A stretch of 64,000 bases of DNA from a virus: positions 58,308 through 122,307 of the IMG/VR virus record IMGVR_UViG_3300033150_001569; one strand, 5' to 3'. The translations under genes and the position numbers were made by a program. Below the pieces are notes generated by a model. It did not search any database and was not told the DNA's origin. It saw only the letters and a list, made by a program, of their open reading frames with translations. Below, in pieces: positions 1-64,000 of the stretch (position 1 is its first letter; each line of letters opens with the position of its first letter).

Positions 1-2
1 AT

Positions 3-860
3 AATAATTTACGTGGAATATTATGTAGTAATACAATTAAAGCTATTATTAAAGGAAATTTAACTAAAAATAGTAAACAATGTGGAATTAAATTTGATAC
101 TGTTGTTTCAGCACAATTTCCTAGATCACATGGTTTAATTGCAGATAATCTTTCAATTGAAGATTGTACTATTGTATATGGTGCTGGTATTAGAATTGAT
201 GATTTATCTAGTGTAAGTGTTATAAATAATGTTGTATATAAAAGTTATAATGATGGTATTTTAATAGAAGACAATTCTGATTCATCATTTGTTGTTAATA
301 ATATTATTATGGATTGTAATGCAAATGGTATAAAAATAGAAGATAGTATAGATCGTATTTTAGTTTTAAATAATAATAGTTATAATAATGGAACAGATTA
401 TGATTTAGGAATTAATACTCCTAATTCTATAACTAATATTTCATGTAATCCATATTTTGAAGATGTTTCAAATGAAAATTTTGCATTAAAACAGAAATCA
501 CCATGTTTATTTTCTGGTTTTAATATGACAAAAATGGGAAATTTAACTTTAGAAAGAACATTAAAAAATATTTTTAATAATATATTAGTAAGAAATACTT
601 TAGATCATTTATGTAGTTTAAGATTAATATTATTTCCACAAACAGAAAGAAATGGAACAATTAATGTTTCTTCTGTTACTTATGTTGATATTTATTTTAG
701 ATATCCATTTCCAAATAATGATTATCGAGTATTTCTTACTCCAAATGATAATATTAATTTTTGGGTTACAAATAAAACAAAAGATGGATTTAAAATAAAT
801 TTTTCATCTAGTTTTTCTGGTGATGTTGATTGGTTTGTTAAATCATTAGGATTATCATAA
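3..860 (+). CDS. Right-handed parallel beta-helix (pectin-lyase-like) virion protein, 5' partial
   Basis: The frame of the 309 ORF is open back to position 3 (NNLRGILCSNTIKAIIKGN...GAGIRIDDLSSVSVINNVVYKSYNDGILIE). It has repeated GI-x-I/NN-x-I beta-helix turns, the NPYFED..NFALKQKSPC helix-end motif and a C-terminal H-lectin-like fibre tip (YFRYPFPN..TNKTKDGFKI). Confidence 0.7.
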   Translation, partial: NNLRGILCSNTIKAIIKGNLTKNSKQCGIKFDTVVSAQFPRSHGLIADNLSIEDCTIVYGAGIRIDDLSSVSVINNVVYKSYNDGILIEDNSDSSFVVNNIIMDCNANGIKIEDSIDRILVLNNNSYNNGTDYDLGINTPNSITNISCNPYFEDVSNENFALKQKSPCLFSGFNMTKMGNLTLERTLKNIFNNILVRNTLDHLCSLRLILFPQTERNGTINVSSVTYVDIYFRYPFPNNDYRVFLTPNDNINFWVTNKTKDGFKINFSSSFSGDVDWFVKSLGLS

Positions 861-861
861 T

Positions 862-1365
862 ATGGAAATTAATATTTATAAAAAATTAATAAATTATATT
901 AAATCAATTGGTATTGATATAGTTATTAATAGTTTTAAAAATGAATTTCCTTGGTATTATGATATTGTATTAAATGAAAAAACTGTAATATTTTATATGT
1001 TTTTTAGATCTCAACAAAATAAAAATGAAAAAATAATTTTAATATTAGAAACATTAGCTAAATATTTATTTTATTTAAAAAATAAAGAATATAAAAAATA
1101 TATTAATACTTATAATTTTGTTGAAAATAATAAAATTAGTTTAGAATATGCAAAAATAATTTATGATTATAATATTGAAATAAATAAAATTAAATATAAT
1201 CTTTTAAATAAATTAAATATTAATTTAAAAGAAAAATATATTAAAGCAGATGAAGTAAGTAATAAATGGATTTATGAATATATTGTTAATAATAATGGTA
1301 AATATATTCCATTTAAACAATATAAAGAATTTTTAATAAATTATCGAAAAAATTATGTTAAATAA
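862..1365 (+). CDS. Hypothetical protein
   Basis: 167-aa ORF tightly packed between neighbours; no intact motif recognised. Confidence 0.6.
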   Translation: MEINIYKKLINYIKSIGIDIVINSFKNEFPWYYDIVLNEKTVIFYMFFRSQQNKNEKIILILETLAKYLFYLKNKEYKKYINTYNFVENNKISLEYAKIIYDYNIEINKIKYNLLNKLNINLKEKYIKADEVSNKWIYEYIVNNNGKYIPFKQYKEFLINYRKNYVK

Positions 1366-1642
1366 TCAATATTATATTAAAAATTTATTAGAACTATCAA
1401 CTAAACAAGAATATCTTATGAATAATGGTGATATTGTTGTACCGATAAAAATTTGGAACAAAAGAATAAAACCATCAGATTATGATTTATTTTTTCTAGG
1501 TAGAAATCAAAATTGGAAAACAAAATATTATAGTATTCATGATATTATTTGTGAAATAGATCATCCATCTGTTTATATTTTAAGAGGTGGAGAAAAAATT
1601 TTTATAATAAATGATAATGGTGAAAAAGTGGATATAAAATAA
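1355..1642 (+). CDS. Hypothetical protein
   Basis: 95-aa ORF overlapping both neighbours (translational coupling). Confidence 0.6.
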   Translation: MLNNQYYIKNLLELSTKQEYLMNNGDIVVPIKIWNKRIKPSDYDLFFLGRNQNWKTKYYSIHDIICEIDHPSVYILRGGEKIFIINDNGEKVDIK

Positions 1643-1869
1643 TGTCTGATTTTCCAAATTATAATAAAAAAACAATTAATAAAATAAGAAAACAATTAAA
1701 ATTATCTAAAATAAAAACTGGAATAATCAAATGTTTAAATTGTGGTAAAAAATTTAATTCATTTAACATTAAATTAAATAAAATATGTCCTAAATGTTCA
1801 CATAATACTGAAAGAAAAAATACTTATTATAATCCATATCCAATATATTCCGATAATATTAATGAATAA
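1642..1869 (+). CDS. Small zinc-finger protein
   Basis: CLNC-x13-CPKC; TAATG coupling with the upstream gene. Confidence 0.65.
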   Translation: MSDFPNYNKKTINKIRKQLKLSKIKTGIIKCLNCGKKFNSFNIKLNKICPKCSHNTERKNTYYNPYPIYSDNINE

Positions 1870-1890
1870 AAAAATTTAAGGATAAACAAT

Positions 1891-2490
1891 TTGGCAGGTT
1901 ATCGTTATAATATTTATGGTGGTAGAGGAGGAATGACTGTAAGTAGTAAATTTGGAGCAAGTAAAAAAGTAGGTAGAGGAGTATATTTTGGTACTGGTGA
2001 AAGTTTATTCAAAGAAGGTAAATCTAAAATAGGTAGCAGAAATAGATTTGAATTAATGAAGTTTTTTCGTTTTAGAGATATGTTTAGAGCAACAAAAATG
2101 CGAAGTGTTATAGGTATGGTTTTTACTAGAATACAAATGGAAATGTCTCGTATTTTAATAGCAAATTTAAAAGATTCGATAAGAAAAAATGGATGGCATC
2201 CTCATCATTGGTTAACATCTGTAATAGCTAATCGTAGACATCCATTATTAAGAGATAAAAGAAATATGTATAAATCAATATCATTTAAACCAATGCCAGT
2301 TGTTGCAGGTATTACTAGTTTTTGGGTTGGATTTCCAGCAGATAAAAAAGGATTTACTGGTAGTAGAAAGACATCATCTTTAAATATTGCTCAAATTGCT
2401 CAAATTCATGATCAAAGAGGAGCAAGTATGAGAGTAACAAAAAAATGCAAGGATTCTTTTTTAAAGTTTTATATGAAAATTCAAGAATGA
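1891..2490 (+). CDS. Virion morphogenesis / tail-completion protein, N-terminal part
   Basis: TTG start after AAGGA. W-x-P...HPLLRDKRNMYKSI...IAQIHDQRG resembles Mu gpG/HK97 gp10-like proteins. The frame breaks at the A7 run 2439-2445. Confidence 0.6.
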   Translation: MAGYRYNIYGGRGGMTVSSKFGASKKVGRGVYFGTGESLFKEGKSKIGSRNRFELMKFFRFRDMFRATKMRSVIGMVFTRIQMEMSRILIANLKDSIRKNGWHPHHWLTSVIANRRHPLLRDKRNMYKSISFKPMPVVAGITSFWVGFPADKKGFTGSRKTSSLNIAQIAQIHDQRGASMRVTKKCKDSFLKFYMKIQE

Positions 2491-2699
2491 GAAAGAAATT
2501 TCAAGGTGATAAATCTCCTTATTTAATGTATCAAGCAGTTAGAAAAATGTTTCCTGAAGGAATGGTATTAAAAATAAAACCAAGACCATTTTTTACAAGA
2601 GCAATAGAAAAAACATATCGTGAATATCCATTATTATTAGTGTTCCGAAAACAATTGGGAACACAATTAAATTCAATGTTTAATTTTATGCGTATGTAA
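2445..2699 (+). CDS. Virion morphogenesis protein, C-terminal part (-1 frame)
   Basis: Carries IKPRPFF, the family C-terminal IPxRPF motif; joins the upstream ORF by a -1 shift. Confidence 0.6.
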   Translation: MQGFFFKVLYENSRMRKKFQGDKSPYLMYQAVRKMFPEGMVLKIKPRPFFTRAIEKTYREYPLLLVFRKQLGTQLNSMFNFMRM

Positions 2700-2707
2700 G
2701 GATTAAA

Positions 2708-4030
2708 ATGCCAAATATATTATATAATTTTTATAATAAAAATAGAAATTATTATGATTATGATGATGAAGAAATATATCTTGGAGAAGGAATTTGTCGT
2801 TTAAGAGGAATTAATTTCAGAACAGGTAGAGGAGCAATTAATAATCAAGATTTAATATATCCTGTTTCTAGTATAATAACTTTTAATAATTATTCTGCAT
2901 ATGGATTAAATGAATTTTTTAGTTTTGAATTTGAAATTGAATATGATAGAATTTATCAAAAATTATCAAATAGTTATGATCAAGAAACTGATAGTGATAT
3001 AGGAAAAGTTGAATTTCAGGTTAGTAATGATGATGGAATTACTTGGTATAGACATAATGGTTCTAATTGGGTAGTTACTACTGAAATAGGTGATTGGAAT
3101 AGTCCTGAAAATTTACAAAAATATATAAATTCATTTGAGCTAAAATTAAATAGACAAATTAAATTAAGAATGAAGATAACATCTTCAGATAATAGAAAAC
3201 ATACACCAATTATTAAGAAATTAGCATTTGATGTTGAATTTTCCTTTGATTTTGAAGAAGATATTCGTAGAAGTTTCAAGCACTTCTTAGAACAAAATCT
3301 ATTGGTAAATAGAAAATTTACCTTACAAGTAGAACAGACAGATAATTCTATCAAAATTTATAATCATCAAGATGTAACAACAGTAAATAGTTTTAGATGG
3401 GATTTTGAATTAAAAGAAGTTTTTAAAATATATGATCTTACAAATGATGAAGGAAGAACAATAAATCTTTTTGATTCATTTAGTACGGTTGATGGAATTA
3501 GTACTATTAACTTAACTTCTTCGGTTAATGTGGGGAATATCTTAGAAGTTTATGTTGGTGGTATACCAAAAATATTTTTTACAGCAGATGCAGATTATTA
3601 TGTTACTGAAATACCTCATATTGAAATAGATATGAAGGTTGATGAAGATGACATGATAAGAAGTCATACTAAAGTAATAGAAAAAAATGAGCAACTTGAA
3701 TTAGCAAGAGTGAGAAATGATAAAATATTAAAAAAGATAATAACAAAAGTTATGTTTGTTTCAAATACTTTATTAGATGTTATGGCATTTAGTAATAGTT
3801 ATGACAAATTAATTTGTTTTCCTTTAGTTGAAGATCTTAAATCAGAAGCAATTGGTAAAGATTATGATGTTGCTAATATTATAAAAGAAGAACCTAGTGA
3901 AGATTTAGAAGATCAATTATATGCTGAAACATTTTCTCATGATTTAGTTGGAGTTGATTATAGAGGTGAATATAAAGAAGTTAAATTAGTAAAAGAATTT
4001 ATTTTTGATGTTGATATTTTTCGTAAGTAA
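2708..4030 (+). CDS. Putative neck / tail-terminator-like structural protein
   Basis: Position just upstream of the sheath gene; VEFQVSNDDGITWY module typical of large-phage virion proteins. The function is inferred from synteny. Confidence 0.45.
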   Translation: MPNILYNFYNKNRNYYDYDDEEIYLGEGICRLRGINFRTGRGAINNQDLIYPVSSIITFNNYSAYGLNEFFSFEFEIEYDRIYQKLSNSYDQETDSDIGKVEFQVSNDDGITWYRHNGSNWVVTTEIGDWNSPENLQKYINSFELKLNRQIKLRMKITSSDNRKHTPIIKKLAFDVEFSFDFEEDIRRSFKHFLEQNLLVNRKFTLQVEQTDNSIKIYNHQDVTTVNSFRWDFELKEVFKIYDLTNDEGRTINLFDSFSTVDGISTINLTSSVNVGNILEVYVGGIPKIFFTADADYYVTEIPHIEIDMKVDEDDMIRSHTKVIEKNEQLELARVRNDKILKKIITKVMFVSNTLLDVMAFSNSYDKLICFPLVEDLKSEAIGKDYDVANIIKEEPSEDLEDQLYAETFSHDLVGVDYRGEYKEVKLVKEFIFDVDIFRK

Positions 4031-4081
4031 TTTCTTATTAAGTATTCTGTAAATTTAAATAAATTTTGTTTGGAGCAAATA

Positions 4082-4357
4082 ATGAAAAAATATATTCTTA
4101 AAAATTTAGATAATAAACCATGTACATTAAATGTTGCAAAGGTTGATAGAAAAATAGGTGAAGCAATTAATTTAAGTAAAAAAGGAGAATTAAGTAGAGA
4201 AATTTCTGAATTAGAATTTAAATCTAAAGAAATACAAAAAGCATTAAATAAAAAGAAAATAGCAATTTATAAAACTATCGAACCAAAGAAGCAGGAGTTA
4301 AAAATAGAAGAAAATAAAGAAAGTCCTAAACAACCACAACCACAAAAGGGGAAATAA
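4082..4357 (+). CDS. Hypothetical protein (small gene preceding sheath)
   Basis: ATG 4082 follows GGAG; abuts the sheath start. Confidence 0.6.
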   Translation: MKKYILKNLDNKPCTLNVAKVDRKIGEAINLSKKGELSREISELEFKSKEIQKALNKKKIAIYKTIEPKKQELKIEENKESPKQPQPQKGK

Positions 4358-6307
4358 ATGGAAACTTTACATCCTGGTATATATATATTCGATAAAAAAG
4401 CAGAACCAACAATTGAAGGTGTTGGTGTTTCAGCCTGTGGTATTGTAGGTGCTTTTCAAAAAGGACCAACGGATAAACCTGGATTTGTTACTAGTTGGGA
4501 AGCATTTAAAAGAGGTTATGGTAGTTATTATAAAAATCTTCATGCTCCTATTGCAGTAAAAGCATATTTTGATCAAGGTGGTACTAAACTTTATGTAGGA
4601 AGAGTTGCTGGAACTGGTGCTGCACAAGCTGATGTTTCTTTAAAAGATAGTGGTCAAGTAGCTAATACTTTAAAAATTGCTGCAAGAAATCAAGGTGCAT
4701 GGGGTAATTTTATTGAAATAAATACTATTAAGGCTGAAAGTACAACTACTGCTGCATTAAATACTGCTGCTGTAGTTGAAATTCCTGTAACTAGTGCTTT
4801 AAATTTTGAAAAAGGTGATGTTTGTTATATTACTGATGGAACAAATAGTTCTACTTTTGTAGTTTATGAAGTAGATTATGCAAATAATAAATTAAAAATT
4901 AAATCACAAGATTTTTCAAGTAATGTTATTGCTTCTGGTGCAGTAGTTAAAACTTCAAGTAGACATAGAGTTGTTGGAACAATTGCTGAAGCTCTTGAAA
5001 ATGGTGATACTAATTTAAGTTTATCTAAAACAGATGGTCTTTATGTTGGTAGTTTAATAACAATAATTACTTCTACAGATTTAGTTACATTAGAAATTAC
5101 ATCTATTAATGGAAATTCAATTGGATTTGCTGCTTATAGTGGATCTACTATTGCTAGTGGAAGTGATTTTGTTAGTCAAGAATTTAATATAGATGTTTAT
5201 GATGGTGAAGTAATAGTTGAAACTCATGAATTTTTATCAATGATTGATAATAATGAAAATGATTATGTAGAAAAGAAATTATATGGTGATAGTAATACAA
5301 GTAATTATATTGAATGTACTGATTTAGATACTACTAATACTAATAAAGAACAACATATTCCAATTTTTAAAGTAACTAAAACAGGTAAATTACAACCTTT
5401 ATCTGGTGGACTTGATGGTTCTACTCCTGGTGATACTGATTATAAAGGTACTCAAGCACCTGATACTGGAATTCATTTATTTGATAGAATTGATGATATT
5501 ACTACAGTTTGTATTCCAGGTATTACAAGTGTTGGAGTAATTCAATATGGTATTACATGGGCAAGAAATCATAAATATTGTATGTTTCTTGCTGAAGTTC
5601 CTGAAGCTTATGAATATCCTACAGAAGCAAGAGAATTTAGATTGAATGAGCTTAATGTTGATGATAGATTTGGTGCTTTATATTATCCTTGGTTAAAAAT
5701 TGATCATCCTACAATTGATAAACAAATTGTAACTCAACCACCCACAGGACATGTTTTAGGTGTTCATGCTAATGTTGCTGCAACTAGAGGAGTATTTAAA
5801 GCTCCTGCTAATGAATCATTATATAATATTCGTGATTTAACTTATAAAGTAACTGATCCTGAACAAGATATTCTTAATCCAATTGGTGTTAATGCTATTC
5901 GAGTTTTTAAAGGTCTTGGTGTAAGAGTTTATGGTGCTAGAACGTTGCAAAATATTAAAGATGGTTATCATTATATTAACGTAGTTAAATATGTAAATTA
6001 TGTACAACAATCAATAGTAGAAGATACAAGAGATTTACCTTTTGAACCTAATAATGAAGATCTTTGGGAAAGTATTGAAAATAGAGTTTATAAGTTTCTT
6101 TTAACCGAATGGAAAAATGGAGCATTATATCCTAGAAGTGATGCTAAAAAAGCTTTCTTTGTAAAATGTAATACAGAAACTAATATTCAAGCAACTATAG
6201 ATCAAGGAAAAGCAATAGGAGAAATTGGAATTAATCCTGTAAAACCTGCTGAATTTATCATCTTTAATTTTGCATTGTGGGATGGTGGAGCAGAATTTAC
6301 TTCATAA
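4358..6307 (+). CDS. Contractile tail sheath protein
   Basis: HPGIYI N-terminus, GALYYPWL, PPTGHVLG..A..RGVFKAPANE, LNPIGVNAIR, YGARTL, FEPNNEDLW, PVKPAEFIIF. Confidence 0.97.
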   Translation: METLHPGIYIFDKKAEPTIEGVGVSACGIVGAFQKGPTDKPGFVTSWEAFKRGYGSYYKNLHAPIAVKAYFDQGGTKLYVGRVAGTGAAQADVSLKDSGQVANTLKIAARNQGAWGNFIEINTIKAESTTTAALNTAAVVEIPVTSALNFEKGDVCYITDGTNSSTFVVYEVDYANNKLKIKSQDFSSNVIASGAVVKTSSRHRVVGTIAEALENGDTNLSLSKTDGLYVGSLITIITSTDLVTLEITSINGNSIGFAAYSGSTIASGSDFVSQEFNIDVYDGEVIVETHEFLSMIDNNENDYVEKKLYGDSNTSNYIECTDLDTTNTNKEQHIPIFKVTKTGKLQPLSGGLDGSTPGDTDYKGTQAPDTGIHLFDRIDDITTVCIPGITSVGVIQYGITWARNHKYCMFLAEVPEAYEYPTEAREFRLNELNVDDRFGALYYPWLKIDHPTIDKQIVTQPPTGHVLGVHANVAATRGVFKAPANESLYNIRDLTYKVTDPEQDILNPIGVNAIRVFKGLGVRVYGARTLQNIKDGYHYINVVKYVNYVQQSIVEDTRDLPFEPNNEDLWESIENRVYKFLLTEWKNGALYPRSDAKKAFFVKCNTETNIQATIDQGKAIGEIGINPVKPAEFIIFNFALWDGGAEFTS

Positions 6308-6327
6308 ATAAATAAAGGAGAATAAAA

Positions 6328-6834
6328 ATGCCTGAAGCTATAATTTCAACTGGTACTGTAAGGGGCGAAAGACCCAATCCTCTTCGTGGTTTTAAGTTTC
6401 GAGTTAAAGATTTAGAAGGTAATTATTTAGGTGGATATAACAGGATTTCAGGATTAAAAGATAATACTGATGTTTCTGAATATAGAGAAGGGGATCAAAT
6501 AGGTAATTATACTGAAAAAATGGCAGGAATAAGTAATCATGATGATGTAGTACTTGAACGAGGATTTTCTATTCAAGGTTTTATGCGTGAATGGCGTGAT
6601 AAAGTAATGAAATGGGATGATTTAAGTGTTGGACTAGCTGACGATGTTGATGGTTATTATATGGATTTACAAATTGAAGTATTGAATAGAAAAGGTGAAA
6701 TTGTTCGTAAAATTAATTTATATCGTGCTTTTCCAATTTCCTATGAAATAGATGATCTTGATGCTCGTTCAAGTGATGTAATTATGGAAAGAGTAACTTT
6801 AGCATGTGAAGGTACTGAAGTAATAACTATTTAA
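6328..6834 (+). CDS. Major tail tube protein (T4 gp19 / Afp1-like)
   Basis: NPLRGFKFRV, ISGL...EYREG, VVLERG, AFPISYEIDDLDARSSDVIMERVTLACEG; strong AAGGAG RBS. Confidence 0.93.
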   Translation: MPEAIISTGTVRGERPNPLRGFKFRVKDLEGNYLGGYNRISGLKDNTDVSEYREGDQIGNYTEKMAGISNHDDVVLERGFSIQGFMREWRDKVMKWDDLSVGLADDVDGYYMDLQIEVLNRKGEIVRKINLYRAFPISYEIDDLDARSSDVIMERVTLACEGTEVITI

Positions 6835-6856
6835 CAAATTTTAATTTAACTATTTT

Positions 6857-6897
6857 AAAGGGGAATATGGAATTAATATATCCATATTCCCTTTTTT
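6857..6897 (+). terminator. Rho-independent terminator after the major tube gene
   Basis: GGGAATATGGA-9 nt loop-TCCATATTCCC followed by T6. Confidence 0.85.
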
Positions 6898-6910
6898 GTT
6901 GTTGAGGATT

Positions 6911-7606
6911 ATGCCAAATTTAAATAAAGTTGAAGAATATTTTAAAAAAGAAAATAACAAAAATATAAATAAAAGAGAAGATTCAGTTAGATCACATAGA
7001 CCAAATCCATTAAGAGGATTTAATTTTATAGTACATTTTTATAATAATAAATTAGAAAAATCAGGAATAATTGGATTTTCTAAAATTTCTGGTTTAAAAA
7101 TAACTAATAATATTTTTGAAATAAAACATACAGATAATAATGGTGGAACTATTACTTCAAAATTTCCTGGAAATATAACATATCCATCAGTAACATTTGA
7201 AAAAGGTGTTTTACCATATACTCAATTAACAAGTGGTAGAGGATCTTATAATAGAAATGATTTTTATTTTTATGATAAATTAAGAGAATTACAAATATTA
7301 CCATCAACAAAATTTTTTCATAAATTTAATATTTTAATATTACTTTATGATTATAAAGGACAAAGAATAACAGAAGATTCTCCTGCTAGTGCTCAAAAAA
7401 GATGGGCATTAAGAAATGCTCAAATTCAAGATATAGAATTTGGAACTTTAGACGCTAGTAGTAATGATGTTTTAATTGATAAATTTGTTATTGTTCATGA
7501 GGGTATTAAATATGATTATGGAGATTACATATCTGAACCTGATTTAAATAATTCTAATATTTTAAGTGAAATATTTGATATTCCTTTAAGAAAACAACAG
7601 TTATAA
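6911..7606 (+). CDS. Second (minor) tail tube protein
   Basis: Paralog of the 6328 gene: RPNPLRGFNF, FSKISGL, VTFEKG, LDASSNDVLIDKFVIVHEG. ATG 6911 follows GAGG. Confidence 0.85.
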   Translation: MPNLNKVEEYFKKENNKNINKREDSVRSHRPNPLRGFNFIVHFYNNKLEKSGIIGFSKISGLKITNNIFEIKHTDNNGGTITSKFPGNITYPSVTFEKGVLPYTQLTSGRGSYNRNDFYFYDKLRELQILPSTKFFHKFNILILLYDYKGQRITEDSPASAQKRWALRNAQIQDIEFGTLDASSNDVLIDKFVIVHEGIKYDYGDYISEPDLNNSNILSEIFDIPLRKQQL

Positions 7607-7620
7607 TTTTAAATATATTT

Positions 7621-7666
7621 TTAACAATATTATTTTTTAAATTAGTTAAAAATAGAATATTGTTAA
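7621..7666. repeat. Inverted repeat abutting the chaperone RBS
   Basis: TTAACAATATT (7621-7631) / AATATTGTTAA (7656-7666), with an inner ATTTTTTAA / TTAAAAAT stem. Confidence 0.6.
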
Positions 7667-7675
7667 GGAGGAAAA

Positions 7676-8554
7676 ATGGAACAAGAAAAAAATAAAAAAC
7701 AAGAATTAACTTTAGATCAAACTGAAACTAAACCTGAAATTCCCACCATAAGAAAACCACTTACATTTGAATTTGATTTACCTTGTGGAGTTATTAACTC
7801 TAATGGAGAAGTTTGTAAAAAAATTGAAATAAAACCAATGACAGGTAGAGTTAGAAAACAAATAGGTGATGTTAGATATAGAAATAATTTAGTAAAAATT
7901 TCACAAATGCTATTAAGAGAAACTATATTTAAAATAGAAGGTATTGAAAAAATAACTGATAAATTAATATTAAATATGTTATCTGCTGATAGAGATTTTA
8001 TATTACTTAAATTAAAAGAAATTTCAATGCCAAAAAATGAAGAAACTATTTTATTTAGAACTAATTGCACAAATACTATGTGTAATGTAGAAATGGAAAC
8101 AGAATTTAATGTTAAATATGATTTTTCAATTAGAACAATACCAGATGAATTAAATAATAATAAAAATATAATTAATATAAATGGTAATTTTCATAGAATA
8201 TTTGAAGACGAAGATGATGAATTTGGTAAAATTATTATGAGATTACAAACTATGGCAGATCAAGAAGCTGTTGTTAATAAAGTTAATGATAATCCATTAG
8301 AAGCAGAACATATTTTATTATCTAGATTAATTGTTGAATATAATGGTAATAAAAATTTTAGTCCTAATGATTTTGATGATTTAAGTATGCCTGAAATAAA
8401 TTGGATTGAAGAATTAGCAACAAGACATAATTATGGTCCTAATATGACAAAAGAAATTATTTGTCATAATTGTAATACTAAAAATGTTACTACAATAGAT
8501 TTGTTAACTTTTTTATTCCAATCTGGCAGAGGCAAACAGACAATCCAGAATTAG
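7676..8554 (+). CDS. Tail/baseplate assembly chaperone (T4 gp26-like)
   Basis: LPCG..IKPMTG..ADRDFILLKL, two Cys pairs (CTNTMC, CHNC); lies between the tube and tape measure genes. Confidence 0.7.
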   Translation: MEQEKNKKQELTLDQTETKPEIPTIRKPLTFEFDLPCGVINSNGEVCKKIEIKPMTGRVRKQIGDVRYRNNLVKISQMLLRETIFKIEGIEKITDKLILNMLSADRDFILLKLKEISMPKNEETILFRTNCTNTMCNVEMETEFNVKYDFSIRTIPDELNNNKNIININGNFHRIFEDEDDEFGKIIMRLQTMADQEAVVNKVNDNPLEAEHILLSRLIVEYNGNKNFSPNDFDDLSMPEINWIEELATRHNYGPNMTKEIICHNCNTKNVTTIDLLTFLFQSGRGKQTIQN

Positions 8555-8745
8555 AACAAAAACAATTAGAACTGATTGAAAAAGATTTAGATTTATTAGA
8601 TCAAGAAATATTTCATCTAGCTAAGGGATTACGTTGGAATTATCAAGATATTTTAGATATGCCAGAAGCAGATAGAAAAAAATTTGTTAGATTAGAAAGT
8701 GAATATAATGAAAGAATTCGAGATAAAATTGACGATATAAATTAA
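8512..8745 (+). CDS. Frameshift extension of chaperone (DUF6760-like), not in ORF track
   Basis: Open -1 frame FIPIWQRQ...QEIFHLAKGLRWNYQDILDMPEADRKKFVRL...DDIN*. There is no ATG before the conserved motif, and it starts at the slippery T TTT TTA (8509-8515). Confidence 0.75.
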   Translation, partial: FIPIWQRQTDNPELEQKQLELIEKDLDLLDQEIFHLAKGLRWNYQDILDMPEADRKKFVRLESEYNERIRDKIDDIN

Positions 8746-8755
8746 GGAGAAAAAT

Positions 8756-11452
8756 TTGGCTGCTCCAACTGCTTTCTTATCATCAATGGGTTTTGGTTTT
8801 GTAGTTAGAATGGTAGATGAAGCAAGTGGTAATCTTAATACCATAACTAAAGAATTAAATAAAACAAGTGCTGCTACTCAAGGTATGTTAGGTGGTATTG
8901 CTGCATTACAAACTCAATTAAAAGTAGGTATAGGTGCAATGATTGGTGGTTTAGCACTTAGTGGACCATTAATTGCTGCTGCAAATGCATCAGGTAGATT
9001 TGAATTTGTTTTAAAAACTGTACAAGCAATTACTCAATCAACAACAGCACAACTTGATCAATTAAGAATTAAAGCATTAGAAATAGCAATGATAACTATG
9101 TATACTCCTCAACAAATAGTTGAAGGTATGAGAAATTTGTCTACAATGGGATTTACAGTTGTTCAGATAATGGACATGATAAAAGATGTATCATATTTGG
9201 CTCAAGCATCATTTGGTCAATTAAATGTTGCATTAGCTGGCGAAGTTGTTGGTGGTGCATTAAGATCATTTGGATTAGGTGCAAACCAAGCATCAAAGAT
9301 TGTTGATATTTTAACTAGAGCTACACAATTAACAAATTTACAGGCTAGAGATTTTCAATATGTAATGGGTTTAGCAGGTCCAGCAGCACGTATTGCAGGA
9401 CAAGATGTTGTTGAATTGATTACTGTTATGGGTATGTTAAGAAATACTAATTTACAAGCATCTATGTCTGCTACTGCTTTTGCAAATTCAATTCGTGCAA
9501 TTACTACAGCAACAGGTCAAGCAAAAATTAGAGAATTAGGAGTAGAATTAGGAGAATTAAATAAAAAAACAGGTGTAGTAGAATTTAGAAAACTTGGTGA
9601 TATTGTTATTGATGTTGCAGAAAAAATTGTTAAATATAAACATGAAGTAAAAGCAGCACAAATAGCAAATGAAATATTTGGTGAAAGAGGTAAAAGAGCT
9701 GCTGCTGCTATTATGAATCAAACAATAACATTAAATACGGCAATGACTGATTGGAAAGATGTAGTATTTAAAGGTGGTGGTGCAATAAAAGCATTAAGAA
9801 ATGAATTATATAATGCTACAGGTACTGCTGAAGGATTTAATGAAACTTTATTACCGACATTCCATAGAATAAAAGAATTAATTGGTGGTGCTCATAGTGC
9901 CATAGTTGCATTAATTGGTGATCCTGTACAAAAATTATTAGCATCAATTTTATATATATATTTTAAATTTCTTGGATTAATTAATGAAATGCTATTAATT
10001 TTAGGTCCAGTTAAAGATTTATTAATTAATATAACATTTTTAACAGGTGCTTTTTTAACATTAGGCGGTGCAATTGCTGCTTGTGCTGCTGCATTAAAAT
10101 TATTTAATAGATGGTTAATTGCTAGTATTGGAACTGAAGCTGCTAGAAAAGCTACTGTATTTGCTAATTTATGGTCTTGGATTGCTGGAAATGTAAAAAT
10201 TGCAGCAGATGCAATGAGAAAAATGAGTACAATGGGTGCAATTATGAATTTAGTTGGATTAGGAGCACCAATAAGATCAGAAGGAGCTGCTACTGCGATA
10301 ATGGGAGCAAATTTAGCAGCACAATATAAAATGCAAGAAAAAATGTCTCAAACATTTTTTGGAAGATTACAACTTTTTGGAGGAAAAGTTGGTAATTTTT
10401 TTAAAGTAAAATTTATTAGTATATTTAATATATTTAAAAATTTAGGAACTATTTTATTATCTCCTTTTAAATTAATTTCAAGTGCAATTGGAGGAATATT
10501 TAAATTTACTGGTTTATTATTACCAATACTTGGAAAATTATTAATAGTTGGTCTTGTTATACAAGGAATTTTTACTTCAATAAATTTTTTAGTTAGAACA
10601 TTAACAGGTGTAACATTAGTCGATTTAGTAAAAAGATTTAAAGAAATAATTAGTGTTACATTAGCTTTTAAGGATTTATTAAGTGGAAAAACTCTTGCAG
10701 AAAGTTTTAAAGTAATATTACCAAAAGAACTTGTAAAAAGATTTCAAGATTTAGGATTTACTAAAGTTCATATTGAAGCAATTGGTAGAGCATTATTAAT
10801 ATGGAATACTGTAATGGATAGATTAAGTACTAAATTTGAATTTTTTAAAACTTTAAAAACAATTTTAGCAGGTGGAGAAAGTAATGCTGAAGCTATGGCA
10901 AAAGCTACTGAAAAAATGGTTAATGGAATAGTAAATGCAATTACTAGTTTAGCAAAAATGATTGGATGGATTGCTTCAGTATTTGAAGGATGGAGAAAAG
11001 GAGGAATACTTCAATTAAGTCCTGGAAAAGTTGGTGCAAAATCACTTGGAATTTATGATTTTGTTTATGAAGAACAAGAAGCATTTAAAAAACATGTAAC
11101 AAAAATGGTATCAAAATCTCCTATGGGTGATGTATTTAGTATGAGTGGAATGGGATATACAGAAGCAACTATGCTTAGTGATTTAAGTAAATCATTAAAA
11201 GGAAGAGAAGAGATAGAAATTAATTCTGAAGGAATTAATCAAACAAATAAAAGATTAGATAATGTTATTAAATCTGTTCGAGATTTAGAAAAAACACTTA
11301 AAGAAAAAGAAACTAATTTTAATGTTTCAAGTTCAATTGATTCTGAAGGAATTACTAAAACAGTAATTGAAAAAAGTAGTGATGAAATTAAAAGAACAGG
11401 TAGTCCTAGTCCTGGTTTTATGACTACAATAAATACAACAACTGGTTATTAA
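8756..11452 (+). CDS. Tail tape measure protein (TP901-type)
   Basis: Ala/Gly-rich helical protein with TMYTPQQIVEGM, IVDILTRAT and EIFGERG motifs and hydrophobic mid segments; TTG start after AGGAG. Confidence 0.93.
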   Translation: MAAPTAFLSSMGFGFVVRMVDEASGNLNTITKELNKTSAATQGMLGGIAALQTQLKVGIGAMIGGLALSGPLIAAANASGRFEFVLKTVQAITQSTTAQLDQLRIKALEIAMITMYTPQQIVEGMRNLSTMGFTVVQIMDMIKDVSYLAQASFGQLNVALAGEVVGGALRSFGLGANQASKIVDILTRATQLTNLQARDFQYVMGLAGPAARIAGQDVVELITVMGMLRNTNLQASMSATAFANSIRAITTATGQAKIRELGVELGELNKKTGVVEFRKLGDIVIDVAEKIVKYKHEVKAAQIANEIFGERGKRAAAAIMNQTITLNTAMTDWKDVVFKGGGAIKALRNELYNATGTAEGFNETLLPTFHRIKELIGGAHSAIVALIGDPVQKLLASILYIYFKFLGLINEMLLILGPVKDLLINITFLTGAFLTLGGAIAACAAALKLFNRWLIASIGTEAARKATVFANLWSWIAGNVKIAADAMRKMSTMGAIMNLVGLGAPIRSEGAATAIMGANLAAQYKMQEKMSQTFFGRLQLFGGKVGNFFKVKFISIFNIFKNLGTILLSPFKLISSAIGGIFKFTGLLLPILGKLLIVGLVIQGIFTSINFLVRTLTGVTLVDLVKRFKEIISVTLAFKDLLSGKTLAESFKVILPKELVKRFQDLGFTKVHIEAIGRALLIWNTVMDRLSTKFEFFKTLKTILAGGESNAEAMAKATEKMVNGIVNAITSLAKMIGWIASVFEGWRKGGILQLSPGKVGAKSLGIYDFVYEEQEAFKKHVTKMVSKSPMGDVFSMSGMGYTEATMLSDLSKSLKGREEIEINSEGINQTNKRLDNVIKSVRDLEKTLKEKETNFNVSSSIDSEGITKTVIEKSSDEIKRTGSPSPGFMTTINTTTGY

Positions 11453-11463
11453 GGATTTAAAAA

Positions 11464-12039
11464 ATGTCTGAAGAAAAATCTTCAAAATGTTATTTAATAG
11501 TAGATCCTCAAGATTATAAAAGATTATCTCAAAAAGGAGGTAATCGAAGAAAATTTTTACGTGTTTTAAATTTTCAATATATTCCAGCAGAAATTATTAA
11601 AAGATTAGGTGGAACATATGCTGAAATTAAAATACCAGGTGCAGCAATACCAGTTCAACAATTTATTGCTAATAATCCTTATCAAGTACAAATGACATTA
11701 TTTTTTAATGGTTTAGGAGAAGATGAAAATAATTATAAAACAGAAAAACAAAAAGAAGATTTAAGAAATAATACATATGTAAAAGATAGAGTTGATTGGT
11801 TATTTACTTTTTGTAGTAGTCAAGGTGCTAATCAAGGACAAACTGTAAGATTAACTTTATTATGGGGAGAAACTAAATATATTTATGATGGTTCAGATTT
11901 AAGAGCAAATATACCAGGTTTTAAATGTATATTAAAAAGTGTACAAGTAAAAGAAGAACAATTTAGTCCTGTATCATTATATCCTATGAGAGCTACATGT
12001 GATATTGTTCTGGAATCAATTAAACAATTTCCATTTTAA
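11464..12039 (+). CDS. CIS-tube / tube-initiator-like protein
   Basis: FQYIPAEI..YAEIKIPG..QQF..TLFF..LLWG..F..ILKSVQV..F..PMRATCDIVL; follows the tape measure gene. Confidence 0.7.
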   Translation: MSEEKSSKCYLIVDPQDYKRLSQKGGNRRKFLRVLNFQYIPAEIIKRLGGTYAEIKIPGAAIPVQQFIANNPYQVQMTLFFNGLGEDENNYKTEKQKEDLRNNTYVKDRVDWLFTFCSSQGANQGQTVRLTLLWGETKYIYDGSDLRANIPGFKCILKSVQVKEEQFSPVSLYPMRATCDIVLESIKQFPF

Positions 12040-12048
12040 GGAGATAAT

Positions 12049-12354
12049 ATGCCTGTTTTTAAAGGTTCTAGATATGATCGTTCTAATATTATTTCTATTG
12101 AAAATGAAGAAGGAATTACAAAATTAGATGTTGATAAAGGAAAAGAATATTCAATAGAAGATTTAGAAGATGATGATTATATTATTCATAAAGTTGGTCC
12201 AGGAGAAACATTAGAATCTATTGTTTATAAATATACTGGAAATTCTTCTTATTATTATATTATTGCTCAAATTAATGATATATATGACCCATTTGAATCT
12301 ATTGAAGGAAAAGATTTAATAATACCTTCTGAAAATTTTTTTAATAATATTTAA
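12049..12354 (+). CDS. LysM / tail-X baseplate protein
   Basis: SRY N-terminus; HKVGPGETLESIVYKYTG..YYIIAQIN...LIIP. Confidence 0.85.
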   Translation: MPVFKGSRYDRSNIISIENEEGITKLDVDKGKEYSIEDLEDDDYIIHKVGPGETLESIVYKYTGNSSYYYIIAQINDIYDPFESIEGKDLIIPSENFFNNI

Positions 12355-12356
12355 TT

Positions 12357-14378
12357 ATGCCAAATACTATAAAATCTAAAAAAGAAAAATATATAAGAGA
12401 TCAAGAAACACAAATAGGTAAACTACCACCAAATTATGCTCCTACTGAAAAAGTTATAATTGATCGTGTTAGATTATTAGAAGATAAAGTTAAAGTTCTA
12501 AAAAAAGAATTAGAACCACAACCACATTGGACAGAAGGACAACAAATATCTTATTTGGAAAGAATAGATCCTTGGGTAGCAAAAGAATATCAAACTACTA
12601 TTAAAGAATATGAAGATTTAACAAATTTTTATAAAGACAAAAATGAATTAAAAAATTTAAAATTAGATATTGATAGATTTAAACCTAAAGTATGGATAAC
12701 TTTAAATGGTAAAAATATACAAAAATTTAATAAAATAGCTCCTGATTTTATTGATAGAATAGTTGTAAAAGAAAATGATGGAGGAGCAACTGATTCAAAA
12801 TCTAAAATGGGAACAGTTGAAATAACATTTAAAAATCCTTTAATAAATAAAGGAAACAAACAAAAATATGCTTTTGAAGGATTTAAACCATTTTTAACAA
12901 AAGCACAAGAAGGAGAAATATCAAAAGAAATTAAATCATATGATTATTTAGAAATTATTATTGGTTATGATAATGAAAAAAGAAATTTTGGTAAATTTTA
13001 TGTTGATAGACCTAAATTAAATTTTGCTGAAACAAATGCTCCTACAATAATATTAAAAGGTATTACTTATGAAGAAAATCTTAATACAGGAGAAAAATAT
13101 AGAGTTTGGTGGGATAAAACACCAGAAGATATAGTTAATCAAATTGCAAAAGAAGCGAATTTATCTGTAAATATTGAACCAACTGGAATACCAAGAAAAA
13201 CTATTGTTCAAAATACAAGTGATTATTTATTTCTTAAAAAAATAGCTTACAATTTAGGTTATTTATTATATATTGAAAGAAATATTTTATATTTTCATTC
13301 AATTGGAAATACTGATCCAGCATTAAGAGGTAAAAAATTTAATGGATATAAATTAGAATATAGACCAAATTCTAAAGGAACATTAAGTTCTTTTAGAATA
13401 AATTCATTTGAATCTAAAAAATTTGAAGAAATAATTGGTACTACTATAAATGATACTGGTAGATTAACTGAACCAAAAAAATATGATGTTACTAAAACTC
13501 AAGATCCGTTATCATTAATTCAAAATAAAAATAATATTTCTAGTTTTGATTTTGAAAAAGAAACTAGAAAAACTGAATTAACTGGTTTTACTAAAAATGA
13601 TGAAAAAATAAAAGATACTAATAAAATAAAAGAAAAATATGAAACAATTTCTAATGATGAATTAGCAACAAAATATAAATTATTATTTGGAGAAGATTCT
13701 ACTATTCCTGAAATTGATAATTTAGGTCTTTTAACTTATAAAACAAGACAATGGTATGTTGATCAAATAACTAAATATGAAGCAGGAGAATTATCTGAAA
13801 ATGAATTTGCAGTTACAAATTTAATAGCAAGACAAGAAATTCAGAAAAGATTAATTGTTGGTATTTATGATGGTAAAGATATTGTAATTCCAGGTACTGA
13901 TTGGTATCAAATACCTGCTGAAGCTTATATACCAGGAATGGTATCATTTCAAAAAAGAATATCTTATGCTGAAGCAATTAAAAATGAAGAAGAATTAAAT
14001 AAATTATTAAAAGCAAAAGCAATTCAAAAAAGATTTGCTGTTAAAGCAACTGGTAAAACTATAGGATTACCAAATTTAAAACCTAGAAATATTGTTGATA
14101 TATCTGGAACAGGAGATTTTGATCAATATTATTATATAACTGATATAACACATACTTTTGATCAAAGTGGTTATAATATTTCTTTTGATTGTGTTTCTGT
14201 TGGAAGAAAAATTCCTGTAATTGAAGTTGATGAAATATTAAATAATCAAGATTTAAATGAAGTTGAATTAGAAGAAGAAATATTTGTCTTTGAAAAAGAA
14301 ACTAAAACGACAAAATTAAAAAATTATGAAACTAAAGAAGAAGTTGAAGAAAGAAAGAAGAGACAAAAGGAAAAATAA
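12357..14378 (+). CDS. Baseplate hub (late control D / gp27-like)
   Basis: DIVNQIAKE..VQNTSDYLFLKKIA..G; C-terminal GKTIGLPNLKP..G.GDFDQYYYITDITHTF. Confidence 0.8.
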   Translation: MPNTIKSKKEKYIRDQETQIGKLPPNYAPTEKVIIDRVRLLEDKVKVLKKELEPQPHWTEGQQISYLERIDPWVAKEYQTTIKEYEDLTNFYKDKNELKNLKLDIDRFKPKVWITLNGKNIQKFNKIAPDFIDRIVVKENDGGATDSKSKMGTVEITFKNPLINKGNKQKYAFEGFKPFLTKAQEGEISKEIKSYDYLEIIIGYDNEKRNFGKFYVDRPKLNFAETNAPTIILKGITYEENLNTGEKYRVWWDKTPEDIVNQIAKEANLSVNIEPTGIPRKTIVQNTSDYLFLKKIAYNLGYLLYIERNILYFHSIGNTDPALRGKKFNGYKLEYRPNSKGTLSSFRINSFESKKFEEIIGTTINDTGRLTEPKKYDVTKTQDPLSLIQNKNNISSFDFEKETRKTELTGFTKNDEKIKDTNKIKEKYETISNDELATKYKLLFGEDSTIPEIDNLGLLTYKTRQWYVDQITKYEAGELSENEFAVTNLIARQEIQKRLIVGIYDGKDIVIPGTDWYQIPAEAYIPGMVSFQKRISYAEAIKNEEELNKLLKAKAIQKRFAVKATGKTIGLPNLKPRNIVDISGTGDFDQYYYITDITHTFDQSGYNISFDCVSVGRKIPVIEVDEILNNQDLNEVELEEEIFVFEKETKTTKLKNYETKEEVEERKKRQKEK

Positions 14379-14381
14379 ATA

Positions 14382-15791
14382 ATGGAAATATTTTTAGATA
14401 AAGATAGAATATTTGGTAAAACTAGAGGAAAGGTTATATCAAATAAAGATCCTCAAAAAATGGGAAGAATATTATTTATAGTTCCTGAGTTAATGGGTTC
14501 TACTATAATGCCGTGGGCAAAACCTGTTAATAATCAAGGTAGATTACCTAATATTGGTGAAGATGTTTGGATAGAATTTGAAAGAGGAGATATTAATTTT
14601 CCTATATATTCTGGTGAATGGGCAACAACAGAAGAAGGTACAAATCCAGTTCCTGATTTAGCAAAAGGATTACCTGATGAAACAGCACAAGGCAATATGG
14701 ATCAAGGTTCTAAAGGTTTTGATAGAATGCCAATCCAAGGATCTGAAACATTATTTTTTGATGAACCTTATAGTGGATTTGGAGCAGAATATTCACATAA
14801 TAGAATTATTAAAACTAAAAGTGGAAATCTTTTGGAAATAGATGATACACCAGATAATGAAAGAATTCATATTTATCATCGTAGAGGTTCTTTTTTAGAA
14901 TATAAATCTGATGGAAGTTGTATTAAAAAAACAAGAGGTCGTGAACATTCTATAATTGAAGCAAATCATATCCAACATATTCATGAAAATGAATATAAAT
15001 CTATTGATCTTAATTCTAGATATCAAATTACTAAAAATAGAAGTGTTACTGTAGGAAATGATTATAAAAAAGAAATAGGTGGAGAAACAACTGAAATATA
15101 TAAAAGTTCAACAAATAGATCATATAAAGGTAGAGTTGATAGTGAATATAATGGTGATATTAATAAAACTGTTTATGGAAGTGAGAGAAAAACTATAGGT
15201 GGACCAAAATTAGAAGTAATAATGGAAAATAAAGATGCTACTGTTGTTGGAAGAAAATCAACTGTTATAACTAATTTAAATATTGATGATGAAGCAGAAT
15301 TAAAAACAATTTTAATAGGAAATTTATATCAAAAATTAGTAGCAGGAGATAAAGAATTATTAATATTATTAGGAGATGTACTTAAAAAAATATTAATTGG
15401 TAATTTAAAATATAATATCCAAATAGGAGATATGGAATTTAAAGTAGGAACTGGAGATATAGAAATATCTACATCTGCTGATGGATTTTTAGATTTAGGT
15501 GAAATAACTATTAAAAATCAAGATAATAAAATTAAACTTTATAAAAATGGTAAAACTGAAATAATTACAAAAAATATAATTAATCTTATTTCTGATTTAA
15601 TAAATATTAAAAAAGATGGAGAATCTGTTGAACCAATGGTTTTAGGTAATAAAATATTTGCTCAAATAGCTCATATTGTTCAAATGTTTTTAAATCATCA
15701 ACATACACATCCTTATGGTCCAACTACTGGTTTAATTGGTTCTATGCAAAATTTTGATGATTATAGAAGTGCAACTAATAATGTTTCTTAA
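14382..15791 (+). CDS. Baseplate spike (gp5/VgrG/gpV-like)
   Basis: OB fold (RGKVISNKDPQKMGRI..PWA..PNIGEDVWIEFERGDINFPIY), KTKSGNLLEIDDTPDNERIHIYH, beta-helix repeats and a C-terminal HQHTHP metal-binding apex. Confidence 0.9.
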   Translation: MEIFLDKDRIFGKTRGKVISNKDPQKMGRILFIVPELMGSTIMPWAKPVNNQGRLPNIGEDVWIEFERGDINFPIYSGEWATTEEGTNPVPDLAKGLPDETAQGNMDQGSKGFDRMPIQGSETLFFDEPYSGFGAEYSHNRIIKTKSGNLLEIDDTPDNERIHIYHRRGSFLEYKSDGSCIKKTRGREHSIIEANHIQHIHENEYKSIDLNSRYQITKNRSVTVGNDYKKEIGGETTEIYKSSTNRSYKGRVDSEYNGDINKTVYGSERKTIGGPKLEVIMENKDATVVGRKSTVITNLNIDDEAELKTILIGNLYQKLVAGDKELLILLGDVLKKILIGNLKYNIQIGDMEFKVGTGDIEISTSADGFLDLGEITIKNQDNKIKLYKNGKTEIITKNIINLISDLINIKKDGESVEPMVLGNKIFAQIAHIVQMFLNHQHTHPYGPTTGLIGSMQNFDDYRSATNNVS

Positions 15792-15803
15792 AAGGTCTAT
15801 AAA

Positions 15804-16976
15804 ATGGCAAAATCTATAACAGATTTTTTTGGAAAAGTTATAAAAGATCATGTAAAAGATGGACTTGGAAGACCTATGCAAAATGGTAGTGCAGATGGAA
15901 GTTATCAAAATATTGCTGCTAGTGAATTGTGGTCGCAAATAAAACTTGCTAATGCAATGGAGAATCAATGGGTTAATTTTTGTAATAGTATGAAAAATAG
16001 TGATGGAAATTCAATTATTCCTCCAACAACAGTTACATATACATATGGTGGAAATAAAATTACCAATCCTGGAATTGAATATGAAATTGAATGGGGTTTA
16101 AAAGTTATTAAAAGTGGAATAGCAATTCCTTTTTACTGGATTAAATATAAATCAAATATAGATTTAAGTTCTGCTTCTAAAGATGATATTTGGATTTGTG
16201 ATAGAGGACATGAATATTTAGTAGAACAAGTTAATAATTTTGAAAATAAAATTTTAATAGCAGGACCAATTTCAAAAATTGATGGAACTTCTGGTGGTGG
16301 TCATATTAAAAGTGGAGATCAAGGAAAAATATCTAAATCTTTTCATGGTGGTACTCCAAGTGGTGAAACTCAAGAATTTGATGCAACAGGTTCTAGTGGA
16401 ACTTTTAAATTAGGAGAAATGATAACAGGTTCTCCTAGTGGTGCTACTGGAAAAGTTCTTGATAGTGATGGATTAACAAAAGGATATTTTAAAAGTAATC
16501 CACAACATATACCTTATAGTATAGGTCCACCAATTGTTTTAGAACATTGGAAAGTTGAATTAACAGATGTATCACATTTATCAGTTGGAGTTCCTGTTAT
16601 ATTTGAAGATTATAATGGTCAAACATTAGAAACTATATTATTTAATATTGGTGGTGATACTGTTAAAACATATGATAATATTTCAGGATTTTCAAGAAAT
16701 ACACCTTCTTGGGTAAAACTTAAAAATCCAACAGATATTGCTACTTTTTTAAATATTGAACTTCAAGGAACAACTAAATTTTTAGTTGGAGATATTGTAA
16801 CTGGAGATGAATCTGGAACTACTACAATTTTACAAACTGATAATACTGATTATTCAGAAAATAAAAGTAATCCAGAACATATTCAAGCATTATTAAATAT
16901 ATTAAAAGCAGTATCTCCTCAATGTATATGCATAATTGGTCCTAGTAGTGTTCCATTACCTTTAATAGTTACATAA
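15804..16976 (+). CDS. Baseplate-associated structural protein
   Basis: Two copies of the F-x-x-G-[ED]-x-[IV]-T-G-x-x-S-G-x-T module seen in large-phage baseplate proteins; follows the spike gene. Confidence 0.55.
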   Translation: MAKSITDFFGKVIKDHVKDGLGRPMQNGSADGSYQNIAASELWSQIKLANAMENQWVNFCNSMKNSDGNSIIPPTTVTYTYGGNKITNPGIEYEIEWGLKVIKSGIAIPFYWIKYKSNIDLSSASKDDIWICDRGHEYLVEQVNNFENKILIAGPISKIDGTSGGGHIKSGDQGKISKSFHGGTPSGETQEFDATGSSGTFKLGEMITGSPSGATGKVLDSDGLTKGYFKSNPQHIPYSIGPPIVLEHWKVELTDVSHLSVGVPVIFEDYNGQTLETILFNIGGDTVKTYDNISGFSRNTPSWVKLKNPTDIATFLNIELQGTTKFLVGDIVTGDESGTTTILQTDNTDYSENKSNPEHIQALLNILKAVSPQCICIIGPSSVPLPLIVT

Positions 16977-16977
16977 A

Positions 16978-17262
16978 ATGATAATAAGAGAAAAAATTGA
17001 AAAATTATTATATGAAAATAATTCTAATAGTTTAAGTAAATGGTATTGTTTTAAATCAATAAGAGAAATACCTTTATTTAGAATGTTTGAATTTGCAATA
17101 TTAATGATTAATTTAGAAATTGAAAAATTAACATATAAAATAAGATATTATTTACAAGATTGTTTTATTATTAAAAAACAAATTAATCAAAATAATAAAA
17201 AAGAAAAATTAATAGAAAAAAGAAAAAATATACTTTTAAAATATTTTAAAGGAAATAAATAA
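16978..17262 (+). CDS. Hypothetical protein
   Basis: 94-aa ORF packed between neighbours. Confidence 0.55.
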   Translation: MIIREKIEKLLYENNSNSLSKWYCFKSIREIPLFRMFEFAILMINLEIEKLTYKIRYYLQDCFIIKKQINQNNKKEKLIEKRKNILLKYFKGNK

Positions 17263-17264
17263 TA

Positions 17265-20200
17265 ATGGCAAGAGAAGTTGATCTTACAAATGATCAAAGA
17301 ATAGAAAATATAGAAACAAGATATCGTAAAGAAAAAGGTCTTAAATTTGATAATACTCCTGGAAAATGGTTAGGAGCATCTATTGGTCAATTTTTACCTG
17401 TTGAACAAATTCTTAATTTTATTAAAGGAGTAGAGAAAGCAATTGCTCCATTAATCTTAGTATTAAATTTAACAGCAGGAGTTTTAAATAAAGCAAAAAT
17501 ATTTCTTAAAACGTTTCCTAATTTAACAGCATTAATAATTAAAATAGCATTATATCCTATAGTTAGATTTCTAGAAGATCTCAAAAATACTAAAGTATCA
17601 ATGTTAATTATTAGTCCAAAATTAGGACCAATGAGCATTAAAAAAGCATTTACTGTATTAGAAAATAGTTTTTATGATAAAGCAGATCCTGAAAGACCTA
17701 TACCTAAAACTGGTTTATTAGGTGGATTAATAATATTAGGTTATTTTCCAACATTATCAGCATTTACAAGATTTGGTAATACTATTGCAAAATTTTTAAA
17801 TCAACCTACTTTTGGTAATTTTGATAAAGTTAAATTAAAAAGTCCATTTGCAACTGCAACAGTAATAGATATGGCAAAAATTGATCATACTACTAGAGAT
17901 TCTGGTAATGATTCTTTATATAGTAATGAATTAAAATGGCAAGGAGATAATTCAAAAAAAGTTGTTAATTATAAACAATATATAGCAGATGCAAGAGGTG
18001 GAAGTGTATTTATAAATCCTAATTTTGATATAATTATTAGCACTAGTAATTTTTCATTTCCAGAGAAAGGTCTTTTAAAAGTAACACAAGGTTTAGATAA
18101 ACCATATTATATACCTTATAATGGTAGAGCAGTTGTTTTAAATAATAATAGAATAGTACCAATTCATTTTAAATTTGATGATAAACAAGATATTAAATAT
18201 TATGCATTTATTAATTGTGAAATTCCACAAAATATTTATAAAATAACAGAAGTTTCAGATGATATTCAAACAACAAATAATGATAAAAATTATAAAATAA
18301 TTCATGATGTTGAATTTAGAAAAATAGAAATAAAAGGAAAAAAGAAAAGTAATTTTATTGATTCAATATCAGAATCATACGAAAACTTTTTATCATTTGA
18401 TACACAAGATATTATAGGAGATTTAATTGAACCAGATAAATCACAATATAATAGAAAAATTAATATTACAGATAAAAGAACGTTAAATATTAATTATTCA
18501 GGTAGAGAAAGTGAATTTTTAAAAATTACTTCTTTTATTTTAATAGATCAAGAAACAGGAGAATATTTTGGTAAATTTTATAGAGATGAATTTGTAGTAC
18601 CAGGTTCTCAAGTAGTTGATGATAAAGGTAATCTAACAATTTCTTATATTTTAACAGATATACCAAGTTCAATAAGAAAAGTATTAGTAATAGCATATAT
18701 GAATATATTTGAAGATACTGATGAATTAGAAGAAATAACTAAATTTATAACAAGAATAACTAAAAAACATAGATTTGAAATAAAAGGAGCATTTTTAGAA
18801 CCAGGAACTTTTCCATTTCAAGGTACTGCTCCAGATTGGTATAGTATAGGTTTAACTGATTTAATTAGACCATTAAAATATGTATTTAGATATTTTTCTC
18901 AATTTATAGATTGGTTATCTAAATATTCATTTGATGTTACTGATATATTAATTAAAGGAATAGAAGTATTAGAACATAATGTTAAAACTTTAAAAGAAAC
19001 ATTAGATTCAATTAATTATATGTTAACCGAATATTTCACTTTTGAAATATTAAATACTAGAGCAAATTTTCTTTTATTAGATCCAAAATTAGGAGGAGTT
19101 CCTAATTTTATGTATAGAATAAGAAATAGTACTGGTTTAGAAACATTTGGTGCTAAAGATAATTATCAAGAATTAGATAAATATAGATTTACTGAAAATG
19201 AACAAGAATATTTGAAAAAATTTACTGTATCAGGTGGTCAAACACAAAGTTTAGTTAGTCTTGCTAATTCTGGTTATTTAAATAAAGAAGGATATACTTT
19301 TATAATAGCTTTATGTGTTACTTCAGGAAGAGATTATTCTGTATTTAGTAAATTTTTCCAATTTGCAGTTCAAGATACATGGAAAGATATTAGAAAAGTA
19401 TTTAATGATAAATATTTAGAAGATCTTAAAAAAGGTTATAAAAGAGCATTTAATGGACAATATCCATTTGATAATACTAATTTAAATGATACAGATAGAA
19501 ATAAATTAGAAGGAATTCTAGAACAAATAGAAAATAATAAAGAAGAAGCTGATGAACCAACTACATTACCAGAAGAAGTACCAGGAGATTTTGCAAGACC
19601 AACATATGATCCATATGGAACTATTAGTAGTCCTGGAGAAGCAAATGATGTTTTAAATACAGGACAAGGTAAAGATGGTAAATTAATTTCTGATACTAAT
19701 TATAGAGAACTTTATGAATTAGATGATGGTACTAAATGGGATATTATTAAAAATGGTGATAATGATTTAGGTAGAATTAATCTTGATAGTAATGCTGGAT
19801 TAATTGATGGAAATTTATTAACTTCTCCTCCTTTTGGAAGATATATTGATGGTTTATTTGATCAATTTAATAGATTATATATTATAACAGAATTTGGTCT
19901 TGCTAGATATGATTATCAAAATTGGTATGGATTTATAGATTTAAATGGATTTTTAAATCCTAATCCTACATCTATTATTAGAGATCATAATAATAAAATA
20001 TGGATAGGAACTAAATTTGGTATATCTTGTTATGATCCTGGAAAAAATTGGATCAACTATAGTAAATATCAACCTATATATGATTTAGAAAATAATCAAT
20101 ATACTTATAATAATAATTTTAAAAATATAATTGTTAAAACAATAGTTACAAATGAAACAATAGAAAATATTCAATCATTTCCTATTAAAAAAATTAAAAA

Positions 20201-21584
20201 ATTAAATAAATCTTTTATTAATAAAGAAGATTTAACATATTATCCAGAATCTTTTGAAATTAATTGTTTATATTTTGATTCAAATAATAAAATTTTAGTA
20301 GGTACTAATAATGGATTAATTAAAATTGATCCTGATACATTTGATATTGAAAAAGTTTTAGTTAAAGAATTAGAAACAGATTTTAATAATTATGATATAA
20401 CTTCAATTACTGAATCTGATAATTATATATGGGCAACTACAATTGATTCTGGTTTATTTAAAATAGATAAAACTAATTATAATAATGTAACACAATTTAA
20501 AAGAAATGACACATTTATTGCTAGTAATAATTTAACAAGTGTTGTTATAAAAGAAAATGATGATATTTTTATTGGTAATGCTTTTGATGGATTAAATTTT
20601 TATGATGAATCTGGTAATGATTGGGATATAATTAATAATCAAGTATTTATTGAAGGATCAAATATTGAACCATTTTTTATAAATTCAAATAATAATAAAT
20701 TAAAAATTAATATTAAAGATAAAATTTATGAATTAACAATAAATAATACATTAATTAATTCTTCTAGTACTGGTGAAATTCTTTCTTCATTAAATGAATT
20801 TAAAGATATAAATTTTACTTTTGTTAATAATCATATTAATAAATATATTAAAATAACTAATGCAGTTGATCCTTTAAATATTACTTATAAAAAAATATTA
20901 GAAATAATTGATTCAAATACAGTATTAATAGATAGTAGTTTAAATAGTGCTGAAGCAGGAATTACTTATGAATTACATAATGCTAGTGCTGAAAAAATAT
21001 CTCAGGATATTAATAATGCTGCTGGTGCTAATAATGATAATGCTAAAATTGATTTATCATTAATTACTAAAGCAAATGATAAAGGACAAATAGTATTTGT
21101 AAGAGAAAAACAAAATTTTGAATTATTTAAATTAATAAGTACAACAAATTCTATATATTCAACAATTGGTATAAATGTTGGAACTGAAAGAGAATTTAAT
21201 TATCCTAAAATAGTAAGTAATAGATTAGTAACAATGACTTTTTATAATAAAAAAGAAGAATTATTGGTAGGAACTTTTAATACTGGATTTTTTAAAAAAG
21301 ATAAAAATGATAATTATTATAATTATACACCAATAAATAGTTATTTACCAGAAATATATGTTAATAAAATTTTAGTTGATGCTTCTGGAAGTAAATGGAT
21401 TATAACTAATTATTTTATAACTAAATTTGTTGATAAAACAAGTGATCAAATTGAAATTAAAATTAATGATACTTCTAAAGTTGTTGATTGTAAAGTTGAT
21501 GATTATCAAATAGAAATTAAACAAAGTACTGATGATATAGATATAGAAATTGATAATAACGATTTAGATTATGATATATTTTAA
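17265..21584 (+). CDS. Large virion-associated protein with C-terminal Reg_prop-type beta-propeller
   Basis: Blades such as IIRDHNNKIWIGTKFGISCYD, CLYFDSNNKILVGTNNGLIKID and SYLPEIYVNKILVDASGSKWI. The N-terminal half has amphipathic helical segments. Confidence 0.65.
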   Translation: MAREVDLTNDQRIENIETRYRKEKGLKFDNTPGKWLGASIGQFLPVEQILNFIKGVEKAIAPLILVLNLTAGVLNKAKIFLKTFPNLTALIIKIALYPIVRFLEDLKNTKVSMLIISPKLGPMSIKKAFTVLENSFYDKADPERPIPKTGLLGGLIILGYFPTLSAFTRFGNTIAKFLNQPTFGNFDKVKLKSPFATATVIDMAKIDHTTRDSGNDSLYSNELKWQGDNSKKVVNYKQYIADARGGSVFINPNFDIIISTSNFSFPEKGLLKVTQGLDKPYYIPYNGRAVVLNNNRIVPIHFKFDDKQDIKYYAFINCEIPQNIYKITEVSDDIQTTNNDKNYKIIHDVEFRKIEIKGKKKSNFIDSISESYENFLSFDTQDIIGDLIEPDKSQYNRKINITDKRTLNINYSGRESEFLKITSFILIDQETGEYFGKFYRDEFVVPGSQVVDDKGNLTISYILTDIPSSIRKVLVIAYMNIFEDTDELEEITKFITRITKKHRFEIKGAFLEPGTFPFQGTAPDWYSIGLTDLIRPLKYVFRYFSQFIDWLSKYSFDVTDILIKGIEVLEHNVKTLKETLDSINYMLTEYFTFEILNTRANFLLLDPKLGGVPNFMYRIRNSTGLETFGAKDNYQELDKYRFTENEQEYLKKFTVSGGQTQSLVSLANSGYLNKEGYTFIIALCVTSGRDYSVFSKFFQFAVQDTWKDIRKVFNDKYLEDLKKGYKRAFNGQYPFDNTNLNDTDRNKLEGILEQIENNKEEADEPTTLPEEVPGDFARPTYDPYGTISSPGEANDVLNTGQGKDGKLISDTNYRELYELDDGTKWDIIKNGDNDLGRINLDSNAGLIDGNLLTSPPFGRYIDGLFDQFNRLYIITEFGLARYDYQNWYGFIDLNGFLNPNPTSIIRDHNNKIWIGTKFGISCYDPGKNWINYSKYQPIYDLENNQYTYNNNFKNIIVKTIVTNETIENIQSFPIKKIKKLNKSFINKEDLTYYPESFEINCLYFDSNNKILVGTNNGLIKIDPDTFDIEKVLVKELETDFNNYDITSITESDNYIWATTIDSGLFKIDKTNYNNVTQFKRNDTFIASNNLTSVVIKENDDIFIGNAFDGLNFYDESGNDWDIINNQVFIEGSNIEPFFINSNNNKLKINIKDKIYELTINNTLINSSSTGEILSSLNEFKDINFTFVNNHINKYIKITNAVDPLNITYKKILEIIDSNTVLIDSSLNSAEAGITYELHNASAEKISQDINNAAGANNDNAKIDLSLITKANDKGQIVFVREKQNFELFKLISTTNSIYSTIGINVGTEREFNYPKIVSNRLVTMTFYNKKEELLVGTFNTGFFKKDKNDNYYNYTPINSYLPEIYVNKILVDASGSKWIITNYFITKFVDKTSDQIEIKINDTSKVVDCKVDDYQIEIKQSTDDIDIEIDNNDLDYDIF

Positions 21585-21596
21585 AGGAGAAATAAA

Positions 21597-22646
21597 ATGG
21601 AATTTAAAATTAAAAAGAAAGATAGATTACCAGATTTAGGAATAACAGCATATAAAGTAGGTACAAGTGATCCGCATAATTTTAATGATGATGGTACTAT
21701 TTATGATAAAAAATTAGTTAATGGTGCAGAGATTTCTGATAAAAAACATGTATTTTTTATAATGAAAAAAACTCAAGTATCTTATACAGGTTCTTATCCA
21801 TTAACTAGTGAAAGATTAAATCAAGGAGTTGAAACAGGAGATGAACCACTTAGTACTAGTGCTTATAATATTATATTAAGTATTGATAATTTTGATCCAT
21901 TATTAATAGATGTAACAGGAGATGAAGGAGTAGGAGGTAATTATGAACCTTCTGATATAGTTGATAATATTAATGCTGCTTTTGCTAATTTAGATACATC
22001 ATTAGCTAATGTTGCTTCATTAACAACAGAAGGTTATTTAAAAATTACTTCTCCTTCTACTGGAATTAATAGTCGTGTAATAGTTCATAATAATCCTGGT
22101 GAAGTTAGTAAAAATGCTACTGAAATTTTATTTGATGTTGAAGAAGATAGTGGTACTGTTTATTCTCAAGATGATATTCCTGTTAATCCTAATTTATTTG
22201 GACATGAAGGAATTAATGCTGAAATAGTAAGTGATGATCCTAGTCTTGGTAAATTAAAATATAAATGGAATGTATTAGATACACAAAATGAAGGAATTTA
22301 TATTGCAGAATTTAAAATAAAATATGTAATAGATATTACTTTAACAGGTAGTATTAAATTTTTTAATGGATCTAAAACATTAGAAGGTATTAATGCTAAA
22401 TTATTATCAGAAATTAAAAAAGGTGATTTTATTTCTGATGGTTCTAAATTATATATGATTAATAAAATAACAAATGATAATGCAGCAGTATTAGTTGATA
22501 ATTATGATAGTGTTGATAAAACAGTTTCAACTCCTTCTGGTAAAGGATTCAAATTTCGATCATTTCCTAGTACTGATGATACTGAAAAGAAATTATTTGT
22601 AAAAGTTGCTGATGATGTTGATAATGATGATGATTTTTATGAATAA
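21597..22646 (+). CDS. BppU-like baseplate protein with inserted domains
   Basis: MEFKIKKKDRLPDL...GKLKYKWNVLDTQNEGIYIAEFKIKY...SFPS motif set. Confidence 0.6.
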   Translation: MEFKIKKKDRLPDLGITAYKVGTSDPHNFNDDGTIYDKKLVNGAEISDKKHVFFIMKKTQVSYTGSYPLTSERLNQGVETGDEPLSTSAYNIILSIDNFDPLLIDVTGDEGVGGNYEPSDIVDNINAAFANLDTSLANVASLTTEGYLKITSPSTGINSRVIVHNNPGEVSKNATEILFDVEEDSGTVYSQDDIPVNPNLFGHEGINAEIVSDDPSLGKLKYKWNVLDTQNEGIYIAEFKIKYVIDITLTGSIKFFNGSKTLEGINAKLLSEIKKGDFISDGSKLYMINKITNDNAAVLVDNYDSVDKTVSTPSGKGFKFRSFPSTDDTEKKLFVKVADDVDNDDDFYE

Positions 22647-22660
22647 AAATTGGAGGATTT

Positions 22661-23098
22661 GTGAAAACATTTTATGATAATTTAAATCATACTGATAAAG
22701 ATATTTTTCAATTTGTAATAAGTGATTTAGAACAGGATTATAATAATATTGAAATTAGAAAAATTAATCAATCTATATCTGATATGGAAAAAGAACTTAG
22801 AGATAAAAATAATCGTAGAAAAATACTTGAAAATCGTATTAATAATATTATATATCTTTTAAAAATTATTAATGAAGTTAAAAATCCTTCAGATGAATTA
22901 TTATTATTTAAAAATAATTTAATTGAAAATTTACAAATAACTCATGATGAAATACCTAAATGTAATGTACAGAAATTACATATTAGAATATTAGAACAAA
23001 AAAAATTATTAGAAAGATTTACTCAAATTAAAAAATTAATTAATAAATTTTTTAATAATAAAATTAATAATGATAAACAAGATAATAAAAAAAATTAA
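22661..23098 (+). CDS. Coiled-coil hypothetical protein
   Basis: GTG start after GGAGG; heptad pattern. Confidence 0.6.
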   Translation: MKTFYDNLNHTDKDIFQFVISDLEQDYNNIEIRKINQSISDMEKELRDKNNRRKILENRINNIIYLLKIINEVKNPSDELLLFKNNLIENLQITHDEIPKCNVQKLHIRILEQKKLLERFTQIKKLINKFFNNKINNDKQDNKKN

Positions 23099-23228
23099 TA
23101 AAAGATTAAAAGAAATTAAAGAAATAAAAAAACATTGTGAAACTATAGGTGAAGATTGTAAAATTTGTAAAGTAGTTATTAAAGAATTAAATAATATTTT
23201 AAATTATATTAAATTTTTTAAAAAATAA
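23070..23228 (+). CDS. Small basic protein (52 aa), not in ORF track
   Basis: MINKIIKKINKRLKEIKEIKKHCETIGEDCKICKVVIKELNNILNYIKFFKK fills the gap before gp25. Confidence 0.5.
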   Translation: MINKIIKKINKRLKEIKEIKKHCETIGEDCKICKVVIKELNNILNYIKFFKK

Positions 23229-23238
23229 GGATTAAATA

Positions 23239-23673
23239 ATGACAACTAAAACTAAAATAGATCTTATATTAGGTAGAGCAGCAAAATATCCTTTTAAAAT
23301 AGAAAATGGTACATGGCCTTTAACTCAACCTGGAAAAGTAGGTCAACAAAAACATATTAAAGATAGTTTATTAGATTTAATATTTACAACTTTAGGAGAA
23401 AGATTACATCGTAGAGGTTATGGATCATTAGCATTAGAATATATTTTTGAAAATATTGATGAGGTTTATGCTAGAGAATTAGAAACTAATATTTATGATA
23501 TTATAGCAAATTATGAAGGAAAAATTGATGTTCAATTAATAACAGTTACACCTGATCCAGATAATGCTCGGTACATTGTAAATATAGAATATACATTTGC
23601 AAATGAAGTAAAACCGAATAATATAATTTTTCCAATTTCAGCTAAAGATTTCAAAGAATCTGAATACTTATAA
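23239..23673 (+). CDS. Baseplate wedge gp25/GpW protein
   Basis: YPF..IKDSLLDLIFTTLGERLHRRGYGS..YIFE..IANYE. Confidence 0.9.
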   Translation: MTTKTKIDLILGRAAKYPFKIENGTWPLTQPGKVGQQKHIKDSLLDLIFTTLGERLHRRGYGSLALEYIFENIDEVYARELETNIYDIIANYEGKIDVQLITVTPDPDNARYIVNIEYTFANEVKPNNIIFPISAKDFKESEYL

Positions 23674-23755
23674 ATAAAAATCTATTCAATAATAGAAATT
23701 TTATAAATAAGATAAGATTGTGTTTAATAATATTAAATAGTATTGGGGGTAAAAA

Positions 23756-25519
23756 TTGGCAAATAATTTACCTAAAATTGATTATAGTAGTAGAGATTTT
23801 ATTGCTATTTTGGCAGATATAAGAAGATTATTTCCTTATTTTCTACCAGAAATGACAGATTTAAATCCTAGTAATCCTGCTATTGCTTTAGCAGAAATTG
23901 ATGCTGTTATGGCAGATCAATTGCATTTTTATGTAGATAGAATGGTAAATGAAATGTTTCTTGCTACTGCACTTCGTAGAAGAAATGTTAAAAATATATT
24001 AAGACTTATTGATTATGAAATGAGTTCTGCTCAATCATCAATAGTTCCATTAAAATTTACTTTAGGTTCAACATATCCAAATCCTATTATTATTCCAGTT
24101 GGAACTCAATGTCAATCAGTTGGATTAGATGAAGTAATTTATTTTGAAACAGTTAAAGATTTAATAATACCATCTGGTGAATTATCTAATACTATTGAAG
24201 CTGAGGAAGGACAAACGATAAGTGAATCAATAGGGGTTTCAGATGGAACTTCATATCAATCTTTTATAACTAATGAATATCCTATTATAGATGATAGTTT
24301 AAAAATATTTGTGAATGAAGGTTCTGGTTATTTTTTATGGAAAGAGGTAGAAAATTTTGCAAATTCAAATTCAACTAGTCGTCATTATGCTGTTCAAAAA
24401 GATGAATTTGATAGAGCAATTATATTTTTTGGTGATGATGGTCAAGGAAAAATACCTGCTCCTGATTCTTCTATTCTTGCTATATATAAAATAGGTGGTG
24501 GAGAAAGAGGAAATGTTGAGATAGGAGTTATTCAACAAATAAATAGTATTATTTTGCATAATGGTAATCAAGTTTCTATTTCAGTTATTAATGAAGAAGC
24601 AGCACAGGGAGGTGTTGAAAGAGAAAGTATTGAAACTGCAAAAATTCAAGGACCATTAAATCTTAGAACTTTAGGTAAAGCAGTAACATTAGAAGATTTT
24701 GAAACATTGGCATTAAAAGTAAGTGGAGTTGGTAAATGTCAAGCAAAAAAAACAGATTTTAATGAAGTTACTTTATATATATTTGGAAATGCAGGAATTG
24801 AGGCATCTATTGCATTAAAATCTAAAACAAAAGAATATTTTGATGGTAATGGAGTTGATATTCCACAAAAAAGATTATGTACAGTAGAAGTATTAGTTGA
24901 AGGTGGAACTTATGTAGATCCTTGGATTGAAGGGTATATTAAAGTATTACCTAATTATAAAAATTCAAGTGTTAAAGCATTAGTTAATGATGCTTTAAAA
25001 GAATTATTTGATTTTGATGAACAAGAATTTGGTAAAACAGATGATGATATAGGAAATTTAAATACTAGTGATGTAATTAGTGTTATTCGTAATGTAGAAG
25101 GTGTTGATTATTTTAATCCTGATATTATTTCAATGCGTCCTAAAATTAATAAAGAAGTATGGTCTGGTGATGCTGATTTTGTTGATGATGCTTGGGTTAT
25201 TAATGATGAAACAGTTGATGAAACATGGACATTAAATTTTGTTAGTCCTACTAAATTTCAAGTTCAGGGAAGTGTTAGTGGAGTACAATCAAATCAAGGA
25301 GTAATTGGAACTTTATATCAATCAGATGGTACAGAACCAAAAATTAAATTTAAATTAGAAAATAATGGTCAAGCAATGCAAATAGGAGATAGAGTAAAAT
25401 TTAGAGTTTCTAAAATTAATGATAATATTGATGTTAATGATTCTGAAATTTTGTCTCCAACATTAGATATTAATGGATTATTTAAATATTTTGATTTAAC
25501 TTATGAAGGAGGGGCATAA
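23756..25519 (+). CDS. Baseplate J / gp6-like wedge protein
   Basis: IDYSSRDF..NPSNPAIAL..NEMFLATA, FFGDDGQGKIP, GGVERESIE, AVTLEDFE. Confidence 0.92.
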   Translation: MANNLPKIDYSSRDFIAILADIRRLFPYFLPEMTDLNPSNPAIALAEIDAVMADQLHFYVDRMVNEMFLATALRRRNVKNILRLIDYEMSSAQSSIVPLKFTLGSTYPNPIIIPVGTQCQSVGLDEVIYFETVKDLIIPSGELSNTIEAEEGQTISESIGVSDGTSYQSFITNEYPIIDDSLKIFVNEGSGYFLWKEVENFANSNSTSRHYAVQKDEFDRAIIFFGDDGQGKIPAPDSSILAIYKIGGGERGNVEIGVIQQINSIILHNGNQVSISVINEEAAQGGVERESIETAKIQGPLNLRTLGKAVTLEDFETLALKVSGVGKCQAKKTDFNEVTLYIFGNAGIEASIALKSKTKEYFDGNGVDIPQKRLCTVEVLVEGGTYVDPWIEGYIKVLPNYKNSSVKALVNDALKELFDFDEQEFGKTDDDIGNLNTSDVISVIRNVEGVDYFNPDIISMRPKINKEVWSGDADFVDDAWVINDETVDETWTLNFVSPTKFQVQGSVSGVQSNQGVIGTLYQSDGTEPKIKFKLENNGQAMQIGDRVKFRVSKINDNIDVNDSEILSPTLDINGLFKYFDLTYEGGA

Positions 25520-25689
25520 TGAATAATTTTATTTTAAATTTAGCAAGACCAAGAAGAAATGGTGGAAATGGTAGACGTGATGGTTCTGGAAGAGGAAGAG
25601 GTCAATCAGGTGGAGGAAGAAGAAATAGAAATCCTAAACCATGTGGTAGAGGTGGAAATGGAAATGGAAGAGGTAGAAATCGTAAATAA
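25519..25689 (+). CDS. 56-aa Arg/Gly-rich (RGG-like) peptide, not in ORF track
   Basis: MNNFILNLARPRRNGGNGRRDGSGRGRGQSGGGRRNRNPKPCGRGGNGNGRGRNRK*; TAATG coupling to baseplate J, preceded by AAGGAGGGG. Confidence 0.75.
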   Translation: MNNFILNLARPRRNGGNGRRDGSGRGRGQSGGGRRNRNPKPCGRGGNGNGRGRNRK

Positions 25690-25690
25690 T

Positions 25691-25957
25691 ATGGATGATA
25701 AAAAAATAGTTAAAAAATTTATTTTAAGTACATTAGAAGGATTATTAGATGAAATAGATAAATTAAAAATTAAAATAAATAAAAAAAATAATTATATTGA
25801 ATATTTAATTAAAGTTGATGATAAAGATTATGGAAAAGTAATAGGTAAAGATGGTAGAAATTTAAAAGCTATTAAAACTTTATTTAATTCAATTACTAGT
25901 AAATTAAAAATATCTGCTAATATTAATTTTGATATTCCTAAATTAAAGAAAAAATAA
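25691..25957 (+). CDS. khpA: KH-domain RNA-binding protein (KhpA/YlqC family)
   Basis: IKVDDKDYGKVIGKDGRNLKAIKTL with the GxxG loop. The true start is 25691; the track's upstream extension is the RGG gene read out of frame. Confidence 0.85.
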   Translation: MDDKKIVKKFILSTLEGLLDEIDKLKIKINKKNNYIEYLIKVDDKDYGKVIGKDGRNLKAIKTLFNSITSKLKISANINFDIPKLKKK

Positions 25958-27189
25958 TGCTTAAAATTAAAAAACCAATTTATACAGTATTTCAATCTTA
26001 TCAAGAACAAAGTGAAGATTATCCAAAAGGTCGTACTGTATTAACATTAAATTGGCAAATACCTACTAAATATGAAGAAATTGAAAAAATAATAATTGAA
26101 TCATTTAATGGTTTAGATACTAATTTTCAATTACCTTATGGAAATATTGAAAATATTACTTTATATGCTGATGATATTGAAATTGATAGTAGTCATTATA
26201 TAATTGATTTAATAGAAGGAAATGGAACTGTTTATTCTACTGCTGCAAATAATGGTCAAAAAATAAAAATAACATATACTCCACTTAATCCTGTAAAAGT
26301 AACAGATGAAATAGAAGGAGAAATTTTAATTAATTCTTGTGTTCCAAATAGAGATAATGAATTCAAAATAGGTAATAAAAATATAATACCAACAATTACT
26401 CCTAAATTTTATACTAATGGAATTTATATTACTCATAATACTCCAATAATTGATAGTATTAATAAAATAATTACAACTGATAAATGGTATTTTAATTATA
26501 AAACTGGTAAAGGTGTTCTTAGATCTGGTGCAGCATTACCTGCTACTTTAAGTGAAATAACAATTGATTATTATAGAGAAATAAAATTAGATAAATTTGA
26601 ATTATATAAAATTGAAAATGGATTATATATATATACAACTTATGAAGAAGTTATAAATGATCCTAATAAAATTATTGTTAATGATAATATTAATTATTCT
26701 TCTAATAACTACATTGAAGAAATGATTTCAGACCAAAATGGTCGTAATTATATGTATTATTTATTTGCTGTTGATTCTGATGGCAATCATTCTATTTGTG
26801 ATTTACAATTAATAGAAACATTACCTTCAATTGTACAAAATTTTGTATTATATACTAGAACTGGTGAAGTAAATTTATTTTGGGATAAAGTAATTGATCC
26901 TAATGTTAATGGTTATAATATTTGGAGATGTGAAGGAACTATTTTACAAAAACAAAATCTTGTTAAATTAAATAGTAAATTAATAACATCTAATGAATTT
27001 TCTGATAGTGCAACAAATACTACAAATAGAAAATCTTCTACTGAAATTACATATCCATTAGAAGCAAAAAGTTATGTTTATTTAGTTGAAGCAGTAGATG
27101 AATATTCTAGTTGGAAAGTAGGAACTGAAAATAAAAGTAGTGAAGCAAGTGAAAATTTAATAACTCAATTAATTCCTGACGATAAATAA
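25957..27189 (+). CDS. Fibronectin-III-like virion protein
   Basis: YYLFAVDSDGNHS, VNLFWDKV..VNGYNIWR, YVYLVEAVD. Confidence 0.65.
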   Translation: MLKIKKPIYTVFQSYQEQSEDYPKGRTVLTLNWQIPTKYEEIEKIIIESFNGLDTNFQLPYGNIENITLYADDIEIDSSHYIIDLIEGNGTVYSTAANNGQKIKITYTPLNPVKVTDEIEGEILINSCVPNRDNEFKIGNKNIIPTITPKFYTNGIYITHNTPIIDSINKIITTDKWYFNYKTGKGVLRSGAALPATLSEITIDYYREIKLDKFELYKIENGLYIYTTYEEVINDPNKIIVNDNINYSSNNYIEEMISDQNGRNYMYYLFAVDSDGNHSICDLQLIETLPSIVQNFVLYTRTGEVNLFWDKVIDPNVNGYNIWRCEGTILQKQNLVKLNSKLITSNEFSDSATNTTNRKSSTEITYPLEAKSYVYLVEAVDEYSSWKVGTENKSSEASENLITQLIPDDK

Positions 27190-27190
27190 A

Positions 27191-30100
27191 ATGGCAAAAC
27201 TTAAATCATTATATTCTACTGAAGCTAGTGTTTCAATTCCTGGTAGTGCTATATATGAATATTTAGTAAGAAATTTAACTGTTGAAGCTACTGTTGAAGG
27301 TCCACAAATTTTAATTTCTTTTACTAATCCAACAATTAGTAATTTTTTAAAAGTTCATATTGTAAGAAAATTACGATCATATCCTTTAAGTCCTACTGAT
27401 GGAGTTAAAGTATATGAAGGAACTGGTAATGTATTTAGTGATAGAAATATAGTTGGTGGTCAATGTTATTATTATACTGTTTTTGTAGAATTAGATGATG
27501 GTAGTATTTATTATGATGTAAATTTTAGTACTGGATTTGCTATATCTTTTTCAACAGGAAACATGCCAGATTATGCTTATGAATCAACGGTTAGACATTA
27601 TAAAATAAGTGATTCTAAAACTCCATCTAGAATATTAGAAGAAGTGCAAACTGATAAAGGTGATTATGTAAATATAAATGAAGAAACTGATAAACATCAA
27701 TTACAAAGATATTTTAAAACTACTAAAGTAGAATTTGATAGAATTAAATCATTAATAGAATATTCACCAACTTTATTAGATATAGATAATTGTCCAGAAT
27801 ATATTCTTCCATATATTTCTCAATTTTTAGGAGTAGATTTTAATGCAGATATTCCAATTGAAGCAAGACGTGCAGAATTAAAAAATATTATTGGAATATA
27901 TAAAACTAAAGGTACTCCTGATTCAATAACTAATCAATTACAAAATATTTCTAAATTAGATGTTGGTATACAAGAATATTATAAAAATATTCTTAAATCT
28001 AATAGAAGAGATAGAACGTCTGCAAAATTTGGACCTGAATGGTCATTAGCTATAGGTTTAGAAGGTGATCCAAGTGTTAATAGTTTAAATTTTGATGAAA
28101 ATGGTTTATATGATTGGAGAAAATATGGTTTATGGTTTCTTATAGATGAAGAAGAAACTTTAACTAAAGCAGTTATTGATAAAACAAATAGAATAATTGA
28201 TAAATATGAACCTGCAAATGCTATTCATTTATTAGGTGCTTATACTGAAATAGAGGAAGATTTTACTATTTTAGTAGAAGATATGTTTGATGATCAATTT
28301 GAATATGGATTTAAATTTGATCTATATACTTTAGATAATGAAATTATTCATATTGAATCATTTGTAGATGAATGGTTTACTGATATTACTTTTATAGAAT
28401 ATCTCGATGTATTATATGATTATGATAAAGTATTAATATCAAATATAATTGATAAAGTATCTAATGTTGCATTAATTCAATCTGCTGATATGATAACTGA
28501 TGCAGGAATTGGTGGTTCATTAGGTAGAAAATTATCTGATAGTTTTACAAATTATAATGAAAATGGAAAATTTAAATATACTGATTATCCAGAAATTAAT
28601 GAAGATCTTTCAGCATTAAAAGTATTGGGTCAAGGTTGGTATCATGATGATTATAGTTATGGCCCATATATTGAAACTTATTTATTTGATATTTTAGAAG
28701 AAAATTTAGAAGAAATTGATACAGATAATAATGAAGATATTAATACAAGTATAACAATTTCTGAAGATACGAATGTTGAATTTCAAATTGAATCATTAGA
28801 TATAGAAAATATTAATATAATTACTGAATCAAATTATGATGAAATATTCATATTAGATTCAGAAAATTATTTAATTAGTTCAATTTCTGATGGTAAAAAA
28901 TTAGATGCAGATACTATATTTAATGAATTAATTTATAATAAAGAAAATTGGTTATATTCAAATAATATTGAAAAATTATCAAATGATATATTAATTAAAT
29001 CTACTCAATGGATAATTGATTCATATATTGATCAACAATATTATAGTGGTATTGGAGAAGAATCTTTTACAGATGCAATAGATAGTGAAGAAAATTTAAC
29101 AACTGTTGAAAATATTTATTTAGAAAATTATGATATTTCAAATATAATTGATGAAATACTTAATGATCCTGTTCAAGAAATAAATAATGAAAATATATTA
29201 TCATCAAATTTTATTGAATCATCATTAAATGCAATAGAAACTTTAGAAGAAGAATTATTAGAATCAACTGATGATTCTTGGTTTACAGAATTATATTTTG
29301 CAACTACTCCTGAAATGGAAGAAAATCTTGGTATAATTCCATTTGATCAAGTAATGCCTGATGAATCAGAATCAATAAATCAAGAAATATATTCAAATAT
29401 TATCAATGAAGAATTAATAAATGAAATAAATATTTTACCAGAAGATGAAACAATATTATATAGTTATTTAGATTCAGATTTAAATGAATTAGATATTTTA
29501 AATAATGAAAATTATAATTTATTATCAATAATTGATAATAGTGTAAATGAAGAAATAAATACTTTAGATATTGATTCATATAATATTAATTGGGTAGATG
29601 TAGATGTAACAACAATTTATGATGGAAGAGAAAAAATTTATACAGAATTGTTTTATGTAGAAAAATTTAGTGATATTATTGATTTAAATTTTGAAAATTA
29701 TTCATTTTTTATTAATGATAATAATATAGATAATATAGAATTTTTAAATTCTGAAATTTATTCTTTTATTATTAATGAACTTTCTGTAAATGAAGATATT
29801 GAATCATTAATACAGGATAATTTTTCTTTTACATTTTTAGATCAAGAATTAACAGAATTAGATAAAATAGATTCAGATAATTATAATTTAACTGCTAGTG
29901 ATTATGCTGATCTTTTAATTGAAAGTGAAAATTTAGAATCATATTCAAATATTATATCAGAAGAATTATTATCTGAAATATATGAAATATCAGATGATAC
30001 TATCACATTATCTTTATTTGATTCATATTTAACTGAAAGTGAAAAATTAGATACTGAAAATCTTGGAATAACTATTCAAGAAGAAATAATTCCTTATATA

Positions 30101-32119
30101 ATAGAAACAATAGATAATGAAATTTATGATATTAATTGGATTGAAACTGAAATAACTAATGTATTAGATGGAACTGAAACTTTTTATATTAATCTTTTTC
30201 AAGATGAAAAAATAACAGAATTAGAATCAATAAATCAAGAAAATTATTCAATATTATTTTCTGAATCAATTTTTAATGATATCGAAATTTTAGAACAAGA
30301 AAATTATTTATTTTCAATTAATATAGAATTATTAAATGATATTTTTGATTTATCACAAGAAACTATTTCTATTTTATTAAGTGATGAATCATTTATTCAA
30401 ATTGAAGGTATTAATCAAGAAAATTATTCCTTCATTTTGATAGAAAATTTAATATCTGATATTGAATCAATTGAAAATGAAAATATTTCTAATTCTTTAA
30501 TTGAAAATTACTTAGCAGAAATATATTCTTTAAATAGTGAAATTTATTCATATATTTTATCAGATGATTCATATCTTAGCATTGAAACATTAGAAACAGA
30601 AAATTATAATATAAACTGGAATGACATAGATATAACTGCTGTATATGATGGTCGAGAAGTAATATATATTCAGCTTTTTGCTGAAAGTAAATTTAGTGAT
30701 ATAAGTACAATTAATACTGAAGATATAATTATATCTGTTTTAGATTCCTTTGAAGATGAACGTGAAACATCACATACAGAAAATTATTTATTATCAATAT
30801 TAGATTTAGAATTATATGAATTAATAGAATCAATAAATCAAGAAAATTATTCAATATTATTTTCAGAATTAGTTTTAAATGAACTAGATATTATTAATAT
30901 TGATATTTTTAATTTAACTTATAATGAAACATATTTATCTGAATTAAATATAATTTCTCAAGATAATTTTTCTTATTCATATAGTGATGATTATTTAAGT
31001 GAAATTGAATCATTAATTTCAGATATATTTAATTTTATCTATGAAGATTCTGATTTAATTGAAATAGAAAGTTTAAAATTAGATGAATTTAATTTTACAT
31101 ATATTGATAATTCATTAAGTTTAATAGAAACAATAAATAATGAAATTTATGATATTAATTGGATTGAAACTGAAATAACTAATGTATTAGATGGAACTGA
31201 AACAATTATTTCTGATTTATTCCAAGAAACAAAATTTACTGAATTAGAATCATTAATACAAGAAAATTATTCAATATTATTTAATGATAATAATATAGAT
31301 AATTTTGAAAGTTTAATATCTGAAAATTATTCTATATTATTGAATGAAACAATTATAAATAATATTTATGATTTAAATAGTGATAATTTTTCATATTCTT
31401 ATTTAGATTCATTATTGACAAATATTTATGATTTAAATAGTGACAGTTTTTCCTATTCTTATTTAGATTCAGTTTTAAATGAAATAAATATTATTGAAGA
31501 AGAAAATTATAATATTAATTTTATTGAAACAAAAATAGAAGAAATATATCAAATTAATTCAGATTCATTTTCATATTCTTATTTAGATCAAGATTTATCT
31601 GATATTTATGATTTAAATATTGATACTTCATCATTATCATTTATTGATTCTAATATTGAAGAAGTTGAAACTTTAATTCAAGATAATTATAATATTTCAT
31701 CAATTATTGATAGTAATTTTTATGATATTATAGATACTTTAGATAATGAAAATTATAATATAAACTGGAATGATATTGATATAACAGCAGTTTATGATGG
31801 TAGAGAAAGTTTTTATATTCAATTATTTGCTGAAAGTAAATTTACAGATATTACTGATTTAAATAATGATAATATAAATTTATCAATAAATGAACAAAAA
31901 ATAGATAGTTTAAATACTATTAAACAAGAAAATTATAATATAAATAATATTACAATATCAGAATATGATTCATTATATTCTTTAAATACAGATACATCTA
32001 GTTTATCATTTTTAGATTATTATGATGATACTGAAACTCAACTTTTTGGAACATTATATTCAAATGATGCAACAAATGTATCAAATAGCTTATATTATTT
32101 ATCAGCAATTTCATCATAA
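27191..32119 (+). CDS. Baseplate wedge (P2 tail-I-like) protein with very long acidic repeat extension
   Basis: N-terminal Fn3-like module, LLDIDNCPEYILPYISQFLG..RRAEL..IYKTKGT (tail-I motif), then about 1000 aa of D/E/N/I/S/L repeats. Confidence 0.8.
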   Translation: MAKLKSLYSTEASVSIPGSAIYEYLVRNLTVEATVEGPQILISFTNPTISNFLKVHIVRKLRSYPLSPTDGVKVYEGTGNVFSDRNIVGGQCYYYTVFVELDDGSIYYDVNFSTGFAISFSTGNMPDYAYESTVRHYKISDSKTPSRILEEVQTDKGDYVNINEETDKHQLQRYFKTTKVEFDRIKSLIEYSPTLLDIDNCPEYILPYISQFLGVDFNADIPIEARRAELKNIIGIYKTKGTPDSITNQLQNISKLDVGIQEYYKNILKSNRRDRTSAKFGPEWSLAIGLEGDPSVNSLNFDENGLYDWRKYGLWFLIDEEETLTKAVIDKTNRIIDKYEPANAIHLLGAYTEIEEDFTILVEDMFDDQFEYGFKFDLYTLDNEIIHIESFVDEWFTDITFIEYLDVLYDYDKVLISNIIDKVSNVALIQSADMITDAGIGGSLGRKLSDSFTNYNENGKFKYTDYPEINEDLSALKVLGQGWYHDDYSYGPYIETYLFDILEENLEEIDTDNNEDINTSITISEDTNVEFQIESLDIENINIITESNYDEIFILDSENYLISSISDGKKLDADTIFNELIYNKENWLYSNNIEKLSNDILIKSTQWIIDSYIDQQYYSGIGEESFTDAIDSEENLTTVENIYLENYDISNIIDEILNDPVQEINNENILSSNFIESSLNAIETLEEELLESTDDSWFTELYFATTPEMEENLGIIPFDQVMPDESESINQEIYSNIINEELINEINILPEDETILYSYLDSDLNELDILNNENYNLLSIIDNSVNEEINTLDIDSYNINWVDVDVTTIYDGREKIYTELFYVEKFSDIIDLNFENYSFFINDNNIDNIEFLNSEIYSFIINELSVNEDIESLIQDNFSFTFLDQELTELDKIDSDNYNLTASDYADLLIESENLESYSNIISEELLSEIYEISDDTITLSLFDSYLTESEKLDTENLGITIQEEIIPYIIETIDNEIYDINWIETEITNVLDGTETFYINLFQDEKITELESINQENYSILFSESIFNDIEILEQENYLFSINIELLNDIFDLSQETISILLSDESFIQIEGINQENYSFILIENLISDIESIENENISNSLIENYLAEIYSLNSEIYSYILSDDSYLSIETLETENYNINWNDIDITAVYDGREVIYIQLFAESKFSDISTINTEDIIISVLDSFEDERETSHTENYLLSILDLELYELIESINQENYSILFSELVLNELDIINIDIFNLTYNETYLSELNIISQDNFSYSYSDDYLSEIESLISDIFNFIYEDSDLIEIESLKLDEFNFTYIDNSLSLIETINNEIYDINWIETEITNVLDGTETIISDLFQETKFTELESLIQENYSILFNDNNIDNFESLISENYSILLNETIINNIYDLNSDNFSYSYLDSLLTNIYDLNSDSFSYSYLDSVLNEINIIEEENYNINFIETKIEEIYQINSDSFSYSYLDQDLSDIYDLNIDTSSLSFIDSNIEEVETLIQDNYNISSIIDSNFYDIIDTLDNENYNINWNDIDITAVYDGRESFYIQLFAESKFTDITDLNNDNINLSINEQKIDSLNTIKQENYNINNITISEYDSLYSLNTDTSSLSFLDYYDDTETQLFGTLYSNDATNVSNSLYYLSAISS
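29050..32050 (+). repeat. Intragenic degenerate tandem repeat (about 20 aa unit, higher-order INW..DG.E blocks)
   Basis: Recurring IExLxxENYSxxxxD/E unit; five INW blocks near 29585, 30130, 30610, 31155 and 31760; about 80 nt near-identical at 30101-30180 and 31124-31203. Confidence 0.8.
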
Positions 32120-32220
32120 TATAAAATATTTTTTATTTATTTTTAAAAAGTTACTTTAAATTATCTATTCTAAAATAGATATTTTCACCAACAATTAGAT
32201 TATTAAAAAAGAGGTTTATT

Positions 32221-32319
32221 ATGACTGAATATTTTTCAAAAGATGAAGTTTATAAAAAAGTAGATGAGGAAGAAACTTTAGATAAAGTCATAATAGATGG
32301 AGAAGAACAAGAATCTTAA
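32221..32319 (+). CDS. 32-aa acidic peptide, not in ORF track
   Basis: MTEYFSKDEVYKKVDEEETLDKVIIDGEEQES* with a GAGG RBS. Confidence 0.5.
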   Translation: MTEYFSKDEVYKKVDEEETLDKVIIDGEEQES

Positions 32320-32348
32320 TAATAACAATAACTTAAAGGAGATTAAAA

Positions 32349-32927
32349 ATGAAAGAAAGGGTAAATCTTGAAAATTTAAGTATTAAATTAGAAGGTCAAT
32401 ATCAAGATGAAATTTATCAAAAAGAGGAAAATGGTAAAGAAGTATTAGTAACTACACAATCTGGAAAAATTGATTGTTTTCCTTTTTGGAAAAATAATCT
32501 TATTGTTGATGTAGTTAAAGCATTATTAGCAGGTCTTTTTGCTAATGAATCTAGTTTTACTGGTGGTATTTTATATCATGCTTTGGGTCGTGGAGATGTT
32601 TCATGGGATACTACTGTTCCTGATCCTGGTTCTAGTGATGTTGCTTTATATGATGAACATTTTAGAAAATCTCCTGATTCTATAAATTATCTTGATGGTA
32701 GTAATAATGTTGTTTCTTTTAGTCATAGTGTGTCAAAAATCGAAGTAACTACTACTTTTGATTATGGTGATAGTGGAGCAGATGGTAGTATTCGTGAACA
32801 AGGTCTTTTTGGTGGAGATGCTACTGGAAGTCTTGATTCTGGAATTATGATTAATGCTATCAGACATAAAGAAATTTATAAAGATAATACAATTAAAATC
32901 GTAAGACGTATTAGAATTCAATTTTAA
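32349..32927 (+). CDS. Tail-fibre attachment / collar-like protein
   Basis: NLIVD..LAGL..YHALGRG..LYDEHFRK..TTTFD..IREQGLFGG..K; precedes the fibre gene. Confidence 0.7.
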   Translation: MKERVNLENLSIKLEGQYQDEIYQKEENGKEVLVTTQSGKIDCFPFWKNNLIVDVVKALLAGLFANESSFTGGILYHALGRGDVSWDTTVPDPGSSDVALYDEHFRKSPDSINYLDGSNNVVSFSHSVSKIEVTTTFDYGDSGADGSIREQGLFGGDATGSLDSGIMINAIRHKEIYKDNTIKIVRRIRIQF

Positions 32928-32964
32928 ATTTGGATAATTTTTATCATCCATTGTGTCGTCCTAA

Positions 32965-33006
32965 AAAAGAGCTAAGATTTAAAATTAATTAAATCTTAGC
33001 TCTTTT
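32965..33006 (+). terminator. Rho-independent (possibly bidirectional) terminator
   Basis: AAAAGAGCTAAGATTTAA-aattaa-TTAAATCTTAGCTCTTTT, an 18-bp perfect stem. Confidence 0.8.
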
Positions 33007-33031
33007 AATAAAATATTTTTATAAATTTAAT

Positions 33032-33202
33032 TTGAAAAAAATAAAAAAGAAAAAGAAAAAACAAATACCTAAGCATAACGGACAAGATTCAGAATTATTT
33101 AAAGAATTAATTAAAGAAGTAAGAAAATACAAAAAAGGTCCAGAAATTATTACTGAAGTTTTAAGACTAATACAAATTAAAAAAGATAAGAAGAAAAAAT
33201 GA
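33032..33202 (+). CDS. Small Lys-rich protein (56 aa), not in ORF track
   Basis: Open frame from TTG 33032 ending in an ATGA overlap with the next gene; the RBS is weak. Confidence 0.4.
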   Translation: MKKIKKKKKKQIPKHNGQDSELFKELIKEVRKYKKGPEIITEVLRLIQIKKDKKKK

Positions 33203-33969
33203 TTGAACATGGAATTCAACAAGAGTTTAAACCTCTTTTAAATATATCTAATTCATTATTATCATTAATTCAAAATAATGGTACTAATCCTAAAATTAGA
33301 GTAAGAGCAATTCAATTATTCAGTAAAATTACAACTGATGACCATAAAAATTTTTGGTTAAATATAATTGATAGTTCTAATAATGAAAAGATTCAATTTC
33401 ATTCAGTTCAAGCACTTAAAAAAATAAAATCTATTACAAATAAAGATATAATTCCATTATTAAATAATTTTTCTTCTTTACCAATAAAAAAAGCTTTATT
33501 TCAAATTTTAATAAATATTTATAAATTAAATAATAAAGATGATTTTTTATTTAATTATTTTCGCAAAGAAATGTATGAAATTCCTAATGAAACTCCTGAA
33601 ATTATAGAATATAAATCAGAATTAATCAGAAGTTTTATTGAATTAAAAGATATCAAAGTTATAAATTGTCTTTTTGAATTAATGTCTAAAGATAATTATA
33701 AATTTTATAATTATCAAGTTAATGCTTTAAAAATTTTTGAAAATTTTATTCATCCTTATTCACTTCAAAAATTATGTGAAGTTTATCAAATTGCTAAAGA
33801 TGATAAATTGAGGGAACTAGTTTTAATATCTTTGAATAATATGTATGACAAAGTTTATGAGAGAAAAAAGAAATTTGAAGAAGAAATTATAAAAAGAAAA
33901 ACTTTAGAAAATGTAATTAAAAATCAAATGAAAAATAAACTTCCCTTTAATGATATAAAAAATAATTAA
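33199..33969 (+). CDS. HEAT-repeat protein
   Basis: NPKIRVRAIQLFSKI, NEKIQFHSVQALKKI, DDKLRELVLISLNNM. Confidence 0.7.
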   Translation: MIEHGIQQEFKPLLNISNSLLSLIQNNGTNPKIRVRAIQLFSKITTDDHKNFWLNIIDSSNNEKIQFHSVQALKKIKSITNKDIIPLLNNFSSLPIKKALFQILINIYKLNNKDDFLFNYFRKEMYEIPNETPEIIEYKSELIRSFIELKDIKVINCLFELMSKDNYKFYNYQVNALKIFENFIHPYSLQKLCEVYQIAKDDKLRELVLISLNNMYDKVYERKKKFEEEIIKRKTLENVIKNQMKNKLPFNDIKNN

Positions 33970-33993
33970 TAATATATTAATGAGGAGACAATA

Positions 33994-36900
33994 ATGGGCG
34001 CAAGCACAGCTAATATATCACGAAATATGTATAACGAGGCCGAAAGATACATAATGAATTTAGTACAGCAGGGCGTACCTTGGGTAGATGCAGATGATAA
34101 TAGTCAATCACAAGGTTTCGTTAATCAAATTCAAAGATTAATTCAAAATACTTTTGGAAATGGAGCACCAGAAGGTAATGATGGTTTTAAAATAGAAGGT
34201 GATGGATCTTCAAATGATTTTACTGTTAAAGGTGGTGATGGAACGAATGAAGGTAGTGGTAGATTCTGGTGTGGTGGATATCCTGCAATGCTTTTATCAG
34301 ATGTTGATTTTTTAGGTGCTATTGATTCACTTGCTGGAAAAGGTGCTGATGAAATTACACATGTTAGTACAGGATTAACAGAAACAGTTTTAACTGATAG
34401 TGCTGCTAATTTTACTTTAGATGCTGATGGTTCAACAAATGCTAATAATCTTGCTGGTAGAATTTTAGTTCCTGATATTTCTCAACCTGCAAAAACATAT
34501 ACTATTGTATCTAATACCAAAACTACTATTACTATTTCAGGAACTATGTTGACAGATGGTATTCAAGCAGGTTCTAATTATCAAATTAAAATGTCAACTC
34601 CTAGTGGTTCTGATAGAAGTGATTATGTTTTTTTAGATGTTTATTTAGATGAAATTGGTGCTGATGAAGATCCTAATTTATATCATACATTAGGAAGTAA
34701 TATCGAAGCTCAAGTAAGATTAAAACTTATTCAAAATATTATAGTTGATCAAGGTCAACTTGCTACTACTGATTTTAGAGGTAGTGGAACTGATTGGAAA
34801 GAAAATGGTGGTACTTGGGTAGATGCTGATGGACGTAGACATTATACTCAGTTATTAGCAGAAATAGAAAGATATAATGCTCAAGACGCTATTAATGCAG
34901 TTGATGTTGTTGATAAAGGAAATCGTGAATGGGGTCAAACAGGAGCAGGTGGAGGAACAGATTTTGTAGCTAAATATGTCAGTAATGATCAATATAGAAT
35001 TCTTAAAACAAAAGGTCGTTTAGTAAGATTAAATAATAAATATTATAGTCTTGCTGCTGATTTATATATTAATTTTGATAAATCTGTAGATACTACTTGG
35101 TATATTTGTTTTGATACAACTAAAGCAGAAGGTGCAGTTGATGCAACATATTTTACAGAAACAAGATTAGATCCAACTAGTCCTACGTTTCCTCAAAGTT
35201 TAGTTCCTCTTGGAAAATATATTGTTAGTGGAGGAAATGTTACTAGTTCTAATTTTACTGAAATTTCAACTAGAGAATCTAATATAATACTTGGTGATTT
35301 AATTCCTTCTTATAATAGCTCAACTCAATATAGAGTACAAAATACTGATGGAAAGAAAATAAGATTAAATAATAAATATTTTAAATTAACCAATGATTTA
35401 TTAGTTAATTTTGATGTCTCTAGTGATGGTACTTGGTATATTTGTATTGATACTAGAAAAACTGAAGGTGAAATGGATGCAACTTATTTTCTTGAAACTC
35501 AAACTTCTCCAACCAATGCTAATTTTAATCCTGAATTTGTAGTTATTGGTGAATATGTTGTAGCAACTGGAGCAGTAACACAAGCAAATTTTGTAGCATA
35601 TAGTGATAGAGAAATGCTTCCTAAATCTGGATTAAATGATCTTATTCCTAATTATAAAGATGCAACTTATTATACAGTACAATCAAGTAAAAATAAAAAA
35701 GTAAATATTAATAATAAATTCTTTTATCTTGCAAGTAACTTAGATGTTACTTTTGATACAAGTTCAGATGGACAATGGTATATTTATTTTGATTCTAGTC
35801 AAGCAGAAGGTGCTATTGGAAGTTCTCATTTTGTAGAAAGTCAAACTGTTCCTAATTCAAGTGGATTAAATCCTTATTGGTTTGTAATAGGTGAATATCA
35901 AGTAAGTGGTAGTACAGTTGTTGAAAGTTCTTTTAATGGATATTCATTAAGACAAATGATAAGTTGGGTTTATGGAATAAGTAATATCAAAAAAGCTTCT
36001 GAAACAAAAACTTCTGCTGGAACTTATTCATTATCTCATGGATTTAATGCTACTCCTGAAAATGTAACTTATAGATATTGGGATGATAGTGAAAATAAAT
36101 TTTATAATTATGCAAGAACAGATATTGAAAATTATTATAGTAATACAATAATTAATTACACAATTCCAGGAGATTTTACATTTGATAGTGGAGATTATTT
36201 TGAAGTTATTGCTGAATATTATCATTCTGAAGGAAGTGGTTTTGCAAGTCCAAAAATTTCTGATGAAACAGATTGGTATTCAAGTACTCCAGGAACAACT
36301 ATTAGTCATAGTTTAACTTTAAGACCTAAAGCAATCACTTTAGAATTTTATGATGTTTCTAATAATATTTACTGGTTAGAAGATGGTAAACAATTTGTAA
36401 ATAAATCAAGTGGAGGTATTGAAGCTACTCAAGTTACTTTTGATTGGACAGGTCTTTCTTCAATTGCAATATTAAGTGCTAATATGAAAATGAAAATTCA
36501 CTTTGATTTAAGTGAAGTTAGTGCTGGTGCTTTTGCTGCAAGTAAAACAGAAAGAGGAACAGTTAAAGTATTAGGTGATGCTAATACAGTTGAAAGTCCT
36601 GATTTAATTTTAGATTCAAGTGATGCAGCTACTTTTGCAACTCAAATAAATGCTTTAGCTGACAATAGTTTTGTTTATATAAAAGAAAGTATTACTTTAA
36701 CTGCATTACAATCTATTAGTAAAGAAGTAAGAATATTTGCTGCAAAGGGAGCTAAATTAATTTGTGCTACAAGTTTAACAACTTTATTAAAATTTACAGC
36801 AATGCCTTGGATTCAAAGACTTGAAATTGAAACACAAGAAGATATTACAAATGCAATTGAATTTGATGCTAATGGAATTGCTGATAGTTTAGAATTTTAT

Positions 36901-37053
36901 CAAAATGCAAGTGGAAAAACTTTAACTAACACTGTTAAAGTAAATACTGGATATAAAATAAATGTAAGAGGAATTGCAATTGCTGAAGCAGGAAGTATTA
37001 CTAATTTAGATGGTTCGGATGCTGATGGAAATTCTGTAATATTAATTAATTAA
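33994..37053 (+). CDS. Tail fibre protein with DUF6519-like N-terminus and three tandem ~110-aa domains
   Basis: ANISRNMYNEAERY..LVQQGVPWVDADDN; repeats D[FL].[AP].Y...[LI]NNK[YF]..L..DL...FD.S.D..WYI.[FI]D starting near 34960, 35295 and 35638. Confidence 0.8.
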   Translation: MGASTANISRNMYNEAERYIMNLVQQGVPWVDADDNSQSQGFVNQIQRLIQNTFGNGAPEGNDGFKIEGDGSSNDFTVKGGDGTNEGSGRFWCGGYPAMLLSDVDFLGAIDSLAGKGADEITHVSTGLTETVLTDSAANFTLDADGSTNANNLAGRILVPDISQPAKTYTIVSNTKTTITISGTMLTDGIQAGSNYQIKMSTPSGSDRSDYVFLDVYLDEIGADEDPNLYHTLGSNIEAQVRLKLIQNIIVDQGQLATTDFRGSGTDWKENGGTWVDADGRRHYTQLLAEIERYNAQDAINAVDVVDKGNREWGQTGAGGGTDFVAKYVSNDQYRILKTKGRLVRLNNKYYSLAADLYINFDKSVDTTWYICFDTTKAEGAVDATYFTETRLDPTSPTFPQSLVPLGKYIVSGGNVTSSNFTEISTRESNIILGDLIPSYNSSTQYRVQNTDGKKIRLNNKYFKLTNDLLVNFDVSSDGTWYICIDTRKTEGEMDATYFLETQTSPTNANFNPEFVVIGEYVVATGAVTQANFVAYSDREMLPKSGLNDLIPNYKDATYYTVQSSKNKKVNINNKFFYLASNLDVTFDTSSDGQWYIYFDSSQAEGAIGSSHFVESQTVPNSSGLNPYWFVIGEYQVSGSTVVESSFNGYSLRQMISWVYGISNIKKASETKTSAGTYSLSHGFNATPENVTYRYWDDSENKFYNYARTDIENYYSNTIINYTIPGDFTFDSGDYFEVIAEYYHSEGSGFASPKISDETDWYSSTPGTTISHSLTLRPKAITLEFYDVSNNIYWLEDGKQFVNKSSGGIEATQVTFDWTGLSSIAILSANMKMKIHFDLSEVSAGAFAASKTERGTVKVLGDANTVESPDLILDSSDAATFATQINALADNSFVYIKESITLTALQSISKEVRIFAAKGAKLICATSLTTLLKFTAMPWIQRLEIETQEDITNAIEFDANGIADSLEFYQNASGKTLTNTVKVNTGYKINVRGIAIAEAGSITNLDGSDADGNSVILIN

Positions 37054-37067
37054 TTCGGAGATATAAT

Positions 37068-37569
37068 ATGAAAACGTTAAAATGGTTAACATTAATAATA
37101 ATATTAATATCATTTGATATTTATGCTGTAAAACTTCCTGATATTAAAACTGAAAAATTAAATGGCGTAGAATTAGTACAAACAAACCAATATCTAACAG
37201 AAAATGATTTTCCAGATAGCGCTAATCATAATGGTAATCTTTTTGGATGGCGCGCAGGAACTAATGAAGGTGATAATTTTGTAACAGTTTATGGCGGACA
37301 AGATTTAACAGAGGAAGGAAGCACGTCATTAACTACTGGAACAGACCAGTTAGGAAATACAACTGCTCATGTTTTTGATGGGACTAATGATTGGTTAAGT
37401 AATTCAGGACACAACAGATTTAGAAGCTGTTTATAGTTATCCAAAAATCATACACTTAGAAAAGAAATCATTTGTAGATGTTAAAGCTTATATTGGTGTT
37501 ATTGGTGGTACAGTAACTTCTAGAGATTTACATGATGGATTTTTTATTGCTACAAAAATATCTGATTAA
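37068..37569 (+). pseudogene. Internally deleted / frameshifted paralog of the secreted LamG fibre gene
   Basis: Signal peptide plus the start of the LamG-like domain in frame 0 (stop 37436). The +1 frame from about 37400 reads DTTDLEAVYSYPKIIHLEKKSFVDVKAYIGVIGGTVTSRDLHDGFFIATKISD* (37569), a C1q-like C-terminus. Confidence 0.6.
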
Positions 37570-37581
37570 TTGGAGGATAGA

Positions 37582-38943
37582 ATGAAACAAATTATACAAT
37601 TATTTTTAATATTACTAATGATAGCAAATATAGTTAACGCAAGAGATGTAGTTAGATATAGTCAAGATGAAAATAGTAATTATATTATTAAAACAAAAGA
37701 ATCTGGTTCTCTTGTAGAACAAATTAAAATAGGTAATGGAAGTGTTAATATAAGTGGTGATTTAAATGTAACTGGAGATAGTAATTTAACAACATTAAGT
37801 GGGATAAAAATAATTAAATCAGATCAATACATAATCTCTTCTGACTTTTTTTTTGACAATAACTGGAATGGCAATGTGTTTTGTTGGAAAGCTACAGCTA
37901 ATGGACTAAAGCCAAGCGTCGGCAATATTAATTTGACACTAGTTGGAGATCCACTAACAAGTATAGTTGATCATTTGGGCAATAATGTAAATGCACGATT
38001 TAATGGATCAAGTTATTATTATACAGATGATAGTGTATTTAATTTTAATGGTAATTTTAGTGTTTTAGTAAGAGCTTATAGGGATGATTGGAGTAGTAAT
38101 TACGGAACTGGAGGCGAGATATTTGTGTCAAAATTTAGTAATTTAGCTGGCTCTAATTTTGATGGGTGGGCTATTGCCGGAAGAGACGGAGGTTCAACTA
38201 TTACTGATTTTTTAGCTCAAAATAATAATATACAAACCGAATATGATACGAAAGATTTTGATGGTAGAAAAACACTAATATTCACAAGAGATTCGTCTTA
38301 TTCAGCAATGATTAATGACGGAACGGTAAATGTATATAATAATAAATCTACCCCATTTTTAGATAATGGAAATTTTACGATAGGTGCAGTAGAGTCTTAT
38401 GGTCAGTTAAATTTTAACAACGGAGCGATATTTGAAGTTTGCGTACATAAGAACTATACCTGGACTCCAAACCAAGCAAGGTTATTAGATTGTCGTGGAA
38501 GTGGAGAATTTTGTACGCAGAATAGGGATGGTGAGGTTTATGTGAATGGTAAACAGCAAGTTAATATTTTAATAGAACCAGGAAATTTGACTGGCCAAAA
38601 TAATAATACATATAATACTTATTCCGGTTGGAAATTATATATTCCTGAAAATGGAGAATATAAAATTAGTGCCGAATATTCAATAATAATTGGAGATACT
38701 AGTGGAGATGGAACAACATATTTTACATTTAAGTTTGCAAAAAATGGAATTTCTATACCGGTAGCGAACCTTACAAATGGGTTTGTTGGAGTTACCGGAC
38801 ACGAGTATCGCCCTAGTGAAACATTGTTTTTTAAAGGATTTTTAAAGTTGAATGATTATTTTGAGCTGGGGGGGTATTTGAATGATTATCAAGACACATG
38901 TACTATCCGCAGTAGAGCAGGAATGCTTTTAGAAAAATATTAA
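37582..38943 (+). CDS. Signal-peptide-bearing fibre/adhesin: beta-shaft + LamG-like lectin + C1q/BclA-like tip
   Basis: MKQIIQLFLILLMIANIVNA|RD; GSVNISGDLNVTG; FNFNGNFSVLVRAY..IFVSK..NFTIGA..GAIFEV; LYIPENGEYKISA..LKLNDYFEL. ATG 37582 follows GGAGG; visibly higher GC. Confidence 0.7.
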   Translation: MKQIIQLFLILLMIANIVNARDVVRYSQDENSNYIIKTKESGSLVEQIKIGNGSVNISGDLNVTGDSNLTTLSGIKIIKSDQYIISSDFFFDNNWNGNVFCWKATANGLKPSVGNINLTLVGDPLTSIVDHLGNNVNARFNGSSYYYTDDSVFNFNGNFSVLVRAYRDDWSSNYGTGGEIFVSKFSNLAGSNFDGWAIAGRDGGSTITDFLAQNNNIQTEYDTKDFDGRKTLIFTRDSSYSAMINDGTVNVYNNKSTPFLDNGNFTIGAVESYGQLNFNNGAIFEVCVHKNYTWTPNQARLLDCRGSGEFCTQNRDGEVYVNGKQQVNILIEPGNLTGQNNNTYNTYSGWKLYIPENGEYKISAEYSIIIGDTSGDGTTYFTFKFAKNGISIPVANLTNGFVGVTGHEYRPSETLFFKGFLKLNDYFELGGYLNDYQDTCTIRSRAGMLLEKY

Positions 38944-39062
38944 CTACCAAGAATAACGATTGGCACGATAGTGGCGGGGGTTATGACGATATAAAGCTTT
39001 ATATGAAACAAGATATAATGTAACCGTAACAAAGGATTAGTATAATTAACGAGGTTTTTATT

Positions 39063-39812
39063 ATGAATAAATTATTTTTATTGTTAATTTTAATAATTTC
39101 TGGATGTGCTTCTGATTATAGATTTATTCCAATGCCACAAGTTGAAAATATTGATGAAGTAATAGGAGTTATTGATAGTAATTTAGATGATTATGGACTT
39201 ATTAATTGCGGTGTTAATACATATTATAGGACTGGATATTATTTGGTTGCTTTAGAAAAACATAATAAACTTGATGCTGATAGGGTACAAGGATTTTGCG
39301 ATGCTTTAGAATTATCAAAATTCAATGGTGGATTTAAAAGGTACCCTGATTATGATGAAACTAAAGAAGATGCCTTATGTACCAGGGATGACTATAAACT
39401 TATATGGTTAGCACTTTTCTACGGTAAAAAGTATCATCAATGTGCCACAGATTTGTTAACATATGCATCTGAAAATTCAAAACTTGCAAAAGATGTATGG
39501 TTAGGTTTTGCTTCTTATTATAAAAGAATTTTTAAAAATGGTAATAGTGCACCATTGGCAGATATTGATACATTCATAAGGGCAAAGATTACATGTTCAA
39601 AACCAATAAATGAAACTTCTGATAAGTTATTATTTGCTCCTGAATTAATTATTGCAAGAGATGTTACACCAACTTATTATTCTAATAAATCCGATAGTTT
39701 TTGTCATGATAAGGTTGATTTTAATTATGCATTGGATGTTTATTATGGTGAAAATAGTCCAGATTGTCCATATTGTGGAGATTTTAAACAATTATTAAAG
39801 GGTTTACTGTAA
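39063..39812 (+). CDS. Cys-rich lipoprotein
   Basis: Lipobox MNKLFLLLILIISG|C; many cysteines. Confidence 0.7.
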   Translation: MNKLFLLLILIISGCASDYRFIPMPQVENIDEVIGVIDSNLDDYGLINCGVNTYYRTGYYLVALEKHNKLDADRVQGFCDALELSKFNGGFKRYPDYDETKEDALCTRDDYKLIWLALFYGKKYHQCATDLLTYASENSKLAKDVWLGFASYYKRIFKNGNSAPLADIDTFIRAKITCSKPINETSDKLLFAPELIIARDVTPTYYSNKSDSFCHDKVDFNYALDVYYGENSPDCPYCGDFKQLLKGLL

Positions 39813-39840
39813 TGTAGAAAAAATATTACGAAAAAATTAT

Positions 39841-40074
39841 ACAAAATTAAGAAATTATTTTAATAAATATCAAATGGAAGATATAGTTGGTTATACAATA
39901 AATCAATTAAAACAAAGATTATAAATTAATTTTCAATATTGTATTACAATTGATAATCATAAACCTATTTTTCATTTTAATTTTACATCTTATAAAGATA
40001 AACAATTTAAATTATATTGGTCATTAGCAAATTTACAATTATTATAAACAAAAGATAATAATTTTATAGATTAA
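39841..40074 (+). pseudogene. Decayed HNH homing endonuclease
   Basis: Single frame with internal stops: MEDIVGYTINQLKQRL*INFQYCITIDNHKPIFHFNFTSYKDKQFKLYWSLANLQLL*TKDN, matching the GY..LK.HL...IDHI.P..F.F......F..CW.L.NLQPL...N family pattern. Confidence 0.7.
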
Positions 40075-40092
40075 ATAATCATAGGAAATATT

Positions 40093-40551
40093 ATGAGTAT
40101 AAAACGTAAAAAAGATGAAAAAAAAATTATAGAACATGCAGAAGTTCAAAAAGCAATTCTTGAAATAGTTAGAGAAGATCAAATTAAATTAAAAAATTCA
40201 GTTGAAGAATTAACTAAGTCAGTAATTGAAACAAATTCAAATCAAAAAAATATTTCTACAACTTTAGAAGAATTAAAAATTGATATAAAAGATAATTATA
40301 TTGATTTAAAAAAACAAATAAATGGTAAATATAAAGATTTAGATGAAAGAGTTGATGAAGCTAATAATAAAATTGATACTGAAATAACAAAAAAAGAAAC
40401 AACATTTAAGGTTATAGCTTTTATAGTAGTATTACTTACAATTATAAGTCTTAGTTTAACTATAACATTTAATTATAAAAGAATTAATAATTTTAATTCA
40501 ACAAAGACAATATCAGAATTACCAATTCCCAATGCTAGTGCAGGGAATTAA
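40093..40551 (+). CDS. Coiled-coil protein with C-terminal transmembrane helix (XhlA/holin-associated-like)
   Basis: Long heptad region followed by VIAFIVVLLTIISLSLTITF. Confidence 0.55.
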   Translation: MSIKRKKDEKKIIEHAEVQKAILEIVREDQIKLKNSVEELTKSVIETNSNQKNISTTLEELKIDIKDNYIDLKKQINGKYKDLDERVDEANNKIDTEITKKETTFKVIAFIVVLLTIISLSLTITFNYKRINNFNSTKTISELPIPNASAGN

Positions 40552-40583
40552 TATTTTTAAATTTATATTAAAAGGAGATTAAA

Positions 40584-40877
40584 ATGGACGAGAAAAAAGG
40601 AATTAAAGAATTTATGGAAATTTTGGAAGCTGCAAAATCTATTACTTTTACATCATTTGATGCTTTCAAAGATGGATTTCAACTTGATGATTTGGCAAAA
40701 TTTGGTCCTTGTTTTACAAAAGTAAAAGATGCAATTAAAGGTTATAAAGAAGTTATTCCAGAATTAAAAGATATAGATCAAGAAGAAACAGAAGTTATTG
40801 CAGTATTTGCTATTAGATTTGCATATGGACTAAAAGATAAAATTAAAGAATTGAAAGAAGCAAAAAAAGAAGTTTAA
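40584..40877 (+). CDS. Hypothetical protein (lysis region)
   Basis: Strong AAGGAG RBS; followed by a terminator. Confidence 0.65.
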   Translation: MDEKKGIKEFMEILEAAKSITFTSFDAFKDGFQLDDLAKFGPCFTKVKDAIKGYKEVIPELKDIDQEETEVIAVFAIRFAYGLKDKIKELKEAKKEV

Positions 40878-40925
40878 GTTGTTGAATAATTAAAAATAAC
40901 TTATCTACCATGTGTAGAAAAAGCT

Positions 40926-40957
40926 AAAGGGAAGTGGGTTATCCTACTTCCCTTTTT
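40926..40957 (+). terminator. Rho-independent terminator
   Basis: AAAGGGAAGTGGG-ttat-CCTACTTCCCTTTTT. Confidence 0.8.
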
Positions 40958-40972
40958 ATTATGGAGAATATT

Positions 40973-41239
40973 ATGACAGATTTTCTTAAAAAAATTACAG
41001 GATTTGAATTTTTTATGAAAAGTAAAAGATTTTTTATAACAGCATTTTCAATATTATTTATATCTATTTTGTCAATTATAATATTTTTTAAAACTGGTAA
41101 TATTCAAATAGCACAAACTGCATTTCAATTTGTTAGTTATATTGCTATGACTTATTTAGGATTACAAACTGCATCAGACAAATTAAGTGATTGGATTAAA
41201 GGAAAAAACGATAATAATAACAATAACTTAAAGAAATAA
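40973..41239 (+). CDS. Putative holin (2 TM)
   Basis: KSKRFFITAF..TM1..TM2..YLGLQTASD with a charged tail; ATG 40973 follows GGAG (the track's GTG lies inside the terminator). Confidence 0.6.
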   Translation: MTDFLKKITGFEFFMKSKRFFITAFSILFISILSIIIFFKTGNIQIAQTAFQFVSYIAMTYLGLQTASDKLSDWIKGKNDNNNNNLKK

Positions 41240-41302
41240 TTGACATTTTTAAATTTATAGATTATATATTTAATATAATACTATTAATTAGAAGGAGTTA
41301 TT

Positions 41303-42388
41303 ATGAAATTTAAAAAATTAAAACAAATAATTCTAATATTATTAACATTACCATTATTAATATCTTGTTCTCATTGCAATCAACATTTAAATGATGATAT
41401 AGCACCATCACCTAGTAAACATAATTATCATAGATTATTATTTAATGTTCATAAAAATAATAAAACAATATTACAAACAGGTATTGCTAATATTAGTATT
41501 AAAGAAGGTGAATCAATTAATGATATAGGAATAGATATCTATGGATTTTATACAGGTAAATTAATTATTAGTTCTGAAAATTGTTTATTTAATGAGCTTT
41601 ATACTCGTTATACAGGTGATCAATATATTCCAATTTCTTCATTAATGCCAAAACAAGATATTAAATATCGATGTATTTTTAGTTTTGAACAATCTCCAGA
41701 TCAATTAAGTGATAAAGAAGATAGAGCACATTTTATAAAATTAATAGGAAAGGTTGAAATAAATTATATTGCTGATACAGAAGATAGTAAATATGAACCT
41801 TCTAAAATAGAATACATACAAGCCAATAGCACCTATGATGGTACTTATTTAAAATTATATTCATTTGAAGGTCAAGGAAGTATACAAATGTTAGGAGGAA
41901 AAATTGGAATGTATAAATCTTTCAATGTTATTACTCCTAGTAATTATGGAAAGATTATTTTAAAAGGTTGTGGTAATGATCATCAAAGAAATTATAATAA
42001 TCAAATTGAAAATATAACTTTTAAAGAAGTTTTTGGTAAAGATAATATTAATACTAATGATTCTTGTTTACTTGAAATAACTAGTATTCCAGGAGAAGAT
42101 TTACCTAATTATACTTCTAGATTTGATATTAATATTTATAGTGATAGTGTTGTCAGACTCGAAGAACCTCAAATAAAAATTATAAAAAAGAGATGGAGAA
42201 AACCTAAATTAGTTATTAAAAGTATGGATTATGTAATTGCTACTAAAATAAATAATAAAGAATATCTTGGTAATTATGTTAAAATCAAATATGATAAAAA
42301 TAAAGAATATCTTATTATCATTTATACAAAAGTAGGTCGTAGTCGTGCGTTAATTTATAAAAATGGTAAAATTTTATGGAGGGAATAA
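41303..42388 (+). CDS. Beta-rich lipoprotein
   Basis: Lipobox LLTLPLLIS|C; several cysteines; AAGGAG RBS. Confidence 0.7.
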   Translation: MKFKKLKQIILILLTLPLLISCSHCNQHLNDDIAPSPSKHNYHRLLFNVHKNNKTILQTGIANISIKEGESINDIGIDIYGFYTGKLIISSENCLFNELYTRYTGDQYIPISSLMPKQDIKYRCIFSFEQSPDQLSDKEDRAHFIKLIGKVEINYIADTEDSKYEPSKIEYIQANSTYDGTYLKLYSFEGQGSIQMLGGKIGMYKSFNVITPSNYGKIILKGCGNDHQRNYNNQIENITFKEVFGKDNINTNDSCLLEITSIPGEDLPNYTSRFDINIYSDSVVRLEEPQIKIIKKRWRKPKLVIKSMDYVIATKINNKEYLGNYVKIKYDKNKEYLIIIYTKVGRSRALIYKNGKILWRE

Positions 42389-42391
42389 ATT

Positions 42392-42835
42392 ATGGATTTT
42401 GGTTTAATAAAAATAATACTTCAAATAATAATTAATATTGTAAAGTTCTTTTGGGATATATGGGCAAATAAAAAGAAATATGATAAAGAAGAACTTGAAT
42501 TAAAAAATAAACATCTTAATGAATTAGTAAATCTTTCAAAAATGCTTACTATTCGTAATAAAGAGCTTGTTATACAAAATGAAAAAGATTTTCTTGCAAA
42601 TCTTACAGAAGCAAAAAAAATTCGTTTTAAAGAATATAATAATTTTATTCTTGAAGCTCTTAATAAAGGTAGTACTTGTATGCAGTTAAGAGAAATAAAA
42701 CAATTAGGAATTGGGCGGCGTGTCATAGTTTCAATTGAATCAAATGATGAAATTATTAATATTGTAGGAGATAAATTCAAAACTAACGAACAGAAAGCTC
42801 TTGCTATCTCTGATATAATAATCAAAATAAAATAA
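42392..42835 (+). CDS. Membrane-anchored coiled-coil protein
   Basis: N-terminal hydrophobic helix followed by a charged helical region. Confidence 0.55.
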   Translation: MDFGLIKIILQIIINIVKFFWDIWANKKKYDKEELELKNKHLNELVNLSKMLTIRNKELVIQNEKDFLANLTEAKKIRFKEYNNFILEALNKGSTCMQLREIKQLGIGRRVIVSIESNDEIINIVGDKFKTNEQKALAISDIIIKIK

Positions 42836-42945
42836 TTCTTATTATAAATCTTATTATATTTCATATTATTTTTCTTATTATGTAATTTAATATATTTTAT
42901 AACATATTAATATTATTAAAAATATTAAATTTTTTAATATTTTTC

Positions 42946-42974
42946 TTGACAAAATATTTAATATTTGTTATACT
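42946..42974 (+). promoter_or_regulatory. Sigma70-type promoter with extended -10
   Basis: TTGACA (42946-51), 17-nt spacer, TGT-TATACT (42969-74); flanked by AATATT-containing inverted repeats. Confidence 0.85.
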
Positions 42975-43020
42975 GTAAACATATTAAGGAAAATAATAAA
43001 AAATAATTACGGAACGTATT

Positions 43021-43206
43021 ATGAAAAATCCTATTCTTGATAAGATAAGAAAAAAGAAAAAAATTAAGAAAATTCCAAAGAGTATTTCTATTACAAATAT
43101 TATTTTAGATAAATTAATATATCATTGTGATACTGAAGAAATAGATGTAAGTGAATTAACAGAAGAATTATATATTGAATATTTAGAAAAAAATAAATTA
43201 TTATAA
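43021..43206 (+). CDS. Ribbon-helix-helix DNA-binding protein
   Basis: KIPKSISITNIILDKL...DVSELTEELYIEYLEK. Confidence 0.65.
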   Translation: MKNPILDKIRKKKKIKKIPKSISITNIILDKLIYHCDTEEIDVSELTEELYIEYLEKNKLL

Positions 43207-43217
43207 TAGGAGAACAT

Positions 43218-44162
43218 ATGCAATTATCAAAAGCACAAGAATATATTATAGGTATAATAAAAGAAACAGGAGAAGTAACAGCACAAAAATTAGCAAAAAT
43301 ATTATTTCCAAAAGATATTAATCAATATGGATATGCAACTCCCGAATCCAGTTATAAAGTAGCTTCAATTTTAGATAATTTTGTAAATTCACATTTATTA
43401 ATTAAAAATGATGGTAATTATTCAATTAAAAAGGAGGAAGTTATGGAAATAAATACTGAAATAAGTTATAATACATTAGCAGATTTTAAAGAGAATGTAT
43501 CAGATGAAGAAATAACATTTCATGATTTAAATAATGATTTTGCTATAATTTTAACAAATTTAGATATGTTAAGCAAAGAAGAAGAAATTCCAGAAAAATT
43601 TAGAAAAAAATTAGCAAAAATTTTTGATAGAACAAAAAAATGTTATAAAGTAATAAAAGATAATATTTTTGATTCATTTGAAAAAAATATTAATATCGAT
43701 ATAATAATTAAAGATATTTTATCAGAATGGGAATTAAGTGAAGTATATTTAACTAAAAATATAAATAATTTAAAATTAAAAACCAAACCAAAAATTATTA
43801 AAAGTATTATTAGAAATATGGTTTCAAATTCAGTAAGAGAATTACAACAAATTAATTCAACTAAAAAATTGTCAATAAGTTGTGGTATTGAAAATAATAA
43901 TAATGTAATAATAATAGAAGATAATGGAAAAGGAATTAAAGAAGAAGATCTTGATAAAATATTTAAAAAAGGTTATAGCAAATATGGTTCAAGTGGAAAG
44001 GGATTATGTTATTGTTATAATAAAATAAAAGAAATGGGTGGTAAATTACATGTTTCATCAAATACTCTAGAAAGAAGAACTAGTTTTACAATAATATTAC
44101 CAATAAATATAAAGAAGAAAAATAATCATGGTACTAATAAAAGTATTTCTAATACTGAATGA
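43218..44162 (+). CDS. Winged-HTH - histidine kinase (HisKA-like + HATPase_c) fusion
   Basis: N-terminal LSKAQEYIIGIIKETGEVTAQKLAKIL; H box FHDLNN; N box NMVSNS; G1 EDNGKGI; F box IFKKGYS; G2 SGKGL; no TM helix. Confidence 0.8.
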   Translation: MQLSKAQEYIIGIIKETGEVTAQKLAKILFPKDINQYGYATPESSYKVASILDNFVNSHLLIKNDGNYSIKKEEVMEINTEISYNTLADFKENVSDEEITFHDLNNDFAIILTNLDMLSKEEEIPEKFRKKLAKIFDRTKKCYKVIKDNIFDSFEKNINIDIIIKDILSEWELSEVYLTKNINNLKLKTKPKIIKSIIRNMVSNSVRELQQINSTKKLSISCGIENNNNVIIIEDNGKGIKEEDLDKIFKKGYSKYGSSGKGLCYCYNKIKEMGGKLHVSSNTLERRTSFTIILPINIKKKNNHGTNKSISNTE

Positions 44163-44438
44163 TTAAAGTTTCCCTTTTTCAAATATAAATAAATTACAAT
44201 TTAAAGTTTTATATAAATATTTAATTAAATTTACAAATTCTAAATTTTCTTCTTTTAAATCTTTTAATTCTAATTCTTTTAATATTTTATCAATATCAAT
44301 AATATATTTAAATTGATTATTTTTATTATTCTTTATTTTTATTAAATTATATAATTCTTTTCCTCTTGTTTTAATTTCTAATGAACTATAAAAATATTTA
44401 ATTATTAGATCTTTCATTTTAATTTCATCAATTATCAT
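44163..44438 (-). CDS. Hypothetical protein
   Basis: GAGG RBS; its stop codon abuts the kinase stop codon exactly. Confidence 0.6.
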   Translation of the reverse strand: MIIDEIKMKDLIIKYFYSSLEIKTRGKELYNLIKIKNNKNNQFKYIIDIDKILKELELKDLKEENLEFVNLIKYLYKTLNCNLFIFEKGKL

Positions 44439-44473
44439 AAATACCTCTATAAAATTTATTGTTTATTTATAAA

Positions 44474-45040
44474 TTAATTATCCTTATTTAAATAAGTAAT
44501 TATTCCATTAGTAATTGAATTAGAAATTTTTATTTGATTTTCAGGATTTAATAAATATTTTAATTCATTTTTATTTGACATAAATCCACATTCAATCAAA
44601 CATGATGGCATTTTTGTATTTTTTAAAACATATAAATTACTTCTTTCTTTTAAACCACGATTATTTAAATTAATATTTTTTTCTAATTCATTTAAAATAA
44701 TATTTGATAAAATTTTTCCATCATTAGAATTTGTATAATATATTATTTCAAATCCATTAGCAGATACAATTTTACTAGCATTATGATGTATACTAACAAA
44801 TAGTGTTGAATTTATTGAATTTGCAATTTTACATCTATGATTTAAAGATAAATATTCATCCATATATCTAGTCATATATACAGAATAATTATAATTTGAT
44901 AATTGCGAATAAATTAAACTAGCAATTATAAGATTAATATCTTTTTCATTTATATTATTATAAATAGCACCAAAATCATCACCTGAATGTCCAGGATCTA
45001 ACATTATGATTTTATTATTTTTTTTATTGTTTATAGTCAT
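44474..45040 (-). CDS. N-acetylmuramoyl-L-alanine amidase (Amidase_3), probable endolysin
   Basis: IMLDPGHSG, EKDINL, FVSIHHNA, LYVLKNTKMPSCLIECGFMSN. Confidence 0.95.
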   Translation of the reverse strand: MTINNKKNNKIIMLDPGHSGDDFGAIYNNINEKDINLIIASLIYSQLSNYNYSVYMTRYMDEYLSLNHRCKIANSINSTLFVSIHHNASKIVSANGFEIIYYTNSNDGKILSNIILNELEKNINLNNRGLKERSNLYVLKNTKMPSCLIECGFMSNKNELKYLLNPENQIKISNSITNGIITYLNKDN

Positions 45041-47147
45041 ATAAATCCTCTATATTAATATCTTTAAACAATTCTTTCATTAAATAATGTCCATATTCTA
45101 TTATAACTCTATATTCAGCATTATGAGTACGAAAATATTCTCTATCACTATATTTATTATTAAGTTCTATATTTAATTTATTAACATAATAATTATTTTT
45201 AATTTTATTATTTAATATATCATATATTAATTCACTTATAATTCTACCTTCACAACCATAATTAAAATTTAATCTACCACTAAATCTATTAACAATATTA
45301 TTAAAATGACCATTAAAAGGTTTTATTTCTTTTTTAATATAATTTTTAGGAAAATTTAAATATTTATATTCAGGATGTATTATATAATTTCTATTATCAT
45401 TTTTAGGTAATTTTCTACTTTTTAACCAATTATTTATTAATTTAATAACATCTTTTGAATTTGTTTCTTCAATATATAAATTACAATTAAATGAATAATC
45501 CCACATTTTTTCAGATGGATATTTAGATTTTGAATTAATACTAATAACAGGTTTATTAAATGCCGTAGCAATATGACACGATCCAGTATTTAAACCTAAA
45601 TAAAAATCACATTGACTTATTATTGACATCATCATTCTTGATATTTTTTCATTTTCCCAATTTGGAAATCCACAATTTTTATTATAATATCTTAATTCTT
45701 GGCAAACATTTTTTAATGTTTTATTATCAAATTTATTACCTGTTTTAAAATATTCTTTAGCATAACCAATTTGTATAATAAAAAAATTATCTTTTAAATT
45801 ATCAACAATTTTCTGATAATTTTTAATATTCCAAATTAAATTTCCTTGTGTTTCACCATCTGTATGTATAGCTAAAACTGGAAGATTTTTAATATTATAT
45901 TTATTTATTTGTTTCTTTGCCCATTGTATTTCTTTATCAGTTAAAAATAATTTTGGTTTATTTCCAACATGATCAATATAATTTCCCATTACTTGTGGAT
46001 ATAATCTTTTTTCTTTAAGAGTAACAACATAATCATCATCATGAGTATATAAATTACAATAAGGATTATTTTCTAGTATGTTAATATGAATATTATTTTT
46101 ATGAAAATAAATATTTAATTTTTGATTATTATTATTTTCATAAATTCTTTTAATATGACCAGATATAATTACTGTATCTCCTATTTTCATATTATTAGGA
46201 ATATAATATTTAAATTTATTTATATTATTTTTTAATACAGTTGTACTATTTTTTAGTACAACTTCATTATTAACAATAAAGTTTGGATATTTTATTTTAA
46301 TTAATTCTTCAAAATAATCATATATCTTATTATAATTAATATTATTTTTACATAAATTAAAATTTTTAATTTTAGAACAATATGGGGATTCATAGCATGG
46401 AAAACAAGGTACAAATTCTTTATTTGGCATTAATGATTTATAATTTTTATAATATCTAATTCTAGAATCTGGATAAATATTATGAAAAATAGATATAAAT
46501 GGAATATCAAATGCTCCTGCAATATGTATTGCACTAGAATCACAACCTATTACTAAATCTGATATTGCTATTAAACATATATATTCATAATATGAAATAT
46601 TAATATCATCTGTTACTATAAAATTAATATCTTGATTAGATAAAAAATATAATATATTTTGTTTAATTTTTGGTAATAATGTTCTATAAATATTTGATGC
46701 TTTATAATTAAAAATTACTAATGGTTTATTATCTTTTTTATATTGATTTTTATAAGTAATATAATCTTCTTGTGGTAATTTTAAATAAGTTTTTTTATCT
46801 TTTATATAAGATAAATTAAATAATTCAAAAATTTGATCATGTCTATTTGTATTTTGAGGAATATAATTTTCATAATACCATGAAATATCTTTTATTTCAT
46901 ATCCTTTATTTTTATATTTATTAATTATTTCTTCATGTTTAATATGATTTTTATAAGGAATTGAAATAAATTCAATATCAGATAATAACTTTTGTTCTGC
47001 TTCTATATATTTATCTAATGTGACAAAAATAATTTTATTATATTTTTCTTTTAAATAAGGAATAATTGAAAATGTTATAAAATTATCTCCTATTCCACCT
47101 TCACGTAATATTAATAAATTAGATTTTTTATTTTTTATCATTTCCAT
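45024..47147 (-). CDS. Tandem double glycosyltransferase family 9 (heptosyltransferase-like)
   Basis: Domain 1: REGGIGDNF...DLVIGCDSSAIHIAGAFDIP. Domain 2: KIGDTVI..LENNPY...DFYLGLNTGSCHIATAFNKP. Confidence 0.85.
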   Translation of the reverse strand: MEMIKNKKSNLLILREGGIGDNFITFSIIPYLKEKYNKIIFVTLDKYIEAEQKLLSDIEFISIPYKNHIKHEEIINKYKNKGYEIKDISWYYENYIPQNTNRHDQIFELFNLSYIKDKKTYLKLPQEDYITYKNQYKKDNKPLVIFNYKASNIYRTLLPKIKQNILYFLSNQDINFIVTDDINISYYEYICLIAISDLVIGCDSSAIHIAGAFDIPFISIFHNIYPDSRIRYYKNYKSLMPNKEFVPCFPCYESPYCSKIKNFNLCKNNINYNKIYDYFEELIKIKYPNFIVNNEVVLKNSTTVLKNNINKFKYYIPNNMKIGDTVIISGHIKRIYENNNNQKLNIYFHKNNIHINILENNPYCNLYTHDDDYVVTLKEKRLYPQVMGNYIDHVGNKPKLFLTDKEIQWAKKQINKYNIKNLPVLAIHTDGETQGNLIWNIKNYQKIVDNLKDNFFIIQIGYAKEYFKTGNKFDNKTLKNVCQELRYYNKNCGFPNWENEKISRMMMSIISQCDFYLGLNTGSCHIATAFNKPVISINSKSKYPSEKMWDYSFNCNLYIEETNSKDVIKLINNWLKSRKLPKNDNRNYIIHPEYKYLNFPKNYIKKEIKPFNGHFNNIVNRFSGRLNFNYGCEGRIISELIYDILNNKIKNNYYVNKLNIELNNKYSDREYFRTHNAEYRVIIEYGHYLMKELFKDINIEDLYDYKQ

Positions 47148-47321
47148 ATTTTCTTGTTATATATGGTATATCATCACTATTTTAATAACCTTTATTAATA
47201 GTATATTTTATTATTTTTTTTTACAATTTTCACAAACAATACGATCATAATTATAACTTATATTTTGTTTATATCCACAATTAATACAAATAATGTAATT
47301 TGTTTTATATATATACTTTAC

Positions 47322-47873
47322 CTATTTAATTTTTTTAAATACTGCTTCAAATGAATATTCATTAATAATTCCAGTTGAATGAACTAATTTTAAATTACCC
47401 ATTTTATTTGTAATATCAATTAAATATTCTAAACTAAAATTATTTATTTTATGTGCAACATTAGGTAGTGAACCTCTTTTTTCACATGATTTAACATAAG
47501 CTATTTGATTTGGCAAGTAAAGTGCTATATAACCATTAATCTTTACAATTCTTTGCCATTCTTGTAATATAGATTCTGTATTTAAAAAATCTTCTAATGT
47601 ATGCGAACTTACAATATAATCTAATACATTATTTTGAAACCAATAAAGATTTCTACAATCACCTGCTAAATGCTGAATATCATTTCCAGTATAAGCATAT
47701 GCTTGTGGTAAATCCATATTTATAGAATTTTTATTTATTGCATAACCACCAAATCCAATTTCTAATCCCATTCCCTTTAAATAAGTTTTGAATTTTTCAC
47801 TTACTTTATTTGATTCTGGTTGATAAGATTTATCTTTATGTTTTGGATTAAATCCATTAAAATTATTTTCCAT
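47322..47873 (-). CDS. Class I SAM-dependent methyltransferase (type 11)
   Basis: GLEIGFGG, DYIVSSHTLED, LQEWQRIVKINGYIALYLP. Confidence 0.9.
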   Translation of the reverse strand: MENNFNGFNPKHKDKSYQPESNKVSEKFKTYLKGMGLEIGFGGYAINKNSINMDLPQAYAYTGNDIQHLAGDCRNLYWFQNNVLDYIVSSHTLEDFLNTESILQEWQRIVKINGYIALYLPNQIAYVKSCEKRGSLPNVAHKINNFSLEYLIDITNKMGNLKLVHSTGIINEYSFEAVFKKIK

Positions 47874-48852
47874 ATTTATCTCCTAATATTATTTTTTTAT
47901 ATTCAGGTAAATATTTTCTAAAATTTCTTTTTTCTGATTTTAATAATTTAATTTGTTCAATATCATAGATAATATCACAACCAAAATCAGATAATGTAAA
48001 TTGTCTTGAATCAATTGGTATTAATCCTACTTTTTTACCTTGAACAAAAGCTGGAATTGCATTATGAATTCTGGAGCTTAAAACTATATTAGCATTTTTC
48101 ATTATTTCTAGTGTATGATTTCTATCTTTTAATAATTCAATATTATCAAAACCTAATTTTTTTCCTACTTCTATTTCATGATTAGCATTACAATAAACTT
48201 TAGGTTTATATTGTTTATAAAAATCTAACATTAAATCATATATTCTCATTTTTCTAGATTCTTTGTTTGAATTACCTATAAATGAACCTCTAGATACACA
48301 TCTTTCGAGATCAATAAATATTAAAATATTGTCATTATTGTTTTGTGGTTCTGGAAATTCATTATAACAAAAGAAACTAGGACAAATTAGATGATATGAT
48401 TTTATTCCTAATGATGATAAAATATTATGTAGAATATGATCTCTAACTATATTAATACTATTGCTATATAATTTAATTATTTCTTCTTTTTGTTCTTTTC
48501 TTAATATATAATTATTATCGTAAATAATATCATAAGGAATACACGAACCAACTCCCATCATTAATAATTTTGCATTAGGATATTTATTTCTAAATTTAAT
48601 CATATTTTTATATTTCCAAGATTGATAAAAATTATCCCAAAGAAAAGGAGAATAAAGACAAATATAATCTGGTTCAAAATCTATTTTAGAACATATTAAT
48701 TCAGTATCTTGTTCTTTAAAATCTTCTGAAGATATATGAGTTATTTTATATTCTTCATCCATTATATTTTTTAATATATTACTTGCTCCAAAAATTATTT
48801 GACCATCTGTTGATGATTCTGGAAGTGGTCCATAAAAAATAAAATTTTTCAT
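47863..48852 (-). CDS. Polysaccharide pyruvyltransferase-family protein
   Basis: MMGVGS, IVRD, CPSFF, VLSSRIHNAIPAF..G..IDSR; ATG 48852 follows GGAG. Confidence 0.8.
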   Translation of the reverse strand: MKNFIFYGPLPESSTDGQIIFGASNILKNIMDEEYKITHISSEDFKEQDTELICSKIDFEPDYICLYSPFLWDNFYQSWKYKNMIKFRNKYPNAKLLMMGVGSCIPYDIIYDNNYILRKEQKEEIIKLYSNSINIVRDHILHNILSSLGIKSYHLICPSFFCYNEFPEPQNNNDNILIFIDLERCVSRGSFIGNSNKESRKMRIYDLMLDFYKQYKPKVYCNANHEIEVGKKLGFDNIELLKDRNHTLEIMKNANIVLSSRIHNAIPAFVQGKKVGLIPIDSRQFTLSDFGCDIIYDIEQIKLLKSEKRNFRKYLPEYKKIILGDKYGK

Positions 48853-48853
48853 A

Positions 48854-49060
48854 TTAATCTCCAATATATTTTCTAATTTCATAATTTTTATTTTCAAAAT
48901 TAATATATTGTATATTATTTTTTAAACAATATCCAATATAATTATTATGTTTTTTAATAAATTTGGATGCTTTAGAATAAGAATTAAATAATATTTCTTT
49001 TTTATTTCTTAATCCTGATTTATTATATTTATATTTTTCTTTATTAATTATTTTATCCAT
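48854..49060 (-). CDS. NUMOD1-like remnant of the HNH gene family
   Basis: KYKYNKSGLRNKK matches the N-terminus of the 60325..61026 protein; FNSYSKASKFI is NUMOD1-like; no nuclease core. Confidence 0.6.
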   Translation of the reverse strand: MDKIINKEKYKYNKSGLRNKKEILFNSYSKASKFIKKHNNYIGYCLKNNIQYINFENKNYEIRKYIGD

Positions 49061-49083
49061 AATATTTTTATTTAAATTTAATC

Positions 49084-49440
49084 TTAATAATCTTCTTTTA
49101 TTATATTTTCATCATAATAATCTAATTCTTCTATTTCATTAGTAATTACTTCTTTTTCATCAGAAGTTAATTTTAATTTATTAGTATTTTCAAAACATTT
49201 ACTTTCAAGTAAAGTTAATGTTCTATCAACACATATTTCTTTTTTTCTTTGATTTTTATAAATATTGCAATGATCCATTATATTAGCTGTATGTTTTAAT
49301 TCCGCTGATCCTTGCATAGTATGAGTAAAATTACCACAAGAAATAATAGGTAAAACTAAAAATCCTAATAAAATACTTCCAATAATAATTGTAAATAATA
49401 TTAATAAAATTTTTGACAAATATTTTATTTCTTTTTTCAT
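49084..49440 (-). CDS. Membrane/lipoprotein
   Basis: Long hydrophobic N-terminus ending in IIS|CG. Confidence 0.6.
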   Translation of the reverse strand: MKKEIKYLSKILLILFTIIIGSILLGFLVLPIISCGNFTHTMQGSAELKHTANIMDHCNIYKNQRKKEICVDRTLTLLESKCFENTNKLKLTSDEKEVITNEIEELDYYDENIIKEDY

Positions 49441-49449
49441 AAAATCTCC

Positions 49450-50538
49450 TTATAAAATTCTTTCATTTAATTCATATTTAATCATTTCATATATAATAGA
49501 TATTAATAACTCATATCTATTACTATCAATTGAATTTATATTAATTCCTTTTTTATCACATATTTCTTTTATTTTAATATCAATTTTAGGTTTAATATTT
49601 TTATAATGTTCATCAAAACTTTTCATATTATATATATTTTTTTTAATCTCTTTTTGTTGAAGATATCTATTTTTATCAGATTCAGAAATATTAATTTTTT
49701 TCTCATTATTTTTAGGCAATAAACGATTATTAATCCAATTTTTAATAATCATTGTTACATAATTAGGATTAATTTTTTCAGCTATAAGATTACAATTAAA
49801 TGAATAATCCCACATTTTTTCAGATGGATATTTAATTTGAGAATTTATAGATATAACTGGTTTATTAAAAACTGTTGCTGCATGACAACTTCCAGTATTT
49901 AATCCTAAATAAAAATCAATTTGACTTAATATAGCAATCATTGGTCTTGCAGAATATAAACTAGTTAAATTAGGAAAATTTAAACTTGCATAATATCTCA
50001 AATTTCTATCAGCATATTGTAATTTATCTTTTTGATAATAATCATTATAAAAAACTCCTTTATATTTATTCCTAAATCCCTGAGAAAATCCAATTTGAAG
50101 AATTTTAAAATATTTATTCATATTTTTGGCAACTTCGTCATAGTATTTAAAAGACCAATGATTTTTACCTTGTGAATCTCCACTAACTTGTATTGCCATT
50201 ACCATTTTGTTATCAGGATTAATTTTTTTAATTTGTTCTTTTGCCCATTTTATTTCTTCATCAGTTAAACATATTTCACCAATATTACCTGCTTCATCAA
50301 TATATTTCCCAGGAACACTAGGAGTAATCATTATATGAGGTCTAGGTAATTGATTAAAATTTATTCTTTCAATATCACAATATGGATTATTTAATAAAAT
50401 ATCATAATGAGGAGATTTTTCATCAATATAAACTTTTATTTTTTGATTACCATTATAATTATATATACGTTTGATATGACCACTTAAAATAATCATATCA
50501 CCTATTTTATTATGATTACTAATAAAATAAGGAACCAT
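49450..50538 (-). CDS. Glycosyltransferase family 9 (paralog of domain 2 of the 45024 gene)
   Basis: KIGDMIILSGHIKRIY..LLNNPYC...DFYLGLNTGSCHAATVFNKPVISINS..YPSEKMWDYSFNCNL. Confidence 0.85.
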   Translation of the reverse strand: MVPYFISNHNKIGDMIILSGHIKRIYNYNGNQKIKVYIDEKSPHYDILLNNPYCDIERINFNQLPRPHIMITPSVPGKYIDEAGNIGEICLTDEEIKWAKEQIKKINPDNKMVMAIQVSGDSQGKNHWSFKYYDEVAKNMNKYFKILQIGFSQGFRNKYKGVFYNDYYQKDKLQYADRNLRYYASLNFPNLTSLYSARPMIAILSQIDFYLGLNTGSCHAATVFNKPVISINSQIKYPSEKMWDYSFNCNLIAEKINPNYVTMIIKNWINNRLLPKNNEKKINISESDKNRYLQQKEIKKNIYNMKSFDEHYKNIKPKIDIKIKEICDKKGININSIDSNRYELLISIIYEMIKYELNERIL

Positions 50539-50558
50539 AAAAATCCTATATTAAATTA

Positions 50559-50762
50559 TTATTTATTAATTACTTCTTTTAAATCATTAAAAAATGATTT
50601 AAGATCAAAACATTCACTATCATAATTTTTAAAAGCAAATTTTCCTGTTTCACATCCTTCTGATATTAGACAACCTGTTTCTGGTTCATAAATCATTTTT
50701 TGTTTATAATTTCTTTTGAAATAATTAATGAATTTTATAATTGCTATTTCATTACTGAACAT
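50559..50762 (-). CDS. Hypothetical protein
   Basis: GAGGAG RBS; tightly packed in the operon. Confidence 0.55.
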   Translation of the reverse strand: MFSNEIAIIKFINYFKRNYKQKMIYEPETGCLISEGCETGKFAFKNYDSECFDLKSFFNDLKEVINK

Positions 50763-50764
50763 TT

Positions 50765-51427
50765 TTAAATCTCCTCAATTTTTCTATCTGTTTTTGACGT
50801 TTTTTTAAATTTTTTTATTTTTGTTAAAAAATTTGAATACTTAATACAATCTTCATCTTTTGTTTCATCTAACTTTTTTTTAATTTTTTTAACAGTTATA
50901 TATAATTTATGATAAGTTATTAAATTTCTTTTATTAGATTTTTTAATTTTTTTATTAATTAATTCTATTATTTCTAAATAATCATATCTTTTTTCTAAAT
51001 ATTTTATTATATCAATTTCTTGTTTATTAAATAAATTTTTAAGTTTTTCTTCTAATATAGTTTTATTAATTCCTTCAAAATAATAAAATAATTTTATCAA
51101 ATTAAAAATTTTATTTAATTTAATATTAACTGCCCATATTGTTTTATAAATATTTTTATATTTTAATATTCTATAAATTTCAGTAGGTGTTTTATTATAA
51201 TAATAAAATAATTCAAATATTTTCTTTTCATTTTTTGTGAGATATGTATTTATAATTGCATTTATTATATCTAATTTAACTAATAAATCTTCTGATGAAT
51301 TTTCCCATAATTTTTTAAAAAATTTTTTAGATAAATCATTATCAGTTATATTTATAACTTTATAAATTGATTCAAATTGTAAATTATGGTTTTTATTATA
51401 ATGTTTTTTTCCATTAACAACTATCAT
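50765..51427 (-). CDS. Tandem HTH (sigma region-4 / LuxR-like) transcription factor
   Basis: LTKNEKKIFELFYYYNKTPTEIYRIL and FNKQEIDIIKYLEKRYDYLEIIEL..TVKKIKKKL. Confidence 0.6.
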   Translation of the reverse strand: MIVVNGKKHYNKNHNLQFESIYKVINITDNDLSKKFFKKLWENSSEDLLVKLDIINAIINTYLTKNEKKIFELFYYYNKTPTEIYRILKYKNIYKTIWAVNIKLNKIFNLIKLFYYFEGINKTILEEKLKNLFNKQEIDIIKYLEKRYDYLEIIELINKKIKKSNKRNLITYHKLYITVKKIKKKLDETKDEDCIKYSNFLTKIKKFKKTSKTDRKIEEI

Positions 51428-51429
51428 TT

Positions 51430-51984
51430 TTATACCAAAGAAATATCAGCTAATGGAATAGATATAGGTCTATCTCCACCTAACATATTAATTGTTCCTT
51501 TTACTAAATTTTTGTTTTTATCAATACTAATACATTTTCCATAAAATCCTGAAAAACAACCACTAATAATTATAAATTTTTTACCAACAAATTTTACATA
51601 TTTATCAATATGACAATTATTTATAGCATTAAATATTAATTCGATATCATCTTTATTAAGAAAATATAATTTTTTACTAGTTTCTGTTTTTAAAAATTTT
51701 ATTATATTACTACAATTATCTTTTAAAAATTCTATTCTAGGATCTAATTCATTTTCAAAATTCATAAATATATAATTATCATATAATGGTTTTTCAATTA
51801 CTATTTTATTTCCTTTTATTATTTCAGTTTCTTTTACTTTTGGTATCCATAAAAAAGAATTTAAATCAATATCATTAAAGTGATTTAAAATTATTTGTTT
51901 AATTTTTTCTTCACTTCTTTTAAAAATATATGCAATAGCATATTTTCTTTTTAAAATTTCATCAATTTTCATTGATAAATCCAT
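51430..51984 (-). CDS. nusG: NusG-family transcription elongation/antitermination factor
   Basis: NGN domain WIPKVKE..KG.K..IEKPLYDNYIFM; KOW domain VGKKFIIISGCFSGFYG..INMLGGDRPISI. Confidence 0.88.
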   Translation of the reverse strand: MDLSMKIDEILKRKYAIAYIFKRSEEKIKQIILNHFNDIDLNSFLWIPKVKETEIIKGNKIVIEKPLYDNYIFMNFENELDPRIEFLKDNCSNIIKFLKTETSKKLYFLNKDDIELIFNAINNCHIDKYVKFVGKKFIIISGCFSGFYGKCISIDKNKNLVKGTINMLGGDRPISIPLADISLV

Positions 51985-52029
51985 TTTAAATTAAAATTAA
52001 AATTAACTTAGTACTAATTATAAAATTTA

Positions 52030-52371
52030 TTATTTACTTTTAACAGGATATCTCATTTTATTAATAACTGCTTTACTTACTACGTTCTGAAAATCATTAC
52101 CATTTATTTCTTCAATTCCTTCTGCTTTTAATTTTACATTATTATTACCATCTTTATCTTTTGAAAAATTTACTGTTACATTATTTGCATAACAAAAATC
52201 TATTGTATCAAGTAAACTTTTTGAAAAATTAATAGCAATTCTAAGATTTCTTTTTATTTCTGATGTAAATCGTGATTTAATTTTTTCTTTTTCTTCTTCA
52301 CTTAATTTATCTTCTTGATAATTACTTAATAAATCTTCTTTTTTAATATCATCCTTGATATTATTTGACAT
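52030..52371 (-). CDS. Hypothetical protein
   Basis: GGAGGA RBS; 113 aa. Confidence 0.6.
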   Translation of the reverse strand: MSNNIKDDIKKEDLLSNYQEDKLSEEEKEKIKSRFTSEIKRNLRIAINFSKSLLDTIDFCYANNVTVNFSKDKDGNNNVKLKAEGIEEINGNDFQNVVSKAVINKMRYPVKSK

Positions 52372-52394
52372 TTAATCCTCCATACAATAATTTA

Positions 52395-52634
52395 TTATAA
52401 ATTTATTTTTATCTTTTTAGACATTTTATTCCATTTTTTATGAACACAATAATATAAATAATTTAATTTACTTTGATACTTGTTTGAATACATAATAAAA
52501 TATCCTTTCCCATTACATGCACTATGATTTTTTGCTAATAATGATAAATATTCTAATTTAATATTTTTAAGAAAATCACTAGTATTTAAATTATCTATAT
52601 TAATTTTTCTTTCATTATTTTCTTTTACATCCAT
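52395..52634 (-). CDS. Hypothetical protein
   Basis: Overlaps the SbcC stop; HSACNGKGY motif. Confidence 0.5.
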   Translation of the reverse strand: MDVKENNERKINIDNLNTSDFLKNIKLEYLSLLAKNHSACNGKGYFIMYSNKYQSKLNYLYYCVHKKWNKMSKKIKINL

Positions 52635-55099
52635 TTTATTTCACTCCTATCATCATATCTAGTAACTAATAGATTATCTACTATTGAATTTTTAACTTCT
52701 GGTAAATGGGATATTACAAATATTTGATTATAATTAAATATTTCTTTTAATTGGTTTACTGTAATATTAACTATTTCATTTAAATTTTTAGTATCTAATT
52801 GTGTATATGGTTCATCTAATATTAACATTCCTGTTTGTATTCCCTTTCTTTTTAATACTAAATTTGATAATGCTAATCTTACAGCAAATGTTATTAAAAC
52901 TTTTGCTCCTCCTGATAATAAATCAAAAGATAAACTTTTATCATTTTCATATATAATTATATCAAAATCTTCCTTTCTTTTCTTTTCTCTATCTGCTCCA
53001 CATTTTTTACAAATATGAGTTCTTTCTCCTTTTTCAAAAGGAGTATTACATACAGTACAATTATATTCCCAAACATTAGTTTCTTTATCTGGAGTAAATT
53101 CTATTTTTTTATTTGTTTTTAATTTTCTCAAAATTTCATTTGTTTCATCTTCTACTTCACCCATTGCGTTAAAAAGTTGTTCTTTAGGAATACCATTTTT
53201 TCCAAATATATATTTTACATAATTTAAATAATTTTCTTTCTTTTTTAATATTTTTATTGATTCATTTAATAATTTTATTTTATCTTGATTTTCCAAATAT
53301 ATTTTAACATCTTTTTCATAACCAGATTTTTCTTTATGAATTTCAATTAATTCATCATTAATAGATGTTTTATCATTAATTAATTTATCATAATATATTT
53401 TATTATCTTCAATATTTTTATTTAAATGTATTTGACAAAAATTTTGTAATTCAAGAATTAATTTAATACCTTTATCTATTCTAGAATTATAATTTTTAAT
53501 TTCATTTAATATTTCTTCTTCTGTTTTTTTAATATTAAATGATTCTATTTTTTCGTTAATTGCTTTAATTTCATAATTACATTTTTGTATATCAACTTCC
53601 TTTAAATTTTGTGCTTTAGCATTAGTTATTTTATATTCATAATTATCAATATCTTTAGAAATAATATTTATTTTTTCTGTTTCTATATTGCTATTTTTTA
53701 ATAAATGAATTTCTTGATTTATACTATTATTATTTTTAATTTTTTCTTTTAATGATAATAATTTATCACTAGAAATATTAATTTTAATATCATAATCTTT
53801 AATTTCTTCTGCCTTTTTCTGACCTTCTTTAACAATATAATTTAAAACATCATTTAAAATATCACCTATTTTATCTTTATTTTTTACTGCTGGACAATCA
53901 ATTTCAGCAATAGGACATTTTGCTTTTTTAATTAAATTTTTTATTTTATTATATTTATCTAATAATAAACCTTTTTCAGTTCTTATTTGTACTATTTTTT
54001 CAGATAATTTATTTCTTTCATTATCATATTTTTCATAATTACTTTCTGCTTCATTATCAATTTCGTTATCTAACTTTTCTATTTTAACTTTTATTTTTTC
54101 TTTTTCAATATTAATTAAATTTTCTTTTTCTTTAATTAAATTATTATATTTTTCTATTAATTCATTAACTAATTTTTCTCTTTCTATTTTTTCTTCTTCA
54201 ATTATTTTATTTTTTTCTTCTTCTTTTAATTTTAATTCAGTATTTAATTTTTCAATTTCTTTTTTATTTTCTTTAATATTATTTAATTCATTTTCTAAAG
54301 ATTTAATATTTTCTTTTAATTGATCAACTTGATTATTATAAAGTTCTATTTGTTTTTGTTTTTCAATTGCTTTGTTATGATTATCTATTATATTTTGTTG
54401 TTTTTTTAAATAATCATTTATTTTTTTAATATTTTTTTCAAGTCTTTTAATTTTATTATCACATAATTTAATATTTTCTTTATATGTATCTAAATCAATA
54501 TCAAAATCTTCTAATGCTTTTAATTTACCTGATATTTCATTTATTTCTTTATTAATATCTTTAATATTTTCTTTTGTATCATTTTCCCAATCAAACCATT
54601 TTGCATTTTCTAACCATTTTAATATTAATTCTTTTTTTTCACTAGAACGAGATTTTAATATTTGATCAATTTCACCTTGTTCAAAATAACTAGTAATAAT
54701 AAATGTTTGGAAATCAAATCCTATTATTTTATCTATTTCTTTTTGTAATTTTCCTTTATCAAAATCTTCATAACCTTTAACTTCAAAAATTGTATTTTTC
54801 TTTTTATTAGAACCTCTTGTAATAATTACTTCTACACCATTAAAATCCCAAACACCTTTAGTTATCATTGGTTTATCAGTTCGATTATTAATTAATGCTT
54901 GAGTATTAATAGTAGGATAACCATAAAGATTATAAATTATAGCTTTAATAAAAGCAGATTTATTAGATTCATTTGATCTCGAAGGTTCATTTGCCCATTG
55001 ACCTAAAATTCCAATTACATCTGTATTATTAGGTATTTCTATTCTATGTTTACCTATAAACATCATAAAATTTTCAATTTCAATAGATTTTAATATCAT
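52625..55099 (-). CDS. sbcC: SbcC/Rad50/gp46-like recombination ATPase
   Basis: ILKSIEIENFM, YFEQG Q-loop, long coiled coil, central CP-x5-CP, signature LSGG, Walker B ILDEP, FVISH. Confidence 0.92.
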   Translation of the reverse strand: MILKSIEIENFMMFIGKHRIEIPNNTDVIGILGQWANEPSRSNESNKSAFIKAIIYNLYGYPTINTQALINNRTDKPMITKGVWDFNGVEVIITRGSNKKKNTIFEVKGYEDFDKGKLQKEIDKIIGFDFQTFIITSYFEQGEIDQILKSRSSEKKELILKWLENAKWFDWENDTKENIKDINKEINEISGKLKALEDFDIDLDTYKENIKLCDNKIKRLEKNIKKINDYLKKQQNIIDNHNKAIEKQKQIELYNNQVDQLKENIKSLENELNNIKENKKEIEKLNTELKLKEEEKNKIIEEEKIEREKLVNELIEKYNNLIKEKENLINIEKEKIKVKIEKLDNEIDNEAESNYEKYDNERNKLSEKIVQIRTEKGLLLDKYNKIKNLIKKAKCPIAEIDCPAVKNKDKIGDILNDVLNYIVKEGQKKAEEIKDYDIKINISSDKLLSLKEKIKNNNSINQEIHLLKNSNIETEKINIISKDIDNYEYKITNAKAQNLKEVDIQKCNYEIKAINEKIESFNIKKTEEEILNEIKNYNSRIDKGIKLILELQNFCQIHLNKNIEDNKIYYDKLINDKTSINDELIEIHKEKSGYEKDVKIYLENQDKIKLLNESIKILKKKENYLNYVKYIFGKNGIPKEQLFNAMGEVEDETNEILRKLKTNKKIEFTPDKETNVWEYNCTVCNTPFEKGERTHICKKCGADREKKRKEDFDIIIYENDKSLSFDLLSGGAKVLITFAVRLALSNLVLKRKGIQTGMLILDEPYTQLDTKNLNEIVNITVNQLKEIFNYNQIFVISHLPEVKNSIVDNLLVTRYDDRSEIKWM

Positions 55100-55197
55100 T
55101 TAAATATTTCCATTAAAGTTATTAATATAATTAACCATCCAAAAGGATGACAAATTAATAAAATAATTAAAATTGTTAAAAAATCCAAAAATTTCAT
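55096..55197 (-). CDS. 33-aa hydrophobic membrane peptide, not in ORF track
   Basis: MKFLDFLTILIILLICHPFGWLIILITLMEIFK*; abuts the upstream stop and overlaps sbcC via ATGA. Confidence 0.55.
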   Translation of the reverse strand: MKFLDFLTILIILLICHPFGWLIILITLMEIFK

Positions 55198-55884
55198 TTA
55201 AATACTCAATACAATTGAATTTAAAATACTATAATCATATTTTTTCTTATAAACAGGAACTTTATTTTCATATCTATATATTAAAGATATTTTAAAATCT
55301 AATTTTTTAATTATATGAATTAATAAAGAAGGTGATATTTTTAATCTTATTCCTTTATCTGATAATTTTTTATACATTTTAAAATCAAATAATATTTTAA
55401 AATTATCAAAATAACTATAATCTAAATTAAAAAATCCCATTAATAAATTATTATAATTTCTTTTTTGTTGTTTAAATTGTTCAATTTCAAATATATAAGC
55501 AAATCCTGTTTCAAAAACACTATCAAAAGTAAAACCAAAAATAATTTTATCCCTATATTGAATATCTTTAAAATCATTCCTATAATATTCAAATCCTATT
55601 TCTGGATAATAAATTTTTGAAAATAATGGAGCATATTTTGCCATTATAGATAATTCATCAAAGAATTCTTTATCTTTTTCTTTAGTTAAAACAAATAAAT
55701 TTTCTATTTTAATTTTATTAAAATCTTTAATAATAAAATTATATTTTCCTTTTTCAGTAAGATTTATATTTTCAGTATTACCACCATTTATCATAAATCC
55801 TAATTCTGTTTTTGTTTCAATATTTTTATCTGCATTACAAATAAAAGAAAATAAAAACAAAAAGATTAAAATTAATTTTTTCAT
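55198..55884 (-). CDS. DUF481/YdiY-like outer-membrane beta-barrel protein
   Basis: Signal peptide MKKLILIFLFLFSFICNA|D; ELGFMINGGNTE; YRNDFKDIQYR; YRYENKVP..KKYD; alternating beta pattern. Confidence 0.75.
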   Translation of the reverse strand: MKKLILIFLFLFSFICNADKNIETKTELGFMINGGNTENINLTEKGKYNFIIKDFNKIKIENLFVLTKEKDKEFFDELSIMAKYAPLFSKIYYPEIGFEYYRNDFKDIQYRDKIIFGFTFDSVFETGFAYIFEIEQFKQQKRNYNNLLMGFFNLDYSYFDNFKILFDFKMYKKLSDKGIRLKISPSLLIHIIKKLDFKISLIYRYENKVPVYKKKYDYSILNSIVLSI

Positions 55885-55890
55885 AATTCC

Positions 55891-56526
55891 TCATTTTAAA
55901 TTAAATTTATTATTTTCATCAAATATTTGATGATTAATTATTTTATATTTTTTAGCTTGATTTTCATCAAAATAAAAATCATGATCTTTTGCTTTTTCTA
56001 TTTTATTTTTCCACCAATTAAGTTTTTTATTACTTGATTTAGATATTATATTTTTAATAATATAATCATTTTCTAATTCTATTTCTAATGATCTTTGCAT
56101 TAAAGTTTCACGACTTAATCCTTCTTCATCTAGTGATATTTCATGTACTAAAAATTGAGTATTTTTAAATGCTGATCTTTTTTCTCCTTGGCAAAAAATT
56201 AAAAATCCTGCACTTTGACAACTATCAAAAGATATTGTATTAATATTACTATTTATTGTTTTTAATATATTAATAAAAATTAAACTTTCTTCAAAATCTC
56301 CACCATTTGATCTTATTAATAATGTTATTGGTTTATTATTTTCACTATCCATTTTTAACAAAGAAAATATTTGTGTTGTTAATCCACCGTTTTCAATATT
56401 ACCTATAGTTATAATTCTTTTTTTAAAATCTATACCATCTTTTAGTGATAATACATCAATTTCACTATCTAAATGACCAGATGTAATTATTTCATCAATA
56501 TTTTTTCTCTTAGCTTTTTTTTTCAT
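55891..56526 (-). CDS. clpP: ClpP-family protease
   Basis: KPITLLIRSNGG, CQSAG (Ser), FLVHE (His), DFYFDENQAKKYKII (Asp). Confidence 0.9.
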   Translation of the reverse strand: MKKKAKRKNIDEIITSGHLDSEIDVLSLKDGIDFKKRIITIGNIENGGLTTQIFSLLKMDSENNKPITLLIRSNGGDFEESLIFINILKTINSNINTISFDSCQSAGFLIFCQGEKRSAFKNTQFLVHEISLDEEGLSRETLMQRSLEIELENDYIIKNIISKSSNKKLNWWKNKIEKAKDHDFYFDENQAKKYKIINHQIFDENNKFNLK

Positions 56527-57116
56527 TTATTATCTTTATAATTATCCTGTATATTATGAGCAATATTTATAATTTCTTTTTTATCCTCTTCTTCTATAAA
56601 TTTTTTACTATTAACAAATTTAGTAACTAGTTCTTTAGGATTACTATTGACTTTAATTTCTTCATTTCTAACTGTTCTTTCTTTAACAAAAGAAGGATTG
56701 ATTGGTGTTACTTTATATGCTCCACAGCTTTCTAATTTAGCTCGTATTGCATCTTTATTAATATATTGATTATCTCCTTCATTTCCTTTAATATCAACCT
56801 TTATAATAGCGTTCCGACATATTTTCGGATCAATTAATTCTTCTAATTTTTTATTTCTTAATTCAGGATTCTTATTAAAATCAAAATTAAATTCTATATG
56901 TTTTCTATAATTAGTTTCATGAAAAGTTTCTTTAATCAAAACTTTATCTCTTGAAATATTTTTTTGTTTAGTTTCTTTTTTTGGTTCTGATTTTTTTACT
57001 ATCGGTTTAGATTCTGGTTTTTTAGTTTCTTTTAAACCTATATCAAAAACAGGAATTTCATCTTTAGGATTTATTTTTGGTTTATTTGTTATAAAATCAT
57101 TATCTATCAATCCCAT
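56523..57116 (-). CDS. Probable stand-alone SbcD/Mre11 capping (C-terminal) domain
   Basis: After a K/P/E-rich linker: TFHETNYRKHIEFNFD..NAIIKVDI..INKDAIRAKL..GAY..PKELVTKFV. Confidence 0.6.
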   Translation of the reverse strand: MGLIDNDFITNKPKINPKDEIPVFDIGLKETKKPESKPIVKKSEPKKETKQKNISRDKVLIKETFHETNYRKHIEFNFDFNKNPELRNKKLEELIDPKICRNAIIKVDIKGNEGDNQYINKDAIRAKLESCGAYKVTPINPSFVKERTVRNEEIKVNSNPKELVTKFVNSKKFIEEEDKKEIINIAHNIQDNYKDNK

Positions 57117-57149
57117 TTAATTTCCTTTTATTCAAATCTATTTATGCTT

Positions 57150-57177
57150 AGTTTACCAGAAATATTAAAAATATCAA
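57150..57177 (-). promoter_or_regulatory. Sigma70-like promoter with extended -10
   Basis: Minus strand TTGATA-16 nt-(TGG)TAAACT in the intergenic gap upstream of 57116. Confidence 0.5.
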
Positions 57178-57198
57178 GTAATAATTTAAAAATTTAAA

Positions 57199-57729
57199 TT
57201 ATTTTATAATTTGACAATTATTTAAGTCAAAAATTATTCCTTTTTCTGGTTTTTTTGCTAACTTATTGATAATAAAATACTTTTTATCTTTAATTAATAT
57301 ATATTCTTTTGATTTTTTGCTATCTGATAATAACCAATATTTAACTCTAATTTTATTTGATAATGAATCCAATGTTGATTGAATTCCTTGTTGAATAGAT
57401 GAAATAGGTTTACATTTCATTTCAATTACAGGAGGATTAGCATTAACAACTGGTATAATATTTTTAGATTTACCTCCTGAAAATGCCACAAATGCACCAG
57501 GAAGAAGAACACAAAGTTTAAACAATTTACGCATATCTTTTTCTCCATTTTCAATAAAAACAGCATATAAAGCAACACATAAAGACATAAGTACAACTGG
57601 AATTGAACATCCTATCATTGTTTTTATATTTAATTGATTAATATCTATTCCATTTTGATAAAGTTTAGCTATTGGAATAATACAAGCAGATAAAAATCCT
57701 ATTATAAATCTTTTTAACCAATTTTTCAT
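57199..57729 (-). CDS. Membrane protein (about 3 TM + soluble C-terminus)
   Basis: Three hydrophobic segments; ATG 57729 follows GAGA. Confidence 0.65.
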   Translation of the reverse strand: MKNWLKRFIIGFLSACIIPIAKLYQNGIDINQLNIKTMIGCSIPVVLMSLCVALYAVFIENGEKDMRKLFKLCVLLPGAFVAFSGGKSKNIIPVVNANPPVIEMKCKPISSIQQGIQSTLDSLSNKIRVKYWLLSDSKKSKEYILIKDKKYFIINKLAKKPEKGIIFDLNNCQIIK

Positions 57730-57730
57730 A

Positions 57731-58507
57731 TTAAATATCAATCTCTAAAAATCCTTTTATATCATCTTTTTCAGAAAAAGAATGTTGATTAGTTGATCCA
57801 ACAACATAAATATTATTTTTAAAATCTTTTATTATTTGATGTGAATGATAATGTGCTAGATATATTGCATTAACTTTATGACTATTTTTTATTACATTAG
57901 GTAAATGAAATTTACCACCTTTAAAATTTTGTTGCTCACTTCCTAATTTAACATTACCAATAATATCTGTATGTGCAAAAGCAATTACAATATCTTCTTC
58001 ATTAACTGAATCAACTATTTGAGTACAAATTGTTTCAGCAAATTCATCAGTAGATTTATATTTTTCAATATTAATATGCGCTTTACTAATATGAGGGATT
58101 AAAATAAAATTTACTTTTTTATTTTTCTTATTAGCTTGATCATCATATAATTCAACTTTTCCAGCATTAAAATTTGTTATATTATAAATAAATTCTATAT
58201 TTTTAAATCCTACTTCTTCTAATAATGTTAATGCTCCAAAATCATTTTTCTTATTCTCTACATCATGATTTCCATTTAAAAATATACTTTTAAAATTACA
58301 ATCATTTAAAAATCTACATAATTTTAAAGCATATTTATAAGCATGTCGAGAAGGATTTGATGAATCAAATAAATCACCTAAATGAAGAAAATAATCTGCA
58401 TTAACTTTTTTAGCATATTTAGCTATATCAAGATTAATATTAAAATTTTCTTTTAATCTATTTTCATCTATGTCAATATGAGAATCAGTACATACTATTA
58501 ACTTCAT
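57731..58507 (-). CDS. sbcD: SbcD/Mre11/gp47-like metallophosphoesterase nuclease domain
   Basis: TDSH, LGDLFD, GNHD, AH, LAHYH, VGS..SFSE..KGF. Confidence 0.9.
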   Translation of the reverse strand: MKLIVCTDSHIDIDENRLKENFNINLDIAKYAKKVNADYFLHLGDLFDSSNPSRHAYKYALKLCRFLNDCNFKSIFLNGNHDVENKKNDFGALTLLEEVGFKNIEFIYNITNFNAGKVELYDDQANKKNKKVNFILIPHISKAHINIEKYKSTDEFAETICTQIVDSVNEEDIVIAFAHTDIIGNVKLGSEQQNFKGGKFHLPNVIKNSHKVNAIYLAHYHSHQIIKDFKNNIYVVGSTNQHSFSEKDDIKGFLEIDI

Positions 58508-58519
58508 TTTAATCTCCTA

Positions 58520-58930
58520 TTATTTAATTGATAAAATATCATAATTATTATGATCTACAAAAAATATCCTATAAAATCTTTTTTTATTTTCTAATATTTT
58601 TCTATACCAAATATCAAACCAATAACCTTTATAAAAATTATAAGTAAATTTAATATCATGAATAATATTACGAATAGATAATTCTTTTTTAAATTTATTT
58701 TTATGAATATTTTCTAGATATTTTAATTTAATATTTTCATAAAAATTTGCTCTTAATAAAGGATCTTCAAAACAACATTTTATATATTCTTGTATATTCC
58801 AATAAGGATTACAAACACCTTGTGTAAGTACAAATTTTTTTTCTTTATATTTAACAATATCACCCAAATTTAATTTAAATATACTTTTAATTGCTAAATA
58901 ATATATTCGTAAATATATAAAAATTTTCAT
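58520..58930 (-). CDS. Hypothetical protein
   Basis: Likely start 58930 (ATGA overlap with the upstream stop). Confidence 0.55.
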   Translation of the reverse strand: MKIFIYLRIYYLAIKSIFKLNLGDIVKYKEKKFVLTQGVCNPYWNIQEYIKCCFEDPLLRANFYENIKLKYLENIHKNKFKKELSIRNIIHDIKFTYNFYKGYWFDIWYRKILENKKRFYRIFFVDHNNYDILSIK

Positions 58931-59121
58931 GAATATATCTTCTTTCTTTTTTGAATTAATTCTATTCCTTTTTGTCCACATTTAGGACATTCAATTAATT
59001 CAGGTGTGTCTTCTGCTTTTTTTATATCAACATTAGGATCATTAAAAATTTCACTACAATGAGTGCATTTAAATTTGTAATAAACACCTTTAGAAAATAA
59101 TCTTCTATATTTTATTCCCAT
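58927..59121 (-). CDS. Zinc-ribbon protein (FmdB-like)
   Basis: YKFKCTHCSEIF...IECPKCG. Confidence 0.7.
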   Translation of the reverse strand: MGIKYRRLFSKGVYYKFKCTHCSEIFNDPNVDIKKAEDTPELIECPKCGQKGIELIQKRKKIYS

Positions 59122-59124
59122 AAT

Positions 59125-59298
59125 TTATCCTTTTTCATTTTCTATTTTATCAACAACTTTATGTTGTAAATTATCTTTCCAAGATTTTTTATCTTTTAAT
59201 TTTATATTATTTGATTCACAATTTATACATTTTTCGATATTAGATAAAACAGAATTAAATTCAATTCCACAATTATTACATTTAAAAATAAATTTCAT
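59125..59298 (-). CDS. Zinc-ribbon protein (57 aa), not in ORF track
   Basis: MKFIFKCNNCGIEFNSVLSNIEKCINCESNNI...; AAGGAG RBS. Confidence 0.7.
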   Translation of the reverse strand: MKFIFKCNNCGIEFNSVLSNIEKCINCESNNIKLKDKKSWKDNLQHKVVDKIENEKG

Positions 59299-59309
59299 TT
59301 TATTTCTCC

Positions 59310-59681
59310 TTACTCTCTAGTCATTATTCTTTTACCTGTTATTTTTCTAGGTTTAATAATAACTGTCTCTAATTCTTTTGATAATTTATTGTTATTTTTT
59401 TCTATATATTCTTTTATTGCTTTTAATAATTCAGTACTAGTATCAATATTTGGATTTGATATTTTATGTTCAAATTTATTTATTTGTTTAATATGAGCTT
59501 TTAAAGCATCTTCTACACCCATTTTTATATTATATGCCATATAATAACTTAATTTTACCAATCCACATAAAAGAAGAAAAATTATTCCTAGTGAAATAAT
59601 AAGTTTAAAAACTTTATTAAATAAAAATGAAATAATTTTATTTAAAGTAAATATTTGATGAGTTTGATTATTATCAGACAT
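59310..59681 (-). CDS. Membrane-anchored hypothetical protein
   Basis: One TM segment followed by a coiled coil. Confidence 0.55.
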   Translation of the reverse strand: MSDNNQTHQIFTLNKIISFLFNKVFKLIISLGIIFLLLCGLVKLSYYMAYNIKMGVEDALKAHIKQINKFEHKISNPNIDTSTELLKAIKEYIEKNNNKLSKELETVIIKPRKITGKRIMTRE

Positions 59682-60306
59682 ATTCTTTCTCCATAAAGTT
59701 TACAAAATTAACAAAATTTTTAAGTTCATTTAATTTAGGATCAGTATAAAATTCTAAAAATTGTATTCCTAAATTTAAACTTTTTAACCATTCTATTGCT
59801 TTTTCAAATCTTAATTTAATATCTTGATGAAAATCTAATGAAGCATTATCATAAATATCATCCAAGCGATCAGATTTCATTTCAATATTAACTTCATTAT
59901 TATAACAATAAATAATTACATCAGGTAAAATAGGAATTCTATGAAAAAAATCTTTATACCATTGAGAAAAATCATGATATTTCTCACAAGATTTAGAAGC
60001 ATATATCATTCCTGATAAGAATGATCTGTCAGAAATAATATTAATTCCTTCTTTCAATTTAGGAATAACTAATTTAGATAAACTAATTTCTCTACTTTGT
60101 ATTAATTTTTCTTCTCTTTCTTCAGATGTAATATTTGATTTAGCAGATAAACATTCTTCTCTTAATTTTTTACATTTAGGTAAATCATCTCCACTATAAG
60201 GTTCAAATGTCCAAAAAGCATTTAGATATTTAGCATAATTTTTACTTAATGTGCTTTTATATACACCATCTCCACCTTCAAATGCTATATAACTATTTGA
60301 TTTCAT
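59674..60306 (-). CDS. tmk: Thymidylate (dTMP) kinase
   Basis: IAFEGGDGVYKST, TFEP, IISDRSFLSGMIY, PDVIIY. Confidence 0.9.
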   Translation of the reverse strand: MKSNSYIAFEGGDGVYKSTLSKNYAKYLNAFWTFEPYSGDDLPKCKKLREECLSAKSNITSEEREEKLIQSREISLSKLVIPKLKEGINIISDRSFLSGMIYASKSCEKYHDFSQWYKDFFHRIPILPDVIIYCYNNEVNIEMKSDRLDDIYDNASLDFHQDIKLRFEKAIEWLKSLNLGIQFLEFYTDPKLNELKNFVNFVNFMEKEYV

Positions 60307-60324
60307 TATTATTTTTCCTTAATT

Positions 60325-61026
60325 TTAATTGTTTTCTCTATTAATTTCAGATAAACTTTTTGAAATATATTCAGGTTTATATTTTTTACCTTTATAAATG
60401 ATAATTTTATTAGTTTTAATTGAATATTTAATAAATGCTTCATATTTTCCTAATTGTCTACTTGCTTCTCTACCAGAAATAAATTTTAAAATATCATTTG
60501 GATTATTAATATTTGTTAATTTAACTTTTTTAGCAAAACTTGTTAAATAATTTTTTCTACAAGCAATTATTCTATTATATGTTACTTTTTGTTCACTTAC
60601 ATTCTCAGTATTTTCTTTTAATTCACAGTTACCTAATTCATAGTTTCCTTTATCTTCAATTCTACTTACTACTGGAGTTATCCATGCTTTTCTCTTAAAA
60701 AATTCATTAATCCAGAAATTAACACATTCTCTACTAGACCAAATTCTTTTTACTCCTTTAGCTCCATAATATTGATAAGATTTATTATTAGGATTAGGAT
60801 TATTACATCTTGTTCCTTGACCTACCCATGATTGATATGCTTTTTTAGCTAACCAATGAATATCTTTAATATTAGTTAAATTTATATATTTCCATTTACC
60901 ATTTTCAAAAATATAAACAGGATGATTTTTAATTTCTTCTAAAATTAATTTAGTATTATATTTATATAATTTTCCTTTTTGGTTTTTTAATCCTGTTTTA
61001 TTATATTTATATTTTTTTTCTTTCAC
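60325..61026 (-). CDS. HNH-type homing endonuclease with NUMOD1
   Basis: RCNNPN..SYQYYGAKGV...SRIEDKGNYELGNC...EN; C-terminal FISGREASRQLG. Confidence 0.75.
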   Translation of the reverse strand: MKEKKYKYNKTGLKNQKGKLYKYNTKLILEEIKNHPVYIFENGKWKYINLTNIKDIHWLAKKAYQSWVGQGTRCNNPNPNNKSYQYYGAKGVKRIWSSRECVNFWINEFFKRKAWITPVVSRIEDKGNYELGNCELKENTENVSEQKVTYNRIIACRKNYLTSFAKKVKLTNINNPNDILKFISGREASRQLGKYEAFIKYSIKTNKIIIYKGKKYKPEYISKSLSEINRENN

Positions 61027-62270
61027 TATTTTTTTCCTACTTCAAATTCATCATTCTCATCAATTACATCAAAATCATTTTCTTTAGTAATATTATTAAT
61101 ATCTTTAATTTTACCATTATTAAGAAGTTCTATTTCATGATCAATACATTGATTAATAATATTATTTAATTTTTCAGATATATTTTTATTTCTTCTAAGA
61201 TATTTATATAAATCATTTTTACCATTAAATGATCTTTCATTTCCAGCATCATTTACAAACCATAAATTATCTCTATCTACTTTTTGAATATAATTTTTAC
61301 CTTGTTTATCAATCAGTTTATAATGTAAAGCTAAATCAACTAGTTCAGGAACAATATCTATACCCATTGGAGCATCACCCTCTCCATTAGAAATATAAAA
61401 TTGTGCAATTCCACCTTTAGGACCAAGTTTATTTTTTTCAAATAATAATTCATGTTTAAAACCAACTACTTTATCACCTTCTTTTATTTTCTCTTTAAAA
61501 TAAGCTCTCATTTTTAATGAGTTGTCAAAATCAAGTGCAGTAGCAAGGGAAACTCTCCATGATTTATCAAAAGCAAATTTCTTATCAGTGTTCATTCTTT
61601 CCTGACCAATCAATATAGCAACTGCATCTACTTCATCACATTCAATAGAAAAAGTTTTAATCCATTTACTTATTAATAGACTTTCTTCAGAAAATTCTCT
61701 AGCTTGAATATCTGTTTCTTTTTTAGCTTCTAATAATTTTTTCATACTTGCTGAAGACGGTGCCGCAGTAATGCTGTCAATGATTATAACAGGAAATTTA
61801 TTTTTTATTCCTTTTTCACGAAGTTTTTTAAATTTTTCAAATATTTTATTTATCAAAATAAACATCTCTTCTAAATTTCTAGGTTTGTGTAATCTATAAT
61901 ATTTTTTATTAATATTAAGTGTATCTAACCATTTGTTTTGTTTTCCAATCACACGCTCATATGCAAAATAATGTACTTCAGCATCACCTGTTCGTACACA
62001 TGATTCAGCAGTTAATAAAGCATATAATGTTTTTCCTGAATGAGCTTGAGAATGTATTATTTGACATACTCCAGTAGGAAATCCACCACATTTACTTGCT
62101 AAATTAAAAGAAGGTAATATATGTTTAATTATTCTTGTTTCTTTATTATTAATCATTCCAGATGGAGGTAATCCATCAGAAAACATATCCAACCAATCAT
62201 CACCAGATGATTTATTATTTTTATTAACTTTAGTATTTATATCAGTATCATTTTTCTTTTTTCTTGCCAT
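61026..62270 (-). CDS. RecA/UvsX-like recombinase
   Basis: GGFPTG, Walker A HSGKT, Walker B IIIDSITA, LIGQER, EKNKLGP, GIDIVPELVDLA. Confidence 0.9.
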   Translation of the reverse strand: MARKKKNDTDINTKVNKNNKSSGDDWLDMFSDGLPPSGMINNKETRIIKHILPSFNLASKCGGFPTGVCQIIHSQAHSGKTLYALLTAESCVRTGDAEVHYFAYERVIGKQNKWLDTLNINKKYYRLHKPRNLEEMFILINKIFEKFKKLREKGIKNKFPVIIIDSITAAPSSASMKKLLEAKKETDIQAREFSEESLLISKWIKTFSIECDEVDAVAILIGQERMNTDKKFAFDKSWRVSLATALDFDNSLKMRAYFKEKIKEGDKVVGFKHELLFEKNKLGPKGGIAQFYISNGEGDAPMGIDIVPELVDLALHYKLIDKQGKNYIQKVDRDNLWFVNDAGNERSFNGKNDLYKYLRRNKNISEKLNNIINQCIDHEIELLNNGKIKDINNITKENDFDVIDENDEFEVGKK

Positions 62271-62316
62271 AATTTTAAATCTCCTCTTGAGATTATTTAA
62301 ATAAATTTATTAATAT

Positions 62317-62475
62317 TTAAATTATTAAATTATTAATCTCCAAAATTGAATAATCAGGATAAATTTTATATTTATTTAATTCAGTATTTATACAATCAAT
62401 ACAACTATATTCATCTGTATTATTACTTTGTATATGTTCTACATAACCATGTTTTTCACAATTATCAAATTTCAT
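62317..62475 (-). CDS. Small zinc-finger protein (52 aa), not in ORF track
   Basis: MKFDNCEKHG...YSCVDCIN...; AGGAG RBS. Confidence 0.6.
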   Translation of the reverse strand: MKFDNCEKHGYVEHIQSNNTDEYSCIDCINTELNKYKIYPDYSILEINNLII

Positions 62476-62493
62476 ATTAATCTCCTAATATAT

Positions 62494-62521
62494 TAAGGGG
62501 TAGAAATTAATCTACCCCTTA
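62494..62521 (-). terminator. Rho-independent terminator after SSB
   Basis: TAAGGGGTAGA-aattaa-TCTACCCCTTA hairpin. Confidence 0.75.
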
Positions 62522-62535
62522 TAAATAAAATTAGT

Positions 62536-63561
62536 TTAAAATGGTATATCGTCAGATTTATTATCTTCTTCTACTACTTTACTAGGTTGTGATACTGTTT
62601 GATTTTGTTGTACTTGTGATTGTTGATTAACTTGTTGAGTATGAGGTTGTGTTTGAGCTTGTGGTTGAACATTAGGTTCAATTTTAGTTTCTTCAACTTT
62701 ATTATCAGTAATACTAGTTCCTGTTTTAAGTGAATCAACTCTATATGAATCAATTAATTTTGCCAAATATTCAATCATTTCATTACCTATAGAAGTGGTA
62801 AAATTACTTAAATCAATTGCAGGTGCTTCAAATAATTTTTTTATATCATCAGTTAATTGAATTCTAGGATCAAAATTACCTGTATATTTACCTTTTGATT
62901 TTCCTTCTCTTGTATATGTCATTCTAAATCCTAATGGATTTTGATCTATAAAAGGATTAAATTCTCGTCCTTCTCCTAATCTTTTTGTTTCATTTTCAAT
63001 TTCATTTCTAATAATATCTGCCATTGTTTTATTACATTGGAGAACTTGTTTTTTCTTTTCTCCTTCAACATTAGTTGGAATAAATCCAAAAAATGTTTCT
63101 TGTTGCCAACGCCAAGAATCTCTCCAACCAGGAGCATTATTTTCACGTAACATTGCTCCTCTTGTTATATTAATAGGTTCAATACCTTCAATTCCTTTTC
63201 CAATTGAAACAACAATTTCATCTTCATTAATATCACTATTTTTCAGTAATCTAAGATAATTACAAATAGGACATTTATTCATATGTAAATGTTCAAATAT
63301 ATCAGTTTTAGGATTAATTCCAAATTCAGGACAAATAAAAGATTTTTTCTTAATTACTTTTTTAATAAATTTATTTCCCTTAGAATCTGTTTCTTCAACT
63401 GATTCAACTACATGAATAAAATGTCTACAAGCATCATCCCAAAAAGTTTTTTGATCAAAAAATCCCTCTAAAATTCCTTTTTTTCTCCAATCATAAAAAC
63501 CAGCACCACCATTTTTGTTAAAAAGTTTGTTGTTAATTAAATTCTTAAGATTTCGTGCCAT
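62536..63561 (-). CDS. Single-stranded DNA-binding protein (gp32-like)
   Basis: H..FICP...KCPIC Zn motif, Gln-rich linker and C-terminal acidic tip DDIPF; upstream of the recombinase; AAGGAGG RBS. Confidence 0.7.
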   Translation of the reverse strand: MARNLKNLINNKLFNKNGGAGFYDWRKKGILEGFFDQKTFWDDACRHFIHVVESVEETDSKGNKFIKKVIKKKSFICPEFGINPKTDIFEHLHMNKCPICNYLRLLKNSDINEDEIVVSIGKGIEGIEPINITRGAMLRENNAPGWRDSWRWQQETFFGFIPTNVEGEKKKQVLQCNKTMADIIRNEIENETKRLGEGREFNPFIDQNPLGFRMTYTREGKSKGKYTGNFDPRIQLTDDIKKLFEAPAIDLSNFTTSIGNEMIEYLAKLIDSYRVDSLKTGTSITDNKVEETKIEPNVQPQAQTQPHTQQVNQQSQVQQNQTVSQPSKVVEEDNKSDDIPF

Positions 63562-63593
63562 ATTTCCTCCTTATAAAAAATGCACCTAATTAA

Positions 63594-63890
63594 TTAAAAA
63601 TATTTTCTCAAATAAAATATTATATCTTTTGCTGTTTCTGATGCTTTTTTTGGATCATCATCAAAAACAGATACTGATATACTATATTTATTATTTTCAT
63701 TTCTTTTTATTTCAATACAAGATTGTGTTTTATTATTATGTTCTATTTTCTGAATTATTTCATTACCAGATTCTTCTAAAGCTTTTTTAAATTCATCCTC
63801 AACTTGTTTTTTTAATTTATTATTTTCTTCTTTTTCTAAAATATTTTCATCTTCAAATTTTTCATTAATAATATTAATATCTCCTGGCAT
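63594..63890 (-). CDS. Hypothetical protein
   Basis: AGGAG RBS; 98 aa. Confidence 0.6.
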   Translation of the reverse strand: MPGDINIINEKFEDENILEKEENNKLKKQVEDEFKKALEESGNEIIQKIEHNNKTQSCIEIKRNENNKYSISVSVFDDDPKKASETAKDIIFYLRKYF

Positions 63891-63915
63891 AATAATCTCC
63901 TAATTATATATTATT

Positions 63916-63999
63916 TTATATTACCTCAAATCCCCAAACTCTACCTTTACCATCATTCCTATTAACTTCTACTACAAAATCAATTAATTTAACTCTTAC
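63916..63999 (-). CDS. 3' end of a gene beginning outside the window
   Basis: VRVKLIDFVVEVNRNDGKGRVWGFEVI*. Confidence 0.4.
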   Translation of the reverse strand, partial: VRVKLIDFVVEVNRNDGKGRVWGFEVI

Positions 64000-64000
64000 T

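Follow-up and report, generated by a model that had tools for sequence, protein, structure and literature searches.

Why does a phage protein that resembles the tip of a tail fibre begin with a secretion signal? The textbook view is that all tailed-phage parts fold and assemble in the cytoplasm. Against this view ORF B, the gene considered here, is odd, because it encodes a fibre-tip lectin that carries a secretion signal. The window analysed, a 64-kb stretch of DNA, is part of a 122,307-base IMG/VR virus record (GC 22.8%, CheckV 67%) of an uncultured phage, and about a third of the genome is absent from the record.

The answer we tentatively lean towards, at somewhat short of an even chance, is that ORF B encodes a late-transcribed receptor-binding protein with a cleavable Sec signal, and that the protein joins the virion late. 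It would be exported via Sec to the periplasm of a diderm host, where signal peptidase I would cut it after VNA. There it would fold into a lectin, probably trimeric, in which a TNF/C1q-like tip sits on a LamG domain. It would join the adsorption apparatus of the virion only once the envelope opens at lysis, docking through its N-terminal segment. From the features described below we infer export, cleavage, trimerisation and sugar binding, and above all the destination on the virion.

Gene position and signal peptides

The record encodes a head module and a contractile-tail module with sheath, gp19-type tubes, tape measure, gp5/V, gp25, J and P2-I-like proteins. At the end of the tail module, the final large gene (33994..37053, + strand) encodes a 1019-aa protein which is fibre- or spike-like by position only. 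It has no Pfam or PHROG family, and a tblastn search of 50,697 phage records gave nothing for it; its Atlas leads, to DUF6519 and beta-helix depolymerases, are weak and all score below 0.9. ORF A (37068..37436), encoded on the same + strand, starts 14 bp past the end of this gene and has GGAG 7 nt ahead of its start. ORF B (37582..38943, + strand; 453 aa) follows with an intact frame. Its true start is the ATG at 37582, preceded by a strong Shine-Dalgarno sequence (GGAGGA, 37572-37577), and not the TTG at 37570 given in the ORF list. The preliminary description had placed the pair directly after the main fibre gene; the 14-bp spacing agrees with this, but the 1019-aa protein is fibre-like by its position and those weak Atlas leads only.

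The sole terminator-like site on the + strand in 32000-44500 is a hairpin at 40926..40955 with a 13-bp stem and a run of T. It is a consensus match only, since the scan returned 2 sites in all where 1.8 are expected by chance. The virion reading of ORF B is supported by this arrangement, because ORF A starts so close behind the tail module and no terminator-like site comes before 40926. A promoter scan was uninformative in such AT-rich DNA (114 found, 105 expected).

ORF A is 122 aa long: residues 1-20 form a signal peptide, a linker of 10 aa follows, and the rest covers only the first third of a LamG domain. It is 32% identical to ORF B over 82 aa (E 3e-9) and 39% identical to residues 62-141 of the family member P0004, and these alignments end near 37415. 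A remnant of the tip domain in another frame past the ORF A stop, first read by eye, was dropped: tblastn with 10 family members gave none there, and a tip HMM run over the six-frame window matched ORF B only. ORF A is a truncated and probably dead copy, which agrees with the earlier account of one intact and one decayed paralog.

The N-terminus of ORF A reads MKTLKWLTLIIILISFDIYA|V and divides into MKTLK / WLTLIIILISF / IYA|V. The ORF B signal peptide (residues 1-20, 37582..37641, + strand) reads MKQIIQLFLILLMIANIVNA|R, with the predicted cut before R21, and divides into MK / QIIQLFLILLMIANIV / VNA|R. In both, the n-region contains K, the core runs to about 15 residues and is free of charge, and positions -3 and -1 are occupied by small residues, which matches the basic n-region, 10-15-residue core and small -3/-1 residues of Sec signals cut by signal peptidase I. 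AlphaFold2 (AF2) predicts a helix at ORF B residues 2-19. Signal peptides were called with a hydropathy rule of our own and not with a trained predictor. The rule flags 8 of 163 true N-termini of the genome; among the controls it flags 64 of 8150 shuffled proteins and no internal Met position out of 289. With the controls this low, low GC is not the cause of the signal-like N-termini, and the classical signal peptides first noticed on the two paralogs hold up. The N-terminus of the 1019-aa protein is not signal-like by the same heuristic. Neither ORF A nor ORF B has a Cys at its cut or close to it, hence neither has a lipobox, and the residue at +1 is V in ORF A and R in ORF B, not the Gln of the Bacteroidota Q-rule.

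Domains, relatives and neighbouring genes

ORF B has a four-part layout: a Sec-type signal peptide, a short beta-rich segment, a LamG/ConA-like lectin domain and a TNF/C1q-like tip. Sequence searches gave no match to it in Pfam, PHROGs, NCBIfam, PDB sequences or cultured phages, and a word-indexed search of 5.8 billion proteins returned only ORF B itself. Its domains were assigned from predicted structure (AF2 model, pLDDT 76).

The lectin domain (about residues 75-322; 37804..38547, + strand; pLDDT mostly 75-97) is predicted as a curved two-sheet jelly roll. Its match to AbnA domain 4 (5ho0_A) has a VIA Z of 20.6 (rmsd 2.9, 195 aligned); Z is 17.4 to the Pan3 tailspike and 15-19 to neurotoxin HCN domains, CBM40 and pentraxins. 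ORF B does not reach the gathering score of PF13385, with no Pfam family at E <= 0.1, and a genome-wide search with that profile gave no match. PF13385 is matched by 14 of the 24 collected family members (best E 2.4e-62), so both structure and relatives bear out the LamG-like domain proposed from the sequence.

The tip (about residues 323-453 and the stop codon; 38548..38943, + strand; domain model pLDDT 77) is predicted as the compact jelly roll of about 130 residues that is typical of TNF/C1q-like domains. Its VIA match to the PLTL lectin (9ib6_A) has Z 12.8 (rmsd 2.4, 122 aligned), followed by EDA-A1 (11.1), the fibre domains of cyanophages A4 and A-1(L) (10.9 and 10.7) and Bdellovibrio Bd2734 (8okw_C, 9.7). 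With Z of 9.3-9.8 to C1q and BclA, the C1q/BclA-like fold that had been suggested is confirmed at the level of predicted structure, and 64 chains in all match at Z >= 8. Foldseek gave the phi812 spike knob as the top match and probability 1.00 to C1QL, BclA and EDA. ORF B is probably trimeric, as far as the matched families indicate.

Between the signal peptide and the lectin domain lie a beta-rich segment (residues 21-52) and a low-confidence linker (residues 53-74), together 37642..37803 on the + strand (pLDDT 37-61). The linker carries VNISGDLNVTG, first described as a fibre-shaft motif. It is a single instance in ORF B, and a loose form of the pattern matches three times in the long fibre homolog P0010. 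Residues 21-52 are 47% identical (15/32) to the relative P0011, compared with 24% for LamG and 18% for the tip. That this segment is better conserved than the head favours the virion reading, in which it would dock. It is missing from P0015 and ORF A, and beyond P0011 no match to it turned up, whether in this phage, in G001, a second large phage, or elsewhere. Both points weaken the virion reading, and the absence of a docking segment from two signal-bearing forms fits a protein that works elsewhere than on the particle.

The family is rare, with 22 matches among 1.84 billion representatives, and homology within it runs from E 1.9e-18 to 1e-3. A signal peptide is present in 6 of the 24 collected members, and these form a discrete class: the maximum 10-residue hydropathy is at least 2.7 in the six and at most 1.4 in the other 18. 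Small residues occupy -3 and -1 in each of the six, although their identity to ORF B is only about 22-26%. This canonical layout in a discrete class supports the virion reading. So does the use of the LamG-plus-tip module elsewhere: in P0009 (851 aa), P0010 (1153 aa), P0013 and P0019 it stands at the C-terminus of signal-less proteins whose N-termini we take to be fibre-like. ORF B is thus a tail-module gene homologous to fibre proteins, and its module ends proteins of up to 1153 aa. In a tree of the LamG domain signal-bearing and signal-less forms interleave, which forces at least two changes (four on the ML tree), and ORF B is the longest branch (1.8). The family's core motifs are conserved in it. 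The idea that disulfides explain the export finds no support in the comparison: mature Cys counts are 5, 1, 4, 2, 1 and 13 in the six signal-bearing forms and 1-6 in nine signal-less members, and so do not separate the two.

G001 encodes two signal-bearing paralogs in tandem whose tips are of different types, and behind them lies the lipoprotein cassette also present here. The recurrence of tandem paralogs with differing tips supports the virion reading. In single-protein scans of viral contigs P0011 and P0004 map to one contig, and the same scans gave nothing for ORF B, P0006, P0015 or P0008. Scans of genomes with P0015 and P0008 gave nothing, a metagenome scan with P0006 gave three short distant loci only, and scans anchored on lipoprotein 2 of the cassette returned the P0011/P0004 contig again, or nothing.

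The cassette begins with the conserved neighbour lipoprotein 1 (39063..39812, + strand; lipobox LIISGC), which is 28% identical (E 4.8e-16) to the lipoprotein after the G001 paralogs and has no family in Pfam, PHROG or further family searches. Next (40093..40877, + strand) come a protein of 152 aa with a membrane helix at its C-terminus and an acidic protein of 97 aa, the latter conserved in G001 (42% identity, E 1.3e-5). Lipoprotein 2 (361 aa, lipobox LLISC) and a 147-aa protein (41303..42835, + strand) are both conserved in G001 as well, at 48% (E 1.4e-107) and 33% identity (E 4.9e-14); the Atlas gave only sub-threshold leads for lipoprotein 2, none of them usable.

Virion, envelope or cytoplasm

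The preliminary description had offered two functions for the signal-bearing proteins, fibres that join the virion at lysis and adhesins or decoys displayed by the infected cell. Each now has evidence, the fibre module for the first and the lipoprotein cassette for the second, and either may be right. The virion reading is weakened by the presence of a separate signal-less protein, of 1019 aa, at the fibre position, beside which ORF B may be dispensable for adsorption. It is also weakened because no such assembly route for a tailed phage was found in the literature searched, which gave no description of Sec signals on tail fibres; in the parts available of PMC3426561 and PMC3517404 the term appears only in passing or in reference lists.

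The best-placed alternative, which we still consider unlikely, is that ORF B is exported and never becomes part of the virion, acting together with the lipoprotein cassette on the envelope of the infected cell or on lysis debris. It might bind and mask the surface glycan used by phages, giving superinfection exclusion or protecting progeny from debris, or it might be an adhesin of the infected cell. Phage proteins that carry a signal peptide are usually not part of the virion. ORF B is directly followed by two genes for lipoproteins and several for membrane proteins, in an order kept in G001 at 28-48% identity; such a block is the usual company of envelope-acting proteins outside the virion, and its position counts against the virion reading. 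Four of the eight signal-like N-termini of the genome cluster in 37068-42388. The available text of PMC10367356, on a Porphyromonas phage, interprets signal-bearing phage proteins as envelope modifiers, and the available text of PMC10769870 describes Sec-exported, fibre-like proteins of Bdellovibrio with TNF-like tips, of which Bd2734 matches the ORF B tip (Z 9.7). A protein released into the periplasm, however, would need further export to reach an outward-facing receptor, and no signal of that kind was seen. ORF B is also apparently co-transcribed with the late tail genes and not with early genes, has no lipobox, unlike the exclusion proteins Llp and Cor, and belongs to a tandem pair whose swapped tips resemble receptor-binding-protein cassettes. 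One version, a decoy of the phage's own receptor-binding protein, was rejected because the available 122 kb contain no signal-less copy of the module to mimic, a weak argument with a third of the genome missing.

We think it improbable that ORF B is an ordinary cytoplasmic fibre tip whose N-terminal helix does not serve export and instead acts as a transient membrane tether in assembly, nucleates the trimer or is buried in a fibre junction. All known tailed-phage fibres assemble in the cytoplasm, and LamG plus tip is a fibre module. The residue at +1 of the predicted cut is R or K in ORF B, P0011 and P0006 (A|RD, A|KD and A|KD), and a basic residue there is atypical for well-exported E. coli proteins, which favours a cytoplasmic tip and weakens the virion reading. 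An n/h/c layout with small -3/-1 residues in all six signal-bearing members despite low identity speaks against it. A charge-free stretch of 15-20 residues bounded by polar ends is more like a signal peptide than an anchor, and where relatives have a long fibre N-terminus, the signal-bearing forms have their leader in its place and not in addition to it. It is very improbable that the two genes are an acquired cassette in decay, without a role at present. On that reading ORF A already ends about a third into LamG and ORF B would be next to decay; ORF B has the longest LamG branch and falls below every Pfam threshold, but it keeps an intact 453-codon frame, a strong Shine-Dalgarno sequence, confident domain models and the core motifs of its family, and G001 holds intact orthologous pairs.

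The late-joining receptor-binding protein leads to a wider proposal, which we hold still more loosely: some tailed phages, those of Bacteroidota and others, may have a second, extracytoplasmic branch of virion assembly. In this branch Sec-exported receptor-binding lectin tips would mature as periplasmic trimers, perhaps held by neighbouring phage lipoproteins, and would be fitted to completed particles only once lysis breaches the envelope. If a signal-bearing host-recognition protein does sit on the particle, the last assembly step would take place outside the cytoplasm, and lysis timing and infectivity would be linked differently. Fibre genes would also have to be recognised differently in metagenomes, since signal peptides are currently used to exclude structural proteins, and host-range engineering would be affected, as such fibres might need periplasmic expression. 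If ORF B acts on the envelope instead, a receptor-binding-protein module would have been reused as a masking or adhesion factor, which would also be new. Its clean two-domain architecture, LamG plus TNF-like tip, is small enough to test.

Comparison with known systems

Llp of T5 and Cor of phi80 and N15 are phage-encoded, exported superinfection-exclusion lipoproteins that act on the receptor. They are small, have a lipobox and lack receptor-binding-protein folds. ORF B differs in having no Cys at +1; two genes downstream of it do have lipoboxes.

In fold, the closest relatives of the tip are the TNF-like lectins, Photorhabdus PLTL (9ib6), its best match, and the N-terminal domain of Burkholderia BC2L-C (2wq4), along with the C1q-like spore proteins BclA (1wck) and ExsFA (7r1m). 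All of these form trimers, with sugars bound by the lectins at the interfaces between protomers. They are stand-alone or collagen-linked, non-phage proteins with at most 12% identity to the tip.

The mosaic adhesive trimer (MAT) fibres of Bdellovibrio bacteriovorus, such as Bd2734 and Bd2439, are Sec-exported and may carry TNF-like tips, and in them the signal peptide leads at once into a conserved beta-rich N-terminal part and then a swappable adhesive tip, according to the available part of PMC10769870. ORF B has a similar layout, and its tip matches theirs in fold. As described in that part of the paper, MAT fibres are cellular proteins of about 1,000 aa on the predator cell, with an N-terminal domain of about 130 aa and long beta-helical shafts. 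ORF B, unlike them, is phage-encoded, has 453 aa and a LamG domain, and has about 50 residues before LamG in place of the 130-aa beta domain and long trimeric shaft.

Among phage fibres and spikes, structural matches include the receptor-binding domain of mycobacteriophage TM4 gp23 (9n6a), the short tail fibre of cyanophages A-1(L) and A4 (8ke9 and 9k09) and the Pan3 tailspike (9vyh). The signal-less LamG-plus-tip proteins P0009, P0010 and P0013 share both folds with ORF B, in the same order and at the C-terminus. They differ in having a long fibre N-terminus or none, where ORF B has a signal peptide and about 50 residues.

The nearest precedent for the virion reading is found in the cultured Cellulophaga baltica phages phi18:3 (NC_021794, gp085-087) and phi10:1 (NC_021802, gp091-094). 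All seven proteins have a signal peptide followed by Q; GenBank labels them structural, "tail protein", "tail fiber protein" or "pectate lyase", and gives experimental MS/MS proteomics as the basis. Their leaders go unmentioned in these records, and no paper discussing them was found in the literature searched. A protein detected by MS in a virion preparation need not be attached to the particle, which limits the support that these proteins give. The phi10:1 gp095 also has Q at +1; its gp088-090, upstream, and the portal and terminase of phi18:3 have no signal peptide. The system at this locus, described at first as unusual, is therefore less so than it seemed, with signal-bearing structural proteins sitting unremarked in the records of cultured phages. 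There is no detectable sequence relation, as ORF B and P0008 match nothing in the 50,697 phage records and gp085-087 of phi18:3 have no Pfam family. The Cellulophaga proteins have Q at +1, following the Bacteroidota Q-rule, where ORF A and ORF B have V and R; C|Q at the cut is found among the relatives of ORF B only in P0008. Like ORF B, the Cellulophaga genes belong to tailed phages of a diderm host and lie, signal-bearing, at the distal end of the tail/fibre block, and to them the present case adds a contractile-tailed phage whose leaders depart from the Q-rule.

Genome and gene setting

The window covers positions 58308-122307 of its source record, which is classed as linear (122,307 b, CheckV estimate 67%), has a GC content of 22.8%, and has no close cultured phage: the best tblastn match of its sheath shows 33% identity over 75% of the query. 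Genes for an intein-bearing terminase, the portal, the prohead protease and an HK97-type capsid protein lie upstream of the window. The 555-aa intein-interrupted protein taken to be the large terminase (own genome 43760-45427; L009:761-2428 in the stretch upstream of the window) adjoins the portal gene on its upstream side, and its intein carries a LAGLIDADG-type homing endonuclease domain. Some 0.8 kb ahead of the window, where the head-completion genes give way to the tail module, is a 647-aa protein without a Pfam family (own genome 55567-57510; L009:12568-14511). It has a canonical signal-peptide-like start, predicted to be cut between …FIANTALA and TP, and so contributes a second export signal within the structural block.

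The contractile-tail module (4358-37053, + strand) holds the sheath, two gp19-type tube proteins, the tape measure, a CIS tube protein, gpD-like and gp5/V-like hub proteins, gp25, J, a 1642-aa P2-I-like protein and a 1019-aa protein (33994-37053). In the P2-I-like baseplate protein (27191-32119), a conserved N-terminal part gives way to extended, highly acidic repeats that are degenerate and enriched in E, D, N, I and S. Between it and the J gene is a 132-aa protein (25559-25957) whose KH (RNA-binding) domain is of the KhpA/B type (E 1.2e-14), and a 1439-aa protein within the baseplate block (17265-21584) has Reg_prop (two-component regulator propeller) repeats. A 314-aa histidine-kinase-like protein (43218-44162; HATPase_c, E 7e-18) ends the + strand block.

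The - strand half of the window carries replication and envelope-related genes. The latter include an Amidase_3 and, at 45024-48897 and 55198-55884, a 707-aa GT9 heptosyltransferase-like protein, a methyltransferase, a polysaccharide pyruvyl transferase and an outer-membrane-type DUF481 protein with a signal peptide. The Amidase_3, GT9-like and DUF481 genes are taken as signs of a diderm host, which is probably not a member of the Bacteroidota. ORF A (37068-37436, 122 aa) and ORF B (37582-38943) directly follow the tail module and are probably transcribed together with it; the only + strand terminator-like hairpin within 32000-44500 is at 40926-40955.

Predicted signal peptides and folds

The start of ORF B was placed at the ATG at 37582, 4 nt 3' of a GGAGGA, and not at the listed TTG at 37570, giving a product of 453 aa. 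The two signal-peptide starts claimed in the preliminary description were recovered: in both N-termini an n-region with lysine leads into a hydrophobic core of some 15 uncharged residues, and the residues at -3 and -1 are small, with predicted cuts between IYA and V in ORF A and between VNA and R in ORF B. Signal peptides were called by a simple hydropathy and charge rule, used in place of a trained predictor. Genome-wide, 8 of 163 ORF N-termini were positive, four of them within 37068-42388. Because the rule flagged none of 289 internal Met positions and 64 of 8150 shuffled proteins, these N-termini are not a by-product of AT-rich composition. The two ORFs also proved to be paralogs, as proposed (32% identity over 82 aa, E 3e-9). 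Only the signal peptide, the next ten residues and the initial third of the LamG domain align to family members in ORF A (up to about 37415), and a tip-domain profile matched nothing downstream, so ORF A is a truncated copy. An initial impression of a frameshifted C-terminal remnant after ORF A was dropped, since the tip profile has no match there.

ORF B has no match in Pfam, PHROG, NCBIfam or PDB sequences. An AlphaFold2 model of the whole protein, built from a family alignment of 24 rows (mean pLDDT 76, pTM 0.73), has a helix at 2-19, three short low-confidence strands, a good domain at about 75-322 and a less confident C-terminal domain; the last 140 residues were modelled separately (pLDDT 77). 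The middle domain is predicted to be a LamG/concanavalin-A-like jelly roll, and the C-terminal 140 residues are predicted to be a TNF/C1q-like jelly roll, so the domains assigned from sequence in the preliminary description were right. The LamG-like domain is closest to arabinanase AbnA domain 4 (Z 20.6, rmsd 2.9, 195 aligned), followed by the lectin-like halves of clostridial neurotoxin binding domains and CBM40 (Z 17-19), the cyanophage Pan3 tailspike (17.4) and CBA120 TSP2 (14.5); Foldseek ranks the mycobacteriophage TM4 gp23 receptor-binding domain first. The tip matches the Photorhabdus TNF-like lectin PLTL (Z 12.8, rmsd 2.4, 122 aligned), EDA-A1 (11.1), the short tail fibres of cyanophages A4 and A-1(L) (10.9 and 10.7), the Bdellovibrio fibre tip Bd2734 (9.7), and BclA and C1q (9.3-9.6), with the phi812 central spike knob as top Foldseek match. 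To our knowledge, all of the families matched by the tip are trimeric.

Relatives and conserved neighbours

Searching all 1.84 billion representatives with HMMER gave 22 proteins, ORF B among them, at E <= 0.001, seven of them at E <= 1e-10, and a profile search added two further members. Common to all is a LamG core ending G-x-I-x-E/D-V-x-x-H...T...Y-A-R-G, which we take to be a LamG hallmark; Pfam Laminin_G_3 matches 14 of the 24 members and not ORF B. The core is followed by three or more unrelated C-terminal tip types, and ORF B's type ends K-D or K-Y. Maximum 10-residue hydropathy splits the N-termini into two clearly distinct classes: 2.7-3.3 in the six members with a signal-peptide-like start (ORF B, P0004, P0006, P0008, P0011 and P0015) and at most 1.4 in the other 18. 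In several signal-less members the module forms the end of a long protein (P0010, 1153 aa; P0009, 851 aa; P0013; P0019), with an N-terminal region that looks like that of a phage tail fibre. Signal-bearing forms do not make up a single clade in the LamG tree, where well-supported branches require two or more label changes and the ML tree needs four, a result that 34 of 500 label shuffles equal. The signal-less fibre P0009 clusters with P0011 and P0015, and the signal-less P0013 and P0022 with P0008, so signal-bearing and fibre-borne versions draw on one pool of binding modules.

P0011, cut by the contig start, adjoins P0004 on IMG/VR contig G001 (31 kb, 18% complete), from a second large phage with two signal-bearing paralogs. 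Homologs of four window genes follow in the same order: a lipoprotein at 39063 (lipobox LIISGC, 28% identity), an acidic 97-aa protein at 40584 (42%), a lipoprotein at 41303 (lipobox LLISC, 48%, E 1e-107) and a 147-aa protein at 42392 (33%). A unit of two signal-LamG-tip genes, a lipoprotein, small proteins and a lipoprotein is therefore kept in two divergent large phages. Between these two phages, the lectin genes are evolving much faster than their neighbours. The cassette 3' of ORF B (39063-42835), which also includes a tail-anchored 152-aa protein and one with about two membrane helices, may serve lysis or the envelope, or may encode periplasmic partners of the lectins.

Probable export and possible destination of the lectins, and known systems

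Export of the signal-bearing proteins is likely, because the n/h/c layout and the -3/-1 rule are kept in all six, at only about 22-26% identity to ORF B, and because the leader substitutes for the long N-terminal part of fibre-borne relatives and is not added to it. We tentatively read ORF B as exported and bound to the virion, with confidence somewhat short of even. The LamG and tip pairing is a receptor-binding-protein module, the genes sit at the end of the tail block, and both tandem copies with different tips and the presence of a decayed copy are what receptor-binding cassettes typically show. Identity between ORF B and P0011 is 47% over residues 21-52, just after the predicted cut, 24% in LamG and 18% in the tip, which is the pattern of a conserved docking end and a variable binding end. 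What weighs against a virion role is that P0015 and ORF A lack a segment between leader and LamG, that the post-signal segment of ORF B has no detectable partner or second copy, and that a separate signal-less protein, the 1019-aa one, occupies the fibre position.

The conserved neighbours, being lipoproteins and membrane proteins, also speak against the virion and suit an exported lectin acting on the envelope, by receptor masking or as an adhesin, an alternative that we rate somewhat below the virion reading. The MAT fibres of Bdellovibrio are a good structural analogue for this role: as described in PMC10769870, their signal peptide is followed by a conserved beta-rich domain and then by interchangeable tips, some TNF-like. 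That ORF B is not exported seems quite improbable. The disulfide argument for export in the preliminary description was not upheld, as Cys counts do not separate signal-bearing from signal-less members. A decaying cassette would account for the truncated ORF A, yet it is very improbable for a unit kept in G001, and some other explanation takes up the remainder.

The virion reading gains from cultured Cellulophaga phages. In phi18:3 (NC_021794) gp085-087 are annotated 'virion structural protein', 'structural protein' and 'tail protein', and in phi10:1 (NC_021802) gp091-094 are 'structural protein', 'virion structural protein', 'pectate lyase' and 'tail fiber protein', all seven with the remark 'annotation based on experimental MS/MS proteomics analysis'. 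All seven have a canonical signal peptide followed by Q, a start absent from the phi18:3 portal and terminase and from phi10:1 gp088-090. Leader-bearing fibre-block proteins were thus detected in cultured-phage virion preparations, which raises the odds for a virion-bound ORF B, although MS detection is no proof of particle attachment. The adjoining phi10:1 gp095, a 'pectate lyase' annotated by similarity and not by MS (L013:9389-10879), also has a signal peptide then Q, making five consecutive fibre-block genes with leaders. Porphyromonas phages have signal-bearing Q-rule proteins of unknown function, interpreted as envelope modifiers in PMC10367356.

The phage described here differs from the Cellulophaga phages in being contractile-tailed and very AT-rich, in having V (ORF A), R (ORF B), T (647-aa protein) or D (DUF481 protein) after the predicted cut in place of Q, and in the compact LamG and TNF-like tip architecture of ORF B. 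The folds of ORF B are ordinary among phage receptor-binding proteins, but an export signal on such folds is not. The full-text literature searched gave no description of Sec signals on tailed-phage tail fibres or receptor-binding proteins; signal-bearing structural proteins are already present in the GenBank records of cultured phages, where they stand without comment.
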